A stretch of DNA of 64,000 nucleotides from the NCBI GenBank assembly GCA_045631645.1, contig JAZQVC010000038.1, positions 1,856 through 65,855 of the forward strand, in the 5' to 3' direction. This stretch comes from Oscillospiraceae bacterium. GTDB taxonomy: Bacteria; Bacillota; Clostridia; Oscillospirales; Oscillospiraceae. Made by a program: the position numbers and the translations under genes. How positions within the stretch are numbered: position 1 is the stretch's first letter; every line of letters begins with the position of its first letter. This document shows, piece by piece, positions 1 through 64,000 of this stretch. The notes beneath the pieces were generated by a model that saw only the letters and a program-made list of their open reading frames with translations, had not been told where the DNA came from and did not search any database.

Positions 1-627
1 TACACCTATATAGGTCTCGTTCTTTTCCTCGCAGGCGCAAATGTTGGTTTCATGCCCGCCGGTACTTATATCGGAAGCGTTCTTGCATCTTCCGCATTCC
101 GCTTTGTACTCATTCCTATCGGAGCCCTTATTGGATACTTCATCGTCAAGGCTGAGCCGGCTGTTTATGTTCTAAACCATCAGGTTGAGGAAATAACCGA
201 AGGTGCCATCTCTGCAAAAGCAATGGGCATCAGCCTCTCCGTCGGTGTTGCGGTCTCTGTTGCTCTTGCAATGACCAGAGTTCTTTTGGAGATACCCATA
301 ATCTATTTCCTTATTCCTGGATATGCAATTGCTCTCGGACTTAGCTTCGTTGTTCCCAAGATATTCACCGCAATAGCCTTTGACTCGGGTGGAGTTGCCT
401 CAGGTCCCATGACCGCCACTTTCCTCCTTCCCCTCGCCCAAGGCGCATGCGTTGCCGTAGGCGGCAATCTTTCATCCGACGCTTTCGGCGTTGTTGCCAT
501 GGTTGCCATGACTCCTCTTATCACCATTCAGATTCTCGGTCTTATCACCATGCTGAAAAACCGCAAAAGAAAAGCATCCGAAACTCTCGGATTCATTCAG
601 GATGATGATGCCATTATTGAACTTTAA
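1..627 (+). CDS. DUF1538-family integral membrane protein (5' end lies outside the window)
   Basis: Frame 1 is open from base 1 (YTYIGLVLFLAGANVGF precedes the tracked Met at 52). The product is hydrophobic and Gly-rich (AFDSGGVASGPMTATFLLP), typical of DUF1538. A P-II-like gene follows, as is usual for this family. Confidence 0.65.
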   Translation, partial: YTYIGLVLFLAGANVGFMPAGTYIGSVLASSAFRFVLIPIGALIGYFIVKAEPAVYVLNHQVEEITEGAISAKAMGISLSVGVAVSVALAMTRVLLEIPIIYFLIPGYAIALGLSFVVPKIFTAIAFDSGGVASGPMTATFLLPLAQGACVAVGGNLSSDAFGVVAMVAMTPLITIQILGLITMLKNRKRKASETLGFIQDDDAIIEL

Positions 628-649
628 TTAACACTTCGGAGGTTAGCCT

Positions 650-1339
650 ATGAGCCAGCTCCACTTGATGGTTACTATAACAAGCCGAAATTTCACTAAA
701 AAATTTACCGATTTCTATAAAGAATGCGGTCTTGAAGTCTCGTTTCTCTCTTTGGGAAAAGGTACTGCATCAAATGAAATTTTGGACTATTTCGGCCTTG
801 ACGGTCCCGAAAAAACTCTGCTTTTTCATATTGTAAGCTCGGATAAGTGGAAAAGCGTTAAACGCGAGCTTCGCAGAAAGATAAACATTGATATCCCTGG
901 CATCGGCATAGCCTTCCTTGTACCCTTGAGCAGTATCGGAGGCGGAAAAGCCCTCAACTTCCTCGCATATGGTCAGGACTTTGTTAAAGGAGAGGAATCT
1001 ATTTTGAAAGACACCAAATATGAGCTTTTAGTTGCAATCAGCAATCAGGGCTATTCGGATCTTATAATGGACGCTGCAAGAAAGGTTCATGCAGCAGGCG
1101 GAACAGTTATTCACGCCCGCGGAACCGGTAGCCATCTTGCAGAAAAGTTCATGGGCGTTACTATCGCTCCTGAAAAAGAGATGGTATTTATCGTTGTCCG
1201 AAAGGATCAGAAAAACGACATAATGCGTTCCATTATGGACGAAGCAGGCATTAACACCGAGGCAAGAGCCATTGTCTTCTCCCTTCCCGTTACCGACACC
1301 GCCGGTATGCGACTGATGGACGATATTGACGAAGAATAA
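650..1339 (+). CDS. P-II-like signal-transduction protein with tandem P-II-like halves, DUF1538-associated
   Basis: 229 aa with an SD (GGAGG) 8 nt upstream. Two similar halves (LMVTITSR.. / LLVAISNQGYSDLIMDAARKVHAAGGTVIHARG) resemble the GlnB/P-II fold proteins that accompany DUF1538 genes. Confidence 0.55.
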   Translation: MSQLHLMVTITSRNFTKKFTDFYKECGLEVSFLSLGKGTASNEILDYFGLDGPEKTLLFHIVSSDKWKSVKRELRRKINIDIPGIGIAFLVPLSSIGGGKALNFLAYGQDFVKGEESILKDTKYELLVAISNQGYSDLIMDAARKVHAAGGTVIHARGTGSHLAEKFMGVTIAPEKEMVFIVVRKDQKNDIMRSIMDEAGINTEARAIVFSLPVTDTAGMRLMDDIDEE

Positions 1340-1343
1340 AAAA

Positions 1344-1376
1344 TACTGCTGCAGTTAATCTGCAGCAGTATTTTTT
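1344..1376. terminator. Bidirectional intrinsic terminator between convergent genes
   Basis: Perfect 11-bp stem tactgctgcag/ctgcagcagta with a 5-nt loop, flanked by an A-run and a T-run. Confidence 0.75.
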
Positions 1377-2034
1377 ATATCAGCGATTGATTATTAATGA
1401 TAAGCTTGAAAGTCATTCCAAGAGCCGAGGCAGCATTGCGGCACATTATCATTCTCTGCATAAAAATCTCGAAATAGTCCATCACCGAGCTGTAGTTAGT
1501 GTCAACACCGAGAATCAAGGTCACAGTTTTCTTATCCTCACTTATTTCAAGTCGAGATTCGCAAACAGAGTAGTTAACTCTGTCATGAATATCAAAGCTC
1601 TTTTCATCTCTGTTGCGTACGCGGCTTCGGCGTACATCGCTTTTATCGGCAATTATAAGTGCCGCGGCGATTGGGCTGACAGGTCTTCCGGTACCCTCAT
1701 CATGATTGCCGATGGCAGTTATAATTTCTGCGATTTCCGAAGGCTCCATTTTCATATCGTTGAGTATATGGAAAGCCATAATAGCACCCGACTGGGAATG
1801 TTCAACACGATTGACAAGGTTTCCTATATCATGAAGATAAGAGGCAATGCAGCCTATCTCCTGCTGGCGCTCGGAATAACCCAATTCGGAAAGAATCATT
1901 CTGCAGTTATGGGCAACGAGACCCACATGAGCAAAACTATGCTCGGTAAAACCGAGAGCAACTAGGGACTCATCGGCTTTACGAATATATGTTTTAATTA
2001 TTTCGCTGTTTTTTATATCTTCAAAACACAACAT
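1375..2034 (-). CDS. HD-domain phosphohydrolase
   Basis: 219 aa with an H..HD signature (SYLHDIGN) and downstream GNHD/ADKSD motifs typical of the HD superfamily. Confidence 0.75.
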   Translation of the reverse strand: MLCFEDIKNSEIIKTYIRKADESLVALGFTEHSFAHVGLVAHNCRMILSELGYSERQQEIGCIASYLHDIGNLVNRVEHSQSGAIMAFHILNDMKMEPSEIAEIITAIGNHDEGTGRPVSPIAAALIIADKSDVRRSRVRNRDEKSFDIHDRVNYSVCESRLEISEDKKTVTLILGVDTNYSSVMDYFEIFMQRMIMCRNAASALGMTFKLIINNQSLI

Positions 2035-2182
2035 AATTTTCTCCTTTATGATTGTATTAATATATTAAACGAAATAGCATTAAAAATAAAGACTTGAGTC
2101 GTAAATTATCTATTAACAAATATAACTTAAACATATATTTTACGTGAAGTTTATGCTATACTTCAGGAAAGGAGGAATGGAT

Positions 2183-3013
2183 ATGCGATTTGTTACTCTC
2201 GTTGAAAATAGCTGCACCGAGGGCTTTGGATGCGCCCACGGGCTTTCCATATACATCGAAACCGCCGTGCACAAAATTCTTTTTGACGCAGGTCCTGACG
2301 GGGAGCTGCTTCTTTCCAACGCTGCAAAGCTTGGAATAGACCTCAGTGAAGTTGATATTGCCATAATCTCCCATGGACACTATGATCACACAGGAGGCTT
2401 GAGCGCTTTTCTTAATATTAATAGTTCCGCTAAAATCTATATTCACACTTTGGCCTACACTCGTCGCCATTACGCAGCAGAAAAAAGCGGTTGGCGCTAT
2501 ATAGGTCCGGACATGGAGCTTCTTAATAATAATTCCCATCGTATGGTTCTGACGGAAGATTTCTTATCAATTGATGATGAGCTTTCCCTTTTTGCCTGCA
2601 TACCCACCGCCGATTTTCTTCCCGACGGAAACAGTACGCTCTATGAAGAGATCGAAGGCGAGATTATTCCTGACAGCTTCTGTCATGAGCAAAATCTTAT
2701 AGTCAGAGAGGGAAATAAAACATTTCTTTTTGCCGGCTGTGCACACCGTGGAATAATAAATATAATTCGTGGTTTCACGAATATTGTCTGTTCTCACCCA
2801 GATTATATTATTTCAGGCTTCCATCTAACAAATCCCGGACTTAAAATCGATGCTCCTGACGGGCTGGTCTATAATGTAGGAAACGAACTGGATAAATTCC
2901 CCTGCATTTATTACACGGGTCACTGCACAGGCGAAAAGCCCTATGCTAAACTTAAAACCATACTGGGAGACAGAATCAATACTCTCAAGAGCGGCATCGG
3001 CGAAACCATATGA
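2183..3013 (+). CDS. MBL-fold metallo-hydrolase
   Basis: HxHxDH motif (ISHGHYDHTGG). Start moved to the ATG 7 nt after AGGAGG; the tracked ORF begins earlier at 2144. Confidence 0.75.
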   Translation: MRFVTLVENSCTEGFGCAHGLSIYIETAVHKILFDAGPDGELLLSNAAKLGIDLSEVDIAIISHGHYDHTGGLSAFLNINSSAKIYIHTLAYTRRHYAAEKSGWRYIGPDMELLNNNSHRMVLTEDFLSIDDELSLFACIPTADFLPDGNSTLYEEIEGEIIPDSFCHEQNLIVREGNKTFLFAGCAHRGIINIIRGFTNIVCSHPDYIISGFHLTNPGLKIDAPDGLVYNVGNELDKFPCIYYTGHCTGEKPYAKLKTILGDRINTLKSGIGETI

Positions 3014-3075
3014 GGCAAAATGCATAGTATATATCGGGCGCATATTTTTGCGTCCTATTATGAAGAAGGTATACT

Positions 3076-3312
3076 ATGTCGCCTGCATATAAACTCAGCG
3101 AACTTTCCATGGGCCGAAGCGCGCGCATTTGCGCAGTAGATCAAATCAAAAATGGCGAAAGACTTTCCGAACTTGGTTTTTACCCCGGAGCCACCGTAAG
3201 ACCCCTGTTTTCCGGGATTTTCGGGGAGCCTAAGGCCTATCTGGTGCAGAATGCGGTTATCGCCTTAAGGCGCACAGAAAGCGAAAAAATACTTGTAAAT
3301 GAATTACCCTGA
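3076..3312 (+). CDS. feoA: Ferrous iron transport protein A (FeoA)
   Basis: 78 aa SH3-like FeoA pattern (GxxxxIxxI...LxxLGFxPGxxV) immediately upstream of feoB. Confidence 0.85.
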   Translation: MSPAYKLSELSMGRSARICAVDQIKNGERLSELGFYPGATVRPLFSGIFGEPKAYLVQNAVIALRRTESEKILVNELP

Positions 3313-3338
3313 GAGCGCGTCAATGACGCGCTCTTTTA
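3311..3338 (+). terminator. GC-rich hairpin plus T-run between feoA and feoB (possible internal attenuator)
   Basis: agagcgcgtc-aat-gacgcgctct followed by ttttat. Confidence 0.5.
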
Positions 3339-3384
3339 TCATATTCAAAATTACGGCATATAATAACAAAGGAAGGGGGATTAT

Positions 3385-5172
3385 ATGCCGGATAAGGTTA
3401 TACTCGCAGGCAATCCCAATGTAGGGAAATCAACTATATTTAACGCACTGACCGGTCTTAGGCAACACACTGGCAACTGGACGGGCAAGACAGTGGGAAG
3501 CGCCTATGCCTATATTTCTTGCGGAAATAAAAGGATAATGATAATCGACACTCCCGGTACATATTCCCTTCTTGCCGATTCACCTGACGAAAAAGCTGCC
3601 GCAGAAACAATTATTAACACCGAATGTAATCATATAATATATATCTGCGACGCCTGTTGCCTTGAAAAAAGTTTATACCTTTTGCTGCAAATTATGGAAA
3701 AACGTGGCAATATCACCGTATGTCTGAACCTTATGGACGAAGCCGAAAGAAAAGGCGTCAAAGTTGACATCGATGCTCTCTCCCGTGAACTTTTACTTCC
3801 GGTCATACCCATGAGCGCCTCAAAAGGCTTAGGCCTCGATACGCTTCTAGCTACTGTTAACAAAGCGGGCTTCAGTGAAATTAAAGATTCCAAATCCGAC
3901 TTTGATATAATTGCGCTTAAAACAAGAGCTGCAGAAATTGCGAACAGATCCATCACATCATCAGATAAAGTAAAAATCAGCACTCTAGACAAACTGCTAT
4001 TCAGCAAGATTTTCGGTGTTCCGATTATGCTTGCAATGCTATTGGCAATTCTATGGATAAGCATCAGCGCCGCCAATGTCCCTTCTTCTCTTTTAAGCGC
4101 ATTATTTGACCATATAGGAACATTTTTAAGAAACTGCGCACAGACATTATCAATCCCAGAAATGCTGACAGGCGCGATAATTGACGGGATATACGGCACG
4201 GTGGCATGGGTTGTGTCTGTAATGTTGCCGCCTATGGCAATATTTTTCCCGCTCTTCACTTTACTTGAAGATTTCGGCCTTTTGCCGAGAATTTCCTTTA
4301 ATCTGGACCCTATTTTCAAATGCTGTGGCAGTTGCGGAAAGCAGGCTCTTACCATGTGTATGGGACTTGGCTGCAACGCTGTGGGTGTTACTTCCTGCGC
4401 AATTATTTCATCTCCTCGACAAAAACTTATAAGCATATTGACCAACAGCTTTATGCCCTGCAACGGAAGATTTCCTACTATCATTCTACTTGCGGCCATT
4501 TTATTTCCGGAAGGCGCTGATATAAGCGCACCAATAGCTGTAATGACAGTAATACTGCTGGGAGTCGCAGCTACACTCATAAGCACAAAATTACTCTCTC
4601 TTGTATATTGCAGGAACGAAACTATGTCCTTCACTTTAGAATTGCCGCCTTACCGAAAGCCGAAAATATGGGATACGCTGGTGCGTTCCTTTTATGATCG
4701 CACGCTGAAGGTTCTCTTTCGCGCAATCAAGGCCTCAGCCCCTGCAGGACTTATCATCTGGCTTTTAGCTAACATTAAAATCAATGACGCAAGCCTGATA
4801 TCCTATATATGCGGCTATTTGGAAGCGCCTGCTTCAGTTTTCGGATTAAACGGAATAATACTGTTTGCATTCATACTCGGTCTTCCAGCCAATGAAATTA
4901 TAATGCCAATAGTTCTTATGTGCTGCACATCAGGAAGCAGTCTTATGCTTATTCCCGATGCCCAGGAAATGGGAACTATCCTACAAAATAACGGTTGGAG
5001 CGGATGTACAATAATATGCGTTCTTATTTTCACTCTTTTTCACTGGCCCTGCGCTACAACGCTTATGACTATAAAAAAAGAATGCGGTAAAATGCGCTAT
5101 GTTGTACTCGCCGCACTTCTCCCGTGTCTCTGGGGATTTTTACTGTGCTATCTTGTAAATCTGATTATATAA
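3385..5172 (+). CDS. feoB: Ferrous iron transporter FeoB (G-domain plus permease)
   Basis: N-terminal GTPase G1 motif GNPNVGKST, DTPG, and a long polytopic C-terminus with conserved Cys-containing gate motifs. Confidence 0.95.
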   Translation: MPDKVILAGNPNVGKSTIFNALTGLRQHTGNWTGKTVGSAYAYISCGNKRIMIIDTPGTYSLLADSPDEKAAAETIINTECNHIIYICDACCLEKSLYLLLQIMEKRGNITVCLNLMDEAERKGVKVDIDALSRELLLPVIPMSASKGLGLDTLLATVNKAGFSEIKDSKSDFDIIALKTRAAEIANRSITSSDKVKISTLDKLLFSKIFGVPIMLAMLLAILWISISAANVPSSLLSALFDHIGTFLRNCAQTLSIPEMLTGAIIDGIYGTVAWVVSVMLPPMAIFFPLFTLLEDFGLLPRISFNLDPIFKCCGSCGKQALTMCMGLGCNAVGVTSCAIISSPRQKLISILTNSFMPCNGRFPTIILLAAILFPEGADISAPIAVMTVILLGVAATLISTKLLSLVYCRNETMSFTLELPPYRKPKIWDTLVRSFYDRTLKVLFRAIKASAPAGLIIWLLANIKINDASLISYICGYLEAPASVFGLNGIILFAFILGLPANEIIMPIVLMCCTSGSSLMLIPDAQEMGTILQNNGWSGCTIICVLIFTLFHWPCATTLMTIKKECGKMRYVVLAALLPCLWGFLLCYLVNLII

Positions 5173-5177
5173 AAAAT

Positions 5178-5200
5178 AAAAGCTGCATTACGCAGCTTTT
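5178..5200. terminator. Bidirectional terminator hairpin
   Basis: aaaagctgc-attac-gcagctttt between convergent feoB and the S4-domain gene. Confidence 0.6.
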
Positions 5201-5441
5201 ATTCTATCTCTTTATACATAGCAGAAGCATCTGCCTTATTTGCAAACTCATTGATCTCGGTAACCTGAACCTTAAGAGAACGCTGTCCAAAAGCAATCTC
5301 TATAACATCACCGATTTTGACCTGATAGCTGGCCTTGACCTGTCTTCCGTTTACAAAAATTCTTTCACCGTCGCATGCCTCATTTGCAACAGTCCGTCTT
5401 TTTATAAGGCGGGAAACCTTAAGATATTTATCTATTCTCAT
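5199..5441 (-). CDS. S4-domain RNA-binding protein (YabO/Hsp15-like)
   Basis: MRIDKYLKVSRLIKRRTVA...V.VNG is the S4 motif. The internal Met was chosen as the start; the tracked ORF extends to 5495. Confidence 0.8.
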   Translation of the reverse strand: MRIDKYLKVSRLIKRRTVANEACDGERIFVNGRQVKASYQVKIGDVIEIAFGQRSLKVQVTEINEFANKADASAMYKEIE

Positions 5442-5533
5442 ATAATTACTCCCAGATATAAAAAATGATAAAGCGGCATAGCCACCATAGGCCATGCCGC
5501 TTTTATCAAGGGGTTTGACCCTTAGAAATTAAC

Positions 5534-5809
5534 TTACTTGGAAAGAGCTTCCTTCAGAGCCTTGCCGGCCTTGAAAACGGGAACGCGAGATGCAGGAATC
5601 TCAATCTCTTCCTTGGTCTTGGGGTTACGACCCATGCGAGAACCGCGCTCTTTTACATCAAAAGCGCCAAAGCCAACGAGCTGAACCTTCTCGCCTGCTT
5701 CCATGGAAAGAGTAATGGTGTCAAAAGTGGCATTGATAGCCTTTTCGCTGTCCTTCTTGGAGAGACCGGTCTTCTCTGCAACAGCGGAAATGAGTTCTGC
5801 CTTGTTCAT
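5534..5809 (-). CDS. hup: DNA-binding protein HU
   Basis: 91 aa: MNKAELI...[41 protein letters not shown], the canonical HU/IHF fold sequence. Confidence 0.95.
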
Positions 5810-5920
5810 TCTTATTCCTCCTGTTATGATAGCGGAAATTTCCGCAGAAAAATAGATATATATCAGCGATTTGTGACAACTTATGCCTCAAAGCGCAGCC
5901 ATAAAAATTTACCAAAAATC

Positions 5921-6760
5921 CTACTGCTTGTCAAGATAAAACTTCATTTCTTTGCCTTCATTTTCAGCTCTTACAAGCTGATAATATCTCTCCATTTCAA
6001 CAATAGACATCTCCTCAAGCTTTTTTCCTTCGGAGAGAACTTTCTCCTCCATATTGCGGAAACGTCTGATAGATTTTTCGCAGGCTTTATGAAGAGCGGT
6101 TTCAGGATCAACCTTGCAATGACGGGCAACATTTACAACAGCATACAAAAGATCTCCTATTTCCTCTTCTATGTTTCCCCCGTCATTTGTAGAAATGCCT
6201 TCTTGCAATTCATTAAACTCTTCATCAACTTTCATAAGCGCATAGCTTACATCAGGCCAAACGAAGCCGCTGTCAGCAGCTTTTTTCTGAACCTTTTCAG
6301 CTCTCCAAAGAGCAGGAAGCGTCTCTGCAACGCCTTCCATTGCGCTTGTCACGGTTTTCTGGGATTTTTCAAGGCGCTTAACCTCGTCCCATGTTTTAAG
6401 GACTTCTTCGCTGTTTTCGCAAACAGCATCGCCAAAAACATGAGGATGGCGGAAAACAAGCTTTTTACACGCTGTATCAGCAACTGCATTCAGGTCAAAG
6501 TTGCCCTTTTCCTCTTCCATACAGGTATGGAAAATTACCTGCATAAGAAGATCGCCCAGTTCTTCGCGAAGATTTTCATTATCTCCGCTATCGATGGCAT
6601 GAGCAAGCTCATAAGCTTCCTCAATTACATTGCGTCGAATACTCTCATGAGTTTGTTCAGCATCCCAGGGGCAACCACCCGGAGCGCGAAGAATTGCAAT
6701 TATTTTTCTGAAATCTTCTATATCGTAATTGTCTTTAATGCTGAAGTTCGTCATTTCCAT
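5921..6760 (-). CDS. mazG: Nucleoside triphosphate pyrophosphohydrolase MazG
   Basis: Tandem MazG EExxE motifs (EEAYELAHAI; EEIGDLLYAVVNVARH). Confidence 0.9.
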   Translation of the reverse strand: MEMTNFSIKDNYDIEDFRKIIAILRAPGGCPWDAEQTHESIRRNVIEEAYELAHAIDSGDNENLREELGDLLMQVIFHTCMEEEKGNFDLNAVADTACKKLVFRHPHVFGDAVCENSEEVLKTWDEVKRLEKSQKTVTSAMEGVAETLPALWRAEKVQKKAADSGFVWPDVSYALMKVDEEFNELQEGISTNDGGNIEEEIGDLLYAVVNVARHCKVDPETALHKACEKSIRRFRNMEEKVLSEGKKLEEMSIVEMERYYQLVRAENEGKEMKFYLDKQ

Positions 6761-6775
6761 ATTCTGTCCTTTTAC

Positions 6776-8401
6776 TTAATGTATATGCAAGAGCTTTGCA
6801 ATTTTTTCACCTTTGGGAATAAGCTTCATATCCTCAATGGTAATTGCTCTTGTAACGATTATGAGCACAAGATAAACAAGCGCAGCAGCGCCAACACCCA
6901 CGACCATTGCAAGAGCCATTCTTGACCAACCATCGCCAAGAATATAGGACACGATTCCGTAAACAGCCCATGCAGCAGCCGCCATAACGAGGCAGCTTAT
7001 TACGGGACGGAGGAGCATTCTCTTAAGCGAGGGCTTTCTTTCCATGCACTTGCAAAGGAAGAAATAGTTCATGCCGCACATAACAATATAGCAACAAAGG
7101 GTGCCAATAGGAGCGCCAACAATATTGATATTGGGATTGCCGACCAGTACCCAGTTTACGCCTATCTTAACAAATCCGCCGATAATCATGGAATAAAGGG
7201 GATATCTTTCGTTTCCGTGTGCCTGCAAAATTGCATTGGAAACAAGGGCAAGGCAAACGAAAACAGAACTGATGCCGAGAAGCATAAGCAGGGATGAACC
7301 AGCTTCGTGGCTATCGGGATAAACGACATTCATAATGGGATAGCTCAGTACGCTAAGACCTATGCCCATAGGCATGCAGATAATGGATGCGATTCTTACG
7401 CAACTTTCACCGATTTCGCATCCCTCCTCACCTTTCTTAGCAGCAACGCAAGCCGCAATTGAGGGAACAAGAGAAATTGTGAGGGGAGTTATAAATGCTG
7501 CGGGAAGATTATAGAGAGTGACTGTCTTAGAATATACGCCGTAGAGGACATCACTTTCTGCAACGGTGAAGCCCGCGCTGTTCTGAAGCTGAGACAATAC
7601 CAGCTTACTGTCGATAAGAGTGAAGATGCTCATAACGCTTGCGCCCAAGGTAATGGGAATTGCAATTGTCATAAGCTTTTTAAATATCTTGCCTGCCTTA
7701 TCTGGAACATCTGCATTTTCTCTGCTTACGACATTATAATCGCGTCTCTTGCAGAAGAACATATAGGCCAAAGCAGCAAGGGATCCAGCCGAGACACCGA
7801 AAATCGCGCCTGCAGAGCTTACAGGAAGGCCAAGACCTTTTTTGGTGAGTAGAAAAGCAAGGGCAAATCCAACTATAAGTTTGACAAGAACCTCAATAAT
7901 CTGGCTTACGGTGGTGGGGGTCATATTACCGTGACCCTGAATATATCCTCTGTACGCGCTGATTACGCAGCAGAAAAACACGCTGGGTGCAATTGCCAAA
8001 ATGCTCTGTGCAGATCGGGGAGAATCCATTCCCACAGCAAACTCAACGTGAAATATGGAAAGAGCAGCAGTTCCGATGATACCAATAACGGCGAAGGTTA
8101 TAAAGGCAACGGAGAAAGTGCGCTTTGCCTGCATGGGTCTGCCGAGGGTATTGGCTTCGCTTATCATTCTTGAAAGCGCAACGGGAAGACCGGCAGTGGC
8201 AATAGTGAGGAAAACATTATAAATGTTATAGGCCATATTGAAATAGCCAAATCCAACGTCTCCGAGAATATTGCCGAGAGGGATCTTATATATAGCTCCG
8301 AGTATTTTAATTAAAACAACGCCGAATGTGAGTATAGCGGCGCCATGAAGATAATTTTGTTTCTTAGAATCAGACAAAATATTTCCTCCGTTTTTAATCA
8401 A
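6776..8401 (-). CDS. MOP-superfamily polysaccharide/lipid II flippase (SpoVB/YabM-like)
   Basis: 541 aa and about 14 TM. Its position upstream of mazG matches the Bacillus yabM-yabN-yabO synteny. Confidence 0.8.
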   Translation of the reverse strand: MIKNGGNILSDSKKQNYLHGAAILTFGVVLIKILGAIYKIPLGNILGDVGFGYFNMAYNIYNVFLTIATAGLPVALSRMISEANTLGRPMQAKRTFSVAFITFAVIGIIGTAALSIFHVEFAVGMDSPRSAQSILAIAPSVFFCCVISAYRGYIQGHGNMTPTTVSQIIEVLVKLIVGFALAFLLTKKGLGLPVSSAGAIFGVSAGSLAALAYMFFCKRRDYNVVSRENADVPDKAGKIFKKLMTIAIPITLGASVMSIFTLIDSKLVLSQLQNSAGFTVAESDVLYGVYSKTVTLYNLPAAFITPLTISLVPSIAACVAAKKGEEGCEIGESCVRIASIICMPMGIGLSVLSYPIMNVVYPDSHEAGSSLLMLLGISSVFVCLALVSNAILQAHGNERYPLYSMIIGGFVKIGVNWVLVGNPNINIVGAPIGTLCCYIVMCGMNYFFLCKCMERKPSLKRMLLRPVISCLVMAAAAWAVYGIVSYILGDGWSRMALAMVVGVGAAALVYLVLIIVTRAITIEDMKLIPKGEKIAKLLHIH

Positions 8402-8404
8402 CTA

Positions 8405-9682
8405 TTAATCGACATAGTGGGTGCGGATAATCTCCTCCCACTCAAGGTATTTATGCTCGTAAAAATGAACTCCGTCCCAAGTATCACGGTCAGAAAGAAA
8501 ACCTGTTTCATCAACCATTGTTGTCACGCAATCCAGATAATAGCAGCCTTTTTCAATAGCGAGTTTCTTGAGAGCTCCGTTATAGGCATTTACATTTGCC
8601 CTTGTGAAAATCCCTCCGGAATCACGTTTTGTATTCACGGGAGTCAGAGACAGAATATAGATATCGGCATCAGGAAGAGAGCTTTGAAGAGTGTCGATTA
8701 TTACAGCATAATTGGCCTTAAATCGCGAAGGATCCATTCCAATTTCGTTTATGCCAAGTTCTATATAAACCTTTGAATAATCTCCTGCGGCAGCTGCGCC
8801 CACGGCGGTTTCATATGTACCGATGGGAGAATAAAAATCATATTTGGAAATGGCAGAGAAAACGGTCATTCCAGTGGTTGAATAGAAAGCCCCGGCATCT
8901 ATCTCACTGTAATAGCTTAGTCCGTCCACAAGGCTGTTGCCGATGAAGCAGGCATCGCGAAAAAAGTCATCCCCTGCCCGCTGACGCAAAGGAGCAGTGG
9001 ATCCAACATGATCCTCAAGACTAACTCCACTGCGCAGGCTCGGAATAAGTATGCGGGAAATTATGGAGTAAAGCTCTCCCCTGCTTACACTGTCTTCCGG
9101 GCGAAAGTTCCCCTTTTCATCCAGATCGAAAAAAACGCCGACTCTGCAGAGGTAATAAATTGCTTCTGCATAGGGATTTCCAACATCCACATCGGGAATG
9201 CTTCCGTCAAGAATATGGCTGATAACGGGCATATTTTGCTTGGGAAATGCCTTATAGAGCATATGTGCAAGCTCGCCGCGGGTAACAGCCGAATTAAGAG
9301 TTGCGTCATCGGAAATAATCAATCTATATTTAAGAGAGTAATCCACATATGTTCTGTGCCAAGGCTTTGTTTCGGGAAAAACATAGTTATCCAGATAAAA
9401 CATACTGTGAATTTTGGCAGCAGCGGATATAGCTTCTACCCTTGTCAGATTACCGCCGCATTCAGCAACGGAATTGCCCGCAGCGCCTGAGGTTGCCACG
9501 GAAAAAACCTTGGCAAGATAATCGGCACCTTCAAGACCTTCACCGAATTCGGTAAAAAGATTATGCTCATGCTCGAAATTATTATGAGGGTCCAACTTTC
9601 TGGGCTGCCAAGCAAAGGAAGAGGTACACAGGACAGATATAAAAATACAAAATGAAAGCGCAAAGCATAAAAGCTTTTTCAT
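8405..9682 (-). CDS. Secreted protein with SLH-like N-terminal repeats and a C-terminal SGNH/GDSL-type hydrolase domain
   Basis: Signal peptide MKKLLCFALSFCIFISVLCTSSFA. SLH-like segments (TRGELAHMLYKAF, SRGELYSIISRIL). C-terminal FIGNSLVDG ... DGVHF resembles the SGNH block I/V motifs. Confidence 0.6.
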   Translation of the reverse strand: MKKLLCFALSFCIFISVLCTSSFAWQPRKLDPHNNFEHEHNLFTEFGEGLEGADYLAKVFSVATSGAAGNSVAECGGNLTRVEAISAAAKIHSMFYLDNYVFPETKPWHRTYVDYSLKYRLIISDDATLNSAVTRGELAHMLYKAFPKQNMPVISHILDGSIPDVDVGNPYAEAIYYLCRVGVFFDLDEKGNFRPEDSVSRGELYSIISRILIPSLRSGVSLEDHVGSTAPLRQRAGDDFFRDACFIGNSLVDGLSYYSEIDAGAFYSTTGMTVFSAISKYDFYSPIGTYETAVGAAAAGDYSKVYIELGINEIGMDPSRFKANYAVIIDTLQSSLPDADIYILSLTPVNTKRDSGGIFTRANVNAYNGALKKLAIEKGCYYLDCVTTMVDETGFLSDRDTWDGVHFYEHKYLEWEEIIRTHYVD

Positions 9683-9692
9683 ATAACACCAC

Positions 9693-10196
9693 TTAATCGT
9701 TAATTGGGAGCTGGATAAGCTCAAGTCCGTTTCTTATAGCATAAAGCAGAGTATTCATAGTTCCACCTCTGCGACCATTATACGCAGCAATCAGAACAGA
9801 AGAGGAATCAACCATATAACGGTTTCTGTTCATATAACAGTCAGGAGAATAATCCCTTTGAATAACGGTCTGATAGTCACATTCAGAAACAAGACGAAGG
9901 TAACGTTGCTTTTGTTGTGCATTCCACCCCATCGCCTGCCCCTCGAAGGGAATTGCGGCTTCAAGGGTAACTTCCGGATGTTCTTCACGAAGGGACAAAA
10001 CGGCTTCGCAAAAATAAAAATCGCAGCCCGTCGCCATGCCGCAAATGAAATGGCACCTTCCGCTGCGATAAACGGCTTCTACAGCGTCGTAAATGCTTTC
10101 TTTAAGAGCAATGCAGTTTTTATCCTCTTCATTCTGCCCCCAGGGCAGCTTGGATTCTCTATGACCTGTAAAGCAGCAGCTGTTTGATTTTTCCAC
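9693..10196 (-). CDS. SLOG-fold DUF1273 protein (YpsA-like)
   Basis: 167 aa: CCFTGHR ... GMATGCD ... GGT, the hallmark motifs of DUF1273/YpsA. Confidence 0.7.
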   Translation of the reverse strand: MEKSNSCCFTGHRESKLPWGQNEEDKNCIALKESIYDAVEAVYRSGRCHFICGMATGCDFYFCEAVLSLREEHPEVTLEAAIPFEGQAMGWNAQQKQRYLRLVSECDYQTVIQRDYSPDCYMNRNRYMVDSSSVLIAAYNGRRGGTMNTLLYAIRNGLELIQLPIND

Positions 10197-10300
10197 CGTT
10201 TCTCACCTCGTATCAAGCTATTTTACTACCATTTATATATAATGTCAAAACCCTATTGCATAATTTATCGAATGTGGTATACTTGCATTAATAATACAGA

Positions 10301-10424
10301 TATCTTCAGGGCAGGGTGAAAATCCCGACCGGCGGTATAGTCCGCGAGCGCTTGCGCATGAATCGGTGTAACTCCGATACCGACAGTAATGACCATTGGT
10401 CAAAGTCTGGATGGAAGAAGATAA
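10301..10424 (+). promoter_or_regulatory. FMN riboswitch (RFN element)
   Basis: cttcagggcagggtgaaaatcccgaccggcggtatagtccgcgagcg ... ccgacagt ... agtctggatggaagaag matches the RFN core. P1 pairs tatcttc with gaagata. It sits upstream of a riboflavin ECF S-component gene. Confidence 0.9.
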
Positions 10425-10454
10425 TAGCGATTTTTTACCTTCGCTTAATCTTTG

Positions 10455-10497
10455 TGCATCTGCAGATATATCTGTATGATGCATTTTTATTTTTTGG
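10455..10497 (+). terminator. Riboswitch expression-platform terminator
   Basis: tgcatctgcagata/tatctgtatgatgca hairpin followed by tttttatttttt. Confidence 0.6.
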
Positions 10498-10508
10498 AGG
10501 TAGTTCCC

Positions 10509-11060
10509 GTGAATGTTAAGCACCGTACCCGCAAACTCACCGCAATGGCTATTATGATTGCGATATCCGTTGTGTTGGTTTATTTTATTCATATCCCCAT
10601 CTTCCCTCAGGTCGCTTTTCTTGAATATGACCCCGCAGACATCTCAATTCTCATCTGCGGCTTTGCCTTCGGACCCGTTGCTGGAATTTGCGTAACAATT
10701 ATAGCATCCCTTATTCAGGGGCTCACCGTCAGCGCCCACAGCGGTGTTTACGGAATACTCATGCACGTTATTGCAACAAGCGCCTTTGTTCTTGTTTCTT
10801 CGATCATATATCGCCGGCATAAGAGCAAAAAAGCAGCAGCCATTGCGCTTATTTGCGGTGTTGCTGCAATGGTTATCGTTATGGTTCCTGCCAATCTTTT
10901 TATCACTCCTTACTTTATGGGAGTTCCCAGAAGCCTTGTCGTCGATCTTCTTGGCTTTATCGTTGCATTTAACGCCATTAAAGCCGGAATTAACGGATTT
11001 CTAACCTTCCTGCTTTATAAAAGCGTATCCAAACTTTTCAAACATTTTGAAGTTAAATAA
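10509..11060 (+). CDS. ribU: ECF transporter S component, riboflavin-specific (RibU)
   Basis: GTG start 8 nt after GGAGG. About 6 TM and about 183 aa. Directly downstream of the FMN riboswitch. Confidence 0.85.
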   Translation: MNVKHRTRKLTAMAIMIAISVVLVYFIHIPIFPQVAFLEYDPADISILICGFAFGPVAGICVTIIASLIQGLTVSAHSGVYGILMHVIATSAFVLVSSIIYRRHKSKKAAAIALICGVAAMVIVMVPANLFITPYFMGVPRSLVVDLLGFIVAFNAIKAGINGFLTFLLYKSVSKLFKHFEVK

Positions 11061-11065
11061 TAAAA

Positions 11066-11097
11066 AATAACCGATGCAATTGCATCGGTTATTTTTT
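11066..11097. terminator. Bidirectional intrinsic terminator
   Basis: aaccgatgcaattgcatcggtt palindrome flanked by A- and T-runs, between convergent ribU and the ligase gene. Confidence 0.8.
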
Positions 11098-11100
11098 ATA

Positions 11101-13380
11101 TTAAAGCTTGCTTCTAATTATCTTGCCGCTGGTGGTCTTGGGAAGTTCAGTGCGGAAGACAATGATTCTGGGATACTTATAGGGAGCGGTACGCTTCTTA
11201 ACATACTCCTGAATCTCAGCAGCGAGCTCATCGCTACCCTCATTTCCCTTAGTCAGAACGATGCTGGCTTTGACAACCTGTCCACGTACGGGATCGGGTT
11301 CAGCGGAGACACCGCATTCAAGAACATAGGGAAGTTCCATAATAACGGACTCGATTTCGAAAGGTCCGATTCTGTAACCGGAGGACTTGATAAGGTCATC
11401 AGCGCGGCCGACATACCAGAGGTAGTCATCCTCATCGCGCCATGCAAGGTCACCGGTATGGTAGAATCCGTCATGCCAAACAGCAGAGGTTTCGGCTTCA
11501 TTTTCAAAATAACCCATGAAAAGTCCGCAGGGAGCGCCATCGCTGACCTTTATGCAGATTTCACCGGGTTCGCCATCGGCAGCCTCTTCGCCTTCAGCAG
11601 TAAGCAGGTGGACATCATACAGGGGGTTAGGTTTACCCATAGAGCCGATTTTAGGCGCCATACCTACATAGTTACCGATAACGCAGGTGGTTTCGGTCTG
11701 ACCAAAACCTTCCATGATGGAGAGTCCGGTATGCTCGCGGAAGCGGTTGAAAACTTCGGGGTTCATTGCCTCGCCGGCAGTGGATGCATGCTTAATAGTG
11801 CTGAGGTCATATTTGCTGAGATCTTCTTTAATGAAGAAGCGATACATGGTGGGAGGCGCACAGAAGGTGGTTATGCCGTACTTCTTGAACATCGGCATAA
11901 TGTCATCGGCATGGAAACGGTCGAAGTCATAGACGAATACAGCTGCTTCGCAGAGCCACTGACCGAAGAGCTTGCCCCACATAGCCTTTGCCCAGCCGGT
12001 ATCGGAAATTGTGAGATGAAGTCCATCGGGATCAACACAGTGCCAATATCTTGCAGTAACGAAATGTCCGAGAGGGTATTTGCAGTTATGTGCTGCAAGC
12101 TTGGGATAGCCGGTAGAGCCGGAGGTAAATATCATCATCATAGGATCATCGCCGCAAATACTGTCCGCAGTGCGGGCGAAGCGGCTTGAATACATCTCGA
12201 ACTCATCGTCGAAGCAGTGCCATCCTTCGCACTTACCATTGACAACGATCATGTTTTTGATATTACCGTATTTTTCAATAGCGCTGCGGGATTCGATGGT
12301 GGATGTTCCGTCAGCAGTGCAGATAATATGCTTAACGTGAGCAACATCAAAGCGGTAGAGATAATCCTTCTCGAGAAGCTGGTCAACGGCCGGAATAGCA
12401 ACTGCGCCAAGTTTTTCAAGACCAATAAGTATGGGCCAGAACTGCCAGTTGCGGCGGAGAACAAGCATTACAGCATCGCCTTTTTCAATTCCCAGAGAGC
12501 GGAAATAGTTAGCAGCTCTGTTGCTCATCTTTTTCATTTCGCCAAATGTGAAACGATGCTCGCTCTTATCAGCGCCAATATGCACCATTGCAAGCTTGTC
12601 AGGCTGCTTTTCTGCTATTGCGTCAACAACATCGAAAGCGAAATTGAAACGATCGGTGTTTTTGAAAGAAATGCTCTTGAGAACACCGCTGCCGTCTTCA
12701 ACAGGCTCGATGAAGTTTTCCCAAATGCGCTTTTTGCCTGCTTCGCGGGTTGCGGTAATTGCAGGAACTGCGGCGCGCTTGGGCTGAACTTCCTCATCGG
12801 GAGTGAGAACAATAGCATAAAACTCGCAGTCGGTGCCATTGGTTGCAATGAGACCGTGAGGAGTTGTGGAGTCATAGTAAACGGTATCGCCGGGGCCAAG
12901 GATCTCGATATGATCACCAATCTGAACCTTCAGATAACCGCTTATAACGATATCGCACTCCTGACCTTCATGAGTGGTCAGTTCAATAGGCATCAGCTGA
13001 GCTTCAGGGGAAAACTTGCTGTAAACATAAAGAGGCTCTGCAATTCTGTTGCGGAATCTATGAGCAAGGTTATAGTAGGTCATTCCGTGGGCCTGCTCAA
13101 CGCGCTGTCCTTCCCCTCTTCTTGTAAGGGTATAGCTGCTGAGTCGGGGCGCAGTGCCTTCAATAAGCTCTGTAACGTCGACGCCAAGAGCCTGGGCGCA
13201 CATATAAAGGAATGCGAAGTCCAGATCCTGCTCGCCGGCCTCATAGGAAAGATACTCATCAAGAGATATGCCAATCTTCTTGGCCATATAATCTTCACTG
13301 TAACCAAGTATTGAGCGCAGTTCCTGAATACGACTGGCGATTTCCAGAATTTTGAACTGCAAAGCATTTTTTGTCTGCAT
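11101..13380 (-). CDS. Fusion protein: XRE-type HTH + cupin + AMP-forming (medium-chain-type) acyl-CoA ligase, paralog 1
   Basis: 759 aa. N-terminal HTH (LRSILGYSEDYMAKKIGISLDEYLSYEAGEQD), then a cupin (HEGQECDIVISGYLKVQIGD...PGDTVYYDSTTPHG). Ligase motifs follow: FTSGSTGYPK, GQTET, YHTGD, SSGYRIGPFEIES, SGKIIRSKL. Confidence 0.9.
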   Translation of the reverse strand: MQTKNALQFKILEIASRIQELRSILGYSEDYMAKKIGISLDEYLSYEAGEQDLDFAFLYMCAQALGVDVTELIEGTAPRLSSYTLTRRGEGQRVEQAHGMTYYNLAHRFRNRIAEPLYVYSKFSPEAQLMPIELTTHEGQECDIVISGYLKVQIGDHIEILGPGDTVYYDSTTPHGLIATNGTDCEFYAIVLTPDEEVQPKRAAVPAITATREAGKKRIWENFIEPVEDGSGVLKSISFKNTDRFNFAFDVVDAIAEKQPDKLAMVHIGADKSEHRFTFGEMKKMSNRAANYFRSLGIEKGDAVMLVLRRNWQFWPILIGLEKLGAVAIPAVDQLLEKDYLYRFDVAHVKHIICTADGTSTIESRSAIEKYGNIKNMIVVNGKCEGWHCFDDEFEMYSSRFARTADSICGDDPMMMIFTSGSTGYPKLAAHNCKYPLGHFVTARYWHCVDPDGLHLTISDTGWAKAMWGKLFGQWLCEAAVFVYDFDRFHADDIMPMFKKYGITTFCAPPTMYRFFIKEDLSKYDLSTIKHASTAGEAMNPEVFNRFREHTGLSIMEGFGQTETTCVIGNYVGMAPKIGSMGKPNPLYDVHLLTAEGEEAADGEPGEICIKVSDGAPCGLFMGYFENEAETSAVWHDGFYHTGDLAWRDEDDYLWYVGRADDLIKSSGYRIGPFEIESVIMELPYVLECGVSAEPDPVRGQVVKASIVLTKGNEGSDELAAEIQEYVKKRTAPYKYPRIIVFRTELPKTTSGKIIRSKL

Positions 13381-13414
13381 AAGGCAAACCTCCCTGAAAA
13401 TTTTTGGGATAAAT

Positions 13415-13664
13415 AAAAAAGTCCCCGGAAATCCGGGGACGGAATATACCGCGGTACCACCCTGGTTGCGGATTATAAATCCGCCACTTTTAGAGTCTTA
13501 TAAAACTCATATTGCTCTTACGCGGCTTCACGGGAGGCTCTACTAACCTTTCGGTTTTCTGCTCTCCGACTCCGGAGCGACAAGTTTCGGAAACAAACGC
13601 AATCTGCTTTCACCGACCGCAGACTCTCTGATGCGTCATAAATCCAACTCTCTCCATCATTGCC
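13415..13664 (-). promoter_or_regulatory. T-box leader 1 (tRNA-sensing transcription attenuator)
   Basis: Minus-strand RNA shows GGC-AAUGAU-GGAG (K-turn), AGAGU, the CAGAGAG AG-bulge, the GGUGAAAGC distal loop, the conserved T-box AACCAGGGUGGUACCGCGG (13449-13467) and the terminator GUCCCCGGAUUUCCGGGGAC + U6. Confidence 0.85.
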
Positions 13665-13698
13665 TTTAGTGTATTAAATTGATAAATAACTTTAAAAA

Positions 13699-13726
13699 GT
13701 ATAAACGATAGCCCAAATTTCGTCAA
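13699..13726 (-). promoter_or_regulatory. Putative sigma-A promoter for T-box leader 1
   Basis: Minus strand TTGACG-17 nt-TATACT, immediately upstream of Stem I. Confidence 0.45.
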
Positions 13727-13742
13727 GATCTTTTTGTCAAAA

Positions 13743-14429
13743 TCAAAGGCTTTCTATAAGCGCAGGTATTTCATCAAGACTCTTGACTACAAACTCGGGA
13801 ACGATGTCCTCTCTGCCCTGCTTACCACTGGGATTAAACCAACAGGTATGGATTCCAACGTTGAGACCGCCCTTGATATCACTTGTGAGACTATCGCCGA
13901 TTATTATCATCTCACTCTTCTCATAAGGAGGCATCTGGGCGAAGCATTTATCGAAAAACTCTACACGGGGTTTATCAAATCCAACACGCTGAGAAATAAA
14001 TATTTCCTCAAAGAAATGACCTATGTCTGCGCTTTTAAGTCTGGGCACCTGAACGGATTCATTTCCGTTAGTGACCAAATAAAGCTTATATTTTCCATAG
14101 AGGGACTCAAGAAATTCAACAGCACCGGGAATGAAATAGTGTCCTATACCCAGATTGGTATTATAAAGCTGCTGAGTGGCGGCGCTGTCTCCCTCTACTC
14201 CAAGTGCCTCAAAAAGTCTGTCAAAACGATATACAAGGACCTGCTCTCTTGTAAGCTCTCCGCGTTCAAGCATCTCCCAGTGGCGCTTATTTATTTCGCT
14301 ATAAAGACTAATGGTCTCTTCATTAGGCTCAATTCCCACTTCGCGAAAGGTTTTCCGGATTGCAACATGTTCTGCCTTGGTGAAATCAAGCAAGGTATCA
14401 TCGCTATCAAGCAAAACCGCTTTAATCAT
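13743..14429 (-). CDS. HAD-superfamily hydrolase, YjjG-like nucleotidase subfamily
   Basis: DSDDT motif I (LLDSDDTLLDF), TNG motif II and GDS..SDI motif IV. 228 aa. Confidence 0.8.
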   Translation of the reverse strand: MIKAVLLDSDDTLLDFTKAEHVAIRKTFREVGIEPNEETISLYSEINKRHWEMLERGELTREQVLVYRFDRLFEALGVEGDSAATQQLYNTNLGIGHYFIPGAVEFLESLYGKYKLYLVTNGNESVQVPRLKSADIGHFFEEIFISQRVGFDKPRVEFFDKCFAQMPPYEKSEMIIIGDSLTSDIKGGLNVGIHTCWFNPSGKQGREDIVPEFVVKSLDEIPALIESL

Positions 14430-14484
14430 ATATTTTCTCCTTGTGTAAATGGGGCGAACAAAAGGTTCGCCCCATAAATTTTGA

Positions 14485-16791
14485 TTAGAGTTTGTTTCTT
14501 ATGATCTTACCGCTGATGGTCTTGGGAAGTTCATCTCTGAACTCAACAATTCTGGGATACTTATAAGGAGCAGTGCGCTTTTTGACGTATTCCTGAATCT
14601 CTTTGGCAAGCTCATCACTTGGCTGAGTACCCTTTACAAGGGTGATGCAGGCCTTTACAACCTGTCCGCGAATTTCATCGGGAGCTGCGCAAACGCCGCA
14701 TTCAAGAACATAGGGAAGTTCCATGATAACGGACTCGATCTCGAAAGGTCCGATGCGATAGCCGGAGGATTTGATAACATCATCAGCGCGTCCGACATAA
14801 TAGAAATATCCGTCCTCATCGCGCCAAGCGAGGTCACCGGTGTGGTAATAATCATCGTGCCAGCTATTATGTGTTGCATCAGGAGCATTGAAATAGCCCT
14901 TGAAGAGACCGCATGGAGCGCCATCGCCGGTGTAAATTACAATTTCGCCGGTTTCACCGTCGCCCACAAGTTCGCCATCGAGGTTCATAAGCTTAACATC
15001 ATACATGGGATTGGCCTTACCCATAGAACCAAGTTTGGGTCTTGTTCCAACAAAGTTACCGATAGTGAGGGTGGTTTCGGTCTGTCCAAATGCTTCCATA
15101 ATAGTAAGACCAGTTGCTTCCTTGAAACGGTTGAAAACTTCGGGGTTAAGAGCCTCGCCGGCGGTAGTGGCATGCTTGATGGAGCTAAGATCGTACTTGC
15201 TGAGATCTTCCTTGATGAAGAAACGGTACATAGTGGGAGGTGCGCAGAAGCTGGTTATGCCGTATTTAGCAAACATAGGCATAATGTCATCTGCTGCGAA
15301 TCTATCAAAGTCATATACAAAGGTTGCTCCACCGCACATCCACTGTCCATAGAGTTTGCCCCAAAGAGCCTTACCCCAACCGGTTTCAGAAATTGTGAAA
15401 TGAACGCCGTTGGGATCGATATTATGCCAGAAACGGGCAGTTACATAGTGTCCGATGGGATATCTGTAGCTATGGTCAACAGCCTTGGGATAGCCGGAAG
15501 TTCCGGAAGAGAAAAGCATCAGCATAGTGTCATCGCCACAGGGACTATCCTCGGTGCGGCTGAAACGGCTGGAATACATATCATATTCATCGTCAAAGCT
15601 GTGCCATCCTTCGCGAGTGCCGCCTGCAATAACCTTAAGACGGACACTGGGGCAGCGTTCCATTGCCTTCTCTGCTTCAACAGAGCTTGTTCCGAAGGCG
15701 CTGCAAACAACTGCAGAGACATTTGCGGCATTGAAGCGATATTCGAAGTCTTTTTCAACAAGCTGGTCGGTTGCAGGTATTGCAATAGCGCCAAGCTTAT
15801 GCAGACCAACAATGATGGGCCAGAATTCCCAGTTACGGCGGAGAACAAGCATTACGCGCTCGCCTTTCTTTATACCAAGAGCACGGAAATAGTTGGCTGC
15901 TCGTGCGCTCATCTTCTTCATCTGGAGGAAGCTGAAGCGGCGCTCATTCTTCTCGCGATCGATATGTATCATTGCAAGGCGATCAGGTTCGCGCTCTGCA
16001 ATGGCATCAACAACATCAAAGGCAAAGTTGAAGCTATCAGTGTTGGAAAACTTGATGCCAACGGGAGTTCCTTTTGCGTTCACCTCAGCAGTGATGAACT
16101 TATCCATGTAGTTGGGGAATTCCTTGACCTGAGGCAGTTCAATTGCTTCGGCCGCCTTAACGGCAGAAGCGTTAACCATCTTTCCATGGCTCCATATAAG
16201 TTCTTCATCTTCATCAGGAAGAACGATGGCGCAGAAAACGCAGTCAGAACCTCCAACAGCAATCATGCCGTGAGGAGTTGAGGAGTTATAGAAGATGCTG
16301 TCGCCTGGAGCAAGAACTTCGGTGTGTTCTCCTATGCGAACCTTGAGGGAGCCTTCAATGACAATGTCGAACTCCTGACCTGCATGAGTATCCTGCTCGA
16401 TAGGCTGAGACTGCTGTGCCTCGGAATACTCATAACGAACCCAATAAGGGTCGGCCTTGCGGTTTTTGAACATGGGAGCAAGACTCTGAATAGTAATTCC
16501 CTGCTCTCTTGCAGTGAGCTGTCCGTCTCCGCGTCGGGTAACGGTATAGCCGCTGAGGCGAGGAGCACTGCCGCGAAGCAGCTCCATCATCTCAACATCA
16601 AAAAGCTCTGCACATTTATGAATATAACTAAAGGGCAGGTCTGCCTTTGCATTTTCGTAAAGCTCACATTCAGCGAGGGAGAAGCCGGTAAGCTCTGCCA
16701 TCTGCTCAATAGAGTAGCCGCAGTCAAGTCGCAGGGACTTAATTCGCAGCGCAACCTCCATCATAAGCATTCCACTGTTTGTAGTAGCCAT
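14485..16791 (-). CDS. Fusion protein: XRE-type HTH + cupin + AMP-forming (medium-chain-type) acyl-CoA ligase, paralog 2
   Basis: Start reassigned to MATTNSG (ATG at 16791, SD GGAGG 8 nt upstream), because the 872-aa tracked ORF runs through the T-box leader. Same three-domain layout and ligase motifs as paralog 1: FSSGTSGYPK, GQTET, YHTGD, SSGYRIGPFEIES, SGKIIRNKL. Confidence 0.9.
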   Translation of the reverse strand: MATTNSGMLMMEVALRIKSLRLDCGYSIEQMAELTGFSLAECELYENAKADLPFSYIHKCAELFDVEMMELLRGSAPRLSGYTVTRRGDGQLTAREQGITIQSLAPMFKNRKADPYWVRYEYSEAQQSQPIEQDTHAGQEFDIVIEGSLKVRIGEHTEVLAPGDSIFYNSSTPHGMIAVGGSDCVFCAIVLPDEDEELIWSHGKMVNASAVKAAEAIELPQVKEFPNYMDKFITAEVNAKGTPVGIKFSNTDSFNFAFDVVDAIAEREPDRLAMIHIDREKNERRFSFLQMKKMSARAANYFRALGIKKGERVMLVLRRNWEFWPIIVGLHKLGAIAIPATDQLVEKDFEYRFNAANVSAVVCSAFGTSSVEAEKAMERCPSVRLKVIAGGTREGWHSFDDEYDMYSSRFSRTEDSPCGDDTMLMLFSSGTSGYPKAVDHSYRYPIGHYVTARFWHNIDPNGVHFTISETGWGKALWGKLYGQWMCGGATFVYDFDRFAADDIMPMFAKYGITSFCAPPTMYRFFIKEDLSKYDLSSIKHATTAGEALNPEVFNRFKEATGLTIMEAFGQTETTLTIGNFVGTRPKLGSMGKANPMYDVKLMNLDGELVGDGETGEIVIYTGDGAPCGLFKGYFNAPDATHNSWHDDYYHTGDLAWRDEDGYFYYVGRADDVIKSSGYRIGPFEIESVIMELPYVLECGVCAAPDEIRGQVVKACITLVKGTQPSDELAKEIQEYVKKRTAPYKYPRIVEFRDELPKTISGKIIRNKL

Positions 16792-16828
16792 AAAATCGCC
16801 TCCAGAAAATAATGTGAGATGCGGAGAT

Positions 16829-17101
16829 AAAATAAAAACCCGCCTCAAAGATACAAGACCTTGAGACGAGCTAAACATTAACCCGCGGTACCACTCAAAT
16901 TGCGATTTGAAAAATCGCCACTCATCGGACTCTGTCAAGCCCTTGGCATTAACGCAGCCTTCACGTGGACTCTTACCCGATTTTACCCGCTCGGAATCCC
17001 GACTCGGAAGTGATGGACATATTGGCGTCTTCGTCATCCGCTTGCAGCAAAACGCGGACTCTCTGTGTCGGAAGGACATCCATGTCGTCTTCGTCATTGT
17101 C
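16829..17101 (-). promoter_or_regulatory. T-box leader 2 (tRNA-sensing transcription attenuator)
   Basis: Minus-strand RNA shows GAC-AAUGAC-GAAG (K-turn), the CAGAGAG AG-bulge, the conserved T-box AAUUUGAGUGGUACCGCGGG (16882-16901) and a terminator hairpin CGUCUCAAGG/CUUUGAGGCG + GGUUUUUAUUUU. Confidence 0.85.
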
Positions 17102-17111
17102 ATTTGAAGAT

Positions 17112-17140
17112 ATTAAAGCACTTACATTATTTTTTGTCAA
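17112..17140 (-). promoter_or_regulatory. Putative sigma-A promoter for T-box leader 2
   Basis: Minus strand TTGACA-17 nt-TTTAAT just upstream of Stem I. Confidence 0.45.
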
Positions 17141-17224
17141 TCACTTTAGTTATTAAATATATACAAAAAGCGTATTTTATTTATCAAATTAAATTGATGA
17201 AGAGTAAAAAATTATCAAACTTTC

Positions 17225-17253
17225 TTGACGGAGCAAATTAAGGGATATATAAT
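17225..17253 (+). promoter_or_regulatory. Putative sigma-A promoter of the P-loop/oxidoreductase operon
   Basis: TTGACG-17 nt-TATAAT, 46 nt upstream of the 17299 start. Confidence 0.5.
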
Positions 17254-17298
17254 CAACAAATGGCGCTTTATACATTAATCTAAGGAAAGTCGGAGTAT

Positions 17299-18003
17299 AT
17301 GACGAATTTTCTCTCGCTTATGGCACATGGGCCAAGAAAAATTGCCGTTACAGGGCATTTCGGCTGCGGTAAAACCGAGTTTGCCGTATCCCTTGCAATG
17401 GCATTGGCAAAATTAAATATTCCAAATCTGGCTCTTGCGGATCTTGATCTCGAAAACCCCTATTTCCGCTCAAGAGAGAGAATGACCGAGCTTGAGAACG
17501 CCGGTATAAAGGTTTATTCCGACCCTTTCAAAGGTAAAAACGGCAGCGAGCTTCAAACACTGGATCCTGCCATAAGAGCGCCTCTCGAAAATCCCGATTG
17601 CAGAGTTATTCTCGATGCAGGCGGCGACTTTACAGGCGCAATGATACTTAATCAGTATTCAAAATATCTTAAGGAAGATACTCAGCTTCTTTATGTACTC
17701 AACAAAAACCGCCCCGGAACAAGCGATCTGGAAGGTGCGCTCTTTCAGCTGAAAAGCATTGAAGAAACCACCTCTCTTTCCGTAAGCGGCATAATATCCA
17801 ATTCTCATCTTATCCGATATACAAGCGAGGAAGATATTATTGAAGGCTGGGAATTTGCTCAGGAAGTGAGCAAAGCAACCAGCATACCCGTTCTTTGCGC
17901 ATGCTGCATGGAACAACTTGCTCCTTTAGTCAGCGGAAAAGGATTTGACGTGTTCCCCATCGGAATGTACATGAGGGACAGCTATCTTGACAAACAAGTT
18001 TGA
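17299..18003 (+). CDS. SIMIBI-class P-loop NTPase of unknown function, first gene of the 2-oxoacid oxidoreductase operon
   Basis: Walker A GHFGCGKT, Walker B-like VILDAGGD, and a possible degenerate NKxD (LNKNR). 234 aa. Confidence 0.6.
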   Translation: MTNFLSLMAHGPRKIAVTGHFGCGKTEFAVSLAMALAKLNIPNLALADLDLENPYFRSRERMTELENAGIKVYSDPFKGKNGSELQTLDPAIRAPLENPDCRVILDAGGDFTGAMILNQYSKYLKEDTQLLYVLNKNRPGTSDLEGALFQLKSIEETTSLSVSGIISNSHLIRYTSEEDIIEGWEFAQEVSKATSIPVLCACCMEQLAPLVSGKGFDVFPIGMYMRDSYLDKQV

Positions 18004-18024
18004 TTCACATATTTGGAGGTAATT

Positions 18025-18264
18025 ATGTTTAAGAGATTCAAAGTCCTATTTAACAGAGACAAGTGCAAGGGCTGCGAGCTTTGCGTAAACTTCTGCCCTA
18101 TGAAGATAATAGAAATGGACAAAAGCAGCGTCAACAGCAAGGGCTATCATCCCGCTTCCATTGACGAGGACAATATGGAGTGCTGCGTAGGCTGCTCCAG
18201 CTGCGCCCTGATGTGCCCTGACTGCTGCATCTCCATTTATCAGCTTGAGGAGGGTGAAGAATGA
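18025..18264 (+). CDS. 2-oxoacid:ferredoxin oxidoreductase delta subunit (2x[4Fe-4S] ferredoxin)
   Basis: CKGCELCVNFCP and CVGCSSCALMCP cluster motifs. ATG 7 nt after GGAGG. Confidence 0.85.
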   Translation: MFKRFKVLFNRDKCKGCELCVNFCPMKIIEMDKSSVNSKGYHPASIDEDNMECCVGCSSCALMCPDCCISIYQLEEGEE

Positions 18265-19337
18265 AAAAGATACTTATGAAAGGTAATGAGGCATTTGCTG
18301 AGGCTGCCATTCGCGCAGGCTGCAAGTGCTACTGCGGCTATCCCATCACCCCTCAGAATGAAATACCCGAATACATGAGCCACGAGCTTCCCAAGGCAGG
18401 CGGCGCATTTGTGCAGGCCGAAAGCGAGCTTGCAGCTGTCAATATGGCCTACGGCGCTGCAGCAAGCGGCGGAAGAGTTTTCATCTCCTCTTCCTCCCCC
18501 GGAATCAGCCTTATGCAGGAAGGTCTCGGCTTCATCTGTTCTGCCGAAGTTCCCCTTGTTGTACTCAACGTCTCCCGCGGCGGCCCCGGCGTTGGCGGCA
18601 TTCAGCCCGGTCAGGCAGACTATAATCAGGTTACCCGCGGCGGCTATAACGGCGACTGCAAGATCCCCGTATTTGCACCCGCAGGAATTCAGGAATGCGT
18701 TGACCTTATTTATGAATGCTTCGACCTCGCTGAAGAATACCGCAATCCTATGATGATTCTTGCCGACGGTATGATGGGACAGATGATGGAGCCCATTGTT
18801 CTTCCCGAAGCTAAGGGTATTACCCCTGTTGATAAAATCTCCGAGGAAAAGCCCTGGGCCATCACCGGCACAGACTCTCACCCCGGCAGAAATGTAATCT
18901 ATTCTCTGCGTATGGAGCCCGATGTTCTTGAAAAGCATGTTTATCATCTCTTCGAAAAGTACGAAAAAGCAGAGAAAGAGCTTGTGCGTTACAAATCTCA
19001 GGGTCTTGAAGATGCTGAAATTGTTTTTGTTGCATTCGGAACTATGAGCCGTCTTTGCGCAGAAGCAATTGAGCTTCTTGGCGAAAAAGGCATTAAGGCA
19101 GGTATGATCCGTCCTATCAGCCTTTGGCCCTTCCCCGACAAGGCTTTTGACGAAATCGGCGATAAGTGCAAAATTGTTATTTCCACTGAGCTCAGCATGG
19201 GTCAGATGCTTGCGGATGTTAAGTCCGCCGTGGCAGGTCGTTGGAAATGCGGTCTTATAAACCGCACCGGTGGCATTGTCCCCTCCTCTCTTGAGATCGT
19301 CGAGAGAGCAATCAAACTTTGGGAGGAAGCCAAATGA
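18261..19337 (+). CDS. 2-oxoacid:ferredoxin oxidoreductase alpha subunit
   Basis: 358 aa: MKGNEAFAEAAIRAGC..YPITPQNEI...QAESELAAVNMAYGAAASG, the typical Kor/Vor/Por alpha N-terminus. Overlaps delta by 4 nt. Confidence 0.9.
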   Translation: MKKILMKGNEAFAEAAIRAGCKCYCGYPITPQNEIPEYMSHELPKAGGAFVQAESELAAVNMAYGAAASGGRVFISSSSPGISLMQEGLGFICSAEVPLVVLNVSRGGPGVGGIQPGQADYNQVTRGGYNGDCKIPVFAPAGIQECVDLIYECFDLAEEYRNPMMILADGMMGQMMEPIVLPEAKGITPVDKISEEKPWAITGTDSHPGRNVIYSLRMEPDVLEKHVYHLFEKYEKAEKELVRYKSQGLEDAEIVFVAFGTMSRLCAEAIELLGEKGIKAGMIRPISLWPFPDKAFDEIGDKCKIVISTELSMGQMLADVKSAVAGRWKCGLINRTGGIVPSSLEIVERAIKLWEEAK

Positions 19338-20080
19338 AAACCATATTTGAACCCACAAAAGGCATCGTCCCTGTTGACAACAGCTACTGCCCCGGTTGCT
19401 CCCACGGCATTGCCCATCGTCTCATAATGGAATGCCTTGAAGAACGCGGCCGCCTTGGCAAAACCATCGGCGTTGTCCCCATCGGCTGCTCCATCAACGC
19501 TCATCACTTTATGAACATCGACATGTGCGAATCCACCCATGGACGCGCCCCTGCAATCGCCAGCGGTATTCGCCGCGTGCATCCCGACAAGACCGTTTTC
19601 ACCTATCAGGGTGACGGCGACCTTGCATCCATTGGCGCAGGCGAAATTGTACACGCAGCCCATCGCGGCGAGAAGTTTACTACTTTCTTTATCAATAACG
19701 CCATTTACGGTATGACTGGCGGCCAGATGGCTCCCACCACCCTTATCGGACAGAGAGCAACCACCGCTGTTGACGGTCGCACCAAGGAACAGGCAGGTCT
19801 GCCCCTCAGAGTAAGCGAAATGCTTGCAACCATTGACGGCGCTGTTTTTGTTGAGCGCGTTATGCTTAATAACCCCGCTAATATCCGCAAGGCAAAAAAG
19901 GCCATTCACAAGGCTTTGGATGTTCAGGACGCAGGTCTTGGTTTCAGCTTTGTTGAGTTTCTCTCCGTTTGTCCCACCAACTGGGGCTACAATCCTTATG
20001 ACGCCATAAAGTGGATGGAGAAGAACATGGCCGAATATTATCCCATTGGAAATTTCAAGTGCCCGGAGGAAATGAAGTAA
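19334..20080 (+). CDS. 2-oxoacid:ferredoxin oxidoreductase beta subunit (TPP-binding)
   Basis: CPGCSHG, GDGD and NNAIYGMTGGQ motifs. ATGA overlap with alpha. Confidence 0.9.
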   Translation: MKTIFEPTKGIVPVDNSYCPGCSHGIAHRLIMECLEERGRLGKTIGVVPIGCSINAHHFMNIDMCESTHGRAPAIASGIRRVHPDKTVFTYQGDGDLASIGAGEIVHAAHRGEKFTTFFINNAIYGMTGGQMAPTTLIGQRATTAVDGRTKEQAGLPLRVSEMLATIDGAVFVERVMLNNPANIRKAKKAIHKALDVQDAGLGFSFVEFLSVCPTNWGYNPYDAIKWMEKNMAEYYPIGNFKCPEEMK

Positions 20081-20081
20081 T

Positions 20082-20609
20082 ATGAAACGCAAACTCTTTT
20101 TCGCCGGAAGCGGCGGTCAGGGCACTCTCGCACTGGGCCAGATGATTGCAAAAGCCGCTATGGATGAGGGAAAAGAAGTCACCTGGCTTCCCTCCTATGG
20201 ACCTGAAATGCGCGGCGGCACCGCAAACTGCACTGTTGTTGTCTCCGACAAGGCTATAAGCTGCCCACTCATTAACGATGCCGATGTACTCGTCGCCATG
20301 AATCTCCCTTCCCTGCGCAAATTTGAGAACATGGTAAATCCCGGCGGCGTTATCCTTATGAACACTTCTCTTATTCCTGAAAAATGCCTTCGCGATGATG
20401 TCAAGGTTGTAGAAATTCCCTGCAATGACCTCGCAAAGGAACTGGGAAATGAAAAATGCGCTAACATCATTATGCTTGGCGCCATTTTGAAGGAAACCGA
20501 AATTGTTTCCCTCGAGACCATTCATGAGCAGCTTGAGCATATGTTCTCCGGACGTAAAGCCGCTTTCCTGCCCCTTAACAAGAAGGCACTTGACATCTAC
20601 ACCAAATGA
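20082..20609 (+). CDS. 2-oxoacid:ferredoxin oxidoreductase gamma subunit
   Basis: 175 aa: AGSGGQGTLALGQMIA...YGPEMRGGTANCTV, the gamma-subunit signature. Confidence 0.9.
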   Translation: MKRKLFFAGSGGQGTLALGQMIAKAAMDEGKEVTWLPSYGPEMRGGTANCTVVVSDKAISCPLINDADVLVAMNLPSLRKFENMVNPGGVILMNTSLIPEKCLRDDVKVVEIPCNDLAKELGNEKCANIIMLGAILKETEIVSLETIHEQLEHMFSGRKAAFLPLNKKALDIYTK

Positions 20610-20615
20610 GTAATA

Positions 20616-20649
20616 AAAAGCTGAGAGAATATTTCTCTCAGCTTTTTTT
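20616..20649. terminator. Bidirectional intrinsic terminator
   Basis: agctgagaga-atatt-tctctcagct flanked by A5 and T7. Confidence 0.8.
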
Positions 20650-21320
20650 CATGAGCAAAATCTATGCTTTCCTATTACTGTTATAAGTGGTCTTGACCAT
20701 ATCCACTTACTTGTTGCAGTTGAAGGATTGAAATAGTAAATCGCTCCGCCCGATGGATCCCAACCGTTCATTGCATCTCTCGCCGCTTTATAGGCAGAAT
20801 CTGCTACAGGTTCATTGAACTGACCGTCATCTATACAGGTAAACGCCCCTGACTGGTAAATAACTCCTGACATTGTGTTGGGGAAAGAAGGATGCTCCAT
20901 ACGGTTAAGGACAACGGCACCCACCGCCACCTGACCTACATATGGCTCTCCTCTTGCTTCAGCAGATATGAGCCTTGCAAGAAGAGCAACATCTCCGCTT
21001 CCGCTTGAAGAAGCTGATCCCTGCGCATTTATACCCATATATGAAAGGGTTTGCTCGCCTGCAATTCCGTCTACCTTCAGGCCAAATCGCTTTTGATATT
21101 TCTTAACTGCTTCCTCGGTTCCGCTACCGTACACACCATCTACCGCTCCCGAGTAAAAGCCCTGGTTTTTCAAAAGTGTTTGTATCTGGCTCACAACAGA
21201 GCCCGTTGAACCTTTTTTGTAGCTGGCAGCATCAACATACTGCACAAGAGAAATAATGAGTATGTTAACAGCAAACACAACGACAAGAGCAAGATATAAC
21301 TTTTTTCTTGATTGTGACAT
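20649..21320 (-). CDS. Cell-wall hydrolase of the SleB/CwlJ family with a peptidoglycan-binding domain
   Basis: N-terminal TM, a PG_binding_1-like segment (VSQIQTLLKNQGFYSGAVDGVYGSGTEEAVKKYQ) and a C-terminal Hydrolase_2 motif (ARLISAEARGEPYVGQVAVGAVVLNR). Confidence 0.8.
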   Translation of the reverse strand: MSQSRKKLYLALVVVFAVNILIISLVQYVDAASYKKGSTGSVVSQIQTLLKNQGFYSGAVDGVYGSGTEEAVKKYQKRFGLKVDGIAGEQTLSYMGINAQGSASSSGSGDVALLARLISAEARGEPYVGQVAVGAVVLNRMEHPSFPNTMSGVIYQSGAFTCIDDGQFNEPVADSAYKAARDAMNGWDPSGGAIYYFNPSTATSKWIWSRPLITVIGKHRFCS

Positions 21321-21411
21321 AATAATACGCTCCTTGCAGATTTATGTTTTTAGTCTGCGAAGGAGCGTTTTTGTTATGTTATTAAATTTTTGTCACGGAT
21401 AGAAAATTTTA

Positions 21412-22602
21412 TTATTCCATCTTTCCGATATTCTCAGGGATTGCTATAGGATAAGCCTCATAGTCCCACTGATGGTCAGTGCAAGCAAAATACTCGGAGC
21501 TTTTGTTGAAATAATTAAACCACTTTGCTTCAACAGACTCGTCCCATGTAGTATCAACGCAATACCATTCTCCATCAATTTTAACCATGTTCCATGCGTG
21601 ATCCTCGCGAGATGAAAAAGCCGCACCAACTACGGTGATGCACTCGATGTCAAGAACGTCCATAAAAAGTTGAAAAGCTGTTGCATAACCGAGGCATATA
21701 GCTTTTTTCTCAACTATTGCGCCGTAAGGCTCATAGGATTCACGGGGTGCGGCATTGGGAATCTCATAATGACGGTAATCATATTCGCAGTTTTCACAAA
21801 GCCATTTATATACAGCCTGTTCTTTTTCAAGCTCCGACATACCATCACTAATAATAGAGTTAAGGATTATATTTAATTCCTTATAAAGCTTTTTGCCTTT
21901 ATGATCAAGTTTTTCACCATTAGCGTTTCTTACAGCTTCAACAAGAGCAGAATTATCCCAAAGAGTCATATCGTCAACATCAGGATCGACATAAGGATAC
22001 CAGTATTCCGGCAGATCACCAAATTCAGAATGCTCTACGGGATCCCTCTGTATTTCCTCGGAGGGCAAAGGTTTATCATATTCAGGCAATATCATACCCA
22101 GTGCATAGAAAAAGGCTCTATCAGCATCCTCGGGATTTTCGCAAATCAAAACAGTTGCCCAAACTCCGTCGGAGCTGATACTAACAATGGCCTTATCCAC
22201 TATGGATGCCTGTTCTGGGTTATAGCCGAAAAAGTCGCCCTGTCTGCCGTGGCGGTAGGATTCAAGCTCATTGAAAACGGTGTTCAGATCAGCCTTGTCC
22301 GTAAGCTTGAAAATGCTTATCTCATCAGCTCTCATAGGATCTGTACTGCGATAAACAGCGGCATCAAACAAAGTATCAGGAGAAAGTCCATAAAATCCCT
22401 GAATATATTTGCCCATTGCAGTCTCATCGTAGTTATCGTTCACACATTGAAAATCCTCTTCGGCCAAGTTGATCCCTTCAATAACTTTGAGGGCAAGTTC
22501 CTTTGCCGTATAATCAGGTACGGTGATAGCAACAGACTCCTCTTTGCCGCAAGCACTAAGGAACAAAATCAATATTAAAATTACAGAAACTAATCTTTTC
22601 AT
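21412..22602 (-). CDS. Lipoprotein with a C-terminal transglutaminase-like cysteine protease core
   Basis: Lipobox LFLSAC. C-terminal KKAICLGYATAFQLF ... HAWNMV ... D matches a Cys-His-Asp transglutaminase-like core. Confidence 0.6.
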   Translation of the reverse strand: MKRLVSVILILILFLSACGKEESVAITVPDYTAKELALKVIEGINLAEEDFQCVNDNYDETAMGKYIQGFYGLSPDTLFDAAVYRSTDPMRADEISIFKLTDKADLNTVFNELESYRHGRQGDFFGYNPEQASIVDKAIVSISSDGVWATVLICENPEDADRAFFYALGMILPEYDKPLPSEEIQRDPVEHSEFGDLPEYWYPYVDPDVDDMTLWDNSALVEAVRNANGEKLDHKGKKLYKELNIILNSIISDGMSELEKEQAVYKWLCENCEYDYRHYEIPNAAPRESYEPYGAIVEKKAICLGYATAFQLFMDVLDIECITVVGAAFSSREDHAWNMVKIDGEWYCVDTTWDESVEAKWFNYFNKSSEYFACTDHQWDYEAYPIAIPENIGKME

Positions 22603-22625
22603 ATAAAGCCTATATTGAACAAATG

Positions 22626-23645
22626 TTACTCTGATAATTCTCCGCGAAGATTCTTCTCCATAAGACTCTTGATGCGCTGGGAAGAGCAGCGTTTTGCAAA
22701 GAGATAGCGAAGCTTAGTAACTGCAGCTTCAACAGTCATATCTCCACCGCTTACAGCACCGGCTCTTTTCAATGCAGAGCTTGTTTCATAAGTTCCAAGC
22801 TGAACCTTGCCGCGGAGGCACTGGGTGCACACAACAATGATTGTGCCGTTATCTGCAGCCTTGCTTATAAGGGGCAAAAGTTCCGCATCATACTGGGGAA
22901 TATTGCCCACACCGAATGCTTCGATAACAAGAGCTTTGAGGTTCTCCGTCATTATATTCTCAAACATTCTGAACTGTATGCCGGGGAATATTTTTAAAAC
23001 TGCAATAGGAAGATCCTCTGCAAAATCCACAACATTAAGATCATTTTCTTTCTCACGGATAAGAGCATCAATATAGCGAATATCTATCGCAGCAGTGGCG
23101 AGAGGCGGAAAATTGGGAGAAGAGAACGCTTCCATTTCATCTGCAGAAACTTTTGTGGAACGATTGCCGCGAAGAAGTTTTTTGCCGAAATATAGGCAAA
23201 CTTCGGGCACTCTGCCTTCACCTGCAATAATAATAGAGCCGATAAGATTATCCCGTGCGTCGGAGCGGGCATGGCCGATGGGAATCTGCGCACCTGTCAA
23301 AACAACAGTTTTACCCAGTCCTTCAAGCATAAAGCTAAGAGCGGAGGCTGTATATGCCATTGTATCCGTTCCATGAAGAATGACAAAGCCGTCATACTTA
23401 TCATAATTATCTTTTATGGTGTGAGCCATAGCGCTCCAATCGCTTATGGAGATATTGCTGGAATCACAAATATGCTCAAACTCAATTAGCTCCCACTGGG
23501 GCATTCCGGAGTGGAAAAGCTCACTCATTCTTCCAAGCACTCGATGAAGATAACCGCTTTTGGTTGCATATCCGTCCTCGGTTTCCACCATACCGATAGT
23601 GCCGCCGGTATATATAATGAGAACTTTTTTATTGGATAACATCAA
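22626..23645 (-). CDS. ansA: Type I L-asparaginase
   Basis: YTGGTIGM N-terminal Thr motif and the HGTDTM second motif. 339 aa. Confidence 0.9.
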   Translation of the reverse strand: MMLSNKKVLIIYTGGTIGMVETEDGYATKSGYLHRVLGRMSELFHSGMPQWELIEFEHICDSSNISISDWSAMAHTIKDNYDKYDGFVILHGTDTMAYTASALSFMLEGLGKTVVLTGAQIPIGHARSDARDNLIGSIIIAGEGRVPEVCLYFGKKLLRGNRSTKVSADEMEAFSSPNFPPLATAAIDIRYIDALIREKENDLNVVDFAEDLPIAVLKIFPGIQFRMFENIMTENLKALVIEAFGVGNIPQYDAELLPLISKAADNGTIIVVCTQCLRGKVQLGTYETSSALKRAGAVSGGDMTVEAAVTKLRYLFAKRCSSQRIKSLMEKNLRGELSE

Positions 23646-24202
23646 TATTGTCCTCCAGTAGGTAATTTAATGTTCTTTCGTATTTTTTTAACAAGTGCAG
23701 GTGTAACAAAAGCAAACAAAACAGCCAGAATAATGCTTATAACAAACTTAGGTATAAGCAAACCGAACACCAACGCATAGGAATAATATTTATAAATTAT
23801 ACTGTCCACATAAAGAGCAAGAGTATTCAGTGCGGTTGTAAGTATACCTGCAATAATGGTGAAAACCATAAGAGCACCAACGGACGGTGAATAATTCTTA
23901 TGTTTGGAATAAAATCCTATAATCAGACCACGAACTATAACGGGCAACATCCAAAGCAAGGTTGTTGGAGTAATGCCATAGCCAGAAAAGAAAAGCTGAT
24001 ATATGCCGCTCCCCAAAAAGCCTATAAGAGAACCATGGAAAGGACCAAACATTACAGCTCCAACAATTATTGGAAATGCATCAAGGGTAAACTTGAAATT
24101 AGCCACCCTGAAGGCAATGGAATTTAAGACAACATACATGGCAACAAGAACAGCGTCGGTGGCCATCATGCGTATATTGAGTCTTCCCTTTCTTCCACTC
24201 AT
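23642..24202 (-). CDS. folT: ECF transporter S component, folate family (FolT)
   Basis: 186 aa and about 6 TM. Directly downstream of a THF riboswitch. 4-nt overlap with ansA. Confidence 0.8.
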   Translation of the reverse strand: MSGRKGRLNIRMMATDAVLVAMYVVLNSIAFRVANFKFTLDAFPIIVGAVMFGPFHGSLIGFLGSGIYQLFFSGYGITPTTLLWMLPVIVRGLIIGFYSKHKNYSPSVGALMVFTIIAGILTTALNTLALYVDSIIYKYYSYALVFGLLIPKFVISIILAVLFAFVTPALVKKIRKNIKLPTGGQY

Positions 24203-24258
24203 AAAGAAACTCCTTTCGTGACAGTTGCCACGAAAGGAGCATTAATCGTCCCTATTTG

Positions 24259-24360
24259 GTGGCAGCGGATGCGGGAAAAGCATCGCACACCTATAAAGGT
24301 GCTTCGTCCTGAGACAACTCCCATCCTCAGGCACTTGACGCGCAGTTCCCTACTCTGTCC
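24259..24360 (-). promoter_or_regulatory. THF (tetrahydrofolate) riboswitch
   Basis: Minus-strand RNA ACAGAGUAGGGAACUGCGCGUCAAGUGCCUGAGGAUGGGAGUUGUCUCAGGACGAAGCACC...GCAUCCGCUGCC closely parallels the folT-motif THF aptamer as I recall it (AGAGUAG..CGCGUUAAGUG..GAAUGGGAUG..ACGAAGC..GCAUCCGCU). Confidence 0.85.
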
Positions 24361-24395
24361 AAAATATTTATTTACGATATAGTATTACCACAAAA

Positions 24396-25256
24396 TTACT
24401 TCTTTGTCACCATATTTTCTGCACTTTCAAGAGTATGACGGAGCAAAACAGCAGTTGTAACAGCGCCGACTCCGCCGGGCACAGGCGTTACATAGGATGC
24501 GATTTCTTCAGCAGCAGAAAAATTAACGTCTCCGCACATTTTTCCATCGTCATCAAAGTTGATACCGACATCAATAACGCACTGTCCTTCGCGGAAATAA
24601 TCACCATTGAGAGCCTTTGCTTTTCCAAGGGCTGCAACAACAATATCAGCCTTCCTGGAAATTTCATCGGCGCCAAGGGTGTGGCTATGGCAGACAGTTA
24701 CAGTTGCATTTTCAGCCATTAGAAGCATACTGACAGGCTTTCCGATAACCAGACTGCGTCCAAACACGACAGCTTGGCGGGATGCAATGGGGATATTGTA
24801 ATATTTGAGAATTTCTATTACGGCGCGAGCAGTGCAAGGGGCAAAGCCGCTGCCTTTTCCTGAATACACGAAAGCCGCCGAGCCTGATGTTACACCGTCA
24901 ACATCCTTCGCAGGCAATATAGTTTCACGTACAAGAGTTTCATCAATATGGGAAGGAAGAGGCATGAAGACAAGAATTCCATGAACATTATTATCATTAT
25001 TCAGCTCAGTGATAACACTGATTATTTCGTCCTGACTTACGCTTTCGCTCAGGACAATTTGTTTTGCCTCCACATTTAATGTGCTACAGCGCTTGAGAAT
25101 ACCTCTTTCATATGCAATGTCATCTCCTCGTTCACCAACTCTTACAATGGCAAGACAAGGGCTTATTCCTTTATCTCTGAGAGAAAGGCAAATTGCTTTT
25201 GAACCTTCATTCAAAGCGGATGCAACCGCCGCTCCCTTCAAAATTTCAGCGCTCAT
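24396..25256 (-). CDS. folD: Bifunctional methylene-THF dehydrogenase / methenyl-THF cyclohydrolase
   Basis: 286 aa: GRSLVIGKPVSMLL, TPVPGGVGAVT; canonical FolD. Confidence 0.95.
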   Translation of the reverse strand: MSAEILKGAAVASALNEGSKAICLSLRDKGISPCLAIVRVGERGDDIAYERGILKRCSTLNVEAKQIVLSESVSQDEIISVITELNNDNNVHGILVFMPLPSHIDETLVRETILPAKDVDGVTSGSAAFVYSGKGSGFAPCTARAVIEILKYYNIPIASRQAVVFGRSLVIGKPVSMLLMAENATVTVCHSHTLGADEISRKADIVVAALGKAKALNGDYFREGQCVIDVGINFDDDGKMCGDVNFSAAEEIASYVTPVPGGVGAVTTAVLLRHTLESAENMVTKK

Positions 25257-25870
25257 TTAAGTCTCTCCCAAACTTTTTCATAAACATTTTCAGCGATTTT
25301 CCAATGCTCGGACATAAGAGAATCCACTTCATCGTTAAGCTTCTCTGCATATGCTCGGTCTGTCATTAGTTTTGTATTCACTCTGACATTCATAGCCGCT
25401 CCATAAAGAGACGCCCAAAGGATGATAACGCCCGTACCAACATCAGAAACAGCCAAAACACTTCCAATTTCCTCAAGACGACGGTGAATCTTAATCCCCT
25501 TGCAGGAAAGACGAACTATTTCCATAGGCGGCTCAGCAGCCAAACGAAGGCATCGCTCCATCTCCTCAGCTCTGGTAGGATCATCCTTGGGTATTGAGTA
25601 GGCTTTTGACAAGGGCTCAAAGGCTTTTGCATCCTCATCAATAAGGCATTGACATTTGCTCACGAGCTCCTCAAGTTCATGTAGCAGCTTATTAAGCTCA
25701 TCTTCATACTGAGAATACTTTTTCTTGCCTATCGTAAGATTCACAACCATTGAACCGAGAGCGCAGCCCAAAGATGCTGCAAGAGCGCTTGCTCCGCCGC
25801 CACCGGGCACGGCAGAACGGGATGCCAAAAGAGTATTAAAATTATCTATCTGCATTGCAGAAAAATCCAT
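25253..25870 (-). CDS. fchA: Cyclodeaminase/cyclohydrolase family protein (FTCD_C-like, FchA-type)
   Basis: VPGGGGASALAASLG motif. Start set at the internal Met because the longer ORF runs into the upp terminator hairpin. Confidence 0.75.
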   Translation of the reverse strand: MDFSAMQIDNFNTLLASRSAVPGGGGASALAASLGCALGSMVVNLTIGKKKYSQYEDELNKLLHELEELVSKCQCLIDEDAKAFEPLSKAYSIPKDDPTRAEEMERCLRLAAEPPMEIVRLSCKGIKIHRRLEEIGSVLAVSDVGTGVIILWASLYGAAMNVRVNTKLMTDRAYAEKLNDEVDSLMSEHWKIAENVYEKVWERLK

Positions 25871-25885
25871 AATAGAACCGTCCTT

Positions 25886-25917
25886 CAATAAAACGGGAGG
25901 CAATAATTCCTCCCGTT
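25886..25917 (-). terminator. Intrinsic terminator after upp
   Basis: Minus strand aaacgggagg-aattattg-cctcccgtttt. Confidence 0.65.
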
Positions 25918-25923
25918 TATCGT

Positions 25924-26556
25924 TTATTTAGTACCAAAAATTCTGTCACCGGCGTCACCGAGGCCGGGAACGATGTAACCATGGTCATTAAGGCAATCAT
26001 CCTCTGCAGCAACAAAAATGTCTACATCAGGATGAGCGCGGTGAACGGCTGCAATTCCCTCGGGAGCGGCGATTATGCACATAAGCTTAACGCTGCGGCA
26101 GCCATACTTATTTTTCATAAATTCGCATGCTGCAACAGCGCTACCACCAGTTGCCAGCATGGGGTCAACAATAATAACATCACGCTCAGCAATATCGCTG
26201 GGCATCTTGCAGTAATATTCTACAGGCTCAAGAGTTTCGGGATCACGATAAAGACCAATATGACCAACCTTTGCGGAGGGAATCATAGCCAACATACCGT
26301 CAACCATGCCAAGACCTGCGCGGAGTATGGGAACAATAGCAAGTTTCTTACCTGCAAGGCGGCGCACCTTTGCCTCGGTTACGGGAGTCTTTATGATGAC
26401 CTCTTCGGTGGGAAGGTCTCTTGTTGCCTCATAGCACATGAGCATTGCGATTTCGCTGATAAGTGCTCTGAATTCCTTTACGCCGGTCTTTTCATCGCGA
26501 AGAATAGAAAGCTTATGCTGGATAAGAGGATGATCAAAAATATGAATAGTGGCCAT
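25924..26556 (-). CDS. upp: Uracil phosphoribosyltransferase
   Basis: 210 aa: [27 protein letters not shown]-binding motif, [14 protein letters not shown]-terminus. Confidence 0.95.
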
Positions 26557-26569
26557 TGAAATTCTCCTT

Positions 26570-27271
26570 TTATTTATTATCTTTCATTTTTTCAAGGCGT
26601 TCTCTCTCAGCTTGTGAAAGTCTGAGGTAAACGGGTGTTAACTCTGCTGCAGAAACCGCAGGAGCGTTCTCAGCCGCCCTACAGACTCCCCACGCATTTT
26701 GCATCTGCATGCTCACAGGGGCAATGGATACATTTGCAAAAACATTCTTAAGGTAATTATAACAAAGCTGCGCTCCGTCTCCGACAACAACAATATTGCT
26801 ATCGGTATTTTTAAGTTCATCTGCAAGCTCTGCGAGGGAAATTGCTCTGTCTTCACTAAGGCGCTTCACGGCACCGTTTTCAAAGGTAAATAAAGCGTTA
26901 TAAACCTGATTTCGTCTTGCATCCATGGCGCAGCAAATTACGCTGCCTTCAGGAGCGTACTCTCCGTTCCAAGCCATTGCCTCAAGTGTCGAAACACCGA
27001 TGGCAGGCTTATCCGCGCCCCAGCAAAGCCCCTTTGCAGCGGATACGCCAATGCGTATACCCGTGAAAGAACCCGGACCATGGGCAACGGCGACAGCATC
27101 TACATCAGAAATTTTAAGTCCTACATTTTTAAGAAGGTCCTCAGCCATAGGCAAAAGTGTGCAGCTATGGGTCAGCCCGCTGTTCTGAAAACTTTGTGCC
27201 AGAAGGCTACCGTCTTTTGAAAGAGCCACAGATGCGCTTTTAGCGGAGGATTCAAGGGAAAGAATTATCAT
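26570..27271 (-). CDS. tsaB: tRNA t6A37 biosynthesis protein TsaB
   Basis: MIILSLESS..., [12 protein letters not shown] motif. Adjacent to tsaE. Confidence 0.9.
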
Positions 27272-27273
27272 AA

Positions 27274-27684
27274 TTATTCACCTATACTTATTTTTCTGCC
27301 AGTATCGGAAATTTTTTCGATCTTAACGCTTATCTCGTTGCCCTCGAAAGCTTCAGAAACATTCTCACTCCACTCGACAGCGCACACACCGCCGCGTGAA
27401 AGATAATCCTCCCAGCCAATATCAAAAAGCTCATCGGCGGATCCCAGGCGATACATATCGAAATGATAAAGCTCTCTTTCTCCGATATATTCATTGACAA
27501 TGGTAAAGGTGGGACTATTCACACGGCTTGAAATACCCATACCTTTTGCCATTCCTCTTACGAAGGCAGTCTTGCCTGCTCCAAGGTCACCATAGAAAGC
27601 GACTACAGTTCCTCCGGGAAGGTCTTCAGCGAAGGCAGCACCTGCCTGCTCGGTTTCAATTTCGTTATTTGTGTATATAATCAT
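27274..27684 (-). CDS. tsaE: tRNA t6A37 biosynthesis ATPase TsaE
   Basis: GDLGAGKT Walker [17 protein letters not shown] motifs. Confidence 0.9.
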
Positions 27685-27849
27685 TCTTCATATCTCCGTT
27701 ATTTTTCTACCATATTATAAACCTAAAATTTGATTGCGTAAAGACCGATATTGTGTTAAACTGGGTTGAAATAAAAAAGAATTGATATTATGATATTAAT
27801 CAGGATACCAATTTGATGTAATTTCTCCGTAATATTAGGTAAAAGGCAG

Positions 27850-29019
27850 GTGATAGCCATTAAATTTTTGAACAGAATAAAGCCTCATGTGCAGGAATTC
27901 ACGAAACGAGCAGATATGGTTTTGTTTGCCCTCTGCTTCATTTGTTCTATATTTGGAATAGTGGTTATCGCCAGCGCCACGAAGGCTTATGACGGCGGTT
28001 CCTTCAAATTTATCTTTGTTCAGGTTTTTGCTTTAATTGTAGGAATTGTTCTTTTTGTTGCTCTTACAGTTCTTGACCTTGATGTTCTTGCGGATAAATG
28101 GATAATGCTTCTCGTTATCGCCGTTGTTCTTATTCTCGCCCTTGTCCCCTTCGGCGAGGATGACGGTACAGGTAACAAAAGCTGGATTCGCTTCCTTGGC
28201 ATAGGAATACAGCCTTCGGAAATTGTTAAAGTTATTTATGTTCTATTGATGGCGAAGCATATAAGCACTCTTAAAGAATATAAAAACCTTAACCACATCT
28301 TTTCCCTTGCTCAGGTTGGCGCCCATTTTGCTCTCTTCTTTGGCCTTATTATTGTCATTTCCGGTGACCTTGGAAGCGCCCTTGTTTTCTTTTTCATCTT
28401 TGCAGTTATGCTGTTTTTCGCGGGACTTAAACTATATTGGTTCGTTCTTGGCATTGCAGCGGTTGCCGCAATTATCCCCTTTGCATGGGAGCATTTCCTT
28501 AAGGAATATCAGAAAGCACGTATTCTTGCCCCCTATGACCCCAGCATTGACCCCAAGGGCGACGGATACCTTTGGCAGACAAACCAGAGCAAGCTCTCTC
28601 TTGCCTCCGGACGATTTTGGGGTACAGGACTTGGAAACGGTCCTCAGACACAGAATCCCTACTCAAACCCTGCAAAACATACCGACTTTATCTTCTCAGT
28701 AATCGGCGAAGAACTTGGAATGTTCGGCTGCATAATCGTATTTATACTTTTGATGCTTATAATCATCCGCTGTGCATATATCGGTCTCACAAGTAAGAAC
28801 CTTATGAGTACCCTTGTCTGCCTCGGTGTCGCAGGCACTCTCCTTTTCCAGACATTCCAGAACATCGGAATGTGCACAGGTCTTACCCCCGTTATCGGTC
28901 TTACTCTCCCCTTCTTCAGTTACGGAGGTTCTTCAATGTTCTCTCTGTTTGCCGCGGTTGGAATGGTTTCGGGTGTTAAATACCGACCAAAACCGCAACG
29001 ATTCTATCATTATCATTAA
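27850..29019 (+). CDS. SEDS-family peptidoglycan polymerase (FtsW/RodA/SpoVE)
   Basis: About 10 TM. Conserved HTDFIFSVIGEELG and LPFFSYGGSS motifs. The start (GTG at 27850) is uncertain. Confidence 0.85.
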   Translation: MIAIKFLNRIKPHVQEFTKRADMVLFALCFICSIFGIVVIASATKAYDGGSFKFIFVQVFALIVGIVLFVALTVLDLDVLADKWIMLLVIAVVLILALVPFGEDDGTGNKSWIRFLGIGIQPSEIVKVIYVLLMAKHISTLKEYKNLNHIFSLAQVGAHFALFFGLIIVISGDLGSALVFFFIFAVMLFFAGLKLYWFVLGIAAVAAIIPFAWEHFLKEYQKARILAPYDPSIDPKGDGYLWQTNQSKLSLASGRFWGTGLGNGPQTQNPYSNPAKHTDFIFSVIGEELGMFGCIIVFILLMLIIIRCAYIGLTSKNLMSTLVCLGVAGTLLFQTFQNIGMCTGLTPVIGLTLPFFSYGGSSMFSLFAAVGMVSGVKYRPKPQRFYHYH

Positions 29020-29052
29020 AAAAAAGCCACCGACTCAGTCGGTGGCTTTTTT
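29019..29052. terminator. Bidirectional intrinsic terminator
   Basis: gccaccgac-tca-gtcggtggc flanked by A8 and T6. Confidence 0.85.
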
Positions 29053-29055
29053 AAT

Positions 29056-29991
29056 TTAGAAAAGCTTTAATTGTTCATTAAAGAAATCGTGGCAAATTGG
29101 GCAAGCTGCTTCATCAGTGCTTATGGTCATAGATGCAAGTCTTGCACCGTATTTAACGGCCTCGGAAAGTTTCATTCCCTTTGTAAGAGCCATTACAGTA
29201 CCGGAGAAGAAAGCATCACCCGCACCGCAAGAGTCCACAAGGCGAACAGGTACAGGAGGACAAATTCCCTTTTCACCTGCTACAGTGTCATAGTAAACGC
29301 TTCCCTGCGCGCCCATTGTAACAACAATCGCAGGAATTGCCAATTTATCGGCAGCAGGGACAAGAAACTCAAGCATCTCTTCAGGAGTAAAGTTCTCAAC
29401 ATTAGCACCGAAAATCTTTCCGCATTCAACTTCGTTGCAAATAAAGCAATCAGTACGCTGCAGATATTCAAGGTGAGGAAGAATGACACTGAGATTGCCG
29501 ACTATTGCATAAGTTTTTTTATTATATTTCTCTGCAAGCTCAAAAACGCGCTCAGCAATGTGTTCATTCAAATCTATCTCAAGAACAACATTTTCACAGT
29601 TAGCAATTATCTGTTCACCCTGCTCATCAACAAGCTTTTCGAGGACAGAAACATCAGGCATGCTGGAAATAGAGCCTGCCAAATCGCCGTTTTCATCGAG
29701 AATAACAAGCCACATGCCTATTCCGTCATGATCCGACATTACCGTATATTTAAGATCAGCACCTACATTTTCAAGGCGTCTCGCGACATCTCTGCCAATT
29801 GCAGTGTCTTCAAGCATGCTGACAAAAGAAACCGGCATACCAACATTTGCAAAATTCTCTACCACATTGCGGCTAACGCCACCATGTACAATTTTTACCA
29901 TGCCAAGGTTTCTGCCAAGAGGATCATATTTACTTCTTGGAAATCCCTTAACATCAACAAAAGTTACTCCGATAACGGCAGTATTGGCCAT
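29056..29991 (-). CDS. PfkB-family sugar/nucleoside kinase (pseudouridine-kinase-like)
   Basis: GGVSRNVVENF N-terminal motif and the DSCGAGDAF C-terminal PfkB signature. Confidence 0.75.
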   Translation of the reverse strand: MANTAVIGVTFVDVKGFPRSKYDPLGRNLGMVKIVHGGVSRNVVENFANVGMPVSFVSMLEDTAIGRDVARRLENVGADLKYTVMSDHDGIGMWLVILDENGDLAGSISSMPDVSVLEKLVDEQGEQIIANCENVVLEIDLNEHIAERVFELAEKYNKKTYAIVGNLSVILPHLEYLQRTDCFICNEVECGKIFGANVENFTPEEMLEFLVPAADKLAIPAIVVTMGAQGSVYYDTVAGEKGICPPVPVRLVDSCGAGDAFFSGTVMALTKGMKLSEAVKYGARLASMTISTDEAACPICHDFFNEQLKLF

Positions 29992-30102
29992 AAAGTCCAC
30001 TCTCCCTCATGATATTAAATGGATTATAGCACAATCCGACACAATTCGGCAATATTATTTCCAGCTTAATTTATAACTTATTCCGTATACATATTCGTGG
30101 GA

Positions 30103-30131
30103 TTGACAGCTTGCCCAAGGGGGCATAAAAT
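30103..30131 (+). promoter_or_regulatory. Putative sigma-A promoter of the MATE gene
   Basis: TTGACA-17 nt-TAAAAT. Confidence 0.4.
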
Positions 30132-30162
30132 GTTGCTTATCAAATTATTAAGGGTATAAATA

Positions 30163-31536
30163 ATGGGTATTTCAAAAACATCATTCTTTACAAAAGATAA
30201 ATCTTTTTATAAAACGCTGTTCCCCTTGATGCTCACAATTGCGCTGCAAAACATTGTTGCTTACAGCGTGAATATGGCCGATAACATCATGTTGGGAACT
30301 TATAGTCAGGACGCTCTCAGCGGAGCTGCCATTGTTAACCAGATATTCTTCATGGTTCAGCAATTTGCTATTTCTATAGGCAACACGCTCGTTGCCCTTG
30401 CTGCACAGTACTGGGGCCAGAACCGAACCTCTCCCATCCGTACCCTTACAGGCATTGCCCTGAAGCTTGGAATTGCGGTTTCTCTCATTCTCGTTGTTCT
30501 TTGCCAGATAATTCCCGTTCCCATGCTCAAGATTTTCACCTCTGCACCTTCTATAATTGCGGAGGGCGAGGTTTATCTTCGTCTTGTTTCCTGGACCTTC
30601 CTTCTTTTTATAATCACCCAGACTTTGATGGCCGCCCTTCGCGCAGTGCAGACTGTAAACATTTCATTTTGGGTTTCTGCCGTTTCTCTTGTAGTCAACG
30701 TATTCTTCAACTATATCCTTATATTTGGCAAATTGGGACTTCCCGAAACGGGAATTGCCGGTGCAGCAATCGGCACCATTATCGCAAGAAGCGTTGAGCT
30801 TGCAATAATACTCGTATATATTCTTAAAAAGGACAAAAAGCTCTCTCTATTCGGAAAAGATTTATTCGCCAAAAATCCTCTTCTCCGAAAGGATTTCACC
30901 AAAGTATATATCCCCATCATGTGCGCGACCGTCCTTTGGGGCGTTTCCGTTCCTATGCAGACTTCTATATTGGGTCATCTCTCCGATAACGCCATAGCAG
31001 CAAACTCAGTTGCAACCACCTTCTATCAGTATCTGAAGGTTATCGTTATTGCCATGTCTTCTGCCTCAGCGGTGATGATCGGTACTGCAATAGGCAGGGG
31101 TGACATGGACAAAATCAAGTCAGACGCCCGCACTCTTTCCTGCATAGACATAGCAATAGGTCTAATTCTTGGACTTGCCCTTGTGCTTCTCAGAAAGCCT
31201 CTTCTCTCCTTCTATGATCTGAACGACGAAGCAATTGAAATGGCTTCTAACCTTATTGCAATAATGGGTCTAATCATGGTGGGTATGAGTTATCAGATGC
31301 CCGTCAGCTTCGGCATTTTCCAGGGAGGCGGCGACGGAAACTTCACCATGAAAATGAATCTTATCAGCACATGGTGCATCGTAATGCCCCTCTCTTTTGC
31401 TGCTGCATTCTGGTGGAAGCTTCCCGTGGAATGGGTCGTTATTGTAATTCAGTCCGACCAAATCTTCAAATGCCTTCCAACCTTCCTCCATTTCCGCAAA
31501 TATACATGGATGAAGAAGCTTACGAGAGCAGAATGA
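30163..31536 (+). CDS. MATE-family efflux transporter
   Basis: 457 aa, 12 TM, with the N-terminal PLMLTIALQNIV.. pattern typical of MATE. Confidence 0.9.
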   Translation: MGISKTSFFTKDKSFYKTLFPLMLTIALQNIVAYSVNMADNIMLGTYSQDALSGAAIVNQIFFMVQQFAISIGNTLVALAAQYWGQNRTSPIRTLTGIALKLGIAVSLILVVLCQIIPVPMLKIFTSAPSIIAEGEVYLRLVSWTFLLFIITQTLMAALRAVQTVNISFWVSAVSLVVNVFFNYILIFGKLGLPETGIAGAAIGTIIARSVELAIILVYILKKDKKLSLFGKDLFAKNPLLRKDFTKVYIPIMCATVLWGVSVPMQTSILGHLSDNAIAANSVATTFYQYLKVIVIAMSSASAVMIGTAIGRGDMDKIKSDARTLSCIDIAIGLILGLALVLLRKPLLSFYDLNDEAIEMASNLIAIMGLIMVGMSYQMPVSFGIFQGGGDGNFTMKMNLISTWCIVMPLSFAAAFWWKLPVEWVVIVIQSDQIFKCLPTFLHFRKYTWMKKLTRAE

Positions 31537-31571
31537 AATTTCATTTAATTCTACACAGGAGTTGAATTTAT

Positions 31572-32627
31572 ATGAAAAAAATCATATTATTCTCCGCAAC
31601 GCTTATTATGTGTATTCTGCTTTTGTCTGCCTGCGGATGTCAGCATCAATGGTCGGAGGCAAACTGCGTCTCCCCGAAAACCTGTGCTCTCTGCGGAGAG
31701 ACAGAGGGCGAAAAGCTATCACATCAATGGGCAGATGCCACTTGCACAGAGCCCAAAACCTGCTCCCTCTGTGAGGAAACGCAGGGCGATGTCTTAGATC
31801 ACCAATGGGAAGCAGCAAACTGCCTTACACCCGAGACCTGCGCCCAATGCGGCGCTACCCAAGGTACAAAACTTGAGCATATATACTCCGATTGGAGCTT
31901 TGACATAGATACCATGAGCCGCAGCTGCGGTCTGTGCGGCGAAACCGAGACCGCCGCCATTGACTACGTATTATATCTGAACTCCGTTCTTCGGGGCAGA
32001 TGGGATTGCGAAAAGGTTTTCGATAAGCTTGCCTATAATGTATATGGCCCTCAGGTTCCCTTCATTGAATTTCTCGATGACGACAGTATAAGATTTTTTG
32101 AATCCGACACTATAAGCCATGCAACAATGGAATTCGTAAGTCTTGAGGAATTCGAAGGGAAAAATCAGTACCATTTTCTCTTAAGCAGCGAAACGGTCAA
32201 TAAGATGGATTTCTGGTACATACCTGAAGATGACGCTCTTTTCTCCCTCATATTTGAATTTGATCGACTCGGCGAAGAAGTTGAGGGATATCTTGAAATT
32301 ATTACAGGAAAATGGACCTTTGATTCCATAGGAGTTATCTATGATGAAAGACTCAAAAATTATGACCACAGCGGCTACAGCATTGAGTTTTTTGAGGATG
32401 GTACATTTTCTGCTTTGCTGGATGAAAGAATTGACGGACATTGGTCAATCTTAAAAGACGATATTATTTATGATGAAAAAGGAGCAAATATTTTGCTCTT
32501 CGCACTTTATGACGGAGACTTTTATAACACCACCATTTTTATGAATGTTAACGATCAGGAAAGCATTCTCGGCATCACAAGATCGCTAAAAGAAACCGTC
32601 TATTTCACTAAAGAAAATTCAAAGTAA
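31572..32627 (+). CDS. Lipoprotein with three tandem 26-aa Cys-rich repeats; otherwise uncharacterised
   Basis: Lipobox LLLSAC. Repeats HQW-x2-A-x-C-x2-P-x-TC-x2-C-x4-G at residues 25-102. Confidence 0.6.
   Translation: MKKIILFSATLIMCILLLSACGCQHQWSEANCVSPKTCALCGETEGEKLSHQWADATCTEPKTCSLCEETQGDVLDHQWEAANCLTPETCAQCGATQGTKLEHIYSDWSFDIDTMSRSCGLCGETETAAIDYVLYLNSVLRGRWDCEKVFDKLAYNVYGPQVPFIEFLDDDSIRFFESDTISHATMEFVSLEEFEGKNQYHFLLSSETVNKMDFWYIPEDDALFSLIFEFDRLGEEVEGYLEIITGKWTFDSIGVIYDERLKNYDHSGYSIEFFEDGTFSALLDERIDGHWSILKDDIIYDEKGANILLFALYDGDFYNTTIFMNVNDQESILGITRSLKETVYFTKENSK
31644..31877 (+). repeat. 3 x 78-nt in-frame coding repeat (Cys-rich module)
   Basis: HQWSEANCVSPKTCALCGETEGEKLS / HQWADATCTEPKTCSLCEETQGDVLD / HQWEAANCLTPETCAQCGATQGTKLE, followed by a degenerate fourth copy (..SRSCGLCGETE..). 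Confidence 0.8.
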
Positions 32628-32661
32628 AAAAACGCTGAGCCAAACGGCTCAGCGTTTTTTT
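32626..32661. terminator. Bidirectional intrinsic terminator
   Basis: acgctgagcc-aaac-ggctcagcgt flanked by A6 and T7. Confidence 0.85.
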
Positions 32662-33467
32662 GTATATCTTTCTATAAAACTTATTGCAAGATCTTTCCAT
32701 GTTCCTGCAGGAAGGGCTTCGGAAAGTCCGCTTGCATGGTCTCCATCCGAGAAGACATGGAGTTCATGGGCAATCCCCTCTTCTGCAAGGGCTGATGCCA
32801 TTTCATAGCTTTGGGACACATTAACCATTTTATCCTTTGCGCTATGCCATATGAAGGTTGGCGGAGTTGAGCGGTCAACATTCTTAGGAGCACAGTATGT
32901 TTCCAAAAGCTCATCGGAATAGAAATCCATTGCACCAAAAACAGCGCGGTTCATAGTTGCTGATGCTCTTGTTAAGTTAACGGCAGGATAGCACAAAATT
33001 GCAGCGCAAGGTCGAGCCTGCTCCATATTATCGCAAACTTCGCCCCAAATATCGTCTCTTATCCAATAATTGCAGTAATTGGCCGCAAGATGTCCGCCTG
33101 CGGAAAATCCCATAAGAATTATTCTTTCGGGGTCAAGATTAAATTCCGCGGCTTTATCTCTGAGGAGCTTTATGGCCGCCGCTACCTGCAGCAAAGGCTC
33201 AGGAAATTTGGTATGAAGATTTGCTGGAACATCGCTTATATCAAAAGATGAATACAGTGTGCTATAGCGAAGCACAAATGCAGCAAAACCTCTTTTAGCA
33301 AAGTACTCAGCAACAACTGGACCTTCTTTTTCGCTCAAAGCATAATATGCTCCGCCCGGCATGATCAGGATAGCAGGAAGACTATCCCCCTCGACGGGCA
33401 AAAAAGCTTCAAGGCTCACGCTGCAATCCTTTTCCCAAAACCTGATAGAATCTCTTACAATATCCAT
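32649..33467 (-). CDS. Alpha/beta hydrolase (esterase/lipase-like)
   Basis: GFSAGGH nucleophile elbow and a C-terminal DH pair. 272 aa. Confidence 0.8.
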   Translation of the reverse strand: MDIVRDSIRFWEKDCSVSLEAFLPVEGDSLPAILIMPGGAYYALSEKEGPVVAEYFAKRGFAAFVLRYSTLYSSFDISDVPANLHTKFPEPLLQVAAAIKLLRDKAAEFNLDPERIILMGFSAGGHLAANYCNYWIRDDIWGEVCDNMEQARPCAAILCYPAVNLTRASATMNRAVFGAMDFYSDELLETYCAPKNVDRSTPPTFIWHSAKDKMVNVSQSYEMASALAEEGIAHELHVFSDGDHASGLSEALPAGTWKDLAISFIERYTKKR

Positions 33468-33473
33468 AGGAAT

Positions 33474-34643
33474 TTATCGGATTATGCGTACGCGCATAAC
33501 CTCATCCATAGCGGAAATCTGCTCCTCAATATGAGCGCTTATATCGCTGCCTGTATCGATTATGGTGTAAGCTATATCTCCGCTGGGCTTATTGATCATA
33601 TGCTCAACGTTGATATTCTCATCGCCAATAAGGTCAAGGAAGCGGTTGATCATACGGGGCACATTTCTGTGAATTACGCAAAGACGAGCCTCGCCTATAC
33701 GCTCAAGGCTGACAGTGGGCAGGTTGACGCTATTTTTGACGTTACCGGTCTTGAGATATTCAACAAGCTCCTGAGCGGCCATAACTGCGCAATTGACTTC
33801 GCTTTCCTCGGAGGAACCTCCCAGATGAGGAGTGAGAATAACATTCTTATGGCCTATAGTTGCCTCGGAGGGGAAATCGGAGGCGAAATAGGCAATTTTT
33901 CCGTTATCGATAGCCGCAAGAACAGCATCTTCATTGACAATTCCGCCGCGGGCGCAGTTTATAAGGCGCACTCCGTCTCGCATTTTTGCTATTGCCTTCT
34001 CATCTATCATTGCCTTGGTTTCGGGAGTGAGAGGAGGATGGAGAGTTATGTAGTCGCAGAGAGGATAAAGCTCGTCGAGGCTTTCTATGCGCTGAACATT
34101 CCTGCTGACCTTCCATGCAGCATCAACGGAGAGATAGGGGTCATAGCCATATACGGTCATGCCAAGATCCAAAGCCGCATTGGCAACCTTGCTGCCAACT
34201 GCACCAAGGCCGATTACGCCGAGGGTCTTTCCCTCCAATTCGGGACCCACGAAATCCTTCTTGCCTCTTTCAACCTCTTCCTTGATGGCATCGTCGCCCA
34301 TACCCTTGAGAGTGTCGATCCAACGCATGGAATCCACAACGCTTCGGGCGATAAGAACCATAAGACTTATGGTAAGCTCCTTGACGGAGTTGGAGTTGGC
34401 GCCGGGGGTATTGAAGACTGCAATACCCTCCTGAGTGCAGCGGTCAACGGGGATATTGTTGACGCCGACACCGCTGCGGGAGATTGCAAGAAGCTCTTTA
34501 TTGAAAACATAATCGTGAATTATCTTGCTGCGCATAAGAATGCCGATGGGGTTTTCCTCTTCTTCAGAAATGGCAAAGCCGGCATTTCTCAGCACGTCAA
34601 GTCCGTTTTCAGAAAGATTATTTATTATCTTTATATCAGCCAT
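33474..34643 (-). CDS. serA: D-3-phosphoglycerate dehydrogenase with a C-terminal ACT domain
   Basis: GVIGLGAVGSKVA NAD motif and D-2-hydroxyacid dehydrogenase signatures. Overlaps serC. Confidence 0.9.
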   Translation of the reverse strand: MADIKIINNLSENGLDVLRNAGFAISEEEENPIGILMRSKIIHDYVFNKELLAISRSGVGVNNIPVDRCTQEGIAVFNTPGANSNSVKELTISLMVLIARSVVDSMRWIDTLKGMGDDAIKEEVERGKKDFVGPELEGKTLGVIGLGAVGSKVANAALDLGMTVYGYDPYLSVDAAWKVSRNVQRIESLDELYPLCDYITLHPPLTPETKAMIDEKAIAKMRDGVRLINCARGGIVNEDAVLAAIDNGKIAYFASDFPSEATIGHKNVILTPHLGGSSEESEVNCAVMAAQELVEYLKTGNVKNSVNLPTVSLERIGEARLCVIHRNVPRMINRFLDLIGDENINVEHMINKPSGDIAYTIIDTGSDISAHIEEQISAMDEVMRVRIIR

Positions 34644-35727
34644 GATTTTTTACCTCAAATTCTTTCATAAAGTCCCTCAGCGCCCTGACAGCTTCAAGAC
34701 TCTGGGCATTATAGATGGAAGCACGCATACCGCCCACAAGACGGTGACCTTTAACATTCAAAAGTCCTGCTGCGGAAGCCTCCTTGGCAAAAAGGGCATC
34801 GGTCTCCTTATCCCCCGTTGTGAAGGTAACGTTCATATAAGAGCGAGCATCGGCCTGAGCACATCCCTTAAAAAGGCGGCTTTCATCAAGGAAATCATAT
34901 AAGAGCGAGCTTTTTTCTTTCTTAAGATCAGCCATTGCCTTGATTCCGCCCTGCTTATCCAGCCACTTTAGCACAAGACCAAGCATATATATGCTGTAGC
35001 AAGGTGGAGTATTATACATAGAGTCCTTGTCTATCATCCGCTTGTAACTGAGCATCAAAGGGGTGATGGGAAGCTCATTTCCCGCAAGGGACTTATCTAT
35101 AATAACAAGTGTGACTCCTGCAGGAGCCATATTTTTTTGAGCACCTGCAAAAATGATTCCGAATTTGGAAACGTCTATCTCCTCGCTGAGGATATTGGAG
35201 GACATATCGGAAACCAGAGGAACGCTGCCCGTTTCAGGCACATAGTGCCACTCTGTGCCGTAGATTGTGTTGTTGGCGCAATAATAAAAATATTTTGCGT
35301 CAGCACTGAGCTTAAGCTCGGATTGAGTAGGAATCCGGGTGTGTCCCTCATCCGATGTGTCAGCAACAATGTTCACTCTTCCGTATTTTGATGCCTCCTT
35401 GGCGGCGGAAGAAGCGAAATTACCGGTTACGGCATAATCAGCGAGCCCGTTTTCTCCCATAAGGTTCAAGGGAACCATTGAAAACTGGGTTGAAGCGCCG
35501 CCCTGAAGGAAGAGTATTTCATGAGTATCGGGCACATTTATAATGCGCTTGAGGTTTGCTTTGGTCTCAGCGAAAATATCCATATAGACGGATGAACGGT
35601 GGCTCATCTCCATAACGCTCATTCCGCTTGAACGGAAATTAAGCATCTCCCCCGCCGCAATTTCCAGAACTTCCTCAGGAAGCACAGAAGGACCTGCGGA
35701 GAAATTATAGGTCTTTTCTCTTGTCAC
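34636..35727 (-). CDS. serC: Phosphoserine aminotransferase
   Basis: YNFSAGPSVLP N-terminus and the AGAQKNMAPAG PLP-Lys region. 363 aa. Confidence 0.95.
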   Translation of the reverse strand: MTREKTYNFSAGPSVLPEEVLEIAAGEMLNFRSSGMSVMEMSHRSSVYMDIFAETKANLKRIINVPDTHEILFLQGGASTQFSMVPLNLMGENGLADYAVTGNFASSAAKEASKYGRVNIVADTSDEGHTRIPTQSELKLSADAKYFYYCANNTIYGTEWHYVPETGSVPLVSDMSSNILSEEIDVSKFGIIFAGAQKNMAPAGVTLVIIDKSLAGNELPITPLMLSYKRMIDKDSMYNTPPCYSIYMLGLVLKWLDKQGGIKAMADLKKEKSSLLYDFLDESRLFKGCAQADARSYMNVTFTTGDKETDALFAKEASAAGLLNVKGHRLVGGMRASIYNAQSLEAVRALRDFMKEFEVKNHG

Positions 35728-35807
35728 GGTTCAATCCCCCTTTTTCAATTTAACGCTTTAACGAAATAAGTGTAATTATATATAATATAAGCTTTTATTA
35801 AAAAATG

Positions 35808-37091
35808 TCAAATAATAATTCCGTAAAGAATATCATTTTTAACTTCTTTTATGAGAACATCAGCAAAAACTCCGTGGAGCGCAGTTCCCTCAGCACATAC
35901 CTCGCAGTAATTATCCGAATGTCCTCTCCAGATGCCGTCCTTTTCCGTTTCAAAAAGCACCCTGAGGGTTCTTCCGACCATAGTTTCGAGATAGCTTTTC
36001 TGCAGCTTTTTTGCCAAAGTCTGAGCCTGACGTGCTCTTGCGTTTTTAACGGATTTTTCAAGCTGTCCGTCCATGGAAGCTGCAACTGTGCCGGGTCTAA
36101 TTGAATATGGGAAAATATGCATTGATGAGAAGCGGCACTTTTCTATAAAAGCAAGGGTTGCATCGTGCTCCTCCTCACTTTCCCCCGGGAAGCCGGTGAT
36201 AAGGTCGGCACTTATGGCGCAATCAGGAAAATGCTTGCGCAGCATTTCCACCGCAGCATAAAACTCTCCGGTGTCATACTTTCTGTTCATATTCTTCAAG
36301 GTGCGGTCGCAGCCGCTTTGAAGGGCGAGGTGAAAATGCGGACATACATTTCCAAGTTCCTTAAGCATTACGCAAAAATCCTCATCTATAACCGTGGGCT
36401 CAAGAGAACCTATATGGATTCTGGTCTCGCCGGCTGCGGAGGCAATGGCTTTAATTACTGTGGCAAGATTTGGTTTTTCCGGAAGATCGATGCCGTAGGA
36501 GCTGATTTCAATTCCCGTTACAACTATCTCTTTATAGCCTTCTGCAGCAAGCTTTTTGGCTTCCTCAGCGCATTCATTCAAGGGCATGCTTCTTACATGT
36601 CCTCGGGCATAAGGAATTATGCAGTAGGAGCAATAGTTATCGCAGCCGTCCACAATTTTCATATGGGCTCTTGTGCGTCCTTCCATAGCACCACCGGGAA
36701 GTCTTTCAATGCTTTTTCTGCTGAAAGGATCATCAACATTTATCTGCTTTACTCTGTCAGCATAAGCCTTTTCAATGGCATCCACAAAGGCAGTTCTGTC
36801 TCCGCTTCCGAAAATAACGTCGGCGCCTATTGCCTCAGCTTCCTCTGCGCTCACCTGACTGTAGCATCCGCAAAGAGCGCTCAGGGCATAGGGATTATCC
36901 GCCATAAGTCTTCTTATTGCTTGGCGGGACTTGCGTCCGCTTTCAGCAGTAACGGCGCAGCTATTGACGATAACAACATCCGCTTCCCCGCTAATAGCAG
37001 GAATATGACCTCTTGAAGAGAGCATTTTTTCAATTGCCGCAGTTTCAAACTGGTTGACCTTGCAGCCAAGAGTTGTGATAATATATTTCAT
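35808..37091 (-). CDS. mtaB: tRNA t6A37 methylthiotransferase MtaB (radical SAM)
   Basis: TLGCKVNQFE N-terminal cluster, CDNYCSYCIIP radical-SAM CxxxCxxC, and a C-terminal TRAM. Start set at MKYIITT (ATG at 37091). Confidence 0.85.
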   Translation of the reverse strand: MKYIITTLGCKVNQFETAAIEKMLSSRGHIPAISGEADVVIVNSCAVTAESGRKSRQAIRRLMADNPYALSALCGCYSQVSAEEAEAIGADVIFGSGDRTAFVDAIEKAYADRVKQINVDDPFSRKSIERLPGGAMEGRTRAHMKIVDGCDNYCSYCIIPYARGHVRSMPLNECAEEAKKLAAEGYKEIVVTGIEISSYGIDLPEKPNLATVIKAIASAAGETRIHIGSLEPTVIDEDFCVMLKELGNVCPHFHLALQSGCDRTLKNMNRKYDTGEFYAAVEMLRKHFPDCAISADLITGFPGESEEEHDATLAFIEKCRFSSMHIFPYSIRPGTVAASMDGQLEKSVKNARARQAQTLAKKLQKSYLETMVGRTLRVLFETEKDGIWRGHSDNYCEVCAEGTALHGVFADVLIKEVKNDILYGIII

Positions 37092-37159
37092 AAAGCTTAC
37101 CTTGTAATAAAATTTAAGTTGATATATAATAATGAAAATTTTACACGGAGTTGAAAGCC

Positions 37160-38296
37160 ATGTCAATATATCTGGACAATGCGGCAACCACACGAGTATG
37201 CCCCGAAGCTGCCGCTGCCGCATTGAAAGCAATGACAGAAGAATACGCAAATCCAAGTTCTACCCACCGTATGGGCAGAAACGCCAAAAAGCTTCTTGAT
37301 GATGCAAGAGCAAAGGTTGCAAAAGCCCTGGGCTGCACCAGCGACGAGGTTTATTTTACCTCCTGCGGAAGTGAAGGCGATAACTGGGCAATCATTCAGG
37401 GTGCCCGCTATGCAGGCAGAAAGGGAAAACATATTATATCCTCCGCCGTTGAACATTCCGCCGTTAAAAAGAGTCTTGAAGTATTGGAAAAAGAAGGCTT
37501 CGAGGTAAGCGTTCTCTCCCCTGAAAAGGATGGAAGCATCTCAAAAGAGGCTGTACTTGCCGCTCTTCGCCCTGACACCTGCTTTATTACTCTTATGCTC
37601 GTTAACAACGAAGTAGGCGCAATTACGGATATTGCTGCTATCACCAAGGCAGTTAAGGCAAAAAATCCCAACATACTTGTTCACACTGACGCCGTTCAGG
37701 CTTTTTTGAAGATCCCCTTTAACACCGCCAAACTTGGAGTTGATCTTCTCAGCGTTAGCGGACACAAGGTTCATGCCCCCAAAGGTATAGGCGCCCTGTA
37801 TATCAAAAAGGGACTCAATCTTCCTGCATATATCACCGGCGCCGGACAGGAAAGCGGAAAACGAGCCGGCACAGAGGCTATGCCCCAAATACTTGCATTT
37901 GGAGAAGCTTGCGAAAGCGCCCGACTTAACTTCCCCGAATATCATCAGAGGCTCAAAGACCTTCGTGCTCACGCAGTTGAAAGGCTTGAAAGCGAGATTG
38001 ACGGCGTTGTTATCATTGGCGGCGGAGCTCCTCAGCTTCTTTCCGTGGCACTCCCCGGCTACCGCAGTGAAGTTATAATGAACTTCCTTGAAGCTCGCGA
38101 GATTTATGTTTCCAAAGGCTCTGCTTGCAAGAAGGGTCGCCGCAGTCAGGTTCTTGAGGCAATGAAGCTTCCTCCCGAGGTTATGGACGGCGCAATCCGC
38201 GTCAGCTTCTGCCGCTACACCACCCTTGAAGAAATCGATGCCCTTTGTGACGCTTTGAGAGACGCCCATCAGACTCTCCGATCTTCTGTGAAATAA
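37160..38296 (+). CDS. nifS: Cysteine desulfurase (NifS/IscS class V aminotransferase)
   Basis: IYLDNAATT, SGHKVHAPKG (PLP Lys) and SKGSACKKG (active-site Cys loop). Confidence 0.85.
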   Translation: MSIYLDNAATTRVCPEAAAAALKAMTEEYANPSSTHRMGRNAKKLLDDARAKVAKALGCTSDEVYFTSCGSEGDNWAIIQGARYAGRKGKHIISSAVEHSAVKKSLEVLEKEGFEVSVLSPEKDGSISKEAVLAALRPDTCFITLMLVNNEVGAITDIAAITKAVKAKNPNILVHTDAVQAFLKIPFNTAKLGVDLLSVSGHKVHAPKGIGALYIKKGLNLPAYITGAGQESGKRAGTEAMPQILAFGEACESARLNFPEYHQRLKDLRAHAVERLESEIDGVVIIGGGAPQLLSVALPGYRSEVIMNFLEAREIYVSKGSACKKGRRSQVLEAMKLPPEVMDGAIRVSFCRYTTLEEIDALCDALRDAHQTLRSSVK

Positions 38297-38302
38297 TTAT
38301 AG

Positions 38303-38337
38303 AAAAATCCCCCGAGTTCTCTACTCGGGGGATTTTT
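38303..38337. terminator. Bidirectional intrinsic terminator
   Basis: atcccccgag...ctcgggggat flanked by A5 and T5. Confidence 0.85.
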
Positions 38338-38339
38338 AA

Positions 38340-39758
38340 TCATTCTTCAGTGTTTTCGGAAATCTTGGGCTCTTCTGTGGTTTTTTCTTCGCCCGCGGAC
38401 TTATGCCTATTTTTGACATCCATAAAGCGTTTCCAGAGATTGCCCTTGTAATTATTCTTATGAGCTCTGAATTCTTTTTTGTCAGCTCTGTCTCTTTCGG
38501 GGTCGCGCTGGAGAGGTTCCCCAGTCTTGGGGTCAATATAACTTATATTCTTATAAACATCTCCATCCGTGGGAAGACCGCTTCTTCTCAGCTTGCGGTT
38601 AACAAGGTTGGTAATGAGGGTGTAAATGAGAACAAACACGGGAACGCCAAGGAGCATACCGCCGAATCCAAAAAGACCGGAGCCAACGATAATGGAGAAC
38701 ATTATCCAGAATCCGTTTATACCGACAATGTTTCCGAGAATCTTGGGGCCAAGGAAATTGCCGTCAAACTGCTGCAGAACAATAATGAAAATTGTAAAAA
38801 TAAGAGCCTTAACGGGAGATACCATGAAAATTATCATTATGGAAGGTATTGCTCCGATGAAAGGTCCAAAGAAAGGAATAATATTTGTTATACCAACAAT
38901 AACGGCAATCAGCATGGAATAAGGCATTCCCAGTATTGCGCAGCCGATATAGCAGATAACACCTATGATAGCGCTGTCAAGAATTCTTCCGGAGATAAAG
39001 CCATTGAATACTCTGTCTGCAAAACCTACGCCCATTATTACCTTCTCTGCAGCCTCAACGGAGAAAATGCAATAGACAAGCTTTTTCATATAGGCGCCGA
39101 AAGCATTGCGGTTATAAAGAACATAGACCGACGCAACCATGCCGATAATGATATTATAAACGCCTTTCAGAACGGTGAGAACACCGCTGGTGATGTTGCT
39201 CACGAATCCGGCAAGTTCGGGGATTATGGCCTCAATCCATCCGAAAATGGATTCAGAAATATTACCAATGGAAATTCCGAGGGTTGATGCCAGCTCAGGA
39301 TAATCTGCAAAGAACTTTTCTATCCATGCATAAACAGAGTTAATATAGTCTCCGCTGTTTTGAACAATGTTCTGAAGGCTGATAATCAACTGAGGAGCGA
39401 CAAGCCAGATAAATGCAGATATGAGTATAATCAGGGTAAGCATAGAGAAAAGAACCGCAAGTCCTCTATGAGTATTTTTATGCTTGCCTTCCCTGCCATT
39501 TCTGAATTTTTTATTTATAAAAGCAATCAGCGGCAAAAATACATGGCGTTCATATATATTTGTCAATGGACAAAGAAGATAGGAAATAACAAGACCCCAG
39601 ATAAAGGGACTAAGTATAGTAAATAACCTTCCTATTTTTGCCCCTATTACGGAGAACTGAGAGAGAATGAGATAAAAAGCCACTGAGCAAACAATAACCA
39701 AAAAGGCAGTTATACCCCAGTAGAGATATTTTTTGTCCCATCTGAATCTTTTCATCAA
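38340..39758 (-). CDS. AI-2E family transporter (PerM/UPF0118) with a charged C-terminal tail
   Basis: About 8 TM with a conserved QQFDGNFLGPKILG segment. 472 aa. Confidence 0.85.
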   Translation of the reverse strand: MMKRFRWDKKYLYWGITAFLVIVCSVAFYLILSQFSVIGAKIGRLFTILSPFIWGLVISYLLCPLTNIYERHVFLPLIAFINKKFRNGREGKHKNTHRGLAVLFSMLTLIILISAFIWLVAPQLIISLQNIVQNSGDYINSVYAWIEKFFADYPELASTLGISIGNISESIFGWIEAIIPELAGFVSNITSGVLTVLKGVYNIIIGMVASVYVLYNRNAFGAYMKKLVYCIFSVEAAEKVIMGVGFADRVFNGFISGRILDSAIIGVICYIGCAILGMPYSMLIAVIVGITNIIPFFGPFIGAIPSIMIIFMVSPVKALIFTIFIIVLQQFDGNFLGPKILGNIVGINGFWIMFSIIVGSGLFGFGGMLLGVPVFVLIYTLITNLVNRKLRRSGLPTDGDVYKNISYIDPKTGEPLQRDPERDRADKKEFRAHKNNYKGNLWKRFMDVKNRHKSAGEEKTTEEPKISENTEE

Positions 39759-40231
39759 TCAATACCATCCATTATATAGAATTCCATTTATAAGTTTACT
39801 ATTTTGCAATCAAAGCGTCAACTGTTTATAAAATTATATTGCTATATTTTTCAAATTCTTAACATTTTCAATGTGGAAAAGTATTTCAGCGCCCGAAAAT
39901 CTCGCTGTCGTTATTTGTCGAAAATAATAATTTATACCAATTTCATTTGTTATGTTAACCTTTTATGAATATTTGAAATACAAAATGTGGATTTTTACTT
40001 GTTGACAAACCTGTTGGAAATGTTAAAAACCTTGATTTTCAATGCTTTTCTAAGGATACAAGTTAAAACTTAGAAATACATGGTTAATGAATATTAAGAA
40101 TTAAAATAATTATTAAATCTATTATGTAAAACTATCGTAAACGATTTCTAAAAGAAGTGAATAGCTCGCCCCTCAGAGGCATATTCATCAGATAAGCAAT
40201 TATAATTTTCACACTCAGTTGGAGGGGCGAC

Positions 40232-41401
40232 ATGAAAAAAATCACCTCATTGATTATGACACTAATGATTATATTGTCCTCATTTACTATGGCATATGCC
40301 AACGATGATAATTACGTAGACATTGTAGGAGATAAGGTGCCCTCAGCAGTACTTATTGAGGCTGAAACCGGAGAGATTATCTTCCAGAAGGATGCTTACA
40401 GCCGAAGGGCTCCTGCTTCCGTTACAAAAATCATGACTATGCTGCTTGCTGCCGAAGCAGTAGAAAAAGGTCTGGTAAGCCTTGATGAAATCGTGACGAC
40501 ATCTGCACGGGCGGCGAGCATGGGAGGAAGCCAGATATGGCTCGAAGAGGGAGAAACAATGTCCTTCGGAGAAATGCTCAAATGCATCGCTGTTGTTTCC
40601 GCCAACGATTGCTGCGTTGCAATAGCTGAGCATTTAGCCGGAAGCGAAGAAGCTTTCGTTGCCAAGATGAATGATAAGGCTGCATCTTTGGGATTGGAAA
40701 ACAGCAATTTCGTATGCTGCAGTGGATTGAGCGACAGCAACGAGCATTATAGCTGCGCTTATGACCTGGCAATAATAAGCCGAGAGCTCCTGAAATATGA
40801 TTTTATCAGAAAATACACAACGACATGGACGGACAGTATTCGCGGCGGAGAGTTTACGTTGAATAATACAAATAAACTCGTCTATCATTTTCCTGATACA
40901 ACAGGGCTTAAAACAGGTTTTACAAGCAAAGCGGGTCACTGTCTTGCCGCAAGCGCCAAACGCAGCGGCACCGAATTCATTGCTGTTGTTCTAGGATGCG
41001 AAAGCTCCTCTGCCCGTTTCGAAGCAGCCAAGTCTCTTCTCAATTATGCTTTTTCAAATTACACGCTCATTTCGCTTGATGAACTATGTTCATTGCCTCC
41101 CATCAAGGTTGAGATGGGCAAATCAGATTGCATTAACGGTGTTATCTCCGAAAATCATATTTTGATAAAAAAAGATTTGGATTCCTCTATCAACTGCCTG
41201 CCGCAGCTCCCCGAAAAAATCAGTGCACCAATTGCGGAGGGGCAAAAACTTGGAACAGTAAAAATTATGGCAGGTGACGTGGAGATAAAAGAAATTGAAG
41301 TTGTGGCAACCGAAGCAATAGCATCTATGGCCTATTTTGACCTACTCCGTGCCTTCCTGGCATCACTGCAAAATTTTCTTGTAATAAATGCCGAGTTATA
41401 G
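40232..41401 (+). CDS. Serine-type D-Ala-D-Ala carboxypeptidase (PBP5/DacB/DacF-like)
   Basis: Signal peptide, SxxK (ASVTKIM), SxN (SANDC) and KTG (LKTGFT) motifs. Confidence 0.9.
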   Translation: MKKITSLIMTLMIILSSFTMAYANDDNYVDIVGDKVPSAVLIEAETGEIIFQKDAYSRRAPASVTKIMTMLLAAEAVEKGLVSLDEIVTTSARAASMGGSQIWLEEGETMSFGEMLKCIAVVSANDCCVAIAEHLAGSEEAFVAKMNDKAASLGLENSNFVCCSGLSDSNEHYSCAYDLAIISRELLKYDFIRKYTTTWTDSIRGGEFTLNNTNKLVYHFPDTTGLKTGFTSKAGHCLAASAKRSGTEFIAVVLGCESSSARFEAAKSLLNYAFSNYTLISLDELCSLPPIKVEMGKSDCINGVISENHILIKKDLDSSINCLPQLPEKISAPIAEGQKLGTVKIMAGDVEIKEIEVVATEAIASMAYFDLLRAFLASLQNFLVINAEL

Positions 41402-41469
41402 TAAAATTTCTATAACTAAACAGAGCAACACGATACGATAAAACTAATTTCAGATTGGAGAACTTAACT

Positions 41470-42753
41470 ATGGTAAAAGTTGATCTCAGCGGTGCAAAAG
41501 ATTTTTTTGACGCTACCGGTCCTGACTATGCAGCTGCTGCAGAAGCACACCGCACTCTTTTCAATGGCACCGGCGCAGGAAATGACTTTATCGGCTGGCT
41601 CAATCTCCCCCAGCGTATAATCGACACCGAGCTTAAAGCAATCCTTGCTGCTGCAGACAAAATAAAGAAGCAGTCCGACGTTCTTCTTGTTGTTGGCATC
41701 GGCGGCAGCTATCTTGGCGCCCGCGCTGCTATTGAGCTTCTGCAGACCCCCAGTCATAACCGCATCAGCGGCGAGACCGAAGTTTATTTTATGGGCAACA
41801 CCGTCTCCCCCGATGCAATAAACGAGCTCATCGCTGTTCTCGGCGACAGAGATTTCTCCGTTAACGTTATCAGCAAGTCCGGCGGCACCCTTGAGCCCGC
41901 TCTTGGTTTCCGTGTTGCCAAGGCTCTTCTTGAGCGCAAGTATGGACGCACCGCTGCCAAAAAGCGTATTTACGCAACCACCGACGGTGCCAAGGGCACG
42001 CTCTACAACATTGCAAAAAACGAAGGCTATGACATGTTTGTGGTTCCCGACGATGTTGGTGGACGCTACAGCGTTCTTTCCGCCGTTGGCCTTCTTCCTA
42101 TGGCAGTTGCAGGAATTGACATCGTAACTGTCCTCAACTGTGCGGTTGAGGAAATGCGCGCCCTTTCCCTTTCTTCTCCCGATAACCCCGCCTGGCAGTA
42201 TGCTGCAGCAAGACAGCATCTTTACAGCAAGGGCAAGAACATTGAGATCCTTGCCGGCTATGAGCCTTCCTTCCGCTTTTTCGCAGAGTGGTGGAAGCAG
42301 CTTTACGGCGAAAGCGAAGGCAAAAATTCCATCGGCATTTATCCCGCATCCGTTGAGTATACCGCCGACCTCCACTCTATGGGACAGTATGTTCAGGATG
42401 GTCCCCGCACTCTCATGGAGACCGTTGTAACTTTCGACGCTCCCCGCGCCGACTATAAAGTTCCCTTTGAGATGGGCGACCCCGACGGACTTAACTATCT
42501 GGCAGGTCGCAACTTCTCCGACATTATGGCCACCGTTGTTGATGCTGTTAAAGCAGCTCATATCTCCGGCGGTGTACCCAACATCGGAATTTCTGTTCCC
42601 TCCAGAGATGAAGCCGGTTTTGCATCTCTCGTTTGCTTCTTTGAAGTTGCCTGCGGCATTTCCGCTTATATGACGGGTGTTAACCCCTTCAACCAGCCCG
42701 GTGTTGAAGAATATAAAAAGAATATGTTCCGTATGCTCAAAGAACTTAAATGA
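41470..42753 (+). CDS. pgi: Glucose-6-phosphate isomerase
   Basis: VVGIGGSYLGARA, GGRYSVLSAVGL and QLYGESEGK motifs. ATG after GGAGA. Confidence 0.95.
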   Translation: MVKVDLSGAKDFFDATGPDYAAAAEAHRTLFNGTGAGNDFIGWLNLPQRIIDTELKAILAAADKIKKQSDVLLVVGIGGSYLGARAAIELLQTPSHNRISGETEVYFMGNTVSPDAINELIAVLGDRDFSVNVISKSGGTLEPALGFRVAKALLERKYGRTAAKKRIYATTDGAKGTLYNIAKNEGYDMFVVPDDVGGRYSVLSAVGLLPMAVAGIDIVTVLNCAVEEMRALSLSSPDNPAWQYAAARQHLYSKGKNIEILAGYEPSFRFFAEWWKQLYGESEGKNSIGIYPASVEYTADLHSMGQYVQDGPRTLMETVVTFDAPRADYKVPFEMGDPDGLNYLAGRNFSDIMATVVDAVKAAHISGGVPNIGISVPSRDEAGFASLVCFFEVACGISAYMTGVNPFNQPGVEEYKKNMFRMLKELK

Positions 42754-42866
42754 ATTTTGTAATTTTAAGCATTGAAGTTATTGTAATTTAGTGTTATTAT
42801 ATATACACAGCTAAGGCTGTTTTACAAAAAAAGCATTTTTTACTACACAAAAGGAGCGTGGTTAAT

Positions 42867-43277
42867 ATGGTTAAGCTTATTATGGGTCTCAAGGGCTCCG
42901 GCAAGACCAAAACTCTCGTCGATCTGGTTGTTAAGGCAGTTTCCGAGGAAAACGGCAATGTTGTCTGCATCGAGAAGGACAAGAAACTTACTTATGATAT
43001 TCCCTATTCCGCACGTCTTATCAACGCTAGTGAATATGGTATTAATTCCAATGCACTTCTTCGTGGTTTTATCTGCGGCCTCCATGCAGGCAACTATGAT
43101 ATAACTCACGTTTTCATTGATAATTTCTACAAGATTCTTGATGACGCATCCTATGATGCAGTTGCTGACCTCCTTGATTGGATGTATGATTTCGGCAAGG
43201 AGAACAACATCAAATTCACCATCACCATCACCGACGACGCTGAAAACGTCCCCGAGCGCATCAAGAGATATTTCTAA
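42867..43277 (+). CDS. Small stand-alone P-loop NTPase-like protein, function unknown
   Basis: 136 aa. Walker A GLKGSGKT at residues 8-15 and Walker B-like HVFIDNF. Own promoter-like TTGAAG-17-TATTAT and own terminator. Confidence 0.5.
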   Translation: MVKLIMGLKGSGKTKTLVDLVVKAVSEENGNVVCIEKDKKLTYDIPYSARLINASEYGINSNALLRGFICGLHAGNYDITHVFIDNFYKILDDASYDAVADLLDWMYDFGKENNIKFTITITDDAENVPERIKRYF

Positions 43278-43289
43278 ATACATAAAGCT

Positions 43290-43320
43290 AAACGCCTTGC
43301 TTTTGCAAGGCGTATTTTTA
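43290..43320 (+). terminator. Intrinsic terminator
   Basis: acgccttgc-tttt-gcaaggcgt + attttta. Confidence 0.75.
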
Positions 43321-43387
43321 TTGCATAATCCGCTCCGATATGGCACTATAAGCATGTATACGATTTTTGACAAGGAGGGCAGAAAAA

Positions 43388-45178
43388 GTGAAAAATAAAA
43401 ATGTAATAAAATCTATCAAGGGTACTAAAAGATATTTTGTTCCCGCGCTTTTCTGCACCCTTTTTTATACACTTTTCAAATTCCTCATTCCCCAGATAGT
43501 AGGTGTAACTGTAGATAATGTTATTGGCACACTTCCCACTGATGGACGCATTGCACAGTTTCTTATAGATTTGGGCGGAGGAAGAGAAAATCTTCGTGAT
43601 AATCTTATTTTCTGCGCCCTTGCAATAGGTATCTCTGCCCTTGCCGAAGGTATATTTAACTATTTTTCCCGTATAAACATCACCCGCGGCACGGAAAAAT
43701 TCACCATGGAGCTTCGCAACACTCTTCTTCGCCATATCGAATCTCTCCCCTTCTCATGGCACACCAAAAACTCAACAGGTGATATTATACAGCGCAGCAC
43801 CGCCGATGTTATGACCTTGAGAAACTTCATTTCATCTCAGCTTATTGAAGTTATAAAGACACTTATTCTTCTCAGCGTTGCTCTCGGAATCATGTTCTCA
43901 ATGAACGTAAAGCTTGCCTTTGTATTCTTTGCAACCGTTCCCGTTATTGTTATTTATTCCCTGCTGTTCCACAGCCGCATATCTCGTCAGTTCCGCCATG
44001 CCGACGAAGCTGAGGGCGAACTTCTTACTCAGGTTCAGGAAAACCTCAGCGGAATACGCGTTGTGAGAGCCTTTGGTCGCGAGCGCCATGAGCTTGATAA
44101 ATTTAACTCCACAAGCAACAAATATGTTAAAAACTGGGTCGATCTGGGATATACCCTTGGCTTTTTCTGGGGAATCGGAGATCTTGCCACATGCATACAG
44201 CTGATGAGCGTAATTTGCGTCGGCGCATTTTTTGCCGCAAAGGGTGAGCTTAGCCTCGGAACTCTTCTTATATTCATAAGCTATACTCAGTCTCTTGCAG
44301 GCCCCGTTCGCAGTCTCGGCAAGTCTCTTTCCGAGCTAAGCAAAGCAGGTGTTTCCGCCGAACGCATCGAAGAAATTCTCTCCTCGCCTTCCGAAAGCGA
44401 CAGCCCCGATGCTCTTTCCGAAGGTTTCGGTGGAGATATTGTATTTGAAAATGTAAGTTTTTCTTACGGAAACAATGAGGTACTGAGCAATATAAGCTTT
44501 TCAGTTCCCGAAGGCAGCACGCTTGGCATTTTAGGCACAACAGGCAGCGGCAAAAGCAGCCTCACTTATCTTCTCAATCGGCTGTATGATCCCTCTGAAG
44601 GCAGGATTACCATAGGCGGCAGAGATATCAAAAGCTTTAAGAAAAGCTATCTCCGCAAGAATATTGGTCTCGTGCTGCAGGATAATTTCCTCTTTTCAAA
44701 AACAATTGCCGAAAACATTTCCATTGCCTCGGATAATGCTGATATTGACGAAATACGCGAATGCGCCGCCACTGCTGCAGTGGACAGTGATATAAGTGCC
44801 TTCCCCGATGGTTACGACACTATGGTTGGCGAGCGCGGCGTTACCCTTTCTGGAGGTCAGCGCCAGAGAATTGCCATCGCACGCACTTTGATGCAGCGCT
44901 GCAGCGTTATGATTTTTGACGATTCTCTTTCCGCCGTTGACATGGAAACCGATGCGCAGATTAGAGAAAGCCTTCGTCGCAATACTTCAAACTCAACGGT
45001 ATTTCTTATCTCTCACCGCATCAACACCCTTATGGGTGCTGACAAGATTATCGTTATTGACGAAGGCAAAATCGTTGAAGAAGGCACACATGAAGCTCTT
45101 CTTGCCAAGGACGGTATCTATAGCCGCGTATGCGCTATTCAGTCCATGGCTGCAAAGGAGGTGGGCGAAGATGAATGA
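43388..45178 (+). CDS. ABC exporter, fused permease/ATPase half-transporter (subunit 1 of a probable heterodimer)
   Basis: 6-TM domain followed by GTTGSGKSS Walker A, LSGGQRQR signature and IFDDSLSAVD Walker B. GTG start after AGGAGG. Confidence 0.9.
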   Translation: MKNKNVIKSIKGTKRYFVPALFCTLFYTLFKFLIPQIVGVTVDNVIGTLPTDGRIAQFLIDLGGGRENLRDNLIFCALAIGISALAEGIFNYFSRINITRGTEKFTMELRNTLLRHIESLPFSWHTKNSTGDIIQRSTADVMTLRNFISSQLIEVIKTLILLSVALGIMFSMNVKLAFVFFATVPVIVIYSLLFHSRISRQFRHADEAEGELLTQVQENLSGIRVVRAFGRERHELDKFNSTSNKYVKNWVDLGYTLGFFWGIGDLATCIQLMSVICVGAFFAAKGELSLGTLLIFISYTQSLAGPVRSLGKSLSELSKAGVSAERIEEILSSPSESDSPDALSEGFGGDIVFENVSFSYGNNEVLSNISFSVPEGSTLGILGTTGSGKSSLTYLLNRLYDPSEGRITIGGRDIKSFKKSYLRKNIGLVLQDNFLFSKTIAENISIASDNADIDEIRECAATAAVDSDISAFPDGYDTMVGERGVTLSGGQRQRIAIARTLMQRCSVMIFDDSLSAVDMETDAQIRESLRRNTSNSTVFLISHRINTLMGADKIIVIDEGKIVEEGTHEALLAKDGIYSRVCAIQSMAAKEVGEDE

Positions 45179-46988
45179 ACGCAAAAAAATTGATTTCAAG
45201 ATATGGAAGCGTATAATTCCCTTCTTTGCTCCCCATAAAAACAAATTTATTATCATCGCGCTGATGATGCTTTTCTCCGCCGCAGTTGACGCTGTTGTAC
45301 CTCTTTTTACACGCTATGCAGTAAATAACTATATTGTTGAGCAAACCACAAAAGGAATGGGGAATTTTGTTCTTCTTTATCTTATCCTCATACTCCTTCA
45401 GACTGCAACAACGGTTATATATTCAAGACTCAGCATGGAAATTGAGATGTACTCCAGCAGCGATTTGAAGCGCAGCTGCTTCATCCATATTCAAAAGCTC
45501 CCTCTCAGCTATTTCAGCAAAAATAGCGTCGGTTATATTCTAGCCAGAGTTATGAGCGACACAAGCCACATCTCCGGAATGATAGCCTGGGCTTTGTTCG
45601 GTCTTGTTTGGCAAAGCTTTTATCTCATATCCCTTATTGTTGCAATGTTCTTTGTGAATGTTCGTTTTGCTCTTATAGTCTCTGCCGTTATTCCTCTCGC
45701 AATATTGGCTTCCCTTTGGTTTAGACCCAAACTCATGGCTGCAAACCGGGATGTTCGCCACCAAAACTCCGCTATTACAGGATTTATAAACGAGCATATA
45801 AACGGAGCAAAAACAACGAAAACCCTTGTCGCGGAGGAAAAAAGCGCTCAGGAATTCAAAATCCTCACAGGCAAGATGTTCTCTGCCAACATGAGGGTTT
45901 CCCACCTTAACTCTGTTTTTATTCCTCTCATCAGCTTCCTTGGCTCCGTTGCCGTTGCCGCAGCTCTTTTTACAACAGGATCCTCCGTTATAGACGGCGT
46001 GCTGGATTTTGGTATTCTCTCCGCATTTATTTCCTTCGCTATATGCATCATTGACCCCATCGTTTCCATTTCGGGTATATTCAACGAGTTTATTGCCGCC
46101 CAGGTGAATGTTGAAAGAGTATCCGATCTTCTTGATGAAAAAACAGAAGACGATGAAAGCGAGTCAGTTTTTCAGATTTATGGAGACTCCCTCTCCCCCA
46201 AGACGGAAAACTATCCCTCCATTCAGGGTGCTATACGTTTTGAAAACGTTTGGTTCCGCTATCCCGACGCGAAGGAAAATGATTATGTTTTGAAGGATAT
46301 TTCCTTTGAGGTTCCTGCCGGCTCAACAGTTGCTCTTGTAGGTGAAACAGGCGCCGGAAAAAGCACCCTTGTAAATCTTGTCTGCCGCTTTTTTGAACCC
46401 ACTTCAGGCTCAATATTTATTGACGGCGTTGACTACCGCGAAAGGTCAAGACACTGGCTCCACTCAAATCTCGGCTATGTTCAGCAATCCCCACAGCTAT
46501 TTTCAGGCAGCGTTGCATATAACATTCTTTACGGCAATATGAACGCTTCCGAGGAAGAAATGGAAATTGCGGCAAAGCTTGTTTCTGTTGACAAAATCGC
46601 TTCTCGTCTTGAAAACGGTTATGACACCGATGTAGGTGAAAACGGAGATAAACTGAGCACAGGCGAAAAACAGCTTGTTTCCTTTGCCCGTGCAATGCTT
46701 GCAAATCCGCCAATATTCATACTGGACGAAGCAACCAGTTCCATTGATACGGAAACCGAAGCTCTTATTCAGGACGCAATATCCCGCGTTCTGCCGGGCA
46801 GAACCTCATTTATCATCGCTCACCGCCTCTCAACAATCCGAAACGCTGATATAATTATGGTCGTTGAAAACCACTGTATAAGCGAAAAAGGAACTCATGA
46901 GGAGCTTATGGCGAAAAAAGGACGCTACTATAATCTCTATAGTGCAATGCAAATGAAAGACGAATCCGGTCTTGACGAAAAATTCTAA
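45171..46988 (+). CDS. ABC exporter, fused permease/ATPase half-transporter (subunit 2)
   Basis: Start at MNERKK, with an 8-nt overlap with the upstream gene. GETGAGKST, LSTGEKQL, ILDEATSSID. Confidence 0.9.
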   Translation: MNERKKIDFKIWKRIIPFFAPHKNKFIIIALMMLFSAAVDAVVPLFTRYAVNNYIVEQTTKGMGNFVLLYLILILLQTATTVIYSRLSMEIEMYSSSDLKRSCFIHIQKLPLSYFSKNSVGYILARVMSDTSHISGMIAWALFGLVWQSFYLISLIVAMFFVNVRFALIVSAVIPLAILASLWFRPKLMAANRDVRHQNSAITGFINEHINGAKTTKTLVAEEKSAQEFKILTGKMFSANMRVSHLNSVFIPLISFLGSVAVAAALFTTGSSVIDGVLDFGILSAFISFAICIIDPIVSISGIFNEFIAAQVNVERVSDLLDEKTEDDESESVFQIYGDSLSPKTENYPSIQGAIRFENVWFRYPDAKENDYVLKDISFEVPAGSTVALVGETGAGKSTLVNLVCRFFEPTSGSIFIDGVDYRERSRHWLHSNLGYVQQSPQLFSGSVAYNILYGNMNASEEEMEIAAKLVSVDKIASRLENGYDTDVGENGDKLSTGEKQLVSFARAMLANPPIFILDEATSSIDTETEALIQDAISRVLPGRTSFIIAHRLSTIRNADIIMVVENHCISEKGTHEELMAKKGRYYNLYSAMQMKDESGLDEKF

Positions 46989-47035
46989 GCAAGAAGCAGC
47001 AATCATCATTTTGATGATTGCGGCTTTTATGTTTA

Positions 47036-47109
47036 TGGAACGGATAACGGGAATCGAACCCGCCTCTACGGCTTGGGAAGCCGTCATTCTACCGATGAAC
47101 TATATCCGC
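47036..47109 (-). tRNA. tRNA-Gly (anticodon CCC), CCA encoded
   Basis: Minus strand GCGGATATAGTTCATCGGTAGAATGACGGCTTCCCAAGCCGTAGAGGCGGGTTCGATTCCCGTTATCCGTTCCA. It folds as a cloverleaf with anticodon loop TTCCCAA and T-loop TTCGATT. Confidence 0.9.
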
Positions 47110-47261
47110 ATGCCCATCTGAATTATAACACCACTAAAAAATCCTTATCAAGGGAAAAAGGGAGAATAATCTGCGTATTAAAGTTATGTTTTATCTTATT
47201 GTTTTTAGAGCAGAGATTGGTGTATAATGTTACTAAATTAAGTAAATAAGGAGATTTACAT

Positions 47262-47720
47262 ATGGTATACGACAATAACAACGGCGGCGAATACGGAAAA
47301 TATTTTGTACAGAACAGTCCCGGTCCTGCTATGGACAGTGAATTTAAGGCCATATACGACCAGTTTGCAAAGCGAGTTCTCTGGATGGACGGCAATGTAT
47401 GCCCCGGCGCTTTCCAGATGAACACCGCATGGTATTTTGACGCAGCTCCCCGTGACCCCATGTTTACAGAGCATTCCCATAGCGACACCAACGAACTTGT
47501 TTGCTTCTTCTCCAGCGATCCCGAGAACCCCTATGACCTTGGCGGCAAGATTGAATTTGCAATTGAGGGCGAATCCCATCTTTTGACAAAGTCCACCATG
47601 ATTTATATCCCCGCCGGTCTCAAGCATAATCCCATGCGTATACTTGAGGTCAACCGCCCCATCTTCCACTGCTCCATCATTATGAAAGAATCTTATGACG
47701 AGGACAGTACCTACAGATAA
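47262..47720 (+). CDS. Cupin-fold protein of unknown function
   Basis: 152 aa. Cupin motif 1-like EHSHSDTNE and motif 2-like IYIPAGLKHNP. Confidence 0.55.
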   Translation: MVYDNNNGGEYGKYFVQNSPGPAMDSEFKAIYDQFAKRVLWMDGNVCPGAFQMNTAWYFDAAPRDPMFTEHSHSDTNELVCFFSSDPENPYDLGGKIEFAIEGESHLLTKSTMIYIPAGLKHNPMRILEVNRPIFHCSIIMKESYDEDSTYR

Positions 47721-47731
47721 GTTGTTAAGAT

Positions 47732-47768
47732 AAAAAAGAGAGAAGCTTTCGCTTCTCTCTCTTTTTAT
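47732..47768. terminator. Bidirectional intrinsic terminator
   Basis: gagagaagc-tttc-gcttctctc flanked by A6 and T-rich sequence. Confidence 0.85.
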
Positions 47769-48983
47769 TTACTGCTGCTTATAGGTTTCAAGGAATTTGC
47801 CCATGCGGAGCATTGCGTCATAAATAACGGGAGCTTCGGGGAGCATTACGAGGCGGAAATGATCAGGTTCAGCCCAGTCAAAGCCGCTGCCGGGGATGAA
47901 GAGAATATTTGTGCCATGGAGCACATCCATTGCAAACTGCTTATCACTGGTAATATTGAAGCGCTTTGCATCGATTTTGGGGAAGAGGTAGAATGCAGCC
48001 TGATTCTTCACATAGCTGATACCGGGAATCTGGTCAAGAGCGCGGCAGGTTGCTTCGCGCTGCTCATAAATTCTTCCGCCGGGTACCATCATAGCCTGAG
48101 TGCTTTCGTTATCGGCAAGAGCGGCAGGAATAACAAGCTGGGTGAGAGCATTGCCGCAAAGGCGCATTGCTGCTATCTTCTGGATGTTCTCGACAGCCTC
48201 ACGTCTGAAGCTTTCGGGACCAGAAACGCAAAGCCAGCCGCAACGGAAGCCGCAGATGATATGGCTCTTGGAAAGGCCGTTGAAAGTGATAACGGGCATA
48301 TCGGGAGCAAGAGCGGCGGTGGAGGAATGAGTGCGGCCGTCCATAAGAAGGCGGTCATAAATCTCATCGGAGAGAAGGAGCAGGTTGTTCTCGCGGGCAA
48401 TCTGAATCATACCCTGCAGAATCTCATCGGGATAAACTGCGCCGGTGGGGTTATTGGGGTTGATAATGAGAAGAGCCTTGGTCTTGCTGGTAATCTTGCT
48501 GCGGATGTCATCAAGGTCGGGATACCAGTTGCTTTTCTCATCGCAGATATAGAGAACGGGCTTTGCTCCTGCAATATAGGTGATATTGGTCCAGAGAGAA
48601 TAACTGGGGCTGGGGATGAGTATTTCATCGCCAATCTCGAAGAAGCTGGTGCTTACCATCTGGGCAACTTCGCTAACACCGTTGCCGATGAAAATGCAAT
48701 CGGGATCAGTGGTGTGAATTCCTTTACCAACATGGTAGTTATAAATTGCGCGGCGAGCTTCAGGCATACCCTTGAGGTCGCAGTAAGCAACTGCCTTATC
48801 AGCGTTTTCAATAAGGGCATTACGAACGCTATCAGGCATTTTGAAGCCAAAGGTGGCGGGGTTGCCGGTATTGAGCTTGAGGACATCTATGCCCTGAGCG
48901 GACATTCTGTTAGCCTCTACAAAGATAGGGCCGCGTATATCGGAATGGACATCAGTCATTCTTTCAGCAATTTTTATATTCAT
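47769..48983 (-). CDS. Class I/II PLP-dependent aminotransferase (AlaA/aspartate aminotransferase-like)
   Basis: 404 aa with NPNNPTGAVY and the SKSHIICGFRCGW PLP-Lys motif. Confidence 0.9.
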   Translation of the reverse strand: MNIKIAERMTDVHSDIRGPIFVEANRMSAQGIDVLKLNTGNPATFGFKMPDSVRNALIENADKAVAYCDLKGMPEARRAIYNYHVGKGIHTTDPDCIFIGNGVSEVAQMVSTSFFEIGDEILIPSPSYSLWTNITYIAGAKPVLYICDEKSNWYPDLDDIRSKITSKTKALLIINPNNPTGAVYPDEILQGMIQIARENNLLLLSDEIYDRLLMDGRTHSSTAALAPDMPVITFNGLSKSHIICGFRCGWLCVSGPESFRREAVENIQKIAAMRLCGNALTQLVIPAALADNESTQAMMVPGGRIYEQREATCRALDQIPGISYVKNQAAFYLFPKIDAKRFNITSDKQFAMDVLHGTNILFIPGSGFDWAEPDHFRLVMLPEAPVIYDAMLRMGKFLETYKQQ

Positions 48984-49175
48984 TGCGCATTACTCCTATT
49001 ATACAGTCTAAACGGAAGTATATCACAGATATTTGAAAAATCCACAACAATTTACATTAGAAATAAAATTTCTGTTAAATAGTCAAGTCTTCTCCCCCCT
49101 GCCCGCAGCCTTTTGTTGACTATAACCGCAATTTAGTTTAGAATAATTAAACAAAATATTTTTCGGGAGAAGAAT

Positions 49176-50183
49176 ATGGATTACAGAAGCAATGCTCCTA
49201 AAATTCTCCGTGATTTTCTGATATATCACGAGACTATAAAGGGTCACTCCAAAAACACAGTTGATGAATATTATTTGGATCTGCGAACATTTTTCAGATA
49301 CCTTAAACTCAGCCGTGGACTTGTTGACCGCAAAACCGACATTGAGGATATTGACATCCGCGATGTCGATCTTGCTTTTGTTAAAGATGTAAGCCTTACA
49401 GAAGTATACGAATACCTTTCCTATCTCAGCCGCGACAGAGTTCGCAACCAGCGCAGTCGCGATGCAGAATTCGGCATCTCCGCCGCCTCCAGAGCGAGGA
49501 AAATTGCTTCAATAAAAAGCTTCTACAAATACCTCACCGTTAAAGCAAAGCTCATCGATGTAAATCCCGTTCAGGACCTTGATTCTCCAAAGCTTCCGAA
49601 AACCCTGCCCAAATATCTCAGCCTTGAGGAAAGCCAGCGACTTCTCTCGGCTATTGACGGCAAAAACAAGACTCGCGATTACTGCATTATCTGCATTTTC
49701 CTCAACTGCGGTCTTCGAATAAGTGAGATTATAGGACTAAATCTCTCCGATATAAGAGTTGATAATCTCCGCGTCATAGGAAAGGGCTCAAAAGAACGCG
49801 TTGTTTACCTCAATGATGCCACTGCCGCTGCCCTCAACGACTATCTCAAGGAAAGAAAGGATATTGCCGCCATTGACCGCAATGCCCTTTTCCTCTCCAA
49901 CCGCCGCGTGAGAATGAGCCGCGAATCCGTCCATTCCATGGTGAAAAAAAGCCTGCTCAAAGCAGGTCTGGACAGCAGCAAATACTCAAGCCACAAGCTT
50001 CGTCACACCGCAGCAACACTTATGCTTCAAAACGGTGTTGATGTCCGCACTTTGCAAGAGCTTTTGGGGCACGAGCATCTTAATACCACCCAGATATACA
50101 CCCACGTGGATAACTCCCAGCTTCGCAGCGCTGCCACCGCAAATCCCTTGGGCAGCTTCAATCCCAATAAGGAGGAAAACTAA
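49176..50183 (+). CDS. Tyrosine recombinase, XerC/XerD-like
   Basis: N-terminal SAM-like core-binding domain. C-terminal R...HKLRHTAAT...LLGHEHLNTTQIYTHV with the catalytic Tyr. Confidence 0.85.
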   Translation: MDYRSNAPKILRDFLIYHETIKGHSKNTVDEYYLDLRTFFRYLKLSRGLVDRKTDIEDIDIRDVDLAFVKDVSLTEVYEYLSYLSRDRVRNQRSRDAEFGISAASRARKIASIKSFYKYLTVKAKLIDVNPVQDLDSPKLPKTLPKYLSLEESQRLLSAIDGKNKTRDYCIICIFLNCGLRISEIIGLNLSDIRVDNLRVIGKGSKERVVYLNDATAAALNDYLKERKDIAAIDRNALFLSNRRVRMSRESVHSMVKKSLLKAGLDSSKYSSHKLRHTAATLMLQNGVDVRTLQELLGHEHLNTTQIYTHVDNSQLRSAATANPLGSFNPNKEEN

Positions 50184-50186
50184 AGC

Positions 50187-51584
50187 ATGGTATTTTCAAG
50201 CCTGCTGTTTATGTTCATATATCTTGTAGTCGTACTTGCCGTATACTACATTGCCCCTTTGAAATGGCGTAATCTTTGGCTTTTCATAGTCAACCTTGTT
50301 TTCTACGCATGGGGCGAACCTTTCTATGTTCTTTTGATGCTCTTCTCCATCTGCATCAACTACGCAAGCGGTTTTCTCGTTGACAAATACCGCACCGATA
50401 ATCAGGCAAAGGCTAAAAAGGTTCTTGCCGTCAATGTTGTTATCAACCTTGCACTTCTTGGATTTTTCAAGTATTACGATCTTTTTGCCTCCACCCTCAG
50501 CCTCATTCCCGGTGTTAATATTCCCACGCTCGGTCTTACTCTGCCCATCGGCATAAGCTTCTACACCTTCCAGACCATGAGCTACCCCATAGATATATAC
50601 CGCGGAGATGCAAAGCTTCAGCGCAACTTTATCTCATTCGGAACCTTTGTTGCTCTCTTCCCTCAGCTTATTGCAGGTCCCATTGTCCGATATAAGGACA
50701 TTGCCGACCAGCTAGGCTTTCGTGCAAGCAGTATTGACCAGTTCGCAAACGGTGTCCGCCGTTTCTGCGTTGGTCTTGCCAAAAAGGTTCTCATCGCAAA
50801 CAACATAGGTATGCTTTGGGATATTTACAGCGCCCAGTCAAGCGCTGAAATGACCGTTGTTGGCGCATGGATGGGTATTATCGCCTTCTCATTGCAGCTT
50901 TATTTCGACTTCTCTGCTTACAGCGATATGGCCATAGGTCTCGGCAGAATGATAGGCTTTGAGTTCCTGGAAAACTTCAACTATCCCTACATATCCAAGT
51001 CTGTTACCGAATTCTGGCGCCGCTGGCACATCAGCCTTGGCACATGGTTCAAAGACTATGTATACATTCCTCTCGGCGGCAACCGCTGCAGCAAAAGGAG
51101 ACAGTTTTTCAATATTCTTGTTGTCTGGGCTCTCACCGGCTTCTGGCACGGAGCAAACTGGACTTTCCTCTGCTGGGGTCTTTATTACGCCATCTTCCTT
51201 ATGATTGAAAAGGCCTTCCTCCTCAAAAAGCTGGAGAAAGTTCCCTTCATCGGTCATATTTACACTATTATAGTTGCAGTTTGCGGCTGGGTACTTTTCG
51301 ACCTTCCCTCTCTCAGCGCAGCGGCAGACTACTACACAAGCATGTTTGGCTTTGCTCAGGGCGGATTTATAAGCGCTACCGATCTTTTCTACCTCAAAAA
51401 CTTCGGTCTTATGCTTGTTATCACCATTATAGCCGCACTTCCCCTCGGCAAAAACCTCTACAACGCGCTTCCTAACAAGGTAAAAAGTATCGTCACGCCC
51501 ATTTTGATTGTTCTTTCCCTTGTTATTTCCACCGCTTATCTGGTTGACGCCAGCTATAACCCCTTCCTCTATTTCAGATTCTAA
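50187..51584 (+). CDS. MBOAT-family membrane O-acyltransferase (AlgI/DltB-like)
   Basis: 465 aa, polytopic, with RRWHISLGTWFKDYVYIPLGG and the conserved-His segment FWHGANW. Confidence 0.9.
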   Translation: MVFSSLLFMFIYLVVVLAVYYIAPLKWRNLWLFIVNLVFYAWGEPFYVLLMLFSICINYASGFLVDKYRTDNQAKAKKVLAVNVVINLALLGFFKYYDLFASTLSLIPGVNIPTLGLTLPIGISFYTFQTMSYPIDIYRGDAKLQRNFISFGTFVALFPQLIAGPIVRYKDIADQLGFRASSIDQFANGVRRFCVGLAKKVLIANNIGMLWDIYSAQSSAEMTVVGAWMGIIAFSLQLYFDFSAYSDMAIGLGRMIGFEFLENFNYPYISKSVTEFWRRWHISLGTWFKDYVYIPLGGNRCSKRRQFFNILVVWALTGFWHGANWTFLCWGLYYAIFLMIEKAFLLKKLEKVPFIGHIYTIIVAVCGWVLFDLPSLSAAADYYTSMFGFAQGGFISATDLFYLKNFGLMLVITIIAALPLGKNLYNALPNKVKSIVTPILIVLSLVISTAYLVDASYNPFLYFRF

Positions 51585-51601
51585 AGAAAGGAGATGCTGA
51601 A

Positions 51602-52720
51602 ATGAGTAAAAAAGCTCTTTGGCTTCAAACCCTTATTTTTCTTTGCTTTATCGGCGTCTTCTTTATCCTGAATATTGCAATTCCCGATAAGGACTTTTCC
51701 GAAAACGAAAACCGCAAACTTCAATCCCTTCCCAAATTCACATTCGAGGATCTTTTTGAAGGTAAGTTCACAGCGGATTTTGAAGACTATGTAACCGATC
51801 AATTTGCCTTCCGCGACCGTTGGACTGCCCTCAAAGCTCGCTGCGAGCTTGCTCTCGGCAAGGATGAAAACAAAGGTATTTTCCTCTGCGATGACCAGCG
51901 TCTTATCGAAGCATTTGAAACACCGAACATGGACGATATTGACTTCAGCCTTGAATCTATCGATATGCTTGCACAGTCTTCTGAGGCAAATGTCTATTTC
52001 GCTCTTATCCCCTCAGCATCTGAGGTTTATTCCGAGCTGCTCCCCAAGGGTGCACCCAATGCAAGTCAGCTTGATATAATAAACCACGCTTACGCCAGCG
52101 TTGGAGCTGTAAACGTGGATGTTTACTCAAAGCTGATGGCTCATAAGGACGAAAATATATTCTACCGCACAGATCACCACTGGACCACCCTCGGCGCATA
52201 TTACGGCTACACTGCAATTGCAGAAGCCATGGGCTTCGAACCGGTGGATATAAACTCCTACACTGAAGAAGTTGTTAGCACTGAATTTCTTGGTACCACC
52301 TTCTCCTCCTCCGGCTTTGGATGGGTGAAACCCGAAAGCATCAGCCGCTACGTACCTCAGGGAGATATGGTAATCACCAACTATCCCAGCGGCAGTCCCA
52401 CCGAAGGAACAATGTATGACGATAGTTTCCTTGCAGTGAAGGATAAGTATTCTTATTTCTACGGCGGAAACACTCCTCTTCTTAAAATTGAAACCGGCAA
52501 GGAAGGACTTCCCTCTCTCCTCATAGTCCGCGACAGTTATATGGACTCTCTCAGTCCTTATCTTACTGAGCATTTCTCCACTATCCATATTGTTGACCTC
52601 CGTTATAACAATGCAAGTCTCAAGGGATATATAGCCCAGAACGATATTGATAACATCCTTGTCTGCTACAGCGTCCCCAACTTCAGCACAGACGGAAACA
52701 TCTTCCTTGTTGCATACTAA
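51602..52720 (+). CDS. DHHW-motif protein (AlgX/AlgJ-like extracytoplasmic partner of MBOAT)
   Basis: N-terminal TM anchor and a literal DHHW motif (YRTDHHWTTLGAYYGY). Confidence 0.8.
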   Translation: MSKKALWLQTLIFLCFIGVFFILNIAIPDKDFSENENRKLQSLPKFTFEDLFEGKFTADFEDYVTDQFAFRDRWTALKARCELALGKDENKGIFLCDDQRLIEAFETPNMDDIDFSLESIDMLAQSSEANVYFALIPSASEVYSELLPKGAPNASQLDIINHAYASVGAVNVDVYSKLMAHKDENIFYRTDHHWTTLGAYYGYTAIAEAMGFEPVDINSYTEEVVSTEFLGTTFSSSGFGWVKPESISRYVPQGDMVITNYPSGSPTEGTMYDDSFLAVKDKYSYFYGGNTPLLKIETGKEGLPSLLIVRDSYMDSLSPYLTEHFSTIHIVDLRYNNASLKGYIAQNDIDNILVCYSVPNFSTDGNIFLVAY

Positions 52721-52726
52721 AATCAA

Positions 52727-52757
52727 AGAATCCCGAAGCCAAAGCTTCGGGATTCTT
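52727..52757 (+). terminator. Intrinsic terminator
   Basis: aagaatcccgaagc-caaa-gcttcgggattctt. Confidence 0.7.
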
Positions 52758-52903
52758 TATACTATTTTAAATGATTGCATTCAGTATAAAGAATACACAA
52801 AGTGGAATGTCAAGCAAATTTCAAAATAATTATACCATATATTTATTTTTTATGTTACAATGAAGTTTAATGATTAAAAATTAAGTGTTTAGGAGAATAT
52901 AAA

Positions 52904-54496
52904 ATGATTACAGTTGAAAATTTGGGTCTGCAGTACGGCGGTCAGGTTCTTTTTAATCAGGTTGACCTCCAGTTCACCCGCGGCAATTGCTACGGCATAA
53001 TCGGTGCAAACGGAGCAGGCAAATCCACCTTCCTCAAAATTCTTTCCGGCGAGGTTGAGTCCACCAATGGACACGTATACATCGACCCCAAGGCGAGAAT
53101 GAGCGTACTGAAGCAGAATCAGGGCATGTATGACGATTATCCTGTTCTCGAAACCGTTATCATGGGCAACATGAAGCTTTATGAATGCGGTAAGGAAAAA
53201 GACGCAATTTACGAAAAAGAGGATTTTTCCGACGAAGACGGCATCCGCGCCGCAGAGCTTGAGGAGCTTTACGCAGAGCTCGGCGGTTGGGAAGCTGAAT
53301 CCGATGCAAGCAAAATTCTGCAGGGTCTTGGAATTCCCACCGAGTTCCACTATACTCAGATGGCATCTATGGATCCCCGCCAGAAGGTTAAGGTTCTTCT
53401 CGCTCAAGCTCTTTTCGGTAATCCCGATATAATCCTTCTTGACGAGCCCACCAACAACCTTGACCTTGCCAGCGTTGTTTGGCTCGAAGACTTCCTGATG
53501 GACTATGATGGCACCGTTCTGGTTGTCAGCCATGACCGCTACTTCCTCAACAATGTCTGCACCCATATCGTTGACATCGACTACGGCAAAATCAAGATGT
53601 ATGTCGGTAACTACGACTTCTGGTATGAGTCCAGCCAGCTGATTCAGAAGCTTATTAAGGATCAGAACAAAAAGGCTCAGCAGAAAATTGAGGAACTGCA
53701 GAACTTCATTGCTCGCTTCTCTGCAAACAAGAGTAAATCCCGTCAGGCAACCAGCCGCAGAAAGCTCATTGACAAAATCAGCGTTGAAGAACTTCCTGCC
53801 TCCTCCCGTCGCTATCCCTGGGTTGGTTTCAAGGCAGAACGCGAGCCCGGCAAAGACAGACTTTTTGTTGAGGGTATCAGCAAAACCGTTGACGGAGTGA
53901 AGGTTCTCAATAATGTCTCCTTCATTATGGGTAAGGAAGACAAAATTGCCATCATAGGCTCCAATGAGATCGCCATCACCACTCTCTTCAAAATTCTTGC
54001 AGGAGAAATTGAGCCCGACGAAGGCACCGTTAAATGGGGCGTTTCCACCACCCAGAGTTATTTCCCCAAAGATCATGAACATCTTTTCGCCGGTTGCGAG
54101 TACAACCTCATCGATTGGATGCGTCAGTTCTCCGTTGATAAGCGCGAAAGCTATCTGCGTACCTTCCTGGGCCGTATGCTCTTCTCCGGCGACGAGGTTT
54201 ACAAGAATGTAAGCGTTCTCTCCGGTGGTGAGAAGGTTCGCTGCATGCTCAGCAAGATTATGCTTGAAGGCAGCAGCGTACTTATGTTCGACCAGCCCAC
54301 CAACCATCTTGACCTTGAAAGCGTTCAGGCTCTCAACAACGGTATGGATGCCTTCCCCTTTAACATTATTTTCACCAGCCACGACCATCAGCTTACTCAG
54401 ACCGTAGCTAACCGCATTATTGAAATAACCCCCGACGGCATCATCGACAGAATGATGAGCTACGATGATTATATGAATCTCTACAAAGCAGAATAA
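52904..54496 (+). CDS. ABC-F family ATPase (two NBDs, no TM domain)
   Basis: GANGAGKST and a second NBD, LSGGEK signatures and an inter-domain linker. 530 aa. Confidence 0.9.
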   Translation: MITVENLGLQYGGQVLFNQVDLQFTRGNCYGIIGANGAGKSTFLKILSGEVESTNGHVYIDPKARMSVLKQNQGMYDDYPVLETVIMGNMKLYECGKEKDAIYEKEDFSDEDGIRAAELEELYAELGGWEAESDASKILQGLGIPTEFHYTQMASMDPRQKVKVLLAQALFGNPDIILLDEPTNNLDLASVVWLEDFLMDYDGTVLVVSHDRYFLNNVCTHIVDIDYGKIKMYVGNYDFWYESSQLIQKLIKDQNKKAQQKIEELQNFIARFSANKSKSRQATSRRKLIDKISVEELPASSRRYPWVGFKAEREPGKDRLFVEGISKTVDGVKVLNNVSFIMGKEDKIAIIGSNEIAITTLFKILAGEIEPDEGTVKWGVSTTQSYFPKDHEHLFAGCEYNLIDWMRQFSVDKRESYLRTFLGRMLFSGDEVYKNVSVLSGGEKVRCMLSKIMLEGSSVLMFDQPTNHLDLESVQALNNGMDAFPFNIIFTSHDHQLTQTVANRIIEITPDGIIDRMMSYDDYMNLYKAE

Positions 54497-54500
54497 AGAT

Positions 54501-54542
54501 AAAAACCCGATATACCTTCGATAAAGGTATATCGGTTTTTTT
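54501..54542. terminator. Bidirectional intrinsic terminator
   Basis: cccgatatacctt-cgata-aaggtatatcgg flanked by A5 and T7. Confidence 0.85.
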
Positions 54543-55675
54543 CAAAACTTTCCTTTTGCTCTGAAAGCGCGAAGAGAATTCAATGTGAGAAGAATTGCTA
54601 TGCCGCTGTCAGCAAAAACAGCAAACCAGAGAGAGCTGATTCCAAACGCTCCGAGGATTATAACAACAAGTTTCAGCAAAACTGTTGCAATAATATTTTC
54701 AATGGCAATTCGTCTTGCCTTGGTGGATATTTGATGGGCAATGGCAAATCTTTCCTCGCCGCCAATCACAACAAGGTCAGCAGCCAGTTCCCTTTTTTCA
54801 TACTCATCAAGGAAAACAATGCTCTCCCCATGTCTGGAACTGTTTCGAGGACTGAGTTTATCTGTTGCGACGCGGTCAATAACGCTTGGGCCATGGAAGA
54901 AAACACCTCTTCCGGCGGCAGCTGCTATACCTGCAAAGTAAGCCATAGGAACGGAAATGACAACCGCGCAGGGGCAAGCCAGAACAAGGAAGGTCAGCGC
55001 TCTGCAAACTCCATCGCGGAGTGAGGTTTCCCCAAGAAGAGGAAGGGCTACAGCAATCAAGACAGCGCAGGCAAGAACAATGGGGGTATATATCTTTGCA
55101 AAGCGGGTTATAAAACGCTCACTTTTTGCCTTTTCCTGCCCTATGGGCGCATAAGAGCCGGTGACAGACGCGATTTTCCGTCTGCTATGGCGTATAGCGC
55201 AATCCTGAAATGTTTCTCCAACGCGATAAAGGAACATTACCGCGGCAGCTTCATGATAATTGCCGATTATGAATGCAGCAGCCGCTGCAACACTCATGAG
55301 AATATATTCGTTAAAATATTTTCCCTTGAAAAGATTTTTTACTGCAGAAATAAGAACATCATATCCTGCTATGATGGTAACAGCCGCAAAGAGAATTATC
55401 TCAATTACTGCATTATCATGGAGAAATCCCTCAAAAATCCAGTGGCTGAAGAAAAGAATTGCAGAGACAATAAGTCTTGCGACCATCATCTTATCTACTC
55501 CGTGATGATGCTGTATTTCATGATGGTGGCAGCAGCAGGTGCCGTCATCATGGTGGTGATGAGCATGTCCCTCGCCGTCACATTCCTCCGCGTGGCTATG
55601 ATGAGTGTGCTCATGCTCGTGCTTATATTCATTTTCATGTTCATGACTATGATGGTGTTTATGCAAATTTATCAC
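54542..55675 (-). CDS. P1B-type heavy-metal ATPase homolog lacking the A, P and N domains (membrane core plus His-rich N-terminus)
   Basis: 377 aa. His-rich tail (HKHHHSHEHENEYKHEHEHTHHSH...HAHHHH...CCCHHH). P1B membrane motifs are kept: LMSVAAAAAFIIGNYHEAAAVMFLYRVGE, FAKIYTP, LACPCAVVISVP, ADLVV..., NSLRA. TGES, DKTGT and GDGxNDxP are absent. Confidence 0.75.
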   Translation of the reverse strand: MINLHKHHHSHEHENEYKHEHEHTHHSHAEECDGEGHAHHHHDDGTCCCHHHEIQHHHGVDKMMVARLIVSAILFFSHWIFEGFLHDNAVIEIILFAAVTIIAGYDVLISAVKNLFKGKYFNEYILMSVAAAAAFIIGNYHEAAAVMFLYRVGETFQDCAIRHSRRKIASVTGSYAPIGQEKAKSERFITRFAKIYTPIVLACAVLIAVALPLLGETSLRDGVCRALTFLVLACPCAVVISVPMAYFAGIAAAAGRGVFFHGPSVIDRVATDKLSPRNSSRHGESIVFLDEYEKRELAADLVVIGGEERFAIAHQISTKARRIAIENIIATVLLKLVVIILGAFGISSLWFAVFADSGIAILLTLNSLRAFRAKGKF

Positions 55676-55728
55676 CTCAACAAAAAAGACAATTCATCCC
55701 CGCAAAAAGCTGCGGGGATGAAATAATG

Positions 55729-56325
55729 TTACTTCTTCAAAACCTCACAGAGAAGACTGATATGATTTTCCATTCTGCGTGTTATATCAAAATCGGCTCC
55801 ATGTATACACCAGTTATAACATACGCCTCTGAATATATCAAAAATATATTCAACAATTTGTTTTGATTTTATGTCAGTCTTCAATTCTCCCGCTTTCTTT
55901 CCCTCTTCGATCACATCATAGATCAGGTACTGCATCGGGCGGGCAAGGGCAAACCATTCATTGGTCGGATGGAAAAGAACTCTCATAACATCTATGCCCG
56001 TCTGCACATTCAGCTGGGCATAATGATACGCAAATATATGAAGCTTTTCTATGGAAGTTTTTCCTGCGAATTCGCTTTCAACGGCATCATGTATGTACTT
56101 ATCGCCGTGTTCATATATGCTTTTAAGTATATCAATTTTGGACTTGTAGCAGTTATAGAAAGTGCCGATAGGAATATTGGCCTCAGCGCAAATATCACGT
56201 ACGGTGGTACCCTGAAAACCCTTTTCGCTCATAAGCTGCATTGCTTTATCGAAAATAATCTTCTGGGTTTCAGAGGTCTTTCTATATGCTCTTTTTGTCT
56301 TTTCATTCATGACGTTTTTTTCCAT
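55729..56325 (-). CDS. TetR/AcrR-family transcriptional regulator
   Basis: N-terminal HTH (FDKAMQLMSEKGFQGTTVRDICAEANIPIGTFYNCYKSK). Start at MEKNV, 7 nt after GGAG. Confidence 0.85.
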   Translation of the reverse strand: MEKNVMNEKTKRAYRKTSETQKIIFDKAMQLMSEKGFQGTTVRDICAEANIPIGTFYNCYKSKIDILKSIYEHGDKYIHDAVESEFAGKTSIEKLHIFAYHYAQLNVQTGIDVMRVLFHPTNEWFALARPMQYLIYDVIEEGKKAGELKTDIKSKQIVEYIFDIFRGVCYNWCIHGADFDITRRMENHISLLCEVLKK

Positions 56326-56397
56326 TACCATACTCCGGAATAAAAATAACAAAAGATATAAAAAGACCTTTTACACTTTAACGGTAAAAGGTCTTTT

Positions 56398-56474
56398 TGG
56401 CACCCTCGACTGGATTCGAACCAGCGGCACATGGCGTCGGAGGCCATTGCTCTATCCATCTGAGCTACGAGGGC
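56398..56474 (-). tRNA. tRNA-Arg (anticodon CCG), CCA encoded
   Basis: Minus strand GCCCTCGTAGCTCAGATGGATAGAGCAATGGCCTCCGACGCCATGTGCCGCTGGTTCGAATCCAGTCGAGGGTGCCA. Anticodon loop CTCCGAC. A hairpin at 56362-56397 lies downstream. Confidence 0.9.
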
Positions 56475-56553
56475 TTATTTTTACCGAACATGGGACATTA
56501 TATCCCACAATTTTGTAAAAGTAAAGCCCATTATGTCAGAGTTCAAGCCGAAT

Positions 56554-57474
56554 TCAGAACAAAACGTACATTATAATTGGGATCGAAATCAGGGACACGA
56601 GAGTGGTCATAAACACACCTCTGCTGGCAACATTTATGTCAGCACCATACTCAATGCTGAACATAGAAGCCAGAACCGCAGAGGGCATCGCGGAAGTTAC
56701 AACCAAAATTCCAAGATAAACGGGATTCGTAATAAAAAGACGGCAGATAAAGAAAATCAGCACGGGAGAAATAATAAGTTTAAGAAGGCACAGGCCGTAC
56801 ATTCTCAGATCCTTAAGCATTTCTCCAAGGCGGCTCATACCGAGGTTTGCACCGATGCACACCATAGAAAGAGGAATCAGAATTGCTGCGAGACCGGATG
56901 CCGCATCAAGAACTTCAACGGGCAGAGGCAGCTTGGCAACAAACAGAATAATGGCGGCAAAAGTTGCTACAAGAGCGGGATTGAGCAAAAAGTTAAAGCT
57001 CAGTTTAGCGCCAACCTGCCCGCCTTTTATCATGACAATTCCAATGGTATAGGTTGCAAGGAAGAAGGGTATCAGGCAAATGGCTGCAAGGAACACGGCG
57101 TCGGGTCCAAATAAAGCCGACACGATAGGAAAGCCCATGAAGCCGACGTTGCCGAAGGCCACTAAAAACTTGAAAAGACCTCTGTCGGCTTTTTTCCTCA
57201 CAAAAATCGGAACTAAAATATATGCAATGGCAAGGAGCAGCAGCTGCATGATTACCGCATACAGGAAAAGTTCTCCTATATCCCGAATGCTCATGGTAAG
57301 CCGTGTATCCAGCACGGATGAAATTATCATTGCAGGCTGGCCTATATAAAGCAGAACAGTATTAACTTTTTTAACTGTATCGGCCTCAATTTTTTTCACC
57401 TTGGCAGCTATAAAGCCAACGATGATATAAATAAAGAGTACGATAAGCCGACTAAAGAGGTTGCTGAGATCCAT
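56554..57474 (-). CDS. AEC-family (auxin efflux carrier-like) transporter
   Basis: 306 aa and about 10 TM, with two homologous halves typical of AEC/malate-permease-like proteins. Confidence 0.8.
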   Translation of the reverse strand: MDLSNLFSRLIVLFIYIIVGFIAAKVKKIEADTVKKVNTVLLYIGQPAMIISSVLDTRLTMSIRDIGELFLYAVIMQLLLLAIAYILVPIFVRKKADRGLFKFLVAFGNVGFMGFPIVSALFGPDAVFLAAICLIPFFLATYTIGIVMIKGGQVGAKLSFNFLLNPALVATFAAIILFVAKLPLPVEVLDAASGLAAILIPLSMVCIGANLGMSRLGEMLKDLRMYGLCLLKLIISPVLIFFICRLFITNPVYLGILVVTSAMPSAVLASMFSIEYGADINVASRGVFMTTLVSLISIPIIMYVLF

Positions 57475-57489
57475 TTAATTCCTTTCGCG

Positions 57490-58914
57490 CTATGCTCCAA
57501 GCAACAATCTGGCAATAGAGAAATATATAAGCAGGGAGACAGCGTCAGTTAGGGTTGTAATAATGGGACTTGCCATTACGGCAGGGTCAATACCTATTTT
57601 CTCGGCCAACATGGGAAGTGTGCAGCCAACTATCTTCGCAAATACAACAACAAAAAGAACGGTGGCGCTGACAGTGAGGGCAATCATCACATTAATGTCG
57701 CTGTTGCCGAGAATGAGCTTATCCAAAAGGAACATCTTGCCGAAGTTAACTATTGCAAGGCAAAGTCCGCAAAGAACAGAGACTCGAACTTCCTTCCAAA
57801 GCACCAAAAGCACGTCTCTGGGCTCAGTGTCACCTATGGAAAGGCTACGGATAACGGCTGTTGAAGCCTGACTTCCGGAGTTACCGCCCGTACCCATCAG
57901 CATAGGCATAAAGGCAATAAGCGCAGCCTGAGTTGCAAGGGCATCCTCAAAAGAGGTGAGAATCATGCTTGTGAAAGTTGCGGAAAGCATCAGCAGCATA
58001 AGCCAGGGCAAGCGGTTTCCAAAAATCTCCATTACGGGAGTTCGGGAATATGGCTTATCCGAAGGGGTGATAGCTGCCATCAGTTCGATATCTTCTGTGG
58101 CCTCCTGTTCCATAACGTCCATGACGTCGTCAACAGTTACTATACCCACAAGACGGTGCTCTTTATCCACAACGGGGATAGTGAGAAGGTTATAGTCGGA
58201 GAACATGGTGGAGACATCTTCCTGGTCGTCCTCGGTTGTTGCATAAATGAGAAGCTCATTCATGATGTCCTCGATAATGTCATCCTCTTCTGCCATTATC
58301 AGGTCCTTAACCGTTACAACGCCCTCAAGCTTTCTGTCCGCACTTGTAACAAAGCAGGTGTAAACAGTCTCCTTGTCCGCACCGATTCTCTTGATGCGGG
58401 CAAAGGATTCCTTTACGCTCATATACTTTTTAAGGTCTATAAACTCCGCAGTCATTATGCTTCCTGCGGAATTTTCGGGATACTTGAGATACTGGTTGAT
58501 AAGCCTTCTTGTTTCCGGAGTGGAAATACGCATGACACGGGCAACCACGTTTGCGGGAAGCTCTTCCATCATATCCACAGTATCGTCCAGAAACAGCTCA
58601 TCAAGGATGCTTCCAAGCTCTGCATCGGTTACAGAGTTGATGATATACTCCTGCTCAGGAACATCAAGCTCCGCGAAAACATCCGCTCCGTGTTCCTTGC
58701 TCAAAACACGGAAAACCTTTATCATCTGCTGCTCAGGAAGCTCCATGAGAAATTCAGCAACGTCGAAAGCGTCACTGGCTTCAAGGTGCGCCTGAAGAGC
58801 TTTAAGCTTTTTTTCCTCCAGAAGCCTGTGCATTTCCTCAAGCTTCTGTTCCTGTCGGGTTTCAAAGTCCATGGATTCTTCGTTTATCTCTTCAATGATT
58901 TCCATATCATCCAT
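57490..58914 (-). CDS. mgtE: Magnesium transporter MgtE
   Basis: N-domain, tandem CBS domains and the C-terminal TM domain motif MPMLMGTGGNSGSQAS. Confidence 0.95.
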   Translation of the reverse strand: MDDMEIIEEINEESMDFETRQEQKLEEMHRLLEEKKLKALQAHLEASDAFDVAEFLMELPEQQMIKVFRVLSKEHGADVFAELDVPEQEYIINSVTDAELGSILDELFLDDTVDMMEELPANVVARVMRISTPETRRLINQYLKYPENSAGSIMTAEFIDLKKYMSVKESFARIKRIGADKETVYTCFVTSADRKLEGVVTVKDLIMAEEDDIIEDIMNELLIYATTEDDQEDVSTMFSDYNLLTIPVVDKEHRLVGIVTVDDVMDVMEQEATEDIELMAAITPSDKPYSRTPVMEIFGNRLPWLMLLMLSATFTSMILTSFEDALATQAALIAFMPMLMGTGGNSGSQASTAVIRSLSIGDTEPRDVLLVLWKEVRVSVLCGLCLAIVNFGKMFLLDKLILGNSDINVMIALTVSATVLFVVVFAKIVGCTLPMLAEKIGIDPAVMASPIITTLTDAVSLLIYFSIARLLLGA

Positions 58915-58968
58915 GAATAAGCACCTCCCCCGAAAATTAATTATAAAGCGGTGCTACCGCCTGCAAAA

Positions 58969-60204
58969 TCAGATGCCCAGATACTCCATCTGCTCGGCGC
59001 TGAGAGTATCAATAGTGATACCGAGAGTTTCAAGCTTTTTGAAAGCAACAGCCCAATCGGTCTCTTTGGGAACAGCAATAACGTCAACGGGAACATTGCC
59101 ACGGTTATCAACGAGATACTTTGCGGAAAGAGCCTGAATTGCAAAGCTCATATCCATAATCTCTGCGGGATGTCCGTCACCTGCTGCCAGATTGACAATT
59201 CGGCCTTCGCCAAGAACATAGACGGTGTTGCCGGTGGGCAGAACATAGGCATCAATATTATTGCGTGCTTCATAAGTGGATACGGCATAGTTTCTGAGGC
59301 AGGCCATATCAACTTCAACATCGAAGTGACCGGCATTGGTCAGAATAGCGCCGTTTTTCATTTTTGCAAAATGTCTCTCGGTGATAACACAGTCGCAGCC
59401 GGTAACGGTGCAGAAAATATCACCTCTTGCGGCAGCTTCGTCCATAGTCATAACGGTGAAGCCGTCCATATGTGCCTCGATTGCCTTGACGGGGTCAACC
59501 TCGGTGACGATGACGCGGGCACCAAGACCCTTTGCGCGCATTGCAACACCCTTGCCGCACCAACCGTAACCTGCAACAACAACTTCCTTGCCGGCAACAA
59601 TAAGATTGGTAGTACGATTAATTGCATCGAATACAGACTGACCGGTGCCGTAGCGATTATCGAAAAGATGCTTGCAGTCAGCCTCATTAACCATGACCAT
59701 GGGGAACTTAAGAGTTCCTGCCTTGGCCATTGCCTTCAAACGAAGAATACCGGTTGTGGTCTCCTCGCAGCCGCCGATTACATCGGGGATAAGATGGGGG
59801 AATTCGGTATGCATCATATGAACAAGGTCGCCACCATCATCGATAATGATGTTGGGACCCCACTCCAGAGCTGCACGAATATCAGCCTCATACTGCTCCA
59901 TGGTTACACCGTGATGGGCGAAAACCTCAAGACCGCCTGCAACAAGTGCTGCGCAGACATCATCCTGAGTGGAAAGAGGGTTGGATCCGGTTACGCGCAT
60001 CTGTGCGCCGCCCATTGCCATAACGCGGCAAAGATAAGCGGTTTTTGCCTCAAGATGGACGGAAAGGGTACATTTCAGACCAGCAAAGGGCTTGGTCTTC
60101 TCAAATTCCTCAGCGATAGCGCGGAGGATGGGCATATTGTTTTCAACCCACTTTATTTTCTTTTCGCCTGCGGGGGCGAGATTGATATCGGTAATACTGC
60201 TCAT
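58969..60204 (-). CDS. ahcY: Adenosylhomocysteinase
   Basis: 411 aa: DDGGDL, EETTTG and GYGWCGKG NAD motif. Confidence 0.95.
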   Translation of the reverse strand: MSSITDINLAPAGEKKIKWVENNMPILRAIAEEFEKTKPFAGLKCTLSVHLEAKTAYLCRVMAMGGAQMRVTGSNPLSTQDDVCAALVAGGLEVFAHHGVTMEQYEADIRAALEWGPNIIIDDGGDLVHMMHTEFPHLIPDVIGGCEETTTGILRLKAMAKAGTLKFPMVMVNEADCKHLFDNRYGTGQSVFDAINRTTNLIVAGKEVVVAGYGWCGKGVAMRAKGLGARVIVTEVDPVKAIEAHMDGFTVMTMDEAAARGDIFCTVTGCDCVITERHFAKMKNGAILTNAGHFDVEVDMACLRNYAVSTYEARNNIDAYVLPTGNTVYVLGEGRIVNLAAGDGHPAEIMDMSFAIQALSAKYLVDNRGNVPVDVIAVPKETDWAVAFKKLETLGITIDTLSAEQMEYLGI

Positions 60205-60291
60205 GTTAATTCCTCTCTTTATTTACAAATTAATTTAACAAAATAAGACTATTTTATTTTATCACCGCAGTATTACAAAAACAACCTTAAT

Positions 60292-60330
60292 ATGAAAAAA
60301 ATTCTCACCACCTAATAGGTAGTGAGAATT
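60292..60330 (-). terminator. Intrinsic terminator after the small spoIIE-downstream gene
   Basis: Minus strand attctcactacc-tatta-ggtggtgagaat + ttttttt. Confidence 0.75.
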
Positions 60331-60334
60331 AAAT

Positions 60335-60673
60335 TTACAGTACATTCAAAATGATTATTGTTACAAATATTCCTACTGCCGCTCCCAGGGCTGAAAAGAA
60401 CAAAGGAGGCATATTTGACAAGAATTTTTTCGGCTGAGAAACATAATCTCTCACATAATCATCGGCCACTCTTTGGGCTTCTCTCAGCACTTCTCCTCCC
60501 CTTTCCCCTTGGGGCTCTTTAAGTATAAAAATAGCCTGCTCAAAAAATTTGGGGTCGGGAGATTTCACCACCACTACCCTTTTACTTGTTCCCTTTACCA
60601 CTTTTCTGCCCTCCTGTCTTGGAAATTTTTCTATTTGTTCCCAGTTTACCCGTTTATTGGAGGGATTATTCAT
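60335..60673 (-). CDS. Small C-terminally membrane-anchored protein of unknown function
   Basis: 112 aa from MNNPSNKR, basic N-terminal half and a single C-terminal TM (LFFSALGAAVGIFVTIIILNVL). Start chosen to avoid overlapping the spoIIE 3' end. Confidence 0.5.
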   Translation of the reverse strand: MNNPSNKRVNWEQIEKFPRQEGRKVVKGTSKRVVVVKSPDPKFFEQAIFILKEPQGERGGEVLREAQRVADDYVRDYVSQPKKFLSNMPPLFFSALGAAVGIFVTIIILNVL

Positions 60674-60734
60674 TGCGCCTTTATAGAACTTTGTTCTCCT
60701 GATCGCAGTAAAAAAATTCACCTTTCCCAGCACC

Positions 60735-63071
60735 TCACACACGCTTTTCAAGTTTAACCGCAAGTACAGTCATATCATCTCCCGCTCCATATCGGGTATA
60801 TGCTGTCTGGAGAGTTTGCCGCGCAAGATTTTTTGCGTCCGCGCCATCATATTCGCTCAATATTTCTCTGAGCCAGTCATCATTGGTTTCGGCAACAACG
60901 CCATCACTGGCTACAATGGCAACACTTCCCGGTTTTAATCTCATTTTCACAATATCAGGTCCGTCACCCTCTCCAACAACAAGACCGGCAGCAAGATTCT
61001 CGCTCCTCACTCTTCTTACTGTTTTTCCGCTTTTCACATAGCTAGGCGCTGCTCCGTATTTATAAAAATAAGTTTCACCACTAAAAAGATCTATACACAT
61101 CAGATCAACCGTTGCAAATCCCCACTCCTCTCCGTTTTTCAGCAACATCATTGAGTTTAAGATTTTCATTGCAACCACAGGATCCACTCCTGCTCTCAAA
61201 AACCGCTCCAAAATTCTTACGGCAGCGACGGACTCCTTCGCCGCATTTTCACCGCTGCCCATACCGTCAGACAAAATTATGCAAAGCTTTCCCTGATCGG
61301 TCTTAAAGTATGTTCCCCTGTCTCCCGATACTGCTTCGCCCCGCTTTTTCATTGATGCAATTCCAACGCTTGCGCTCAAAGGCTCTGCCTCAAGCAGCAC
61401 GATTCTTCCTTCTCCGGTATTTTCTTCGCTTACAGGTCTGCAGAGTCTTAATCCAACGGCAGCAGAGAGCTTATCCAGATAGGATTTATCTCTAAGCAAC
61501 TGATTAAGCTTTGTGCTTTCTATTGTTATATGAAGTCTTCCGCTTCTATCCCGGAATACAGAAACATCAGCTTCAACGTCAATGCTTCCCAAAAATCTTA
61601 AAATCCGTCTTTGACTGAGCATATCTGGTCCATAGGAATTAAGCAGCTCTTCTGATAAATCCTGAAGCAATTTGGAAAGATCTATATACTGCCCGTAGGC
61701 CGCAATTGCGTTTTCCCGAATTCTTGCTCTGAACTGTTTTCTATAAGTTTTCGCTCTAAGTTCACCGTTTATTGCTCCAACAAGTTCACCAATGCTTGGG
61801 CATTTCATGGCAAAATGTTCTGCAACATCGCTTTTAATAACCATTCCCCGACTTTTTATAACAGGAGTAACATCATTAAATACAGAGAGTGTATCCATAT
61901 AGTTATTATTCCAGCATTCATTTTTCTGCCTGCAATGGGCGCAAACCGCATCTGCAGCTCTATCGAATATTGCTGAAATATCCTCATCATTGCATTCTTT
62001 TCCCAAACTTTCATCAACGGTATAGAAAAGTTCTTTCATAGCTAGGGCAATTTTTTCAACGCGTCGGGCTGCATACTTTCTAAGCCCCGATTCCCCCTGA
62101 CTTAATTGTTGAGGTTTCAAAAAAGAACCTAAATAATTTTGAACACCGGAGGGCAAAAGCATAAACACCACACTTGATGCAAACACCTCATAAAAGACGC
62201 CCATCTCTCCGGTCTCTCCCATAGTCCCCAATGCAGCAACAGCCGCCGAAACTATAAAACTGATAACAAAAAACAACTTGCCGTGGCGGGAGAAAAGCCC
62301 CGAAATAAGCCCCGCAAAAGAATAAACAAATGTCATACCGGCCGATGAAGCGACAGATATATCCATTGCAAGGCCCAGAGCCGTTCCTGCAGCAGCGCCG
62401 GAGAGAGTTCCGCCCTTAAATGCGGAAACCATTACAACAATAAGTGCTATAAATCTTCCTATTGATACAAGTCCCATTATTTCTATTCTGTTAAGACTCA
62501 TCATTATTGCTGCCAAAAAGATAATGACAGCAACTCCATGACGTATCTCAGCAGATTCTGTATCCCGCTCCCCCGTGCTGAGCGCCTCACGGAAAAAGTA
62601 GGCTCCTCCTCCCGCCATAATTACTTTCCCAATAAGAATACTTAAGCCTTCAAAGCTTTCATTTATATCAAGGCTGCCGAGAATTCCAGTTACAAGAGTG
62701 AAAAAGGATGCAATCATCGGCATAAACCATAGCTTTTTATAAATTTTTAAATCCTGAAAAATATACACCGATGTAAAAACGAGAAAGACTGCCGCAACGC
62801 ACTTGATTCCCTCAGTAAATGGAAATCCCACCAGATATGCAACAGATGCACCAAGCGCGCAAAAAAAGCCCGAGAGATGCGCTCCCGATTGCGCTGCGGC
62901 AGCAATCCCCAAACTTCCGCATCCACCAAAAACCGGTATTATTCCCAGAATAAATCCCAGCAAAAGATTAAGAGACCATCCAAGCGCCGTTGATAGCTGC
63001 GGTCTTTGTCCCGTAATTGAGCCGCTTACCAATGCTCTTCTCAGCTCCATCATTCGTGGTTTAATTTTCAC
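60735..63071 (-). CDS. spoIIE: Stage II sporulation protein E (membrane-bound PP2C phosphatase)
   Basis: About 10 N-terminal TM helices and a C-terminal PP2C domain (ILSDGMGSGENAAKES ... ASDGV). The GTG start 7 nt after AGGGGG is tentative; the ORF is open to 63134. Confidence 0.85.
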   Translation of the reverse strand: MKIKPRMMELRRALVSGSITGQRPQLSTALGWSLNLLLGFILGIIPVFGGCGSLGIAAAAQSGAHLSGFFCALGASVAYLVGFPFTEGIKCVAAVFLVFTSVYIFQDLKIYKKLWFMPMIASFFTLVTGILGSLDINESFEGLSILIGKVIMAGGGAYFFREALSTGERDTESAEIRHGVAVIIFLAAIMMSLNRIEIMGLVSIGRFIALIVVMVSAFKGGTLSGAAAGTALGLAMDISVASSAGMTFVYSFAGLISGLFSRHGKLFFVISFIVSAAVAALGTMGETGEMGVFYEVFASSVVFMLLPSGVQNYLGSFLKPQQLSQGESGLRKYAARRVEKIALAMKELFYTVDESLGKECNDEDISAIFDRAADAVCAHCRQKNECWNNNYMDTLSVFNDVTPVIKSRGMVIKSDVAEHFAMKCPSIGELVGAINGELRAKTYRKQFRARIRENAIAAYGQYIDLSKLLQDLSEELLNSYGPDMLSQRRILRFLGSIDVEADVSVFRDRSGRLHITIESTKLNQLLRDKSYLDKLSAAVGLRLCRPVSEENTGEGRIVLLEAEPLSASVGIASMKKRGEAVSGDRGTYFKTDQGKLCIILSDGMGSGENAAKESVAAVRILERFLRAGVDPVVAMKILNSMMLLKNGEEWGFATVDLMCIDLFSGETYFYKYGAAPSYVKSGKTVRRVRSENLAAGLVVGEGDGPDIVKMRLKPGSVAIVASDGVVAETNDDWLREILSEYDGADAKNLARQTLQTAYTRYGAGDDMTVLAVKLEKRV

Positions 63072-63280
63072 ATTATTGCCCCCTAAAATAAGTTTACATA
63101 AATTATAGAGGACGGCACTCGGAAAACCTGTCATAGGGTGCTGTTGATAAATATTGTTTATGATATGGAAATGACGGGAAATATGTTAGTCAATTTTCCC
63201 CTAATCCCAAGCTTATTGATTTTTGCACGAAAATGTGTAAAAATAAGCTTATAAAATAAGTGCGAATGGAGGGATTTATC

Positions 63281-64000
63281 GTGGAAAGCAAATATAAAAT
63301 CAGCGGAATGCACTGCGCTGCCTGCTCCGCTGCCATAGAGCGCTTTTTAGGAAAGCAAAACGGCATTGAATATGTTTCCGTCAACCTTGCCACAGAGAAA
63401 ATGCTGGTAAAATACGATGAATCCATATATTCCTGCTCCGATATAGAAGCACTTGTTGAAAAACTGGGTTATGGCTGCATGGAACAGTCCGCAGCTGAAG
63501 CTGCCGCTCTGAAAGCGAAAATGCAGGAGAAGGAAGCTGCCGACAAAGCTCTGCAAAAGCAGATTAAAAACGCCCTTTTTGCCCTGTGCTTTGCCATTCC
63601 CCTTCTTTATGTTTCCATGTTTCACATGATGGGCGCTCCCCTGCCAGAGTTTATAGATATGCATCGCTCACCCGTTGGGCATGTTATTGTGCAACTTCTG
63701 CTCACGCTTCCCATTCTCATTTGCGGACGCAGCTTTTTCACAAGCGGCTTCCCCTCTCTTTTCCGACTTCATCCCAATATGGACTCCCTCGTTGCAGTGG
63801 GCACAGGCGCTGCATTTCTATTCAGCATTTATGTTAGCATAAGAGTGTTCATCGGAGACAACCAATATATCCATTCTCTATGCTTTGAATCCTCCGCCAT
63901 TGTTATCGCCTTTGTTATGCTTGGAAAGGCTCTTGAAGCTCGCAGCAAAAAGCGCACAGGAGATGCCATAGCCCGTCTTACAGAGCTTGCGCCTGAGACT
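63281..64000 (+). CDS. copA: Copper-translocating P1B-type ATPase CopA (3' end beyond the window)
   Basis: Read manually, because this open frame is not in the ORF track. GTG after GGAGGG, then an HMA domain SGMHCAACSAAIERF, then GRSFFTSGF...PNMDSLVAVGTGAAF...FESSAIVIAFVMLGKALEARSKKRTGDAI. Confidence 0.9.
   Translation, partial: MESKYKISGMHCAACSAAIERFLGKQNGIEYVSVNLATEKMLVKYDESIYSCSDIEALVEKLGYGCMEQSAAEAAALKAKMQEKEAADKALQKQIKNALFALCFAIPLLYVSMFHMMGAPLPEFIDMHRSPVGHVIVQLLLTLPILICGRSFFTSGFPSLFRLHPNMDSLVAVGTGAAFLFSIYVSIRVFIGDNQYIHSLCFESSAIVIAFVMLGKALEARSKKRTGDAIARLTELAPET

Follow-up and report, generated by a model that had tools for sequence, protein, structure and literature searches.

Does the leader upstream of a gene for a combined HTH-cupin-acyl-CoA synthetase respond to isoleucine tRNA, and does a 12-nt repeat inside its Stem I add a second layer of control? 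A sequence-only reading had called the leader a T-box and pointed to the repeat. We followed up both points in the 64-kb window (the whole stretch of DNA analysed here) and in related genomes, and conclude, with a probability of roughly 0.8, that the minus-strand segment 17106-16827 is a transcriptional tRNA-Ile(GAU) T-box in which the canonical long Stem I is functional and the repeat is without function.

A search of an 801-nt stretch with the Rfam T-box model RF00230 returned a minus-strand match at about 17106-16827 (84.4 bits; E = 1e-18 for the stretch searched), which spans model positions 1-219 of 219 with no truncation. The score lies below the RF00230 gathering score of 93 bits: in a scan of the window at that threshold the sole T-box reported was the other leader, at 13432-13669, and the leader studied here was picked up only by a permissive scan. 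All eight leaders in the window's genus score below the gathering threshold, whereas orthologous leaders of other genera reach 94-110 bits and exceed it. The covariance model (CM) aligned the base helix with the K-turn, the specifier loop, the AG bulge AGAGA, the distal helix and loop, Stem II, the IIA hairpin, Stem III and a T-box sequence with the bulge UGGUACC (Table 1). Family match and terminator were both computed directly, and the full-length match, together with a terminator that overlaps the antiterminator, supports the call of a T-box leader. With its long Stem I, Stem II, pseudoknot and Stem III, the leader belongs to the ordinary transcriptional T-box class, and its features and mechanism are those of the class reviewed in PMC7583486. 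An ATG within the leader opens a frame running into the gene, so that the start may be mis-called by standard pipelines; with this frame and the sub-threshold Rfam scores, such pipelines would miss the riboswitch.

Table 1. Features of the leader and its gene, with window coordinates and the basis of each assignment
Feature	Coordinates	Strand	Content and basis
Probable sigma-70 promoter	17112..17140	-	TTGACA 17140-17135, 17-nt spacer, TG-n-TTTAAT, -10 at 17117-17112; read from sequence
Stem I	17001..17101	-	CM alignment; RNAalifold and pair counts, 8 species
Repeat copy 1, AUGACGAAGACG	17086..17097	-	K-turn UGA, GAAG helix strand and 5′ side of specifier loop; exact match
CUUCCGA, first copy (5′ strand, mid Stem I)	17068..17074	-	Pairs with repeat copy 2, columns 33-36 with 75-78
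AG bulge AGAGA	17060..17064	-	CM alignment to consensus AGAGA
Distal helix GUCCGC/GCGGAU and 12-nt distal loop GUUUUGCUGCAA	17036..17059	-	CM; helix invariant, 8 species
Repeat copy 2, AUGACGAAGACG	17026..17037	-	Last two distal-helix bases and 3′ strand of mid Stem I; exact match
Specifier codon AUC (Ile), then stacking purine A at 17011	17012..17014	-	CM model positions 90-92
Stem I base, 3′ strand CUUC-CGA-GUC (helix, K-turn GA, base helix)	17001..17010	-	Sequence and CM
Stem II, S-turn-like CCGAG / GGGUAAG internal loop	16967..16999	-	CM, consensus GAA...AGUA
Stem IIA/B pseudoknot region, hairpin CGU-GAAGGCU-GCG	16945..16965	-	Hairpin by CM
Stem III GCGAUUU / AAAUCGC	16902..16918	-	CM alignment
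Antiterminator	16862..16897	-	CM; helices UGAG/CUCA and GCGGG/CUCGU flank bulge UGGUACC; invariant, 8 species
Intrinsic terminator	16827..16872	-	14-pair stem 16872-16837 and U tract; terminator scan
Regulated gene, 768 aa, HTH_3, Cupin_2 and AMP-binding acyl-CoA synthetase	14485..16791	-	Translation, Pfam, NCBIfam

The probable promoter was not listed by the promoter scan, which demands A at -10 position 2. From its spacing, transcription would start near A17105, next to the first position of the Rfam match (17106). Stem I begins with the base helix GAC/GUC, continues through the K-turn AAUGAC/CGA and the helix GAAG/CUUC into a specifier loop with AC on the 5′ and CAUCA on the 3′ side, and ends in the mid helices, the AG bulge and the distal helix and loop. 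The K-turn/GA motif at its base (GAC-AAU-GA-C-GAAG with CUUC-C-GA-GUC, a sequence-level identification) is invariant in the genus, and the K-turn register proposed earlier (GAC/AAUGAC/GAAG with CUUC/CGA/GUC) is also the CM's choice, with AC opposite GU at the base. Further downstream, the GGC of the IIA loop may, judged by eye, pair with a downstream GCC to form the pseudoknot. In the T-box sequence AAUUUGAGUGGUACCGCG, the 7-nt bulge UGGUACC occupies 16893-16887, of which UGGU is 16893-16890. The 5′ arm of the terminator contains the 3′ strand of the antiterminator, and its stem is followed by UUUUUAUUUU.

Two parts of Stem I depart from the consensus. The distal loop, which in T-boxes is the platform for the tRNA elbow, had been described as less canonical, and it does carry GCUG in place of the consensus GGUG. 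The same variant, however, recurs in at least four other T-boxes of the genome—including a 147-bit valS leader—and in most orthologs, and is therefore a common variant rather than a defect; AGAGA and the 12-nt loop with UGCUG, predicted to form interdigitated T-loops, stand at the expected distance from the codon. The specifier loop, with its AC and CAUCA sides, is without the AGUA/GAA S-turn. The CM deletes the AGUA positions in outgroup leaders too, and the compact, S-turn-less loop is common to the whole ortholog family and to other T-boxes of the genome (alaS). The S-turn is an accessory element rather than a defining one, and as alaS and the actinobacterial ileS class (PMC7583486) lack it too, its absence is variation within the family.

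The specifier itself was read from the plus-strand GAT, which in the RNA gives AUC, followed by A and then by CUUC-CGA-GUC. The CM alignment placed AUC—and no different codon—in the codon slot here and in nine outgroup leaders, and GUA in one paralog leader. An ortholog search, whose pattern left the five bases before the closing helix unconstrained, collected 49 distinct orthologous leaders in MAGs of Oscillospiraceae, Lachnospiraceae and Ruminococcaceae of the rumen and gut, and AUC stands in every one (49/49). The base 5′ of it varies (C23, U22, A2, G2), as does the base 3′ of it (A39, C9, G1). Overlapping triplets within the CAUCA loop could in principle be read as CAU (His), UCA (Ser) or CCA (Pro) instead, and the S-turn that normally fixes the register is missing from this loop. 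Against this, A, U and C at -4 to -2 are the only invariant positions of the CAUCA slot, and an invariant AUC between variable flanks excludes the other registers; moreover, leaders of the paralog have GUC or GUA in the same slot, and the target enzyme resembles a 2-methylbutyrate ligase. We give such a shifted register practically no credence. The helix directly above the specifier loop covaries (GACAU:AUGUC vs GACAG:CUGUC), and the distance from AGAGA to the codon, 45 nt here, is 40-46 nt in 47/49 leaders. Codon assignment and conservation were thus computed directly; they agree with the isoleucine codon named in the sequence-only reading, and on sequence grounds we firmly assign the specifier as isoleucine AUC.

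The UGGU of the bulge had been taken to predict a tRNA with A73. Neither tRNA-Ile(GAU) nor the 16S 3′ end was found in the leader's own assembly; since the 16S end is missing as well, the rRNA operon is unassembled, and A73 therefore rests on relatives. A 40-nt tRNA-Ile pattern run against 41 relatives matched tRNA-Val(CAC) only, and a looser, gapped pattern recovered tRNA-Ile in two complete relatives. Their tRNA-Ile(GAU) genes end in ...GAGCCC-A-CCA (G033) and ...GGGCCC-A-CCA (G016), giving A73-CCA as predicted, and one of the two genomes also has the same Ile leader.

What would such a sensor control? The regulated gene starts at ATG 16791, seven bases downstream of a GGAGG at 16803-16799. 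The best NCBIfam model for its 768-aa product is MbcS, a branched-acid ligase, at a score below the cut-off, and the best solved relative of the ligase domain is 3ETC, MacsMa of Methanosarcina acetivorans (E = 9e-187), an enzyme that prefers 2-methylbutyrate as substrate (PMC10455477). In an alignment of both paralogs, residue 473 is Gly in 31/31 Ile-type and Ala in 11/11 Val-type enzymes, a split that is consistent with substrate size, though the two types are two paralog clades and the split is thus no proof. The enzyme is predicted to activate 2-methylbutyrate, which we consider probable from these sequence relationships. An operon divergent from the leader encodes a four-subunit 2-oxoacid:ferredoxin oxidoreductase. 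The ligase gene and its paralog form a conserved tandem pair, both within the genus of the window and in the order at large, with a T-box before each copy in 12/12 loci that span both genes; at further loci, a T-box precedes the ortholog.

We infer the following course of events. In the nascent Stem I, AUC would be displayed for the anticodon GAU and the distal platform for the elbow of the tRNA; the 3′ ACCA of an uncharged tRNA-Ile would pair with the UGGU bulge and stabilise the antiterminator. With the antiterminator formed, RNA polymerase would read past the terminator stem (16872-16837) into the HTH-cupin-acyl-CoA synthetase gene. The product of this gene most likely activates 2-methylbutyrate, which would then be carboxylated reductively to the keto acid of isoleucine, a step that the divergently encoded oxidoreductase would carry out. 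Charged tRNA-Ile would leave the antiterminator without stabilisation, and transcription would stop in the leader.

The branched-acid pathway of the rumen is known from physiology, and the Ile/Val pair of leaders would link it to genes and to a regulator. The isoleucine assignment here and the valine assignment of the twin leader provide regulatory evidence on two otherwise uncharacterised HTH-cupin-acyl-CoA synthetases: one ligase would activate 2-methylbutyrate for isoleucine, and its twin isobutyrate for valine. Our literature search found no paper in which acyl-CoA synthetases or the reductive carboxylation of branched acids are linked to T-boxes. Among known T-boxes, the long-Stem-I leaders of RF00230, such as the Ile-specific ones of Bacillus ileS and ilv-leu, share with this leader the K-turn, the specifier codon followed by a purine, the AG bulge and the distal loop, as well as Stem II, the pseudoknot, Stem III, the Ile codon AUC and a UGGN-bulge antiterminator competing with an intrinsic terminator. 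The leader differs from them in its target, which is an HTH-cupin-acyl-CoA synthetase rather than a tRNA synthetase, a classical biosynthesis operon or a transporter; in its compact specifier loop of 2 nt and 5 nt without the AGUA/GAA S-turn; and in its sub-threshold Rfam score and a genus-specific repeat of its own in Stem I.

This repeat is real. In RNA sense, ATGACGAAGACG occurs exactly twice in the window, in both cases on the minus strand and at the two positions noted earlier (Table 1). At up to one mismatch, shuffled sequences gave 0.18 expected matches and 1/100 shuffles reached two, figures that apply to a 12-nt repeat singled out a posteriori. The pair extends to 15 nt at 93% identity with a spacing of 60 nt. 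An alignment of one half of the leader with the other spans 28 columns and scores 28; shuffles averaged 12.6 (sd 2.0), and 0/500 of them reached that score. A repeat of 7-8 nt is expected by chance in a 250-nt leader; only the 12-nt version of this lineage is improbable. The 12-nt identity and the wider self-similarity are not explained statistically by drift alone. The paralogous leader 1, which precedes a protein of the same architecture, has no such repeat. Like the repeat, the complementary CUUCCGA is present twice, at 17074-17068 and 17010-17004.

We denote the repeat copies A1 and A2 and the CUUCCGA copies B1 and B2. The long Stem I then consists of A1:B2 and B1:A2, and the alternative of two short hairpins, A1:B1 and A2:B2. 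With AUGACGAAG and CUUCCGA each present twice, both strands of the module are duplicated, and Stem I might be bistable: the short hairpins, or the one formed first, would delay or gate tRNA binding and thereby add a kinetic layer. G000, G004, G005, G001 and G006 permit all four helices, A1:B1 is transcribed first, and the self-similarity of the leader halves exceeds that of 500/500 shuffles, all of which would suit such a device. Covariation, computed directly from an alignment of eight species (RNAalifold and pair counts), points the other way. In the long Stem I, 96.7% of the cells are paired and five pairs show changes on both sides, four of them in the copy-2 helix. Column 78, the last G of the GAAG in copy 2, changes from G to A in 3/8 species, and a C-to-U change at its canonical partner, column 33, compensates for it; in the alternative fold the A faces an invariant C98 unpaired, and pair 78-98 is broken in those three species. 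The same eight-species alignment holds no compensatory changes for the alternative hairpin. Compensation is thus confined to the long Stem I, which speaks against the two 5′ partners of the CUUC-CGA-GUC strand as the functional choice that the sequence-only reading had seen in them. Nor would the short hairpin bury the specifier, as had been supposed, since AUC would sit in its 18-nt loop instead.

Folding with enforced pairs gave -21.5 kcal/mol for the canonical and -16.3 kcal/mol for the alternative structure here, and the canonical fold was the more stable in 8/8 species by 3.4-9.8 kcal/mol. The A2:B2 helix alone is marginal, with 4 bp closing an 18-nt loop. The nascent 5′ hairpin A1:B1 folds at -4.9 kcal/mol, within the range of the hairpins in outgroup leaders (-2.1 to -11.3 kcal/mol) and no stabler than these. 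A kinetic trap formed by nascent A1:B1 was rejected on this account, its energy being unexceptional. The unconstrained MFE structure of Stem I (-22.1) corresponds to neither fold, does not resemble a T-box and has no energetic advantage over shuffles (z 0.87); nearest-neighbour energies leave out K-turns, T-loops, tRNA and co-transcriptional kinetics. As modelled, the fold energies argue against a switch without excluding one. Considering also that 41 other orthologous leaders on the same gene do without the repeat, we regard a bistable Stem I as distinctly improbable.

The distribution of the two copies among relatives suggests how the repeat arose. Copy 1 is invariant in the genus, and UGACGAAGA is kept in nearly all 49 orthologous leaders. 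Copy 2 matches at 12/12 positions in G000, G004 and G005, at 11 in G006, at 10 in G001, at 8 in G002 and at 7 in G007 and G008; the other 41 distinct orthologous leaders lack it, those of the closest outgroups (85-87% protein identity) included. The repeat is thus not conserved in orthologous leaders: it is missing outside the genus and decays inside it. In a protein tree, the eight species of the genus form four lineages in a basal polytomy, so that the full 12/12 repeat is the state of one lineage; with the four lineages unresolved, the tree cannot polarise the 12-nt identity, that is, tell an ancestral and decaying repeat from a derived one. Within copy 2, the genus shares an unchanged AUGACGA core, whereas the 3′ half is variable and shows covariation with columns 29-36. 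Remodelling of the middle of Stem I into a copy of its base was not seen in the 41 other leaders.

A 60-nt tandem duplication was rejected as a simple account of the origin, since the length of Stem I and the distance from AGAGA to the codon are the same as in the outgroups; the middle of the stem was hence replaced, not inserted. Most likely, the repeat is an evolutionary by-product of helix evolution that is confined to one genus. Copy 1 is the basal K-turn and helix strand of Stem I, which is conserved, and copy 2 is the 3′ strand of the fast-evolving mid helix; in one lineage, this strand would have come to resemble copy 1. The duplication of CUUCCGA is a consequence of pairing with the repeat copies: B1 resembles B2 because they base-pair with A2 and A1, respectively. 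We infer that the repeat has no function of its own, and the case counsels caution: in a structured RNA, even a repeat that stands out statistically can be a by-product of how the helices of a single lineage evolved.

The invariance of the copy 2 core also admits a structural explanation. GAUGACG and the opposite CCGAC might form a second GA-type motif (K-turn-like, with tandem sheared G-A pairs) below the AG bulge. Specific to the genus, such a module would determine how Stem I bends or hinges, or serve as a binding site for an L7Ae-type protein, and the likeness to the basal K-turn would then reflect one motif used twice. The inner strands do match the basal K-turn base for base in its non-canonical stem (C-G, C.C, G.A, A.G), AUGACGA and CCGAC are invariant in 8/8 species next to a helix that varies, and in Lachnospiraceae orthologs this place is taken by a GGAGUAC / GAAGG loop rich in purines. 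Yet with eight species this close (88% mean column identity), invariance may simply mean low divergence, and invariant columns allow no covariation. Copy 1, like the basal Stem I K-turn of other T-boxes, has the bulged strand AAU-GA-C pairing with C-GA; under the AG bulge the same strands recur inverted, without the 3-nt bulge and the canonical stem. By definition, a classical K-turn combines a 3-nt bulge with a canonical stem on its far side. The inner copy has neither and was rejected as a K-turn, even though its CCGA / UGA strands give G-A, A-G and C.C. Moreover, the distal helix follows without a gap, the 8-nt AG bulge sits on the facing strand, and an equally possible register gives three Watson-Crick pairs and one A.A mismatch, roughly as the CM chose. 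We consider an inner GA motif unlikely.

The copies might, alternatively, act in the DNA, as 12-bp direct-repeat operators for the encoded HTH that mediate autoregulation by a roadblock in the leader. The regulated protein has an XRE-type HTH, and the copies lie 60 bp apart within the transcribed leader; XRE regulators, however, normally bind inverted repeats. RNA structure fully explains copy 1, which is kept in genomes without copy 2, and copy 2 decays in the genus with compensatory changes of the RNA type. As the absence of such a repeat from leader 1, with its same protein architecture, likewise counts against an operator, we deem this explanation highly improbable.

If, as we prefer, the long Stem I is the functional form, a 3′ mini-Stem I could still be imagined as a second state. 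This predicted structure could have a K-turn-like base, a GAAG:CUUC helix and AUC at the 3′ edge of its terminal loop, and could by analogy still use Stem II to clamp tRNA-Ile; it would mimic the ultrashort Stem I of actinobacterial ileS leaders, and the two 12-nt direct repeats could readily give rise to a deletion by slippage. We hold this to be very unlikely. Were it true, a slippage deletion between the repeats 60 nt apart would fix the short form and provide an intermediate on the way from a long to an ultrashort T-box. The A2:B2 hairpin, a hypothetical conformer that is predicted to be minor, would resemble that ultrashort Stem I. Like the translational ileS T-boxes of actinobacteria with ultrashort Stem I (6UFM, 6UFG; PMC7583486), the leader is Ile-specific and presents its codon without a Stem I S-turn, and in both, Stem II offers an S-turn with which the codon-anticodon duplex could be clamped. 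Unlike them, it has a long Stem I with a distal platform, and a terminator in place of ribosome-binding-site sequestration.

The leader upstream of the ligase gene shares with its whole ortholog family a compact specifier loop, built from a 5′ AC and a 3′ C/U-AUC-A (minus strand, 17011–17020 and 17087–17088 in the window; orthologous loci L021–L102 in relatives). Throughout this family, the AGUA/GAA S-turn usually located above the codon was absent from the specifier loop, and an S-turn-like loop was retained in Stem II. tRNA-Ile bears a bulky base-37 modification, and the S-turn is said to accommodate a modification of this kind (PMC7583486). In one Lachnospiraceae ortholog leader (L075:181–300), distal Stem I was lengthened by an insertion of ~15 nt. 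This insertion starts with CUGACGAAGG, a second partial copy of the K-turn/helix strand that apparently arose independently.

When scored against the Rfam T-box model, all eight leaders of the window's genus (the window's own at 16859–17106, minus strand, and L013–L019 from other species) reached 67.6–84.4 bits, each below the gathering score of 93 bits; orthologous leaders of other genera scored 94–110 bits. Standard Rfam annotation will thus miss the riboswitch in the window's genus. The ligase open reading frame (14485–17103, minus strand) is 104 codons longer at its 5′ end than the gene itself: its first ATG, at 17103, precedes the real start and lies within the T-box. Gene callers may therefore report a protein that is too long and takes in the riboswitch. 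The same upstream extension was seen in relatives, where open frames span 774–808 aa versus the 768-aa protein.

Aligning 31 Ile-type with 11 Val-type fusion proteins, we found 12 columns that separate the two types perfectly. Nine of these fall into the HTH/cupin module at the N terminus (residues 53, 55, 59, 67, 72, 96, 99, 116, and 120; see the table below) and only three into the ligase domain (residues 331, 473, and 476). The cupin module, too, may be specialized for the Ile or Val branch.

Features of the ligase gene and its downstream region
Feature	Position in the window	Strand	Basis or context
Separating N-terminal region, P0003 (ligase) residues 53–120	about 16632–16432	−	alignment columns
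GC-rich palindromic hairpin, 11 pairs	14449–14475		between the ligase stop codon (14485) and the HAD hydrolase gene start (14429)

Neither tRNA-Ile(GAU) nor the 16S 3′ end was found in the window's own assembly (51 contigs, completeness 96.6%); the rRNA operon and its spacer tRNAs are unassembled there.

Full-length HTH-cupin-acyl-CoA synthetase fusions with 43–46% identity were also encoded by the archaea Methanothrix and Methanocrinis (L103–L133), and a search for the Stem I pattern upstream of these archaeal genes returned no match. Lastly, a 1.7-kb contig (L085) whose encoded protein is 85% identical to the Oscillospiraceae ligase was assigned to a Bacteroidales MAG, probably through a binning error.

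Follow-up and report, generated by a model that had tools for sequence, protein, structure and literature searches.

Gene organization of the locus

The window (the whole 64-kb stretch of DNA that was analyzed) contains, on the plus strand, an operon of a P-loop NTPase gene and the delta, alpha, beta, and gamma genes of a 2-oxoacid:ferredoxin oxidoreductase (OFOR). All five genes are real and stand in the order given by the first-pass annotation. Two ligase genes, each with a T-box leader, lie on the opposite strand. The features are the following:

11101-13380, minus strand: ligase 1, paralogue of ligase 2 (HTH–cupin–AMP-forming acyl-CoA synthetase)
13432-13669, minus strand: T-box leader of ligase 1, specifier GUC for Val (101.5 bits with RF00230, over the gathering score of 93)
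14485-16791, minus strand: ligase 2, with HTH_3, Cupin_2, and AMP-forming acyl-CoA synthetase domains fused in a single polypeptide (Pfam); ribosome-binding site GGAGG
16859-17106, minus strand: T-box leader with an Ile (AUC) specifier, controlling ligase 2 (RF00230, 84.4 bits, E = 1e-18, full length)
17112-17140, minus strand: putative promoter for ligase 2 and its T-box(Ile) leader, read by eye; TTGACA (17140-17135), 17 nt, TTTAAT (17117-17112)
17183-17198: ATCAAATTAAATTGAT, imperfectly palindromic, located between the plus- and minus-strand promoters
17225-17253, plus strand: sigma-70-type promoter of the P-loop–DABG operon; TTGACG-17-TATAAT, 11 of 12 matches
17299-18003, plus strand: P-loop NTPase gene, first of the operon; 234 aa, Walker A GHFGCGKT
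18025-18264, plus strand: delta subunit; 79 aa, 2x[4Fe-4S] ferredoxin-like, two CxxCxxCxxxCP motifs
18261-19337, plus strand: alpha subunit of the VorB type; 358 aa, with YPITP at residue 27
19334-20080, plus strand: beta subunit; 248 aa, TPP_enzyme_C, motifs CPGC, GDG, and NNAIYGMTGGQ (NNxxYGMTGGQ)
20082-20609, plus strand: gamma subunit; 175 aa, PF01558 POR domain (148 bits)
About 20615-20649: hairpin between an A-run and a T-run, aaaaAGCTGAGAGAatatttTCTCTCAGCTttttttt, read directly from the sequence

The delta gene starts at ATG 18025, preceded by a GGAGG ribosome-binding site; its matches to Fer4 (Pfam) and to the OorD/PorD-type NCBIfam models were all under cutoff. The alpha subunit consists of POR_N and PFOR_II domains, the beta subunit is predicted from its motifs to bind TPP and the proximal cluster, and gamma passed the TIGR02175 PorC_KorC model (89.3 bits, cutoff 81.1). 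The first-pass annotation had described 4-nt overlaps between the subunit genes. Such ATGA overlaps were found at the delta/alpha and alpha/beta junctions, but beta and gamma are separated by a 1-nt gap; the P-loop/delta gap is 21 nt. The hairpin downstream of gamma, absent from the output of a simple terminator scan, is likely a bidirectional terminator common to the operon and the convergent sleB gene.

Family of the oxidoreductase and its P-loop partner

The alpha subunit scored 469.6 bits against the NCBIfam VorB model NF005507 (cutoff 399) and failed the OorA, KorA, and PorA models. The first-pass annotation had proposed a VOR-type enzyme, to be checked by phylogenetic placement. In a tree of alpha+beta from 93 sequences, including characterized OFORs, the window enzyme fell within the VOR clade together with characterized VORs (97% bootstrap), and KOR/OGOR stood apart in another clade (100% bootstrap). 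On these grounds, an enzyme for 2-oxoglutarate or pyruvate was rejected. To branched-chain VORs with assayed activity (C. sporogenes, I. bartlettii, and B. hydrogenotrophica), the alpha+beta identity was 50-64%, with 50-51% for alpha against the clostridial VOR alpha subunits and 55-64% for beta, as compared with 32-37% for beta against KOR beta.

The subunit order had raised the caveat of a Kor/Oor-type 2-oxoglutarate:ferredoxin oxidoreductase, which would form 2-oxoglutarate from succinyl-CoA. The D-A-B-G order indeed matches the Helicobacter-type OorDABC and archaeal KOR/OGOR enzymes, but it is uninformative, because this order is also that of the validated clostridial VORs. JGI labels some homologues as 2-oxoglutarate enzymes, and 8ys5 and 6n2n are among the nearest solved structures for alpha and beta. 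Against this stand the OorA score of 240 bits (cutoff 579), an identity of only 32-37% to KOR/OGOR enzymes, which lie in a clade of their own, and neighboring genes that point to Ile/Val instead of glutamate. We consider this assignment extremely unlikely.

A VOR-like enzyme with a preference for arylpyruvates, as in HpdDEFG or RUMHYD_03063-66, is only slightly less improbable. Among VOR-like enzymes, some favor aromatic 2-oxoacids in spite of where their sequences place them; VOR-clade membership is therefore no guarantee of a branched-chain preference, and substrate calls from phylogeny are soft. However, the window enzyme lies outside the aromatic-preferring trio (82% bootstrap), its identity to these enzymes is 42-45%, below the values for the branched-chain VORs, and the T-boxes of the neighboring ligases read Ile and Val. 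Taken from the sequence, the operon would thus encode a four-subunit branched-chain 2-oxoacid:ferredoxin oxidoreductase of the VOR type. The clostridial reference VORs turn over the three branched-chain 2-oxoacids (PMC13290082). Assays of clostridial family members have all addressed the oxidative reaction.

The closest known systems are the genetically validated C. sporogenes VOR ('porA' cluster, CLOSPO_00145-00149), I. bartlettii CLOBAR_01196-01193, and B. hydrogenotrophica RUMHYD_00553-00549, which belong to the same OFOR family and share the P-loop–delta–alpha–beta–gamma order. The VOR of Methanothermobacter marburgensis/thermautotrophicus (VorABC, MTBMA_c10910-30), which is regarded as anabolic and working in the reductive-carboxylation direction, falls in the same clade and is 45% identical to the window enzyme. 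It is archaeal and, unlike the window enzyme, has beta and gamma fused in one polypeptide; we know of no T-box or fused-ligase neighbors for it.

The P-loop protein had no Pfam or NCBIfam match. Its homologues include CLOSPO_00145 (42% over 121 aa, E = 5e-28), from the cloned C. sporogenes VOR operon, as well as RUMHYD_00553; both are the first genes of their respective operons. The protein is 36-42% identical to its counterparts in C. sporogenes-type VOR operons; the gene adjoins DABG genes in 55 of the 80 species loci described below. The AlphaFold2 model (pLDDT 84.7) retrieved SRP GTPases, ATPase-type HypB, and NifH in Foldseek at TM values of about 0.5, and GxxGxGK, DxD, NPYFR, and DxGG motifs are conserved in the family. 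These features predict a SIMIBI-class NTPase that would serve OFOR operons of the VOR type as a conserved accessory. Since the gene is also present in catabolic VOR operons, our guess is that the protein acts in assembly or maturation.

Ligases, T-box leaders, and the shared spacer

A mechanically called ORF at 14485-17103 (872 aa) was discarded as an artefact that reads through the ligase 2 leader. From the ligase 2 ATG (16791, minus strand) to the P-loop ATG, the distance is 507 bp, in line with the estimate of about 500 bp, and transcription is divergent. The plus-strand promoter and the putative minus-strand promoter both lie in this spacer; therefore, one intergenic region holds both, as had been claimed. 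The putative ligase 2 promoter was under the threshold of the promoter scan; from it, the transcript would begin with the T-box, whose match has its 5' end at 17106. No riboswitch or T-box was found between the operon promoter and the P-loop ATG. The palindrome ATCAAATTAAATTGAT and a direct repeat, TTATCAAA, at 17181 and 17212 of the same spacer are a possible candidate operator. Related loci showed no conserved counterpart.

The assignment of a Val T-box to ligase 1 and of an Ile T-box to ligase 2 was verified and recurs in all relatives. The ligase 2 leader scores below the Rfam gathering threshold of 93, yet it is complete, with an AUC specifier, a T-box sequence, and a terminator (16872-16837), and its specifier column is common to nine related loci. 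The ligase 1 specifier was taken from the cmscan alignment, and its relatives agree. All ligase-linked T-boxes (15/15) have an Ile (ATC) or a Val (GTC/GTA) specifier, which tracks the ligase paralogue.

For the catalytic domains of the ligases, the closest named and solved relatives are the short/medium-chain acyl-CoA synthetases MbcS and MacsMa (3ETC). The M. acetivorans enzyme 3ETC is the closest solved structure in the PDB (626 bits). We take it to prefer 2-methylbutyrate, which fits the archaeal ligase of the MACS clade mentioned in the first-pass annotation. MbcS is the best NCBIfam match, at 420 bits well under the equivalog cutoff of 850; the S. aureus enzyme is selective for 2-methylbutyrate and isobutyrate (PMC10026030). 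Unlike these relatives, the window ligases have T-box leaders and, at the N terminus, an HTH_3 + Cupin_2 module, and while MbcS feeds lipid synthesis, they are proposed to serve amino acids.

Comparative synteny and the proposed role

We compared 80 GTDB species-level loci with the P-loop–DABG core, with one Lachnospiraceae MAG locus (L004) counted besides. Butyrate-kinase/phosphotransbutyrylase genes (buk-ptb-buk), the catabolic neighbors, were present in 25/80 loci, and HTH–cupin–AMP-forming ligases and/or the aminotransferase IlvE in 19/80. The two sets occurred together in none of the 80. Fused HTH–cupin–ligases flank the OFOR in 15/80 species, as well as in L001-L004, and the ligase-flanked OFORs fall in three separate OFOR clades (100% bootstrap each). 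The link between OFOR and ligases is conserved and not a local accident. The ligases often lie directly upstream on the same strand. The stop codon of the ligase and the start of the P-loop gene are some 20 nt apart at L047, L070, and L074, and in several genomes, ligases and OFOR genes are apparently in one transcript.

A bona fide IlvE follows gamma in 8/80 species loci and in L004; the loci listed are L004, L010, L011, L035, L047, L059, L074, and L080. The IlvE of L059 passes NF009897 (492 bits, cutoff 307), and L044 has a partial IlvE at the upstream contig end. This adjacency fits the oxidative and the reductive direction alike. No transaminase, ilv, or leu gene was found within the 64-kb window, nor a ptb or buk gene.

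These neighborhoods bear on an ordinary catabolic VOR, which would oxidize 2-oxoacids derived from branched-chain amino acids in fermentation, as in C. sporogenes, with the ligases nearby by chance. In its favor, enzyme family and operon type are those of CLOSPO_00145-00149, and the operon has its own promoter. C. sporogenes-type operons, however, serve amino-acid oxidation and are described as lying with phosphotransbutyrylase/butyrate-kinase genes, a context we saw in Peptostreptococcaceae, Clostridium, and Fusibacter loci. The window operon faces T-box-gated AMP-forming ligases instead, lacks ptb/buk genes in the window, and belongs to an arrangement that recurs in three OFOR clades and never includes ptb/buk. 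The catabolic explanation is thus improbable.

We consider it probable that the operon and the two ligases form an assimilation module for Ile and Val from branched acids. The first-pass annotation had proposed such a complete salvage module, and the parts open to computation (family, T-boxes, and conserved synteny) came out in its favor. Ligase 2 would activate exogenous 2-methylbutyrate, and ligase 1 isobutyrate, to the acyl-CoA with conversion of ATP to AMP. Because a T-box antiterminator gates each gene, the ligases would be made only with uncharged tRNA-Ile or tRNA-Val. The OFOR, running in reverse, would convert acyl-CoA, CO2, and reduced ferredoxin to 2-oxo-3-methylvalerate or 2-oxoisovalerate, and a branched-chain aminotransferase, presumably encoded elsewhere in this genome and directly after gamma in relatives, would complete Ile and Val. 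Comparative genomics gives good support to this route from acid through acyl-CoA and 2-oxoacid to amino acid, with the substrates and the flux direction as the predicted elements. It suggests that a gut or rumen Clostridium makes Ile and Val from branched short-chain fatty acids and CO2.

For the salvage direction speaks that AMP-forming ligases favor acyl-CoA synthesis, as do the mutual exclusion of the two neighbor sets and the anabolic role ascribed to the archaeal VOR. As counterpoints to salvage, OFORs are reversible, the clostridial assays addressed oxidation, and the ligases score far under the MbcS cutoff. In addition, the OFOR operon in the window has its own strong, near-consensus promoter without a T-box, so any co-regulation with the ligases in this genome is hypothetical.

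The acyl-CoAs made by the ligases could in addition serve as primers of branched-chain fatty acids. A supply of branched acyl-CoA for membrane lipids would have the VOR operate oxidatively with IlvE, from branched-chain amino acids through 2-oxoacids to acyl-CoA primers, and the T-box ligases draw on external acids under Ile/Val scarcity, in the manner of S. aureus MbcS. This very role is known for MbcS, to which the ligases are closest among named enzymes; moreover, the OFOR promoter looks constitutive, all assayed relatives act oxidatively, and the IlvE adjacency is direction-neutral. In classical work on rumen bacteria, branched acids entered both lipids and amino acids. On the other hand, the OFOR lies downstream of Ile/Val T-box ligases in several genomes, apparently in one transcript, an order that makes little sense for an oxidative VOR because low Ile/Val means no substrate. 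Genes under T-box control are, besides, nearly always ones that replenish charged tRNA, namely synthetases, biosynthesis genes, and transporters. We regard a module for lipids instead of amino acids as rather unlikely; the two uses are not mutually exclusive.

We found no description of the OFOR–ligase module in the searchable literature. The amino-acid route proposed here follows the same logic as the Bacteroides IOR and its adjacent AMP-forming arylacetate-CoA ligase, for which the directionality argument from an OFOR paired with such a ligase was also made (PMC13285125). That system differs in its IOR family, two subunits, aromatic substrates, and lack of a T-box.

Organization of the operon and the shared spacer

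Five closely packed plus-strand genes (17299–20609) comprise a P-loop gene followed by the delta, alpha, beta, and gamma subunit genes of a 2-oxoacid:ferredoxin oxidoreductase (OFOR). Two paralogous ligases, ligase 1 and ligase 2, lie beside the operon on the minus strand.

Features of the ligase–OFOR region (window coordinates and strand)
11101–13380 (-): ligase 1, paralogue of ligase 2 with the identical domain fusion
13432–13669 (-): Val T-box leader of ligase 1, 101.5 bits, GUC specifier, terminator hairpin
16791 (ATG) to 14485 (-): ligase 2, RBS GGAGG; XRE-type HTH, cupin, and AMP-forming acyl-CoA synthetase in one polypeptide
16859–17106 (-): Ile T-box leader of ligase 2, RF00230 positions 1–219 matched, 84.4 bits (below the gathering score of 93), E = 1e-18, AUC specifier
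17140–17112 (-): putative promoter of the ligase 2 transcript, TTGACA-17-TTTAAT, assigned by eye
17225–17253 (+): operon promoter, TTGACG-17-TATAAT, near-consensus
17299–18003 (+): P-loop gene, 234 aa, Walker A GHFGCGKT; no Pfam or NCBIfam match
18025–18264 (+): delta subunit, 79 aa, two CxxCxxCxxxCP motifs; ATG 18025 behind GGAGG
18261–19337 (+): alpha subunit, 358 aa, POR_N and PFOR_II domains, YPITP motif
19334–20080 (+): beta subunit, 248 aa, TPP_enzyme_C; CPGC, GDG, and NNxxYGMTGGQ motifs
20082–20609 (+): gamma subunit, 175 aa, PF01558
~20615–20649: operon-end hairpin flanked by an A-run and a T-run, facing the convergent sleB

The four OFOR subunits are separate polypeptides with their cofactor motifs in place: YPITP, the GDG...NN TPP motif, the Cys ligands, and a delta subunit for two [4Fe-4S] clusters. 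The first-pass annotation had described 4-nt overlaps between the subunit genes. These were found at two of the three junctions (delta/alpha and alpha/beta, ATGA), while beta and gamma are separated by a 1-base gap. Its placement of ligase 2 about 500 bp from the operon on the opposite strand proved accurate, with 507 bp between ATG 16791 and the P-loop ATG. This single spacer holds both promoters, as had been proposed; they stand back-to-back, ~85 bp apart, the minus-strand one having been picked by eye. The latter would set the transcription start at the 5′ end of the Ile T-box. The OFOR operon of the window has its own promoter, without a T-box. An 872-aa mechanical ORF (14485–17103, minus strand) was rejected as a gene, because it is an in-frame readthrough of the whole T-box leader; the true start is ATG 16791. 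The ligase 2 gene could be over-extended by automatic gene callers.

Type of the oxidoreductase and its P-loop partner

The operon encodes an OFOR of the branched-chain 2-oxoacid (VOR) type, and this enzyme adds a member to an established family. For public homologues with 76–99% identity, PGAP gives the name VorB and JGI "2-oxoglutarate ferredoxin oxidoreductase", and these conflicting labels alone do not settle the type. The alpha subunit passed the NCBIfam model NF005507 "VorB" (469.6 bits vs. a cutoff of 399), and it fell far short of the NCBIfam cutoffs for OorA, KorA, PorA, and the Pyrococcus VOR. For the 2-oxoglutarate type (KOR/OGOR/Oor), the scores were 240 bits vs. a cutoff of 579 (NF007206, OorA) and 104 vs. 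364 for the beta subunit (NF007207). The classical archaeal/Thermotoga POR/VOR type with G-D-A-B order did not fit either, as alpha reached 76.8 vs. 646 bits with NF006232 and 93 vs. 550 with NF040682. Reference alpha and beta sequences were taken from Table S6 of PMC13290082, whose authors assayed these enzymes.

Identity of reference enzymes to the window subunits (alpha/beta, %)
I. bartlettii VOR: 51/64
C. sporogenes VOR, genetically validated: 50/55
B. hydrogenotrophica RUMHYD_00551/50, branched-chain activity: 50/62
M. marburgensis VOR: 45/45
Two aromatic-preferring Blautia enzymes: 45/42–45
KOR/OGOR enzymes: 33–34/32–37
Thermococcus classical type (T. litoralis OCC_07491/86): 26/22

In a neighbour-joining tree built from 93 alpha+beta sequences over 586 columns, with 300 bootstraps, the window enzyme fell inside the VOR clade with 97% support, or 82% without the aromatic trio. 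The KOR/OGOR clade was separate in the same tree (100%). The first-pass proposal of a branched-acid route would have fallen with a 2-oxoglutarate- or pyruvate-specific enzyme; the VorB match and the two clade placements argue against either type. The D-A-B-G gene order, which had been flagged as a Kor/Oor sign, is indeed present, but clostridial VORs share it. Some VOR-like enzymes favour aromatic substrates (PMC13290082), and placement inside that clade is not a safe guide to substrate preference.

The conserved, unnamed NTPase at the head of the operon is a standard component of VOR operons. The expression constructs CLOSPO_00145-00149 of C. sporogenes and RUMHYD_00553-00549 of B. hydrogenotrophica (PMC13290082) begin with a homologous gene, the products being 42% (over 121 aa, E = 5e-28) and 36% identical, respectively, to the window P-loop protein. 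Across GTDB species, a homologue adjoins the delta, alpha, beta, and gamma (DABG) genes at 55 of 80 loci, nearly always directly upstream. GxxGxGK, DxD, NPYFR, DxGG, and N135/R138 are kept throughout the family, with NPYFR as a family-wide signature after DxD. A PDB sequence search with the protein gave no significant match. Its AlphaFold2 model (pLDDT 84.7) was matched by Foldseek to Ffh/FtsY (SRP), the ATPase-type HypB, and NifH with a probability of 1.0, at a TM of only ~0.5. The GxxGxGK(T) and DxGG motifs and the fold match identify a SIMIBI-class P-loop NTPase (MinD/ParA/SRP/NifH-like), and PF01656 is annotated on some homologues; the protein fits no named subfamily. The CACC motif (residues 200–203) was considered as a metal or Fe–S site like that of CooC or Nbp35, and was rejected because it is restricted to close relatives: it is invariant in those at least 62% identical and missing in the wider family. 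Since catabolic operons contain the gene as well as putatively anabolic ones, our guess is a role in assembly or maturation. A construct without a P-loop-type gene still gave active I. bartlettii enzyme in E. coli lysate (PMC13290082), so oxidative activity does not strictly depend on the gene.

Ligases, T-boxes, and neighbours in related loci

Both ligases have S. aureus MbcS, a 2-methylbutyrate/isobutyrate enzyme, as their best named relative, and Methanosarcina acetivorans 3ETC as the closest solved structure (626 bits). They scored 420 and 406 bits with the MbcS equivalog model NF047394, which has a cutoff of 850. Judged by sequence, they are relatives in the same broad clade as MbcS and not MbcS orthologues. 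The XRE HTH plus cupin layout at their N-terminus is typical of small-molecule-sensing repressors, and a BirA-like enzyme-regulator role is conceivable. Between the two T-box–ligase units lies a gene for a YjjG-type HAD pyrimidine nucleotidase (13743–14429, minus strand; TIGR02254, 216 bits, above the cutoff). It is absent at that position in the metagenomic loci L001 and L004, so it is probably no part of the ligase–OFOR module.

The Val specifier of ligase 1 and the Ile specifier of ligase 2, as first annotated, were borne out by the GUC and AUC codons read from the cmscan alignments. The ligase 2 leader is complete, with its AUC specifier, UGGUACCGCG sequence, and a terminator hairpin with a U-run. 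We aligned 22 T-box leaders, picked by the UGGUACCGCG motif, using the two cmscan-aligned window leaders as anchors. All ligase-2-type genes had ATC (Ile), in the window and in L001, L006, L007, L008, L047, L059, L068, L070, and L074; all ligase-1-type genes had GTC or GTA (Val), in the window and in L001, L047, L059, and L074. Here, L001–L004 denote loci on metagenomic contigs, and L006–L085 those of GTDB species. L047, L059, and L074 have a third T-box, with CTC (Leu), ahead of a divergent LeuA-like gene and another AMP-forming ligase. This ligase (~820 aa) has an N-terminal AP_endonuc_2 domain (xylose-isomerase-like TIM barrel); the LeuA-like protein has HMGL-like and LeuA_dimer domains and scores below the isopropylmalate-synthase cutoffs. 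The Leu unit was located at 1930–3444 (-) in L047, 1546–3046 (-) in L074, 14049–18006 (+) in L059, and 12368–16254 in L004, as well as in L010, L011, and L080, and it is absent from the window. It may form the leucine/isovalerate arm of the ligase–OFOR system. MbcS takes 2-methylbutyrate and isobutyrate, and isovalerate hardly (PMC10026030), a preference echoed by the split between the Ile/Val ligases and a separate Leu ligase.

For the conservation analysis, one genome per GTDB species was scanned; of more than 600 matches, 80 loci with alpha identities of 48–81% were retained. Bacillota, Spirochaetota, Bacteroidota, Fusobacteriota, and Actinomycetota are among the phyla represented, and every locus keeps the DABG order (80/80). 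The metagenomic loci L001–L004 (86% and 82% alpha identity) have two fused ligases divergent from the P-loop-DABG genes, as in the window. The HTH–cupin–ligase fusion adjoins the OFOR in 15 of the 80 species loci, Coriobacteriia without T-boxes among them. These ligase-linked loci fall into three OFOR clades, each with 100% bootstrap support: that of the window (Oscillospiraceae/Lachnospiraceae and rumen MAGs), a second of Christensenellaceae and other Clostridia, and a third of Coriobacteriia. In L036, L047, L048, L050, L070, and L074, one or more ligase genes stand directly upstream of the OFOR on the same strand, and in L059 and L068 they do so with a larger gap. Only ~20 nt separate the ligase stop from the P-loop start in L047, L070, and L074. 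With ligases placed in this way, T-box-controlled promoters would drive transcription of the OFOR. The ligase–OFOR adjacency is meaningful.

Further neighbours fall into two sets. A class-IV aminotransferase gene follows gamma in L004, L010, L011, L035, L047, L059, L074, and L080, and L044 has a partial one at its upstream contig end; the L059 enzyme is a bona fide IlvE (NF009897, 492 bits vs. a cutoff of 307). In Peptostreptococcaceae, Clostridium, Fusibacter, Romboutsia, and Alkalispirochaeta, butyrate-kinase-like and phosphotransbutyrylase genes lie directly upstream of P-loop-DABG. Next to a VOR, buk/ptb genes form the ATP-yielding arrangement that has been reported for the VORs of C. sporogenes and C. 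difficile. Among the 80 loci, 25 had PTB and/or BUK, 19 had the fused ligase and/or IlvE, none had both, and 36 had neither; many of these contigs are incomplete. These either/or neighbours could serve as a simple genomic marker to predict producers and consumers of branched short-chain acids, with relevance to ruminant nutrition (branched-acid supplements) and to the reading of faecal branched-acid levels.

Proposed branched-acid assimilation and its control

Since the 1960s, rumen and gut anaerobes have been known to need or use isobutyrate, 2-methylbutyrate, and isovalerate as sources of Val, Ile, and Leu through reductive carboxylation. We found no paper in the searchable literature that assigns genes to this route. 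The OFOR and the Ile/Val-gated ligases would most likely assimilate 2-methylbutyrate and isobutyrate into Ile and Val in this way, and the same module may serve as a source of branched acyl-CoA primers for lipids as well. Such ligases do not suit a fermentative exit, since an AMP-forming enzyme costs two ATP equivalents per thioester; the same reasoning was applied to the Bacteroides IOR, an OFOR acting on aromatic substrates (PMC13285125). Caution is called for in that, within the 64-kb window, neither a branched-chain transaminase nor any ilv/leu gene was detected, and the OFOR operon has a promoter of its own with no T-box. The window locus and its relatives provide a concrete, testable gene set for the branched-acid route: paralogue-specific ligases with T-boxes naming their amino acid, a VOR core common to catabolic enzymes, and IlvE. 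A module of VOR, T-box-gated HTH–cupin ligases, and IlvE was not found described in the searchable literature, the scope of which did not extend to a 2008 T-box regulon survey. The combination of the VOR core with the T-box-gated, HTH–cupin-fused ligases and IlvE, and its either/or relation to ptb/buk, looks undescribed.

In a more far-reaching scheme, which we consider unlikely, the ligases would act as BirA-like enzyme-regulators on the palindromic spacer and, together with the T-boxes, would exert two-layer control over a CO2-fixing Ile/Val route that possibly replaces ilv. The HTH–cupin ligases would then bind between the divergent promoters, at the AT-rich palindromic spacer, tying OFOR operon transcription to the availability of branched acids or acyl-adenylates, and the T-boxes would couple ligase synthesis to the charging of tRNA-Ile and tRNA-Val. 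Many Clostridia and Coriobacteriia of the rumen and gut could use such a route in place of the acetolactate (ilv) pathway, or to bypass it. A conserved operator upstream of the P-loop genes was sought in 12 loci and none was found, the window palindrome not being shared; HTH–cupin control of the OFOR operon therefore stays speculative. The assimilation of branched acids by the OFOR and the ligases remains the preferred reading of the locus.

Several other features were recorded in the window. A D-2-hydroxyacid dehydrogenase (SerA-like) and a class-V aminotransferase (SerC-like) are paired at 33474–35727 (-), and a second class-V aminotransferase lies at 37151–38296; neither class-V enzyme is of the branched-chain type (class IV). 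An FMN riboswitch (98.7 bits) precedes a riboflavin-type ECF S-component (10298–11060, plus strand), and a THF riboswitch (74.6 bits) precedes another ECF S-component (23642–24359, minus strand), with FolD- and FTCD_C-like genes (24396–25903) just upstream of this riboswitch. A tRNA-Gly(CCC) gene (47036–47109, minus strand) is located ~2 kb from a phage-integrase-family gene (49176–50183, plus strand), and an integrated element may have its edge here. The genes for SleB (spore cortex-lytic enzyme, above the cutoff; 20649–21320, minus strand) and SpoIIE (60735–63134, minus strand) indicate a spore-forming member of the Bacillota, in agreement with the Oscillospiraceae MAG labels of the closest homologues; the nearest GTDB loci are rumen MAGs.

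What the first reader, a model, noticed from the sequence alone, without database searches (positions are those of the whole stretch)
54542..55675. Intact P1B-ATPase 'membrane-only' derivative: A, P and N domains cleanly excised; His-rich tail and CPC site retained
**Seen in the sequence.**
- The 377-aa ORF aligns by eye along the whole membrane core of CadA/ZntA-type pumps. It has MA and MB helices, M1/M2 (LMSVAAAAAFIIGNYHEAAAVMFLYRVGETF), M3 (FAKIYTPIVL), M4 with LACPCAVVISVP, and M5/M6 (ADLVV..RFAIAHQISTKARRIAIENI ... LWFAVFADSGIAILLTLNSLRA).
- The M2-M3 loop is only about 38 aa, so there is no actuator domain and no TGES.
- The M4-M5 loop is only about 72 aa. DKTGT is reduced to TDKLSP, there is no N-domain and no GDGxNDxP.
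- Approximate junctions lie near 55165 and 54781-54865.
- The frame is open, has a 60-aa His/Cys-rich N-terminus, ends at a strong terminator, and follows a TetR regulator gene on the same strand.
- A canonical full CopA starts at 63281 for contrast.

**Inference.** It cannot hydrolyse ATP. It could be a passive metal channel or facilitator, a metal-sensing or buffering membrane protein, or a recently decayed gene whose deletions happened to stay in frame.
Basis: partly seen in the sequence, partly recalled or inferred. Interest (0 to 1): 0.72.

Follow-up and report, generated by a model that had tools for sequence, protein, structure and literature searches.

The report
Metal pump stripped to its membrane core
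This gene encodes an intact, evolutionarily conserved relative of zinc/cadmium pumps that keeps the membrane channel part and a metal-binding tail but has lost all the ATP-burning machinery, so it must handle metal ions in some ATP-independent way that nobody has yet described.

Summary
ORF 54542-55675 (-) aligns to ZntA/CadA only over the eight membrane helices. The A domain is replaced by about 25 aa and the P/N domains by about 58 aa, against 123 and 258 aa in full-length relatives.

It is not a decayed gene. More than 110 sequence clusters (44-91% identical, 340-385 aa; 15 GTDB species, nearly all Oscillospiraceae gut or rumen MAGs) share the architecture. All that carry a name are called 'hypothetical protein'.

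- **Selection:** dN/dS is about 0.055-0.07, like the neighbouring genes.
- **Conserved residues:** the CPC motif (M4), Lys (M5), Asp (M6), the ion-entry residues E123/M127/E142 and an N-terminal CDGEGHxHHHHxDGSCCC motif are invariant or nearly so. No member has DKTG.
- **Intermediates:** 524-575 aa forms lack only the A domain, have degenerate catalytic motifs, and sit at the same chromosomal position.
- **Independent origin:** at least one other lineage lost the same domains separately.
- **Regulation:** seven relatives have a CadC-like ArsR gene overlapping the start codon. The window clade has a TetR gene in that position.

Best reading: an ATP-independent metal-handling membrane protein (Zn/Cd/Pb class), probably a translocator serving metal tolerance. 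Direction and energy coupling are unproven.

Corrections: the start is probably TTG 55666, and the 'TDKLSP' remnant is not conserved.

The parts
54542..55675 (-). ORF of the membrane-only P1B-2 (CadA/ZntA-type) derivative. It is 377 codons from GTG 55675; the probable true start is TTG 55666 (374 aa).
55672..55678 (-). Shine-Dalgarno GAGGTGA, 5 nt upstream of TTG 55666. It overlaps the mechanically called GTG start.
   Evidence: conserved in orthologous loci
55496..55675 (-). Cytoplasmic His/Cys-rich N-terminal tail (residues 1-60). The conserved motif CDGEGHxHHHHxDGxCCC (residues 32-49) lies at 55529-55582.
   Evidence: G36, H37, D44, G45, C47, C49, H52 invariant; 109 of 112 homologues carry DG[ST]C[CS]C; pLDDT below 50
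55160..55495 (-). Helices MA, MB, M1 and M2 (residues 61-172). Invariant E123, M127 and E142 align with ZntA E184, M187 and E202.
55121..55180 (-). M2-M3 connector (residues 166-185), the site where the actuator (A) domain is missing. No TGES motif.
   Evidence: 25 aa against 123 aa in full-length relatives
54890..55120 (-). Helices M3 and M4 (residues 186-262). The CPC motif (C234-P235-C236) is at 54968-54976.
   Evidence: ACPC in 111 of 112 homologues
54722..54889 (-). M4-M5 linker (residues 263-318), where the P and N domains are missing. Only the first (GVFFHG..IDRVA) and last (AADLVVI) stalk-proximal P-domain elements remain. The middle varies in sequence and length.
   Evidence: (dN/dS 0.21)
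54545..54721 (-). Helices M5 and M6 (residues 319-377). Invariant N327; K335 at 54671-54673 (= ZntA K693); D356 at 54608-54610 in FADSG (= ZntA D714).
54507..54535 (.). Bidirectional intrinsic terminator shared with the convergent ABC-F gene (52904-54496, +).
55693..55722 (-). Conserved GC-rich hairpin (13 bp) with a T-rich tail between the TetR stop codon and the ribosome-binding site. It is terminator- or attenuator-like and leaves no room for a promoter downstream of it.
   Evidence: (present in all 8 orthologous loci, compensatory change in L008); a different hairpin occupies the same place in L086
55729..56352 (-). TetR-family regulator gene directly upstream on the same strand. It occupies the slot that holds a CadC-like ArsR gene in other family members.

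Best explanation
**What is shown.**
- The gene is an intact member of an unnamed, conserved family of Oscillospiraceae membrane proteins descended from CadA/ZntA-type (P1B-2) metal pumps.
- The actuator domain and the phosphorylation and nucleotide-binding domains have been deleted. What remains is the eight-helix membrane core and a cytoplasmic His/Cys-rich tail.
- The protein therefore cannot run the ATP-driven Post-Albers cycle.
- It is under purifying selection.
- The family keeps the transmembrane metal site (Cys-Pro-Cys in M4, Lys in M5, Asp in M6), the cytoplasmic ion-entry residues and the tail motif.
- Related forms exist that lack only the A domain and have degenerate catalytic motifs.

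**What is inferred.**
- It still binds Zn/Cd/Pb-class divalent metals: first on the tail, then at the membrane site.
- It most likely moves them across the membrane without ATP, either as a carrier coupled to the proton gradient or as a facilitator.
- It acts as part of a metal-tolerance response. Many relatives are translationally coupled to a CadC-like ArsR metal sensor, as in cadC-cadA operons. In the window's clade a TetR-family gene has taken that position.
- Direction of transport and energy coupling are not established.
For: - **Architecture:**. Fold.
- **Family:** more than 110 clusters at 90% identity, 340-385 aa, 44-91% identical to the query. Fifteen GTDB species carry it.
- **Motif counts:** of 112 homologues of 330-400 aa, 111 have ACPC, 110 have FADSG, 109 have the DG[ST]C[CS]C tail motif and none has DKTG.
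- **Invariant residues:** E123, M127 and E142 (aligned to ZntA E184, M187 and E202); C234/P235/C236; N327; K335; D356.
- **Residue roles:** ZntA C392, C394 and D714 are the metal ligands and K693 is a built-in counter-ion (PMC10246665).
- **Selection:** dN/dS is 0.055 with dS 0.93 for the closest pair. The median is about 0.07 across 8 orthologues, against 0.05 for TetR, 0.08 for the AEC permease and 0.04 for MgtE.
- **Intermediates:** L016, L017, P0119, P0121, P0122 and P0124 lack the A domain, keep a 207-261 aa P/N region, and have degenerate motifs (DKAGA, DKPGA, DESVA and others). L016 and L017 lie after PFK-FBA exactly like the short genes of L081, L082 and L085.
- **Independent origin:** P0253 (319 aa) groups with the full-length P0185 at 100% bootstrap and is 56-63% identical to it in three membrane blocks.
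- **Regulation:** an ArsR (HTH_5) gene with a C-x-C N-terminus and an LCVCE motif overlaps the start codon in L009, L013, L015, L081, L082, L083 and L085. A TetR gene fills the same slot in the window, L002-L008 and L086.
Against: - No experiment, transcript or protein evidence exists for any member.
- Canonical P1B-2 pumps are electrogenic uniporters without proton counter-transport, so a proton-coupled export mode would be a new property. A simple uniporter would favour influx at a negative-inside membrane potential, which fits poorly with induction by excess metal.
- In the window itself the upstream regulator is a TetR with weak FadR/AcrR-like C-terminal similarity, not a recognised metal sensor, and a terminator-like hairpin separates it from the gene.
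- Five loci (L079, L080, L084/L010, L011, L012) have no adjacent regulator.
- Conservation of the metal site fits binding-only roles equally well.
- The sister relationship between the short family and the A-domain-less forms has only 42% bootstrap support.
Confidence: 0.55

Rival explanations
1. The protein does not transport. It is a membrane-anchored metal buffer or sensor. The His/Cys tail and the membrane site bind excess metal in the manner of a tethered metallothionein (compare SmtB-SmtA), or they report metal status to another protein.
For: - The roughly 60-aa tail has about 20 His and 5 Cys, with an invariant motif.
- ArsR/SmtB-type regulators classically control sequestration genes as well as pumps (established knowledge). 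ArsR linkage is seen in 7 loci.
- Without the cytoplasmic domains there is no known driver for alternating access.
Against: - Residues lining the cytoplasmic entry path (E123, M127, E142) and the built-in counter-ion Lys335 are invariant at 44-91% overall identity. That is more than a binding-only role would seem to need.
- Stoichiometric binding by a low-copy membrane protein is a weak buffer.
- Other independently derived short forms (P0134, P0191, P0209, P0250) have almost no N-terminal tail (0-4 aa before MA), so the tail is not the common denominator of the architecture.
Confidence: 0.22
2. It is a passive, membrane-potential-driven uptake facilitator or channel for an essential metal such as Zn2+ or Co2+. 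The pump core would have become a uniporter importing metal down its electrochemical gradient.
For: - P1B-2 pumps are electrogenic uniporters without counter-transport. Removing the ATP-driven gating would leave a path whose thermodynamically favoured direction is inward.
- In the window clade the gene is next to the Mg2+ channel gene mgtE and has no ArsR.
Against: - Translational coupling to CadC-like ArsR repressors in 7 loci predicts induction by excess thiophilic metal. That would be harmful for an importer.
- No Zur/Fur-type control was seen.
- The Cys-rich site and tail point to Cd/Pb/Zn-class ligands typical of detoxification systems.
Confidence: 0.13
3. It is the membrane subunit of a split pump. 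Soluble A and/or P/N domain proteins encoded elsewhere dock on the core and restore ATP-driven transport, or the core pairs with a full-length P1B-ATPase such as the CopA encoded at 63281.
For: - The stalk-proximal elements of the P domain (GVFFHG..IDRVA and AADLVVI) and the M2 extension (AIRxSRRKI) are conserved and could form a docking surface.
- Soluble P-type-ATPase-like proteins exist in archaea (own knowledge, not checked here).
Against: - No conserved neighbouring gene encodes an A-, P- or N-like domain in any of about 20 loci examined.
- The A-domain-less intermediates have lost the catalytic motifs, indicating that catalysis was abandoned before the P/N deletion.
- The middle of the M4-M5 linker varies in length and sequence.
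Confidence: 0.06
4. It is a recently decayed pseudogene whose two deletions happened to stay in frame.
For: None beyond the missing domains.
Against: - The same architecture occurs in more than 110 clusters down to 44% identity.
- dN/dS is 0.055-0.07.
- Functional residues are invariant.
- The ribosome-binding site and terminator are conserved.
Confidence: 0.01

Closest known systems
ZntA / CadA, P1B-2-type Zn2+/Cd2+/Pb2+-exporting P-type ATPases (PDB 4umv, 4umw, 7qbz)
   Same: - Eight-helix core (MA, MB, M1-M6).
- CPC in M4, Lys in M5 and Asp in M6.
- Entry residues equivalent to ZntA E184, M187 and E202.
- Unstructured His/Cys-rich N-terminus like the closest clostridial full-length relatives.
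- cadC-like regulator in many members.

   Different: No A domain (no TGES), no P domain (no DKTGT, no GDGxNDxP) and no N domain. It therefore has no phospho-enzyme cycle and is not an ATPase.
A-domain-less P1B relatives found here (L016 575 aa, L017 561 aa, P0119, P0121, P0122, P0124)
   Same: - Closest sequence relatives (about 40% identity, same LW(F/L)AVFADSG M6 motif, similar tail).
- Same PFK-FBA chromosomal slot as some short members.
- Also non-catalytic by motif.

   Different: They keep a 207-261 aa P/N region that is as conserved as the membrane part (50% against 47% identity between L016 and L017). The window protein has only about 58 aa there. These forms are themselves undescribed.
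cadC-cadA operon of Firmicutes (ArsR/SmtB-family sensor CadC plus the CadA pump)
   Same: In 7 relatives an ArsR-family gene with an N-terminal C-x-C and an LCVCE motif overlaps the start of the short gene. Those motifs are the CadC alpha3N-type ligand pattern (own knowledge).
   Different: In the window the upstream gene is a TetR-family regulator separated by a hairpin. The 'pump' partner has no ATPase domains.
ArsB of the ArsAB arsenite pump (functional analogy only)
   Same: ArsB is a membrane carrier that can work without its ATPase as a secondary transporter and is controlled by an ArsR-family repressor (own knowledge, not tested here).
   Different: There is no sequence or fold relationship. 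ArsB was never fused to its ATPase, whereas here the ATPase domains were deleted from a single polypeptide.

Membership tests
P-type ATPase superfamily (catalytic member) | DKTGT phosphorylation motif at the start of the P domain | tested here: not met
   No HAD/Hydrolase Pfam hit. ZntA 428-683 has no counterpart. None of 112 family members contains DKTG. 'TDK' at residues 271-273 is out of register and not conserved.
P-type ATPase superfamily (catalytic member) | Actuator domain with the TGES dephosphorylation loop between M2 and M3 | tested here: not met
   The E1-E2_ATPase model is matched only at positions 106-180 of 181. The M2-M3 span is 25 aa against a median of 123 aa in full-length relatives.
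P-type ATPase superfamily (catalytic member) | Nucleotide-binding domain (HP motif in P1B) and the GDGxNDxP hinge motif | tested here: not met
   The M4-M5 span is 58 aa against 258 aa. These motifs are present in full-length relatives and absent here.
P1B-ATPase membrane domain (fold homologue) | Eight helices (MA, MB plus M1-M6) homologous to CopA/ZntA/CadA | tested here: met
   phmmer to 4umv gives E=1.2e-32 in three membrane blocks. The AlphaFold model has 8 long helices, and its top Foldseek hits are 4umw, 4umv, 7qbz and CopA structures.
P1B-2 (Zn/Cd/Pb) subgroup signature | CPC in M4, conserved Lys in M5, DxG in M6 | tested here: met
   C234-P235-C236, K335 and D356-S-G align with ZntA C392/C394, K693 and D714 and are invariant in the family. 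Their roles are described in PMC10246665.
cadCA-type metal-resistance operon | ArsR/SmtB-family metal sensor gene directly upstream and co-transcribed | tested here: not met
   The window has a TetR (TetR_N, E=3.4e-11) plus a hairpin instead. The feature is met in relatives L009, L013, L015, L081, L082, L083 and L085.
Known secondary metal transporters (CDF, ZIP, NRAMP, NiCoT) | Match to the corresponding Pfam or NCBIfam models | tested here: not met
   At significant E-values only P-type ATPase models are hit, in both Pfam and NCBIfam; the few other matches have E of 0.014 or weaker, far below their cut-offs, and none is a metal-transporter family.
Functional metal transporter (any mechanism) | Demonstrated metal binding and flux | not testable with these tools
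   Requires heterologous expression and proteoliposome assays.

The most novel reading that the evidence does not exclude
This would be a natural case of a primary P-type pump converted into an autonomous, ATP-independent metal carrier or channel.
- The P1B membrane domain would work on its own, for example as a proton-coupled Zn/Cd/Pb exporter fed by its His/Cys tail.
- It would have arisen stepwise: loss of the A domain, decay of the catalytic motifs, then loss of the P/N domains.
- It would have evolved more than once.

If so, the P-type membrane core is a self-sufficient alternating-access module.
Probability: 0.35. Interest if true: 0.88.

Novelty: new variant of a known kind. Interest (0 to 1): 0.72.

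Why it matters
- P-type ATPases are defined by their phospho-enzyme cycle, and the membrane domain is normally regarded as a slave of the cytoplasmic headpiece. A family that discarded the whole headpiece yet keeps the ion path and metal site under strong selection asks whether that core can bind, gate or translocate ions by itself.
- The family is small (about 310 structured residues), which makes it convenient for testing that question and for structural work on P1B ion pathways.
- The A-domain-less intermediates and an independent second origin give a rare, stepwise view of how a primary pump can be remodelled.
- It also assigns a metal-homeostasis context to a widespread 'hypothetical protein' of gut and rumen Oscillospiraceae.

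Tried and rejected
- **Pseudogene or in-frame decay:** rejected.
- **'TDKLSP' as a DKTGT remnant:** rejected. It is out of register with ZntA and the A-domain-less forms, and not conserved.
- **GTG 55675 as the start:** rejected in favour of TTG 55666.
- **Riboswitch or known RNA leader upstream:** Rfam at E<=1 finds only tRNA-Arg and two sub-threshold sRNA hits near the tRNA.
- **Hairpin between TetR and the gene as a TetR operator:** unlikely. The 70%-identical TetR of L086 is followed by a completely different inverted repeat at the same place. A terminator or attenuator is the better reading.
- **Conserved partner gene supplying the soluble domains:** none found in about 20 neighbourhoods.
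- **1138-aa 'fusion' ORF in L011:** an artefact of an open antisense frame in 61% GC DNA. The real gene starts at MSEHHEHE.
- **Profile search with the other short forms (A3):** swamped by 632-aa full-length ATPases, so it gave no estimate of how common those other short lineages are.
- **Literature:** six full-text searches found no description of a membrane-only or A-domain-less P1B protein. The library lacks most subscription journals, and TCDB and InterPro could not be consulted.
- **Multi-orthologue dN/dS:** dS is saturated (above 1) for most pairs, so the closest pair was added.
Full report
**1. The observation**

The ORF at 54542-55675 on the minus strand is real and open, 377 codons from a GTG. 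phmmer against all PDB sequences aligns it to Shigella sonnei ZntA (4umv, E=1.2e-32) in exactly three blocks:

| Query residues | ZntA residues | Helices |
|---|---|---|
| 69-171 | 132-231 | MA, MB, M1, M2 |
| 180-269 | 338-427 | M3, M4 with CPC |
| 326-373 | 684-731 | M5, M6 |

ZntA residues 232-337 (actuator domain) and 428-683 (phosphorylation and nucleotide-binding domains) have no counterpart.

- Pfam matches only the last 75 positions of E1-E2_ATPase and finds no HAD/Hydrolase domain.
- NCBIfam P1B models score far below their cut-offs because two thirds of each model is unmatched.
- In a joint alignment with 70 full-length relatives, the M2-M3 span is 25 aa against a median of 123 aa, and the M4-M5 span is 58 aa against 258 aa.
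- The AlphaFold2 model (mean pLDDT 72.8; helices 80-96; tail and loops low) has eight long helices. Its best PDB matches are ZntA 4umw/4umv, CadA 7qbz and CopA structures.

Three details need correction.
- The GTG lies inside the Shine-Dalgarno sequence GAGGTGA. The likely start is TTG 55666 (374 aa), the start an independent gene call uses in the 91%-identical L087.
- 'TDKLSP' is not a DKTGT relic. It is out of register and not conserved.
- A conserved hairpin separates the TetR gene from this gene.

**2. A conserved family, not a broken gene**

A search of 5.8 billion proteins returned more than 110 clusters of 340-385 aa that are 44-91% identical over the whole length. Those that carry a source name come from Oscillospiraceae/Ruminococcaceae MAGs; most clusters carry none. 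None has a precomputed Pfam domain. Every named member is 'hypothetical protein'.

One genome per GTDB species gave 15 species with the short form (L001-L015).

Motif counts among 112 homologues of 330-400 aa:

| Motif | Members with it |
|---|---|
| ACPC | 111 |
| FADSG | 110 |
| DG[ST]C[CS]C (tail) | 109 |
| DKTG | 0 |

In a 37-sequence alignment the following are invariant:
- C234-P235-C236 in M4
- N327 and K335 in M5
- D356-S-G in M6
- E123, M127 and E142, which align with ZntA E184, M187 and E202
- the YTP of M3
- G36, H37, D44, G45, C47, C49 and H52 of the tail motif CDGEGHxHHHHxDGSCCC

Selection:
- The closest pair (window against L087) differs by 136 synonymous and 43 non-synonymous changes: dN 0.051, dS 0.93, dN/dS 0.055.
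- Across eight syntenic orthologues the median dN/dS is about 0.07. dS is saturated for most pairs, so this is approximate.
- That range matches the neighbouring TetR (0.05), AEC permease (0.08) and MgtE (0.04) genes.
- Only the M4-M5 linker is relaxed (0.16-0.21), and its middle varies in length.

The pseudogene reading is excluded.

**3. How the family arose**

The full-length relatives that score best against the family profile carry intact TGES, CPC, DKTGT, HP and GDGxND motifs; several of them have the same kind of unstructured His/Cys-rich N-terminus directly before MA, without a ferredoxin-like domain. The tail is therefore probably inherited.

Between the full-length and short forms lie proteins of 524-575 aa: L016, L017, P0119, P0121, P0122 and P0124.
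- They lack the A domain (26-36 aa connector) but keep a 207-261 aa P/N region.
- Their catalytic motifs are degenerate: FDKAGAL, FDKPGAL, FDESVAP, FDKSGIF and FDKSALL in place of DKTGT, and GDPIMDEQ in place of GDGxNDxP.
- Their P/N region is still as conserved as the membrane part: 50% against 47% identity between L016 and L017.
- L016 and L017 lie immediately after divergent PFK and FBA genes. That is the same position as the short genes of L081, L082 and L085, and the FBA proteins are 75-79% identical. L016 is also followed by the AlgI/DltD-like genes found downstream in the window.

A neighbour-joining tree of 260 membrane-core columns gives these results:
- The short family is monophyletic at 95% bootstrap.
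- The A-domain-less forms are placed as its sister group, but at only 42% bootstrap.

Synteny plus this tree suggest the order: A-domain loss, decay of catalysis, then P/N deletion. This is an inference, not a demonstrated sequence of events.

An exhaustive profile search of 1.84 billion representatives also found other single-block short proteins: P0134, P0150, P0191, P0209, P0220, P0250, P0253 and the 400-aa P0147. P0253 (319 aa) groups with the full-length P0185 at 100% bootstrap. It matches P0185 at 56-63% identity in three membrane blocks, with the same two junctions. The same architecture has therefore arisen at least twice.

**4. Genomic context**

In the window and its close relatives (L002-L008) the gene order is AhcY, MgtE, AEC permease, tRNA-Arg(CCG), TetR, this gene, then a convergent ABC-F gene.

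The gene directly upstream varies across the family:

| Upstream gene | Loci |
|---|---|
| ArsR/SmtB-family (Pfam HTH_5, E about 1e-15), overlapping the start codon | L009, L013, L015, L081, L082, L083, L085 |
| TetR-family | window, L002-L008, L086 |
| No adjacent regulator | L079, L080, L084/L010, L011, L012 |

- The three ArsR proteins whose sequence was read (L009, L013, L015) carry the KLCGD segment; L009 and L015 also show an N-terminal C-x-C and LCVCE. From my own knowledge that is the ligand pattern of the Cd/Pb/Zn sensor CadC.
- L083 has MgtE, AEC, then ArsR, then the gene. L086 has MgtE, AEC, tRNA-Arg, then TetR, then the gene. The window has TetR in the same slot.
- The L086 TetR is 70% identical to the window TetR.
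- The regulator position is thus conserved while the regulator family has been exchanged.

The hairpin between the TetR stop codon and the ribosome-binding site:
- The window clade has a GC-rich 13-bp hairpin with a T-rich tail (55693-55722). It is conserved in eight loci, with a compensatory change in L008.
- L086 has an unrelated inverted repeat at the same place. That argues for a terminator or attenuator rather than a TetR operator.
- No room for a promoter remains downstream of the hairpin. Transcription probably reads through from upstream (inference).
- Rfam finds no known RNA element there.

**5. Mechanism**

Shown: there is no A, P or N domain, so ATP-driven transport is impossible. 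The metal ligands of the P1B-2 site, the built-in counter-ion Lys and the residues of the cytoplasmic entry funnel are all preserved under selection.

Inferred: the protein still binds Zn/Cd/Pb-class ions at the membrane site, probably handed over from the His/Cys tail. The cadC-like operon structure in many members implies expression when such metals are in excess, which points to tolerance (export or sequestration) rather than acquisition.

My preferred reading (0.55) is an ATP-independent translocator. The difficulty is energetic:
- ZntA-type pumps are electrogenic uniporters without proton counter-transport (PMC10246665).
- An unmodified core would therefore favour influx.
- Export would need newly acquired proton coupling.

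The main rival (0.22) is a binding-only sink or sensor. It is weakened by two points. Entry-path residues are invariant. Other short lineages have essentially no tail (0-4 residues before MA).

Further rivals are a passive importer (0.13), a split pump with soluble partners in trans (0.06; no conserved partner gene in about 20 neighbourhoods) and a pseudogene (0.01).

**6. Comparison with what is known**

By descent and fold the protein belongs with the P1B-2 ATPases. [quoted passage not shown] It should therefore not be filed as an ATPase.

Six full-text searches found no description of a membrane-only or A-domain-less P1B protein. A 2023 review of open questions in the field has no passage on truncated or degenerate pumps of this kind at the search terms tried. 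The library is incomplete, and TCDB and InterPro could not be checked, so prior description cannot be fully excluded.

**7. Verdict**

- Novelty: a new variant of a known kind. This is a conserved, selected, headpiece-less derivative of a P-type pump, with evolutionary intermediates and at least one independent recurrence.
- Interest is 0.72. It would surprise P-type ATPase specialists, and it makes the autonomy of the membrane domain directly testable.
- Function remains inferential.

Noticed in passing
L016:5986-7713, L017:4153-5838 (also P0119, P0121, P0122, P0124): A second undescribed class: P1B relatives of 524-575 aa that lack only the A domain. They keep a conserved P/N region but have degenerate DKTGT and GDGxNDxP motifs, so they are probably pseudo-ATPases.
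   Followed up: partly
P0253 against P0185; also P0134, P0150/P0269, P0191/P0209, P0220/P0147, P0250: Other short (290-400 aa) membrane-only P1B proteins lie outside the window's family. P0253 clearly derives from a different full-length lineage (100% bootstrap, 56-63% identity), so the domain loss recurred. P0147 keeps the C-terminal half of the P domain.
   Followed up: partly
window 55693-55722 (-); L086 about 2930-2970: An inverted repeat always sits between the TetR stop codon and the ribosome-binding site of the short gene, but its sequence differs between clades (GC-rich here, AT-rich in L086). It is possibly a read-through terminator or attenuator.
   Followed up: partly
L083:2657-3004 against L086:2317-2910 and window 55729-56352: In otherwise syntenic loci (MgtE, AEC, regulator, short gene) the slot directly upstream of the short gene holds either a CadC-like ArsR gene or a TetR gene. 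This is an apparent regulator replacement. TetR-family metal sensors such as SczA exist (own knowledge), but this TetR was not tested for metal-sensing features.
   Followed up: partly
L011 (titled Pseudobutyrivibrio sp.) and L012 (titled Ruminococcus bicirculans): These two loci are 61-63% GC and near-identical to each other in gene content, which is odd for the organisms named in their titles. Mis-binned contigs are likely.
   Followed up: no
window 52889-54388 (-), 58951-60246 (+), 55187-55726 (+): Long ORFs antisense to real genes (ABC-F, AhcY and the short gene itself) appear in the mechanical ORF list. They have no independent support and are best regarded as shadow ORFs.
   Followed up: no
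window 56398-56474 (-): tRNA-Arg(CCG) lies immediately upstream of the TetR gene, followed by a terminator-like hairpin. The tRNA-TetR-short gene arrangement is also present in L086.
   Followed up: partly
window 63281-64000 (+): N-terminus of a canonical CopA-type P1B-1 ATPase (GMHCAACSAAIE metal-binding domain, then MA/MB) runs off the end of the window. The genome therefore also encodes at least one conventional P1B pump.
   Followed up: partly
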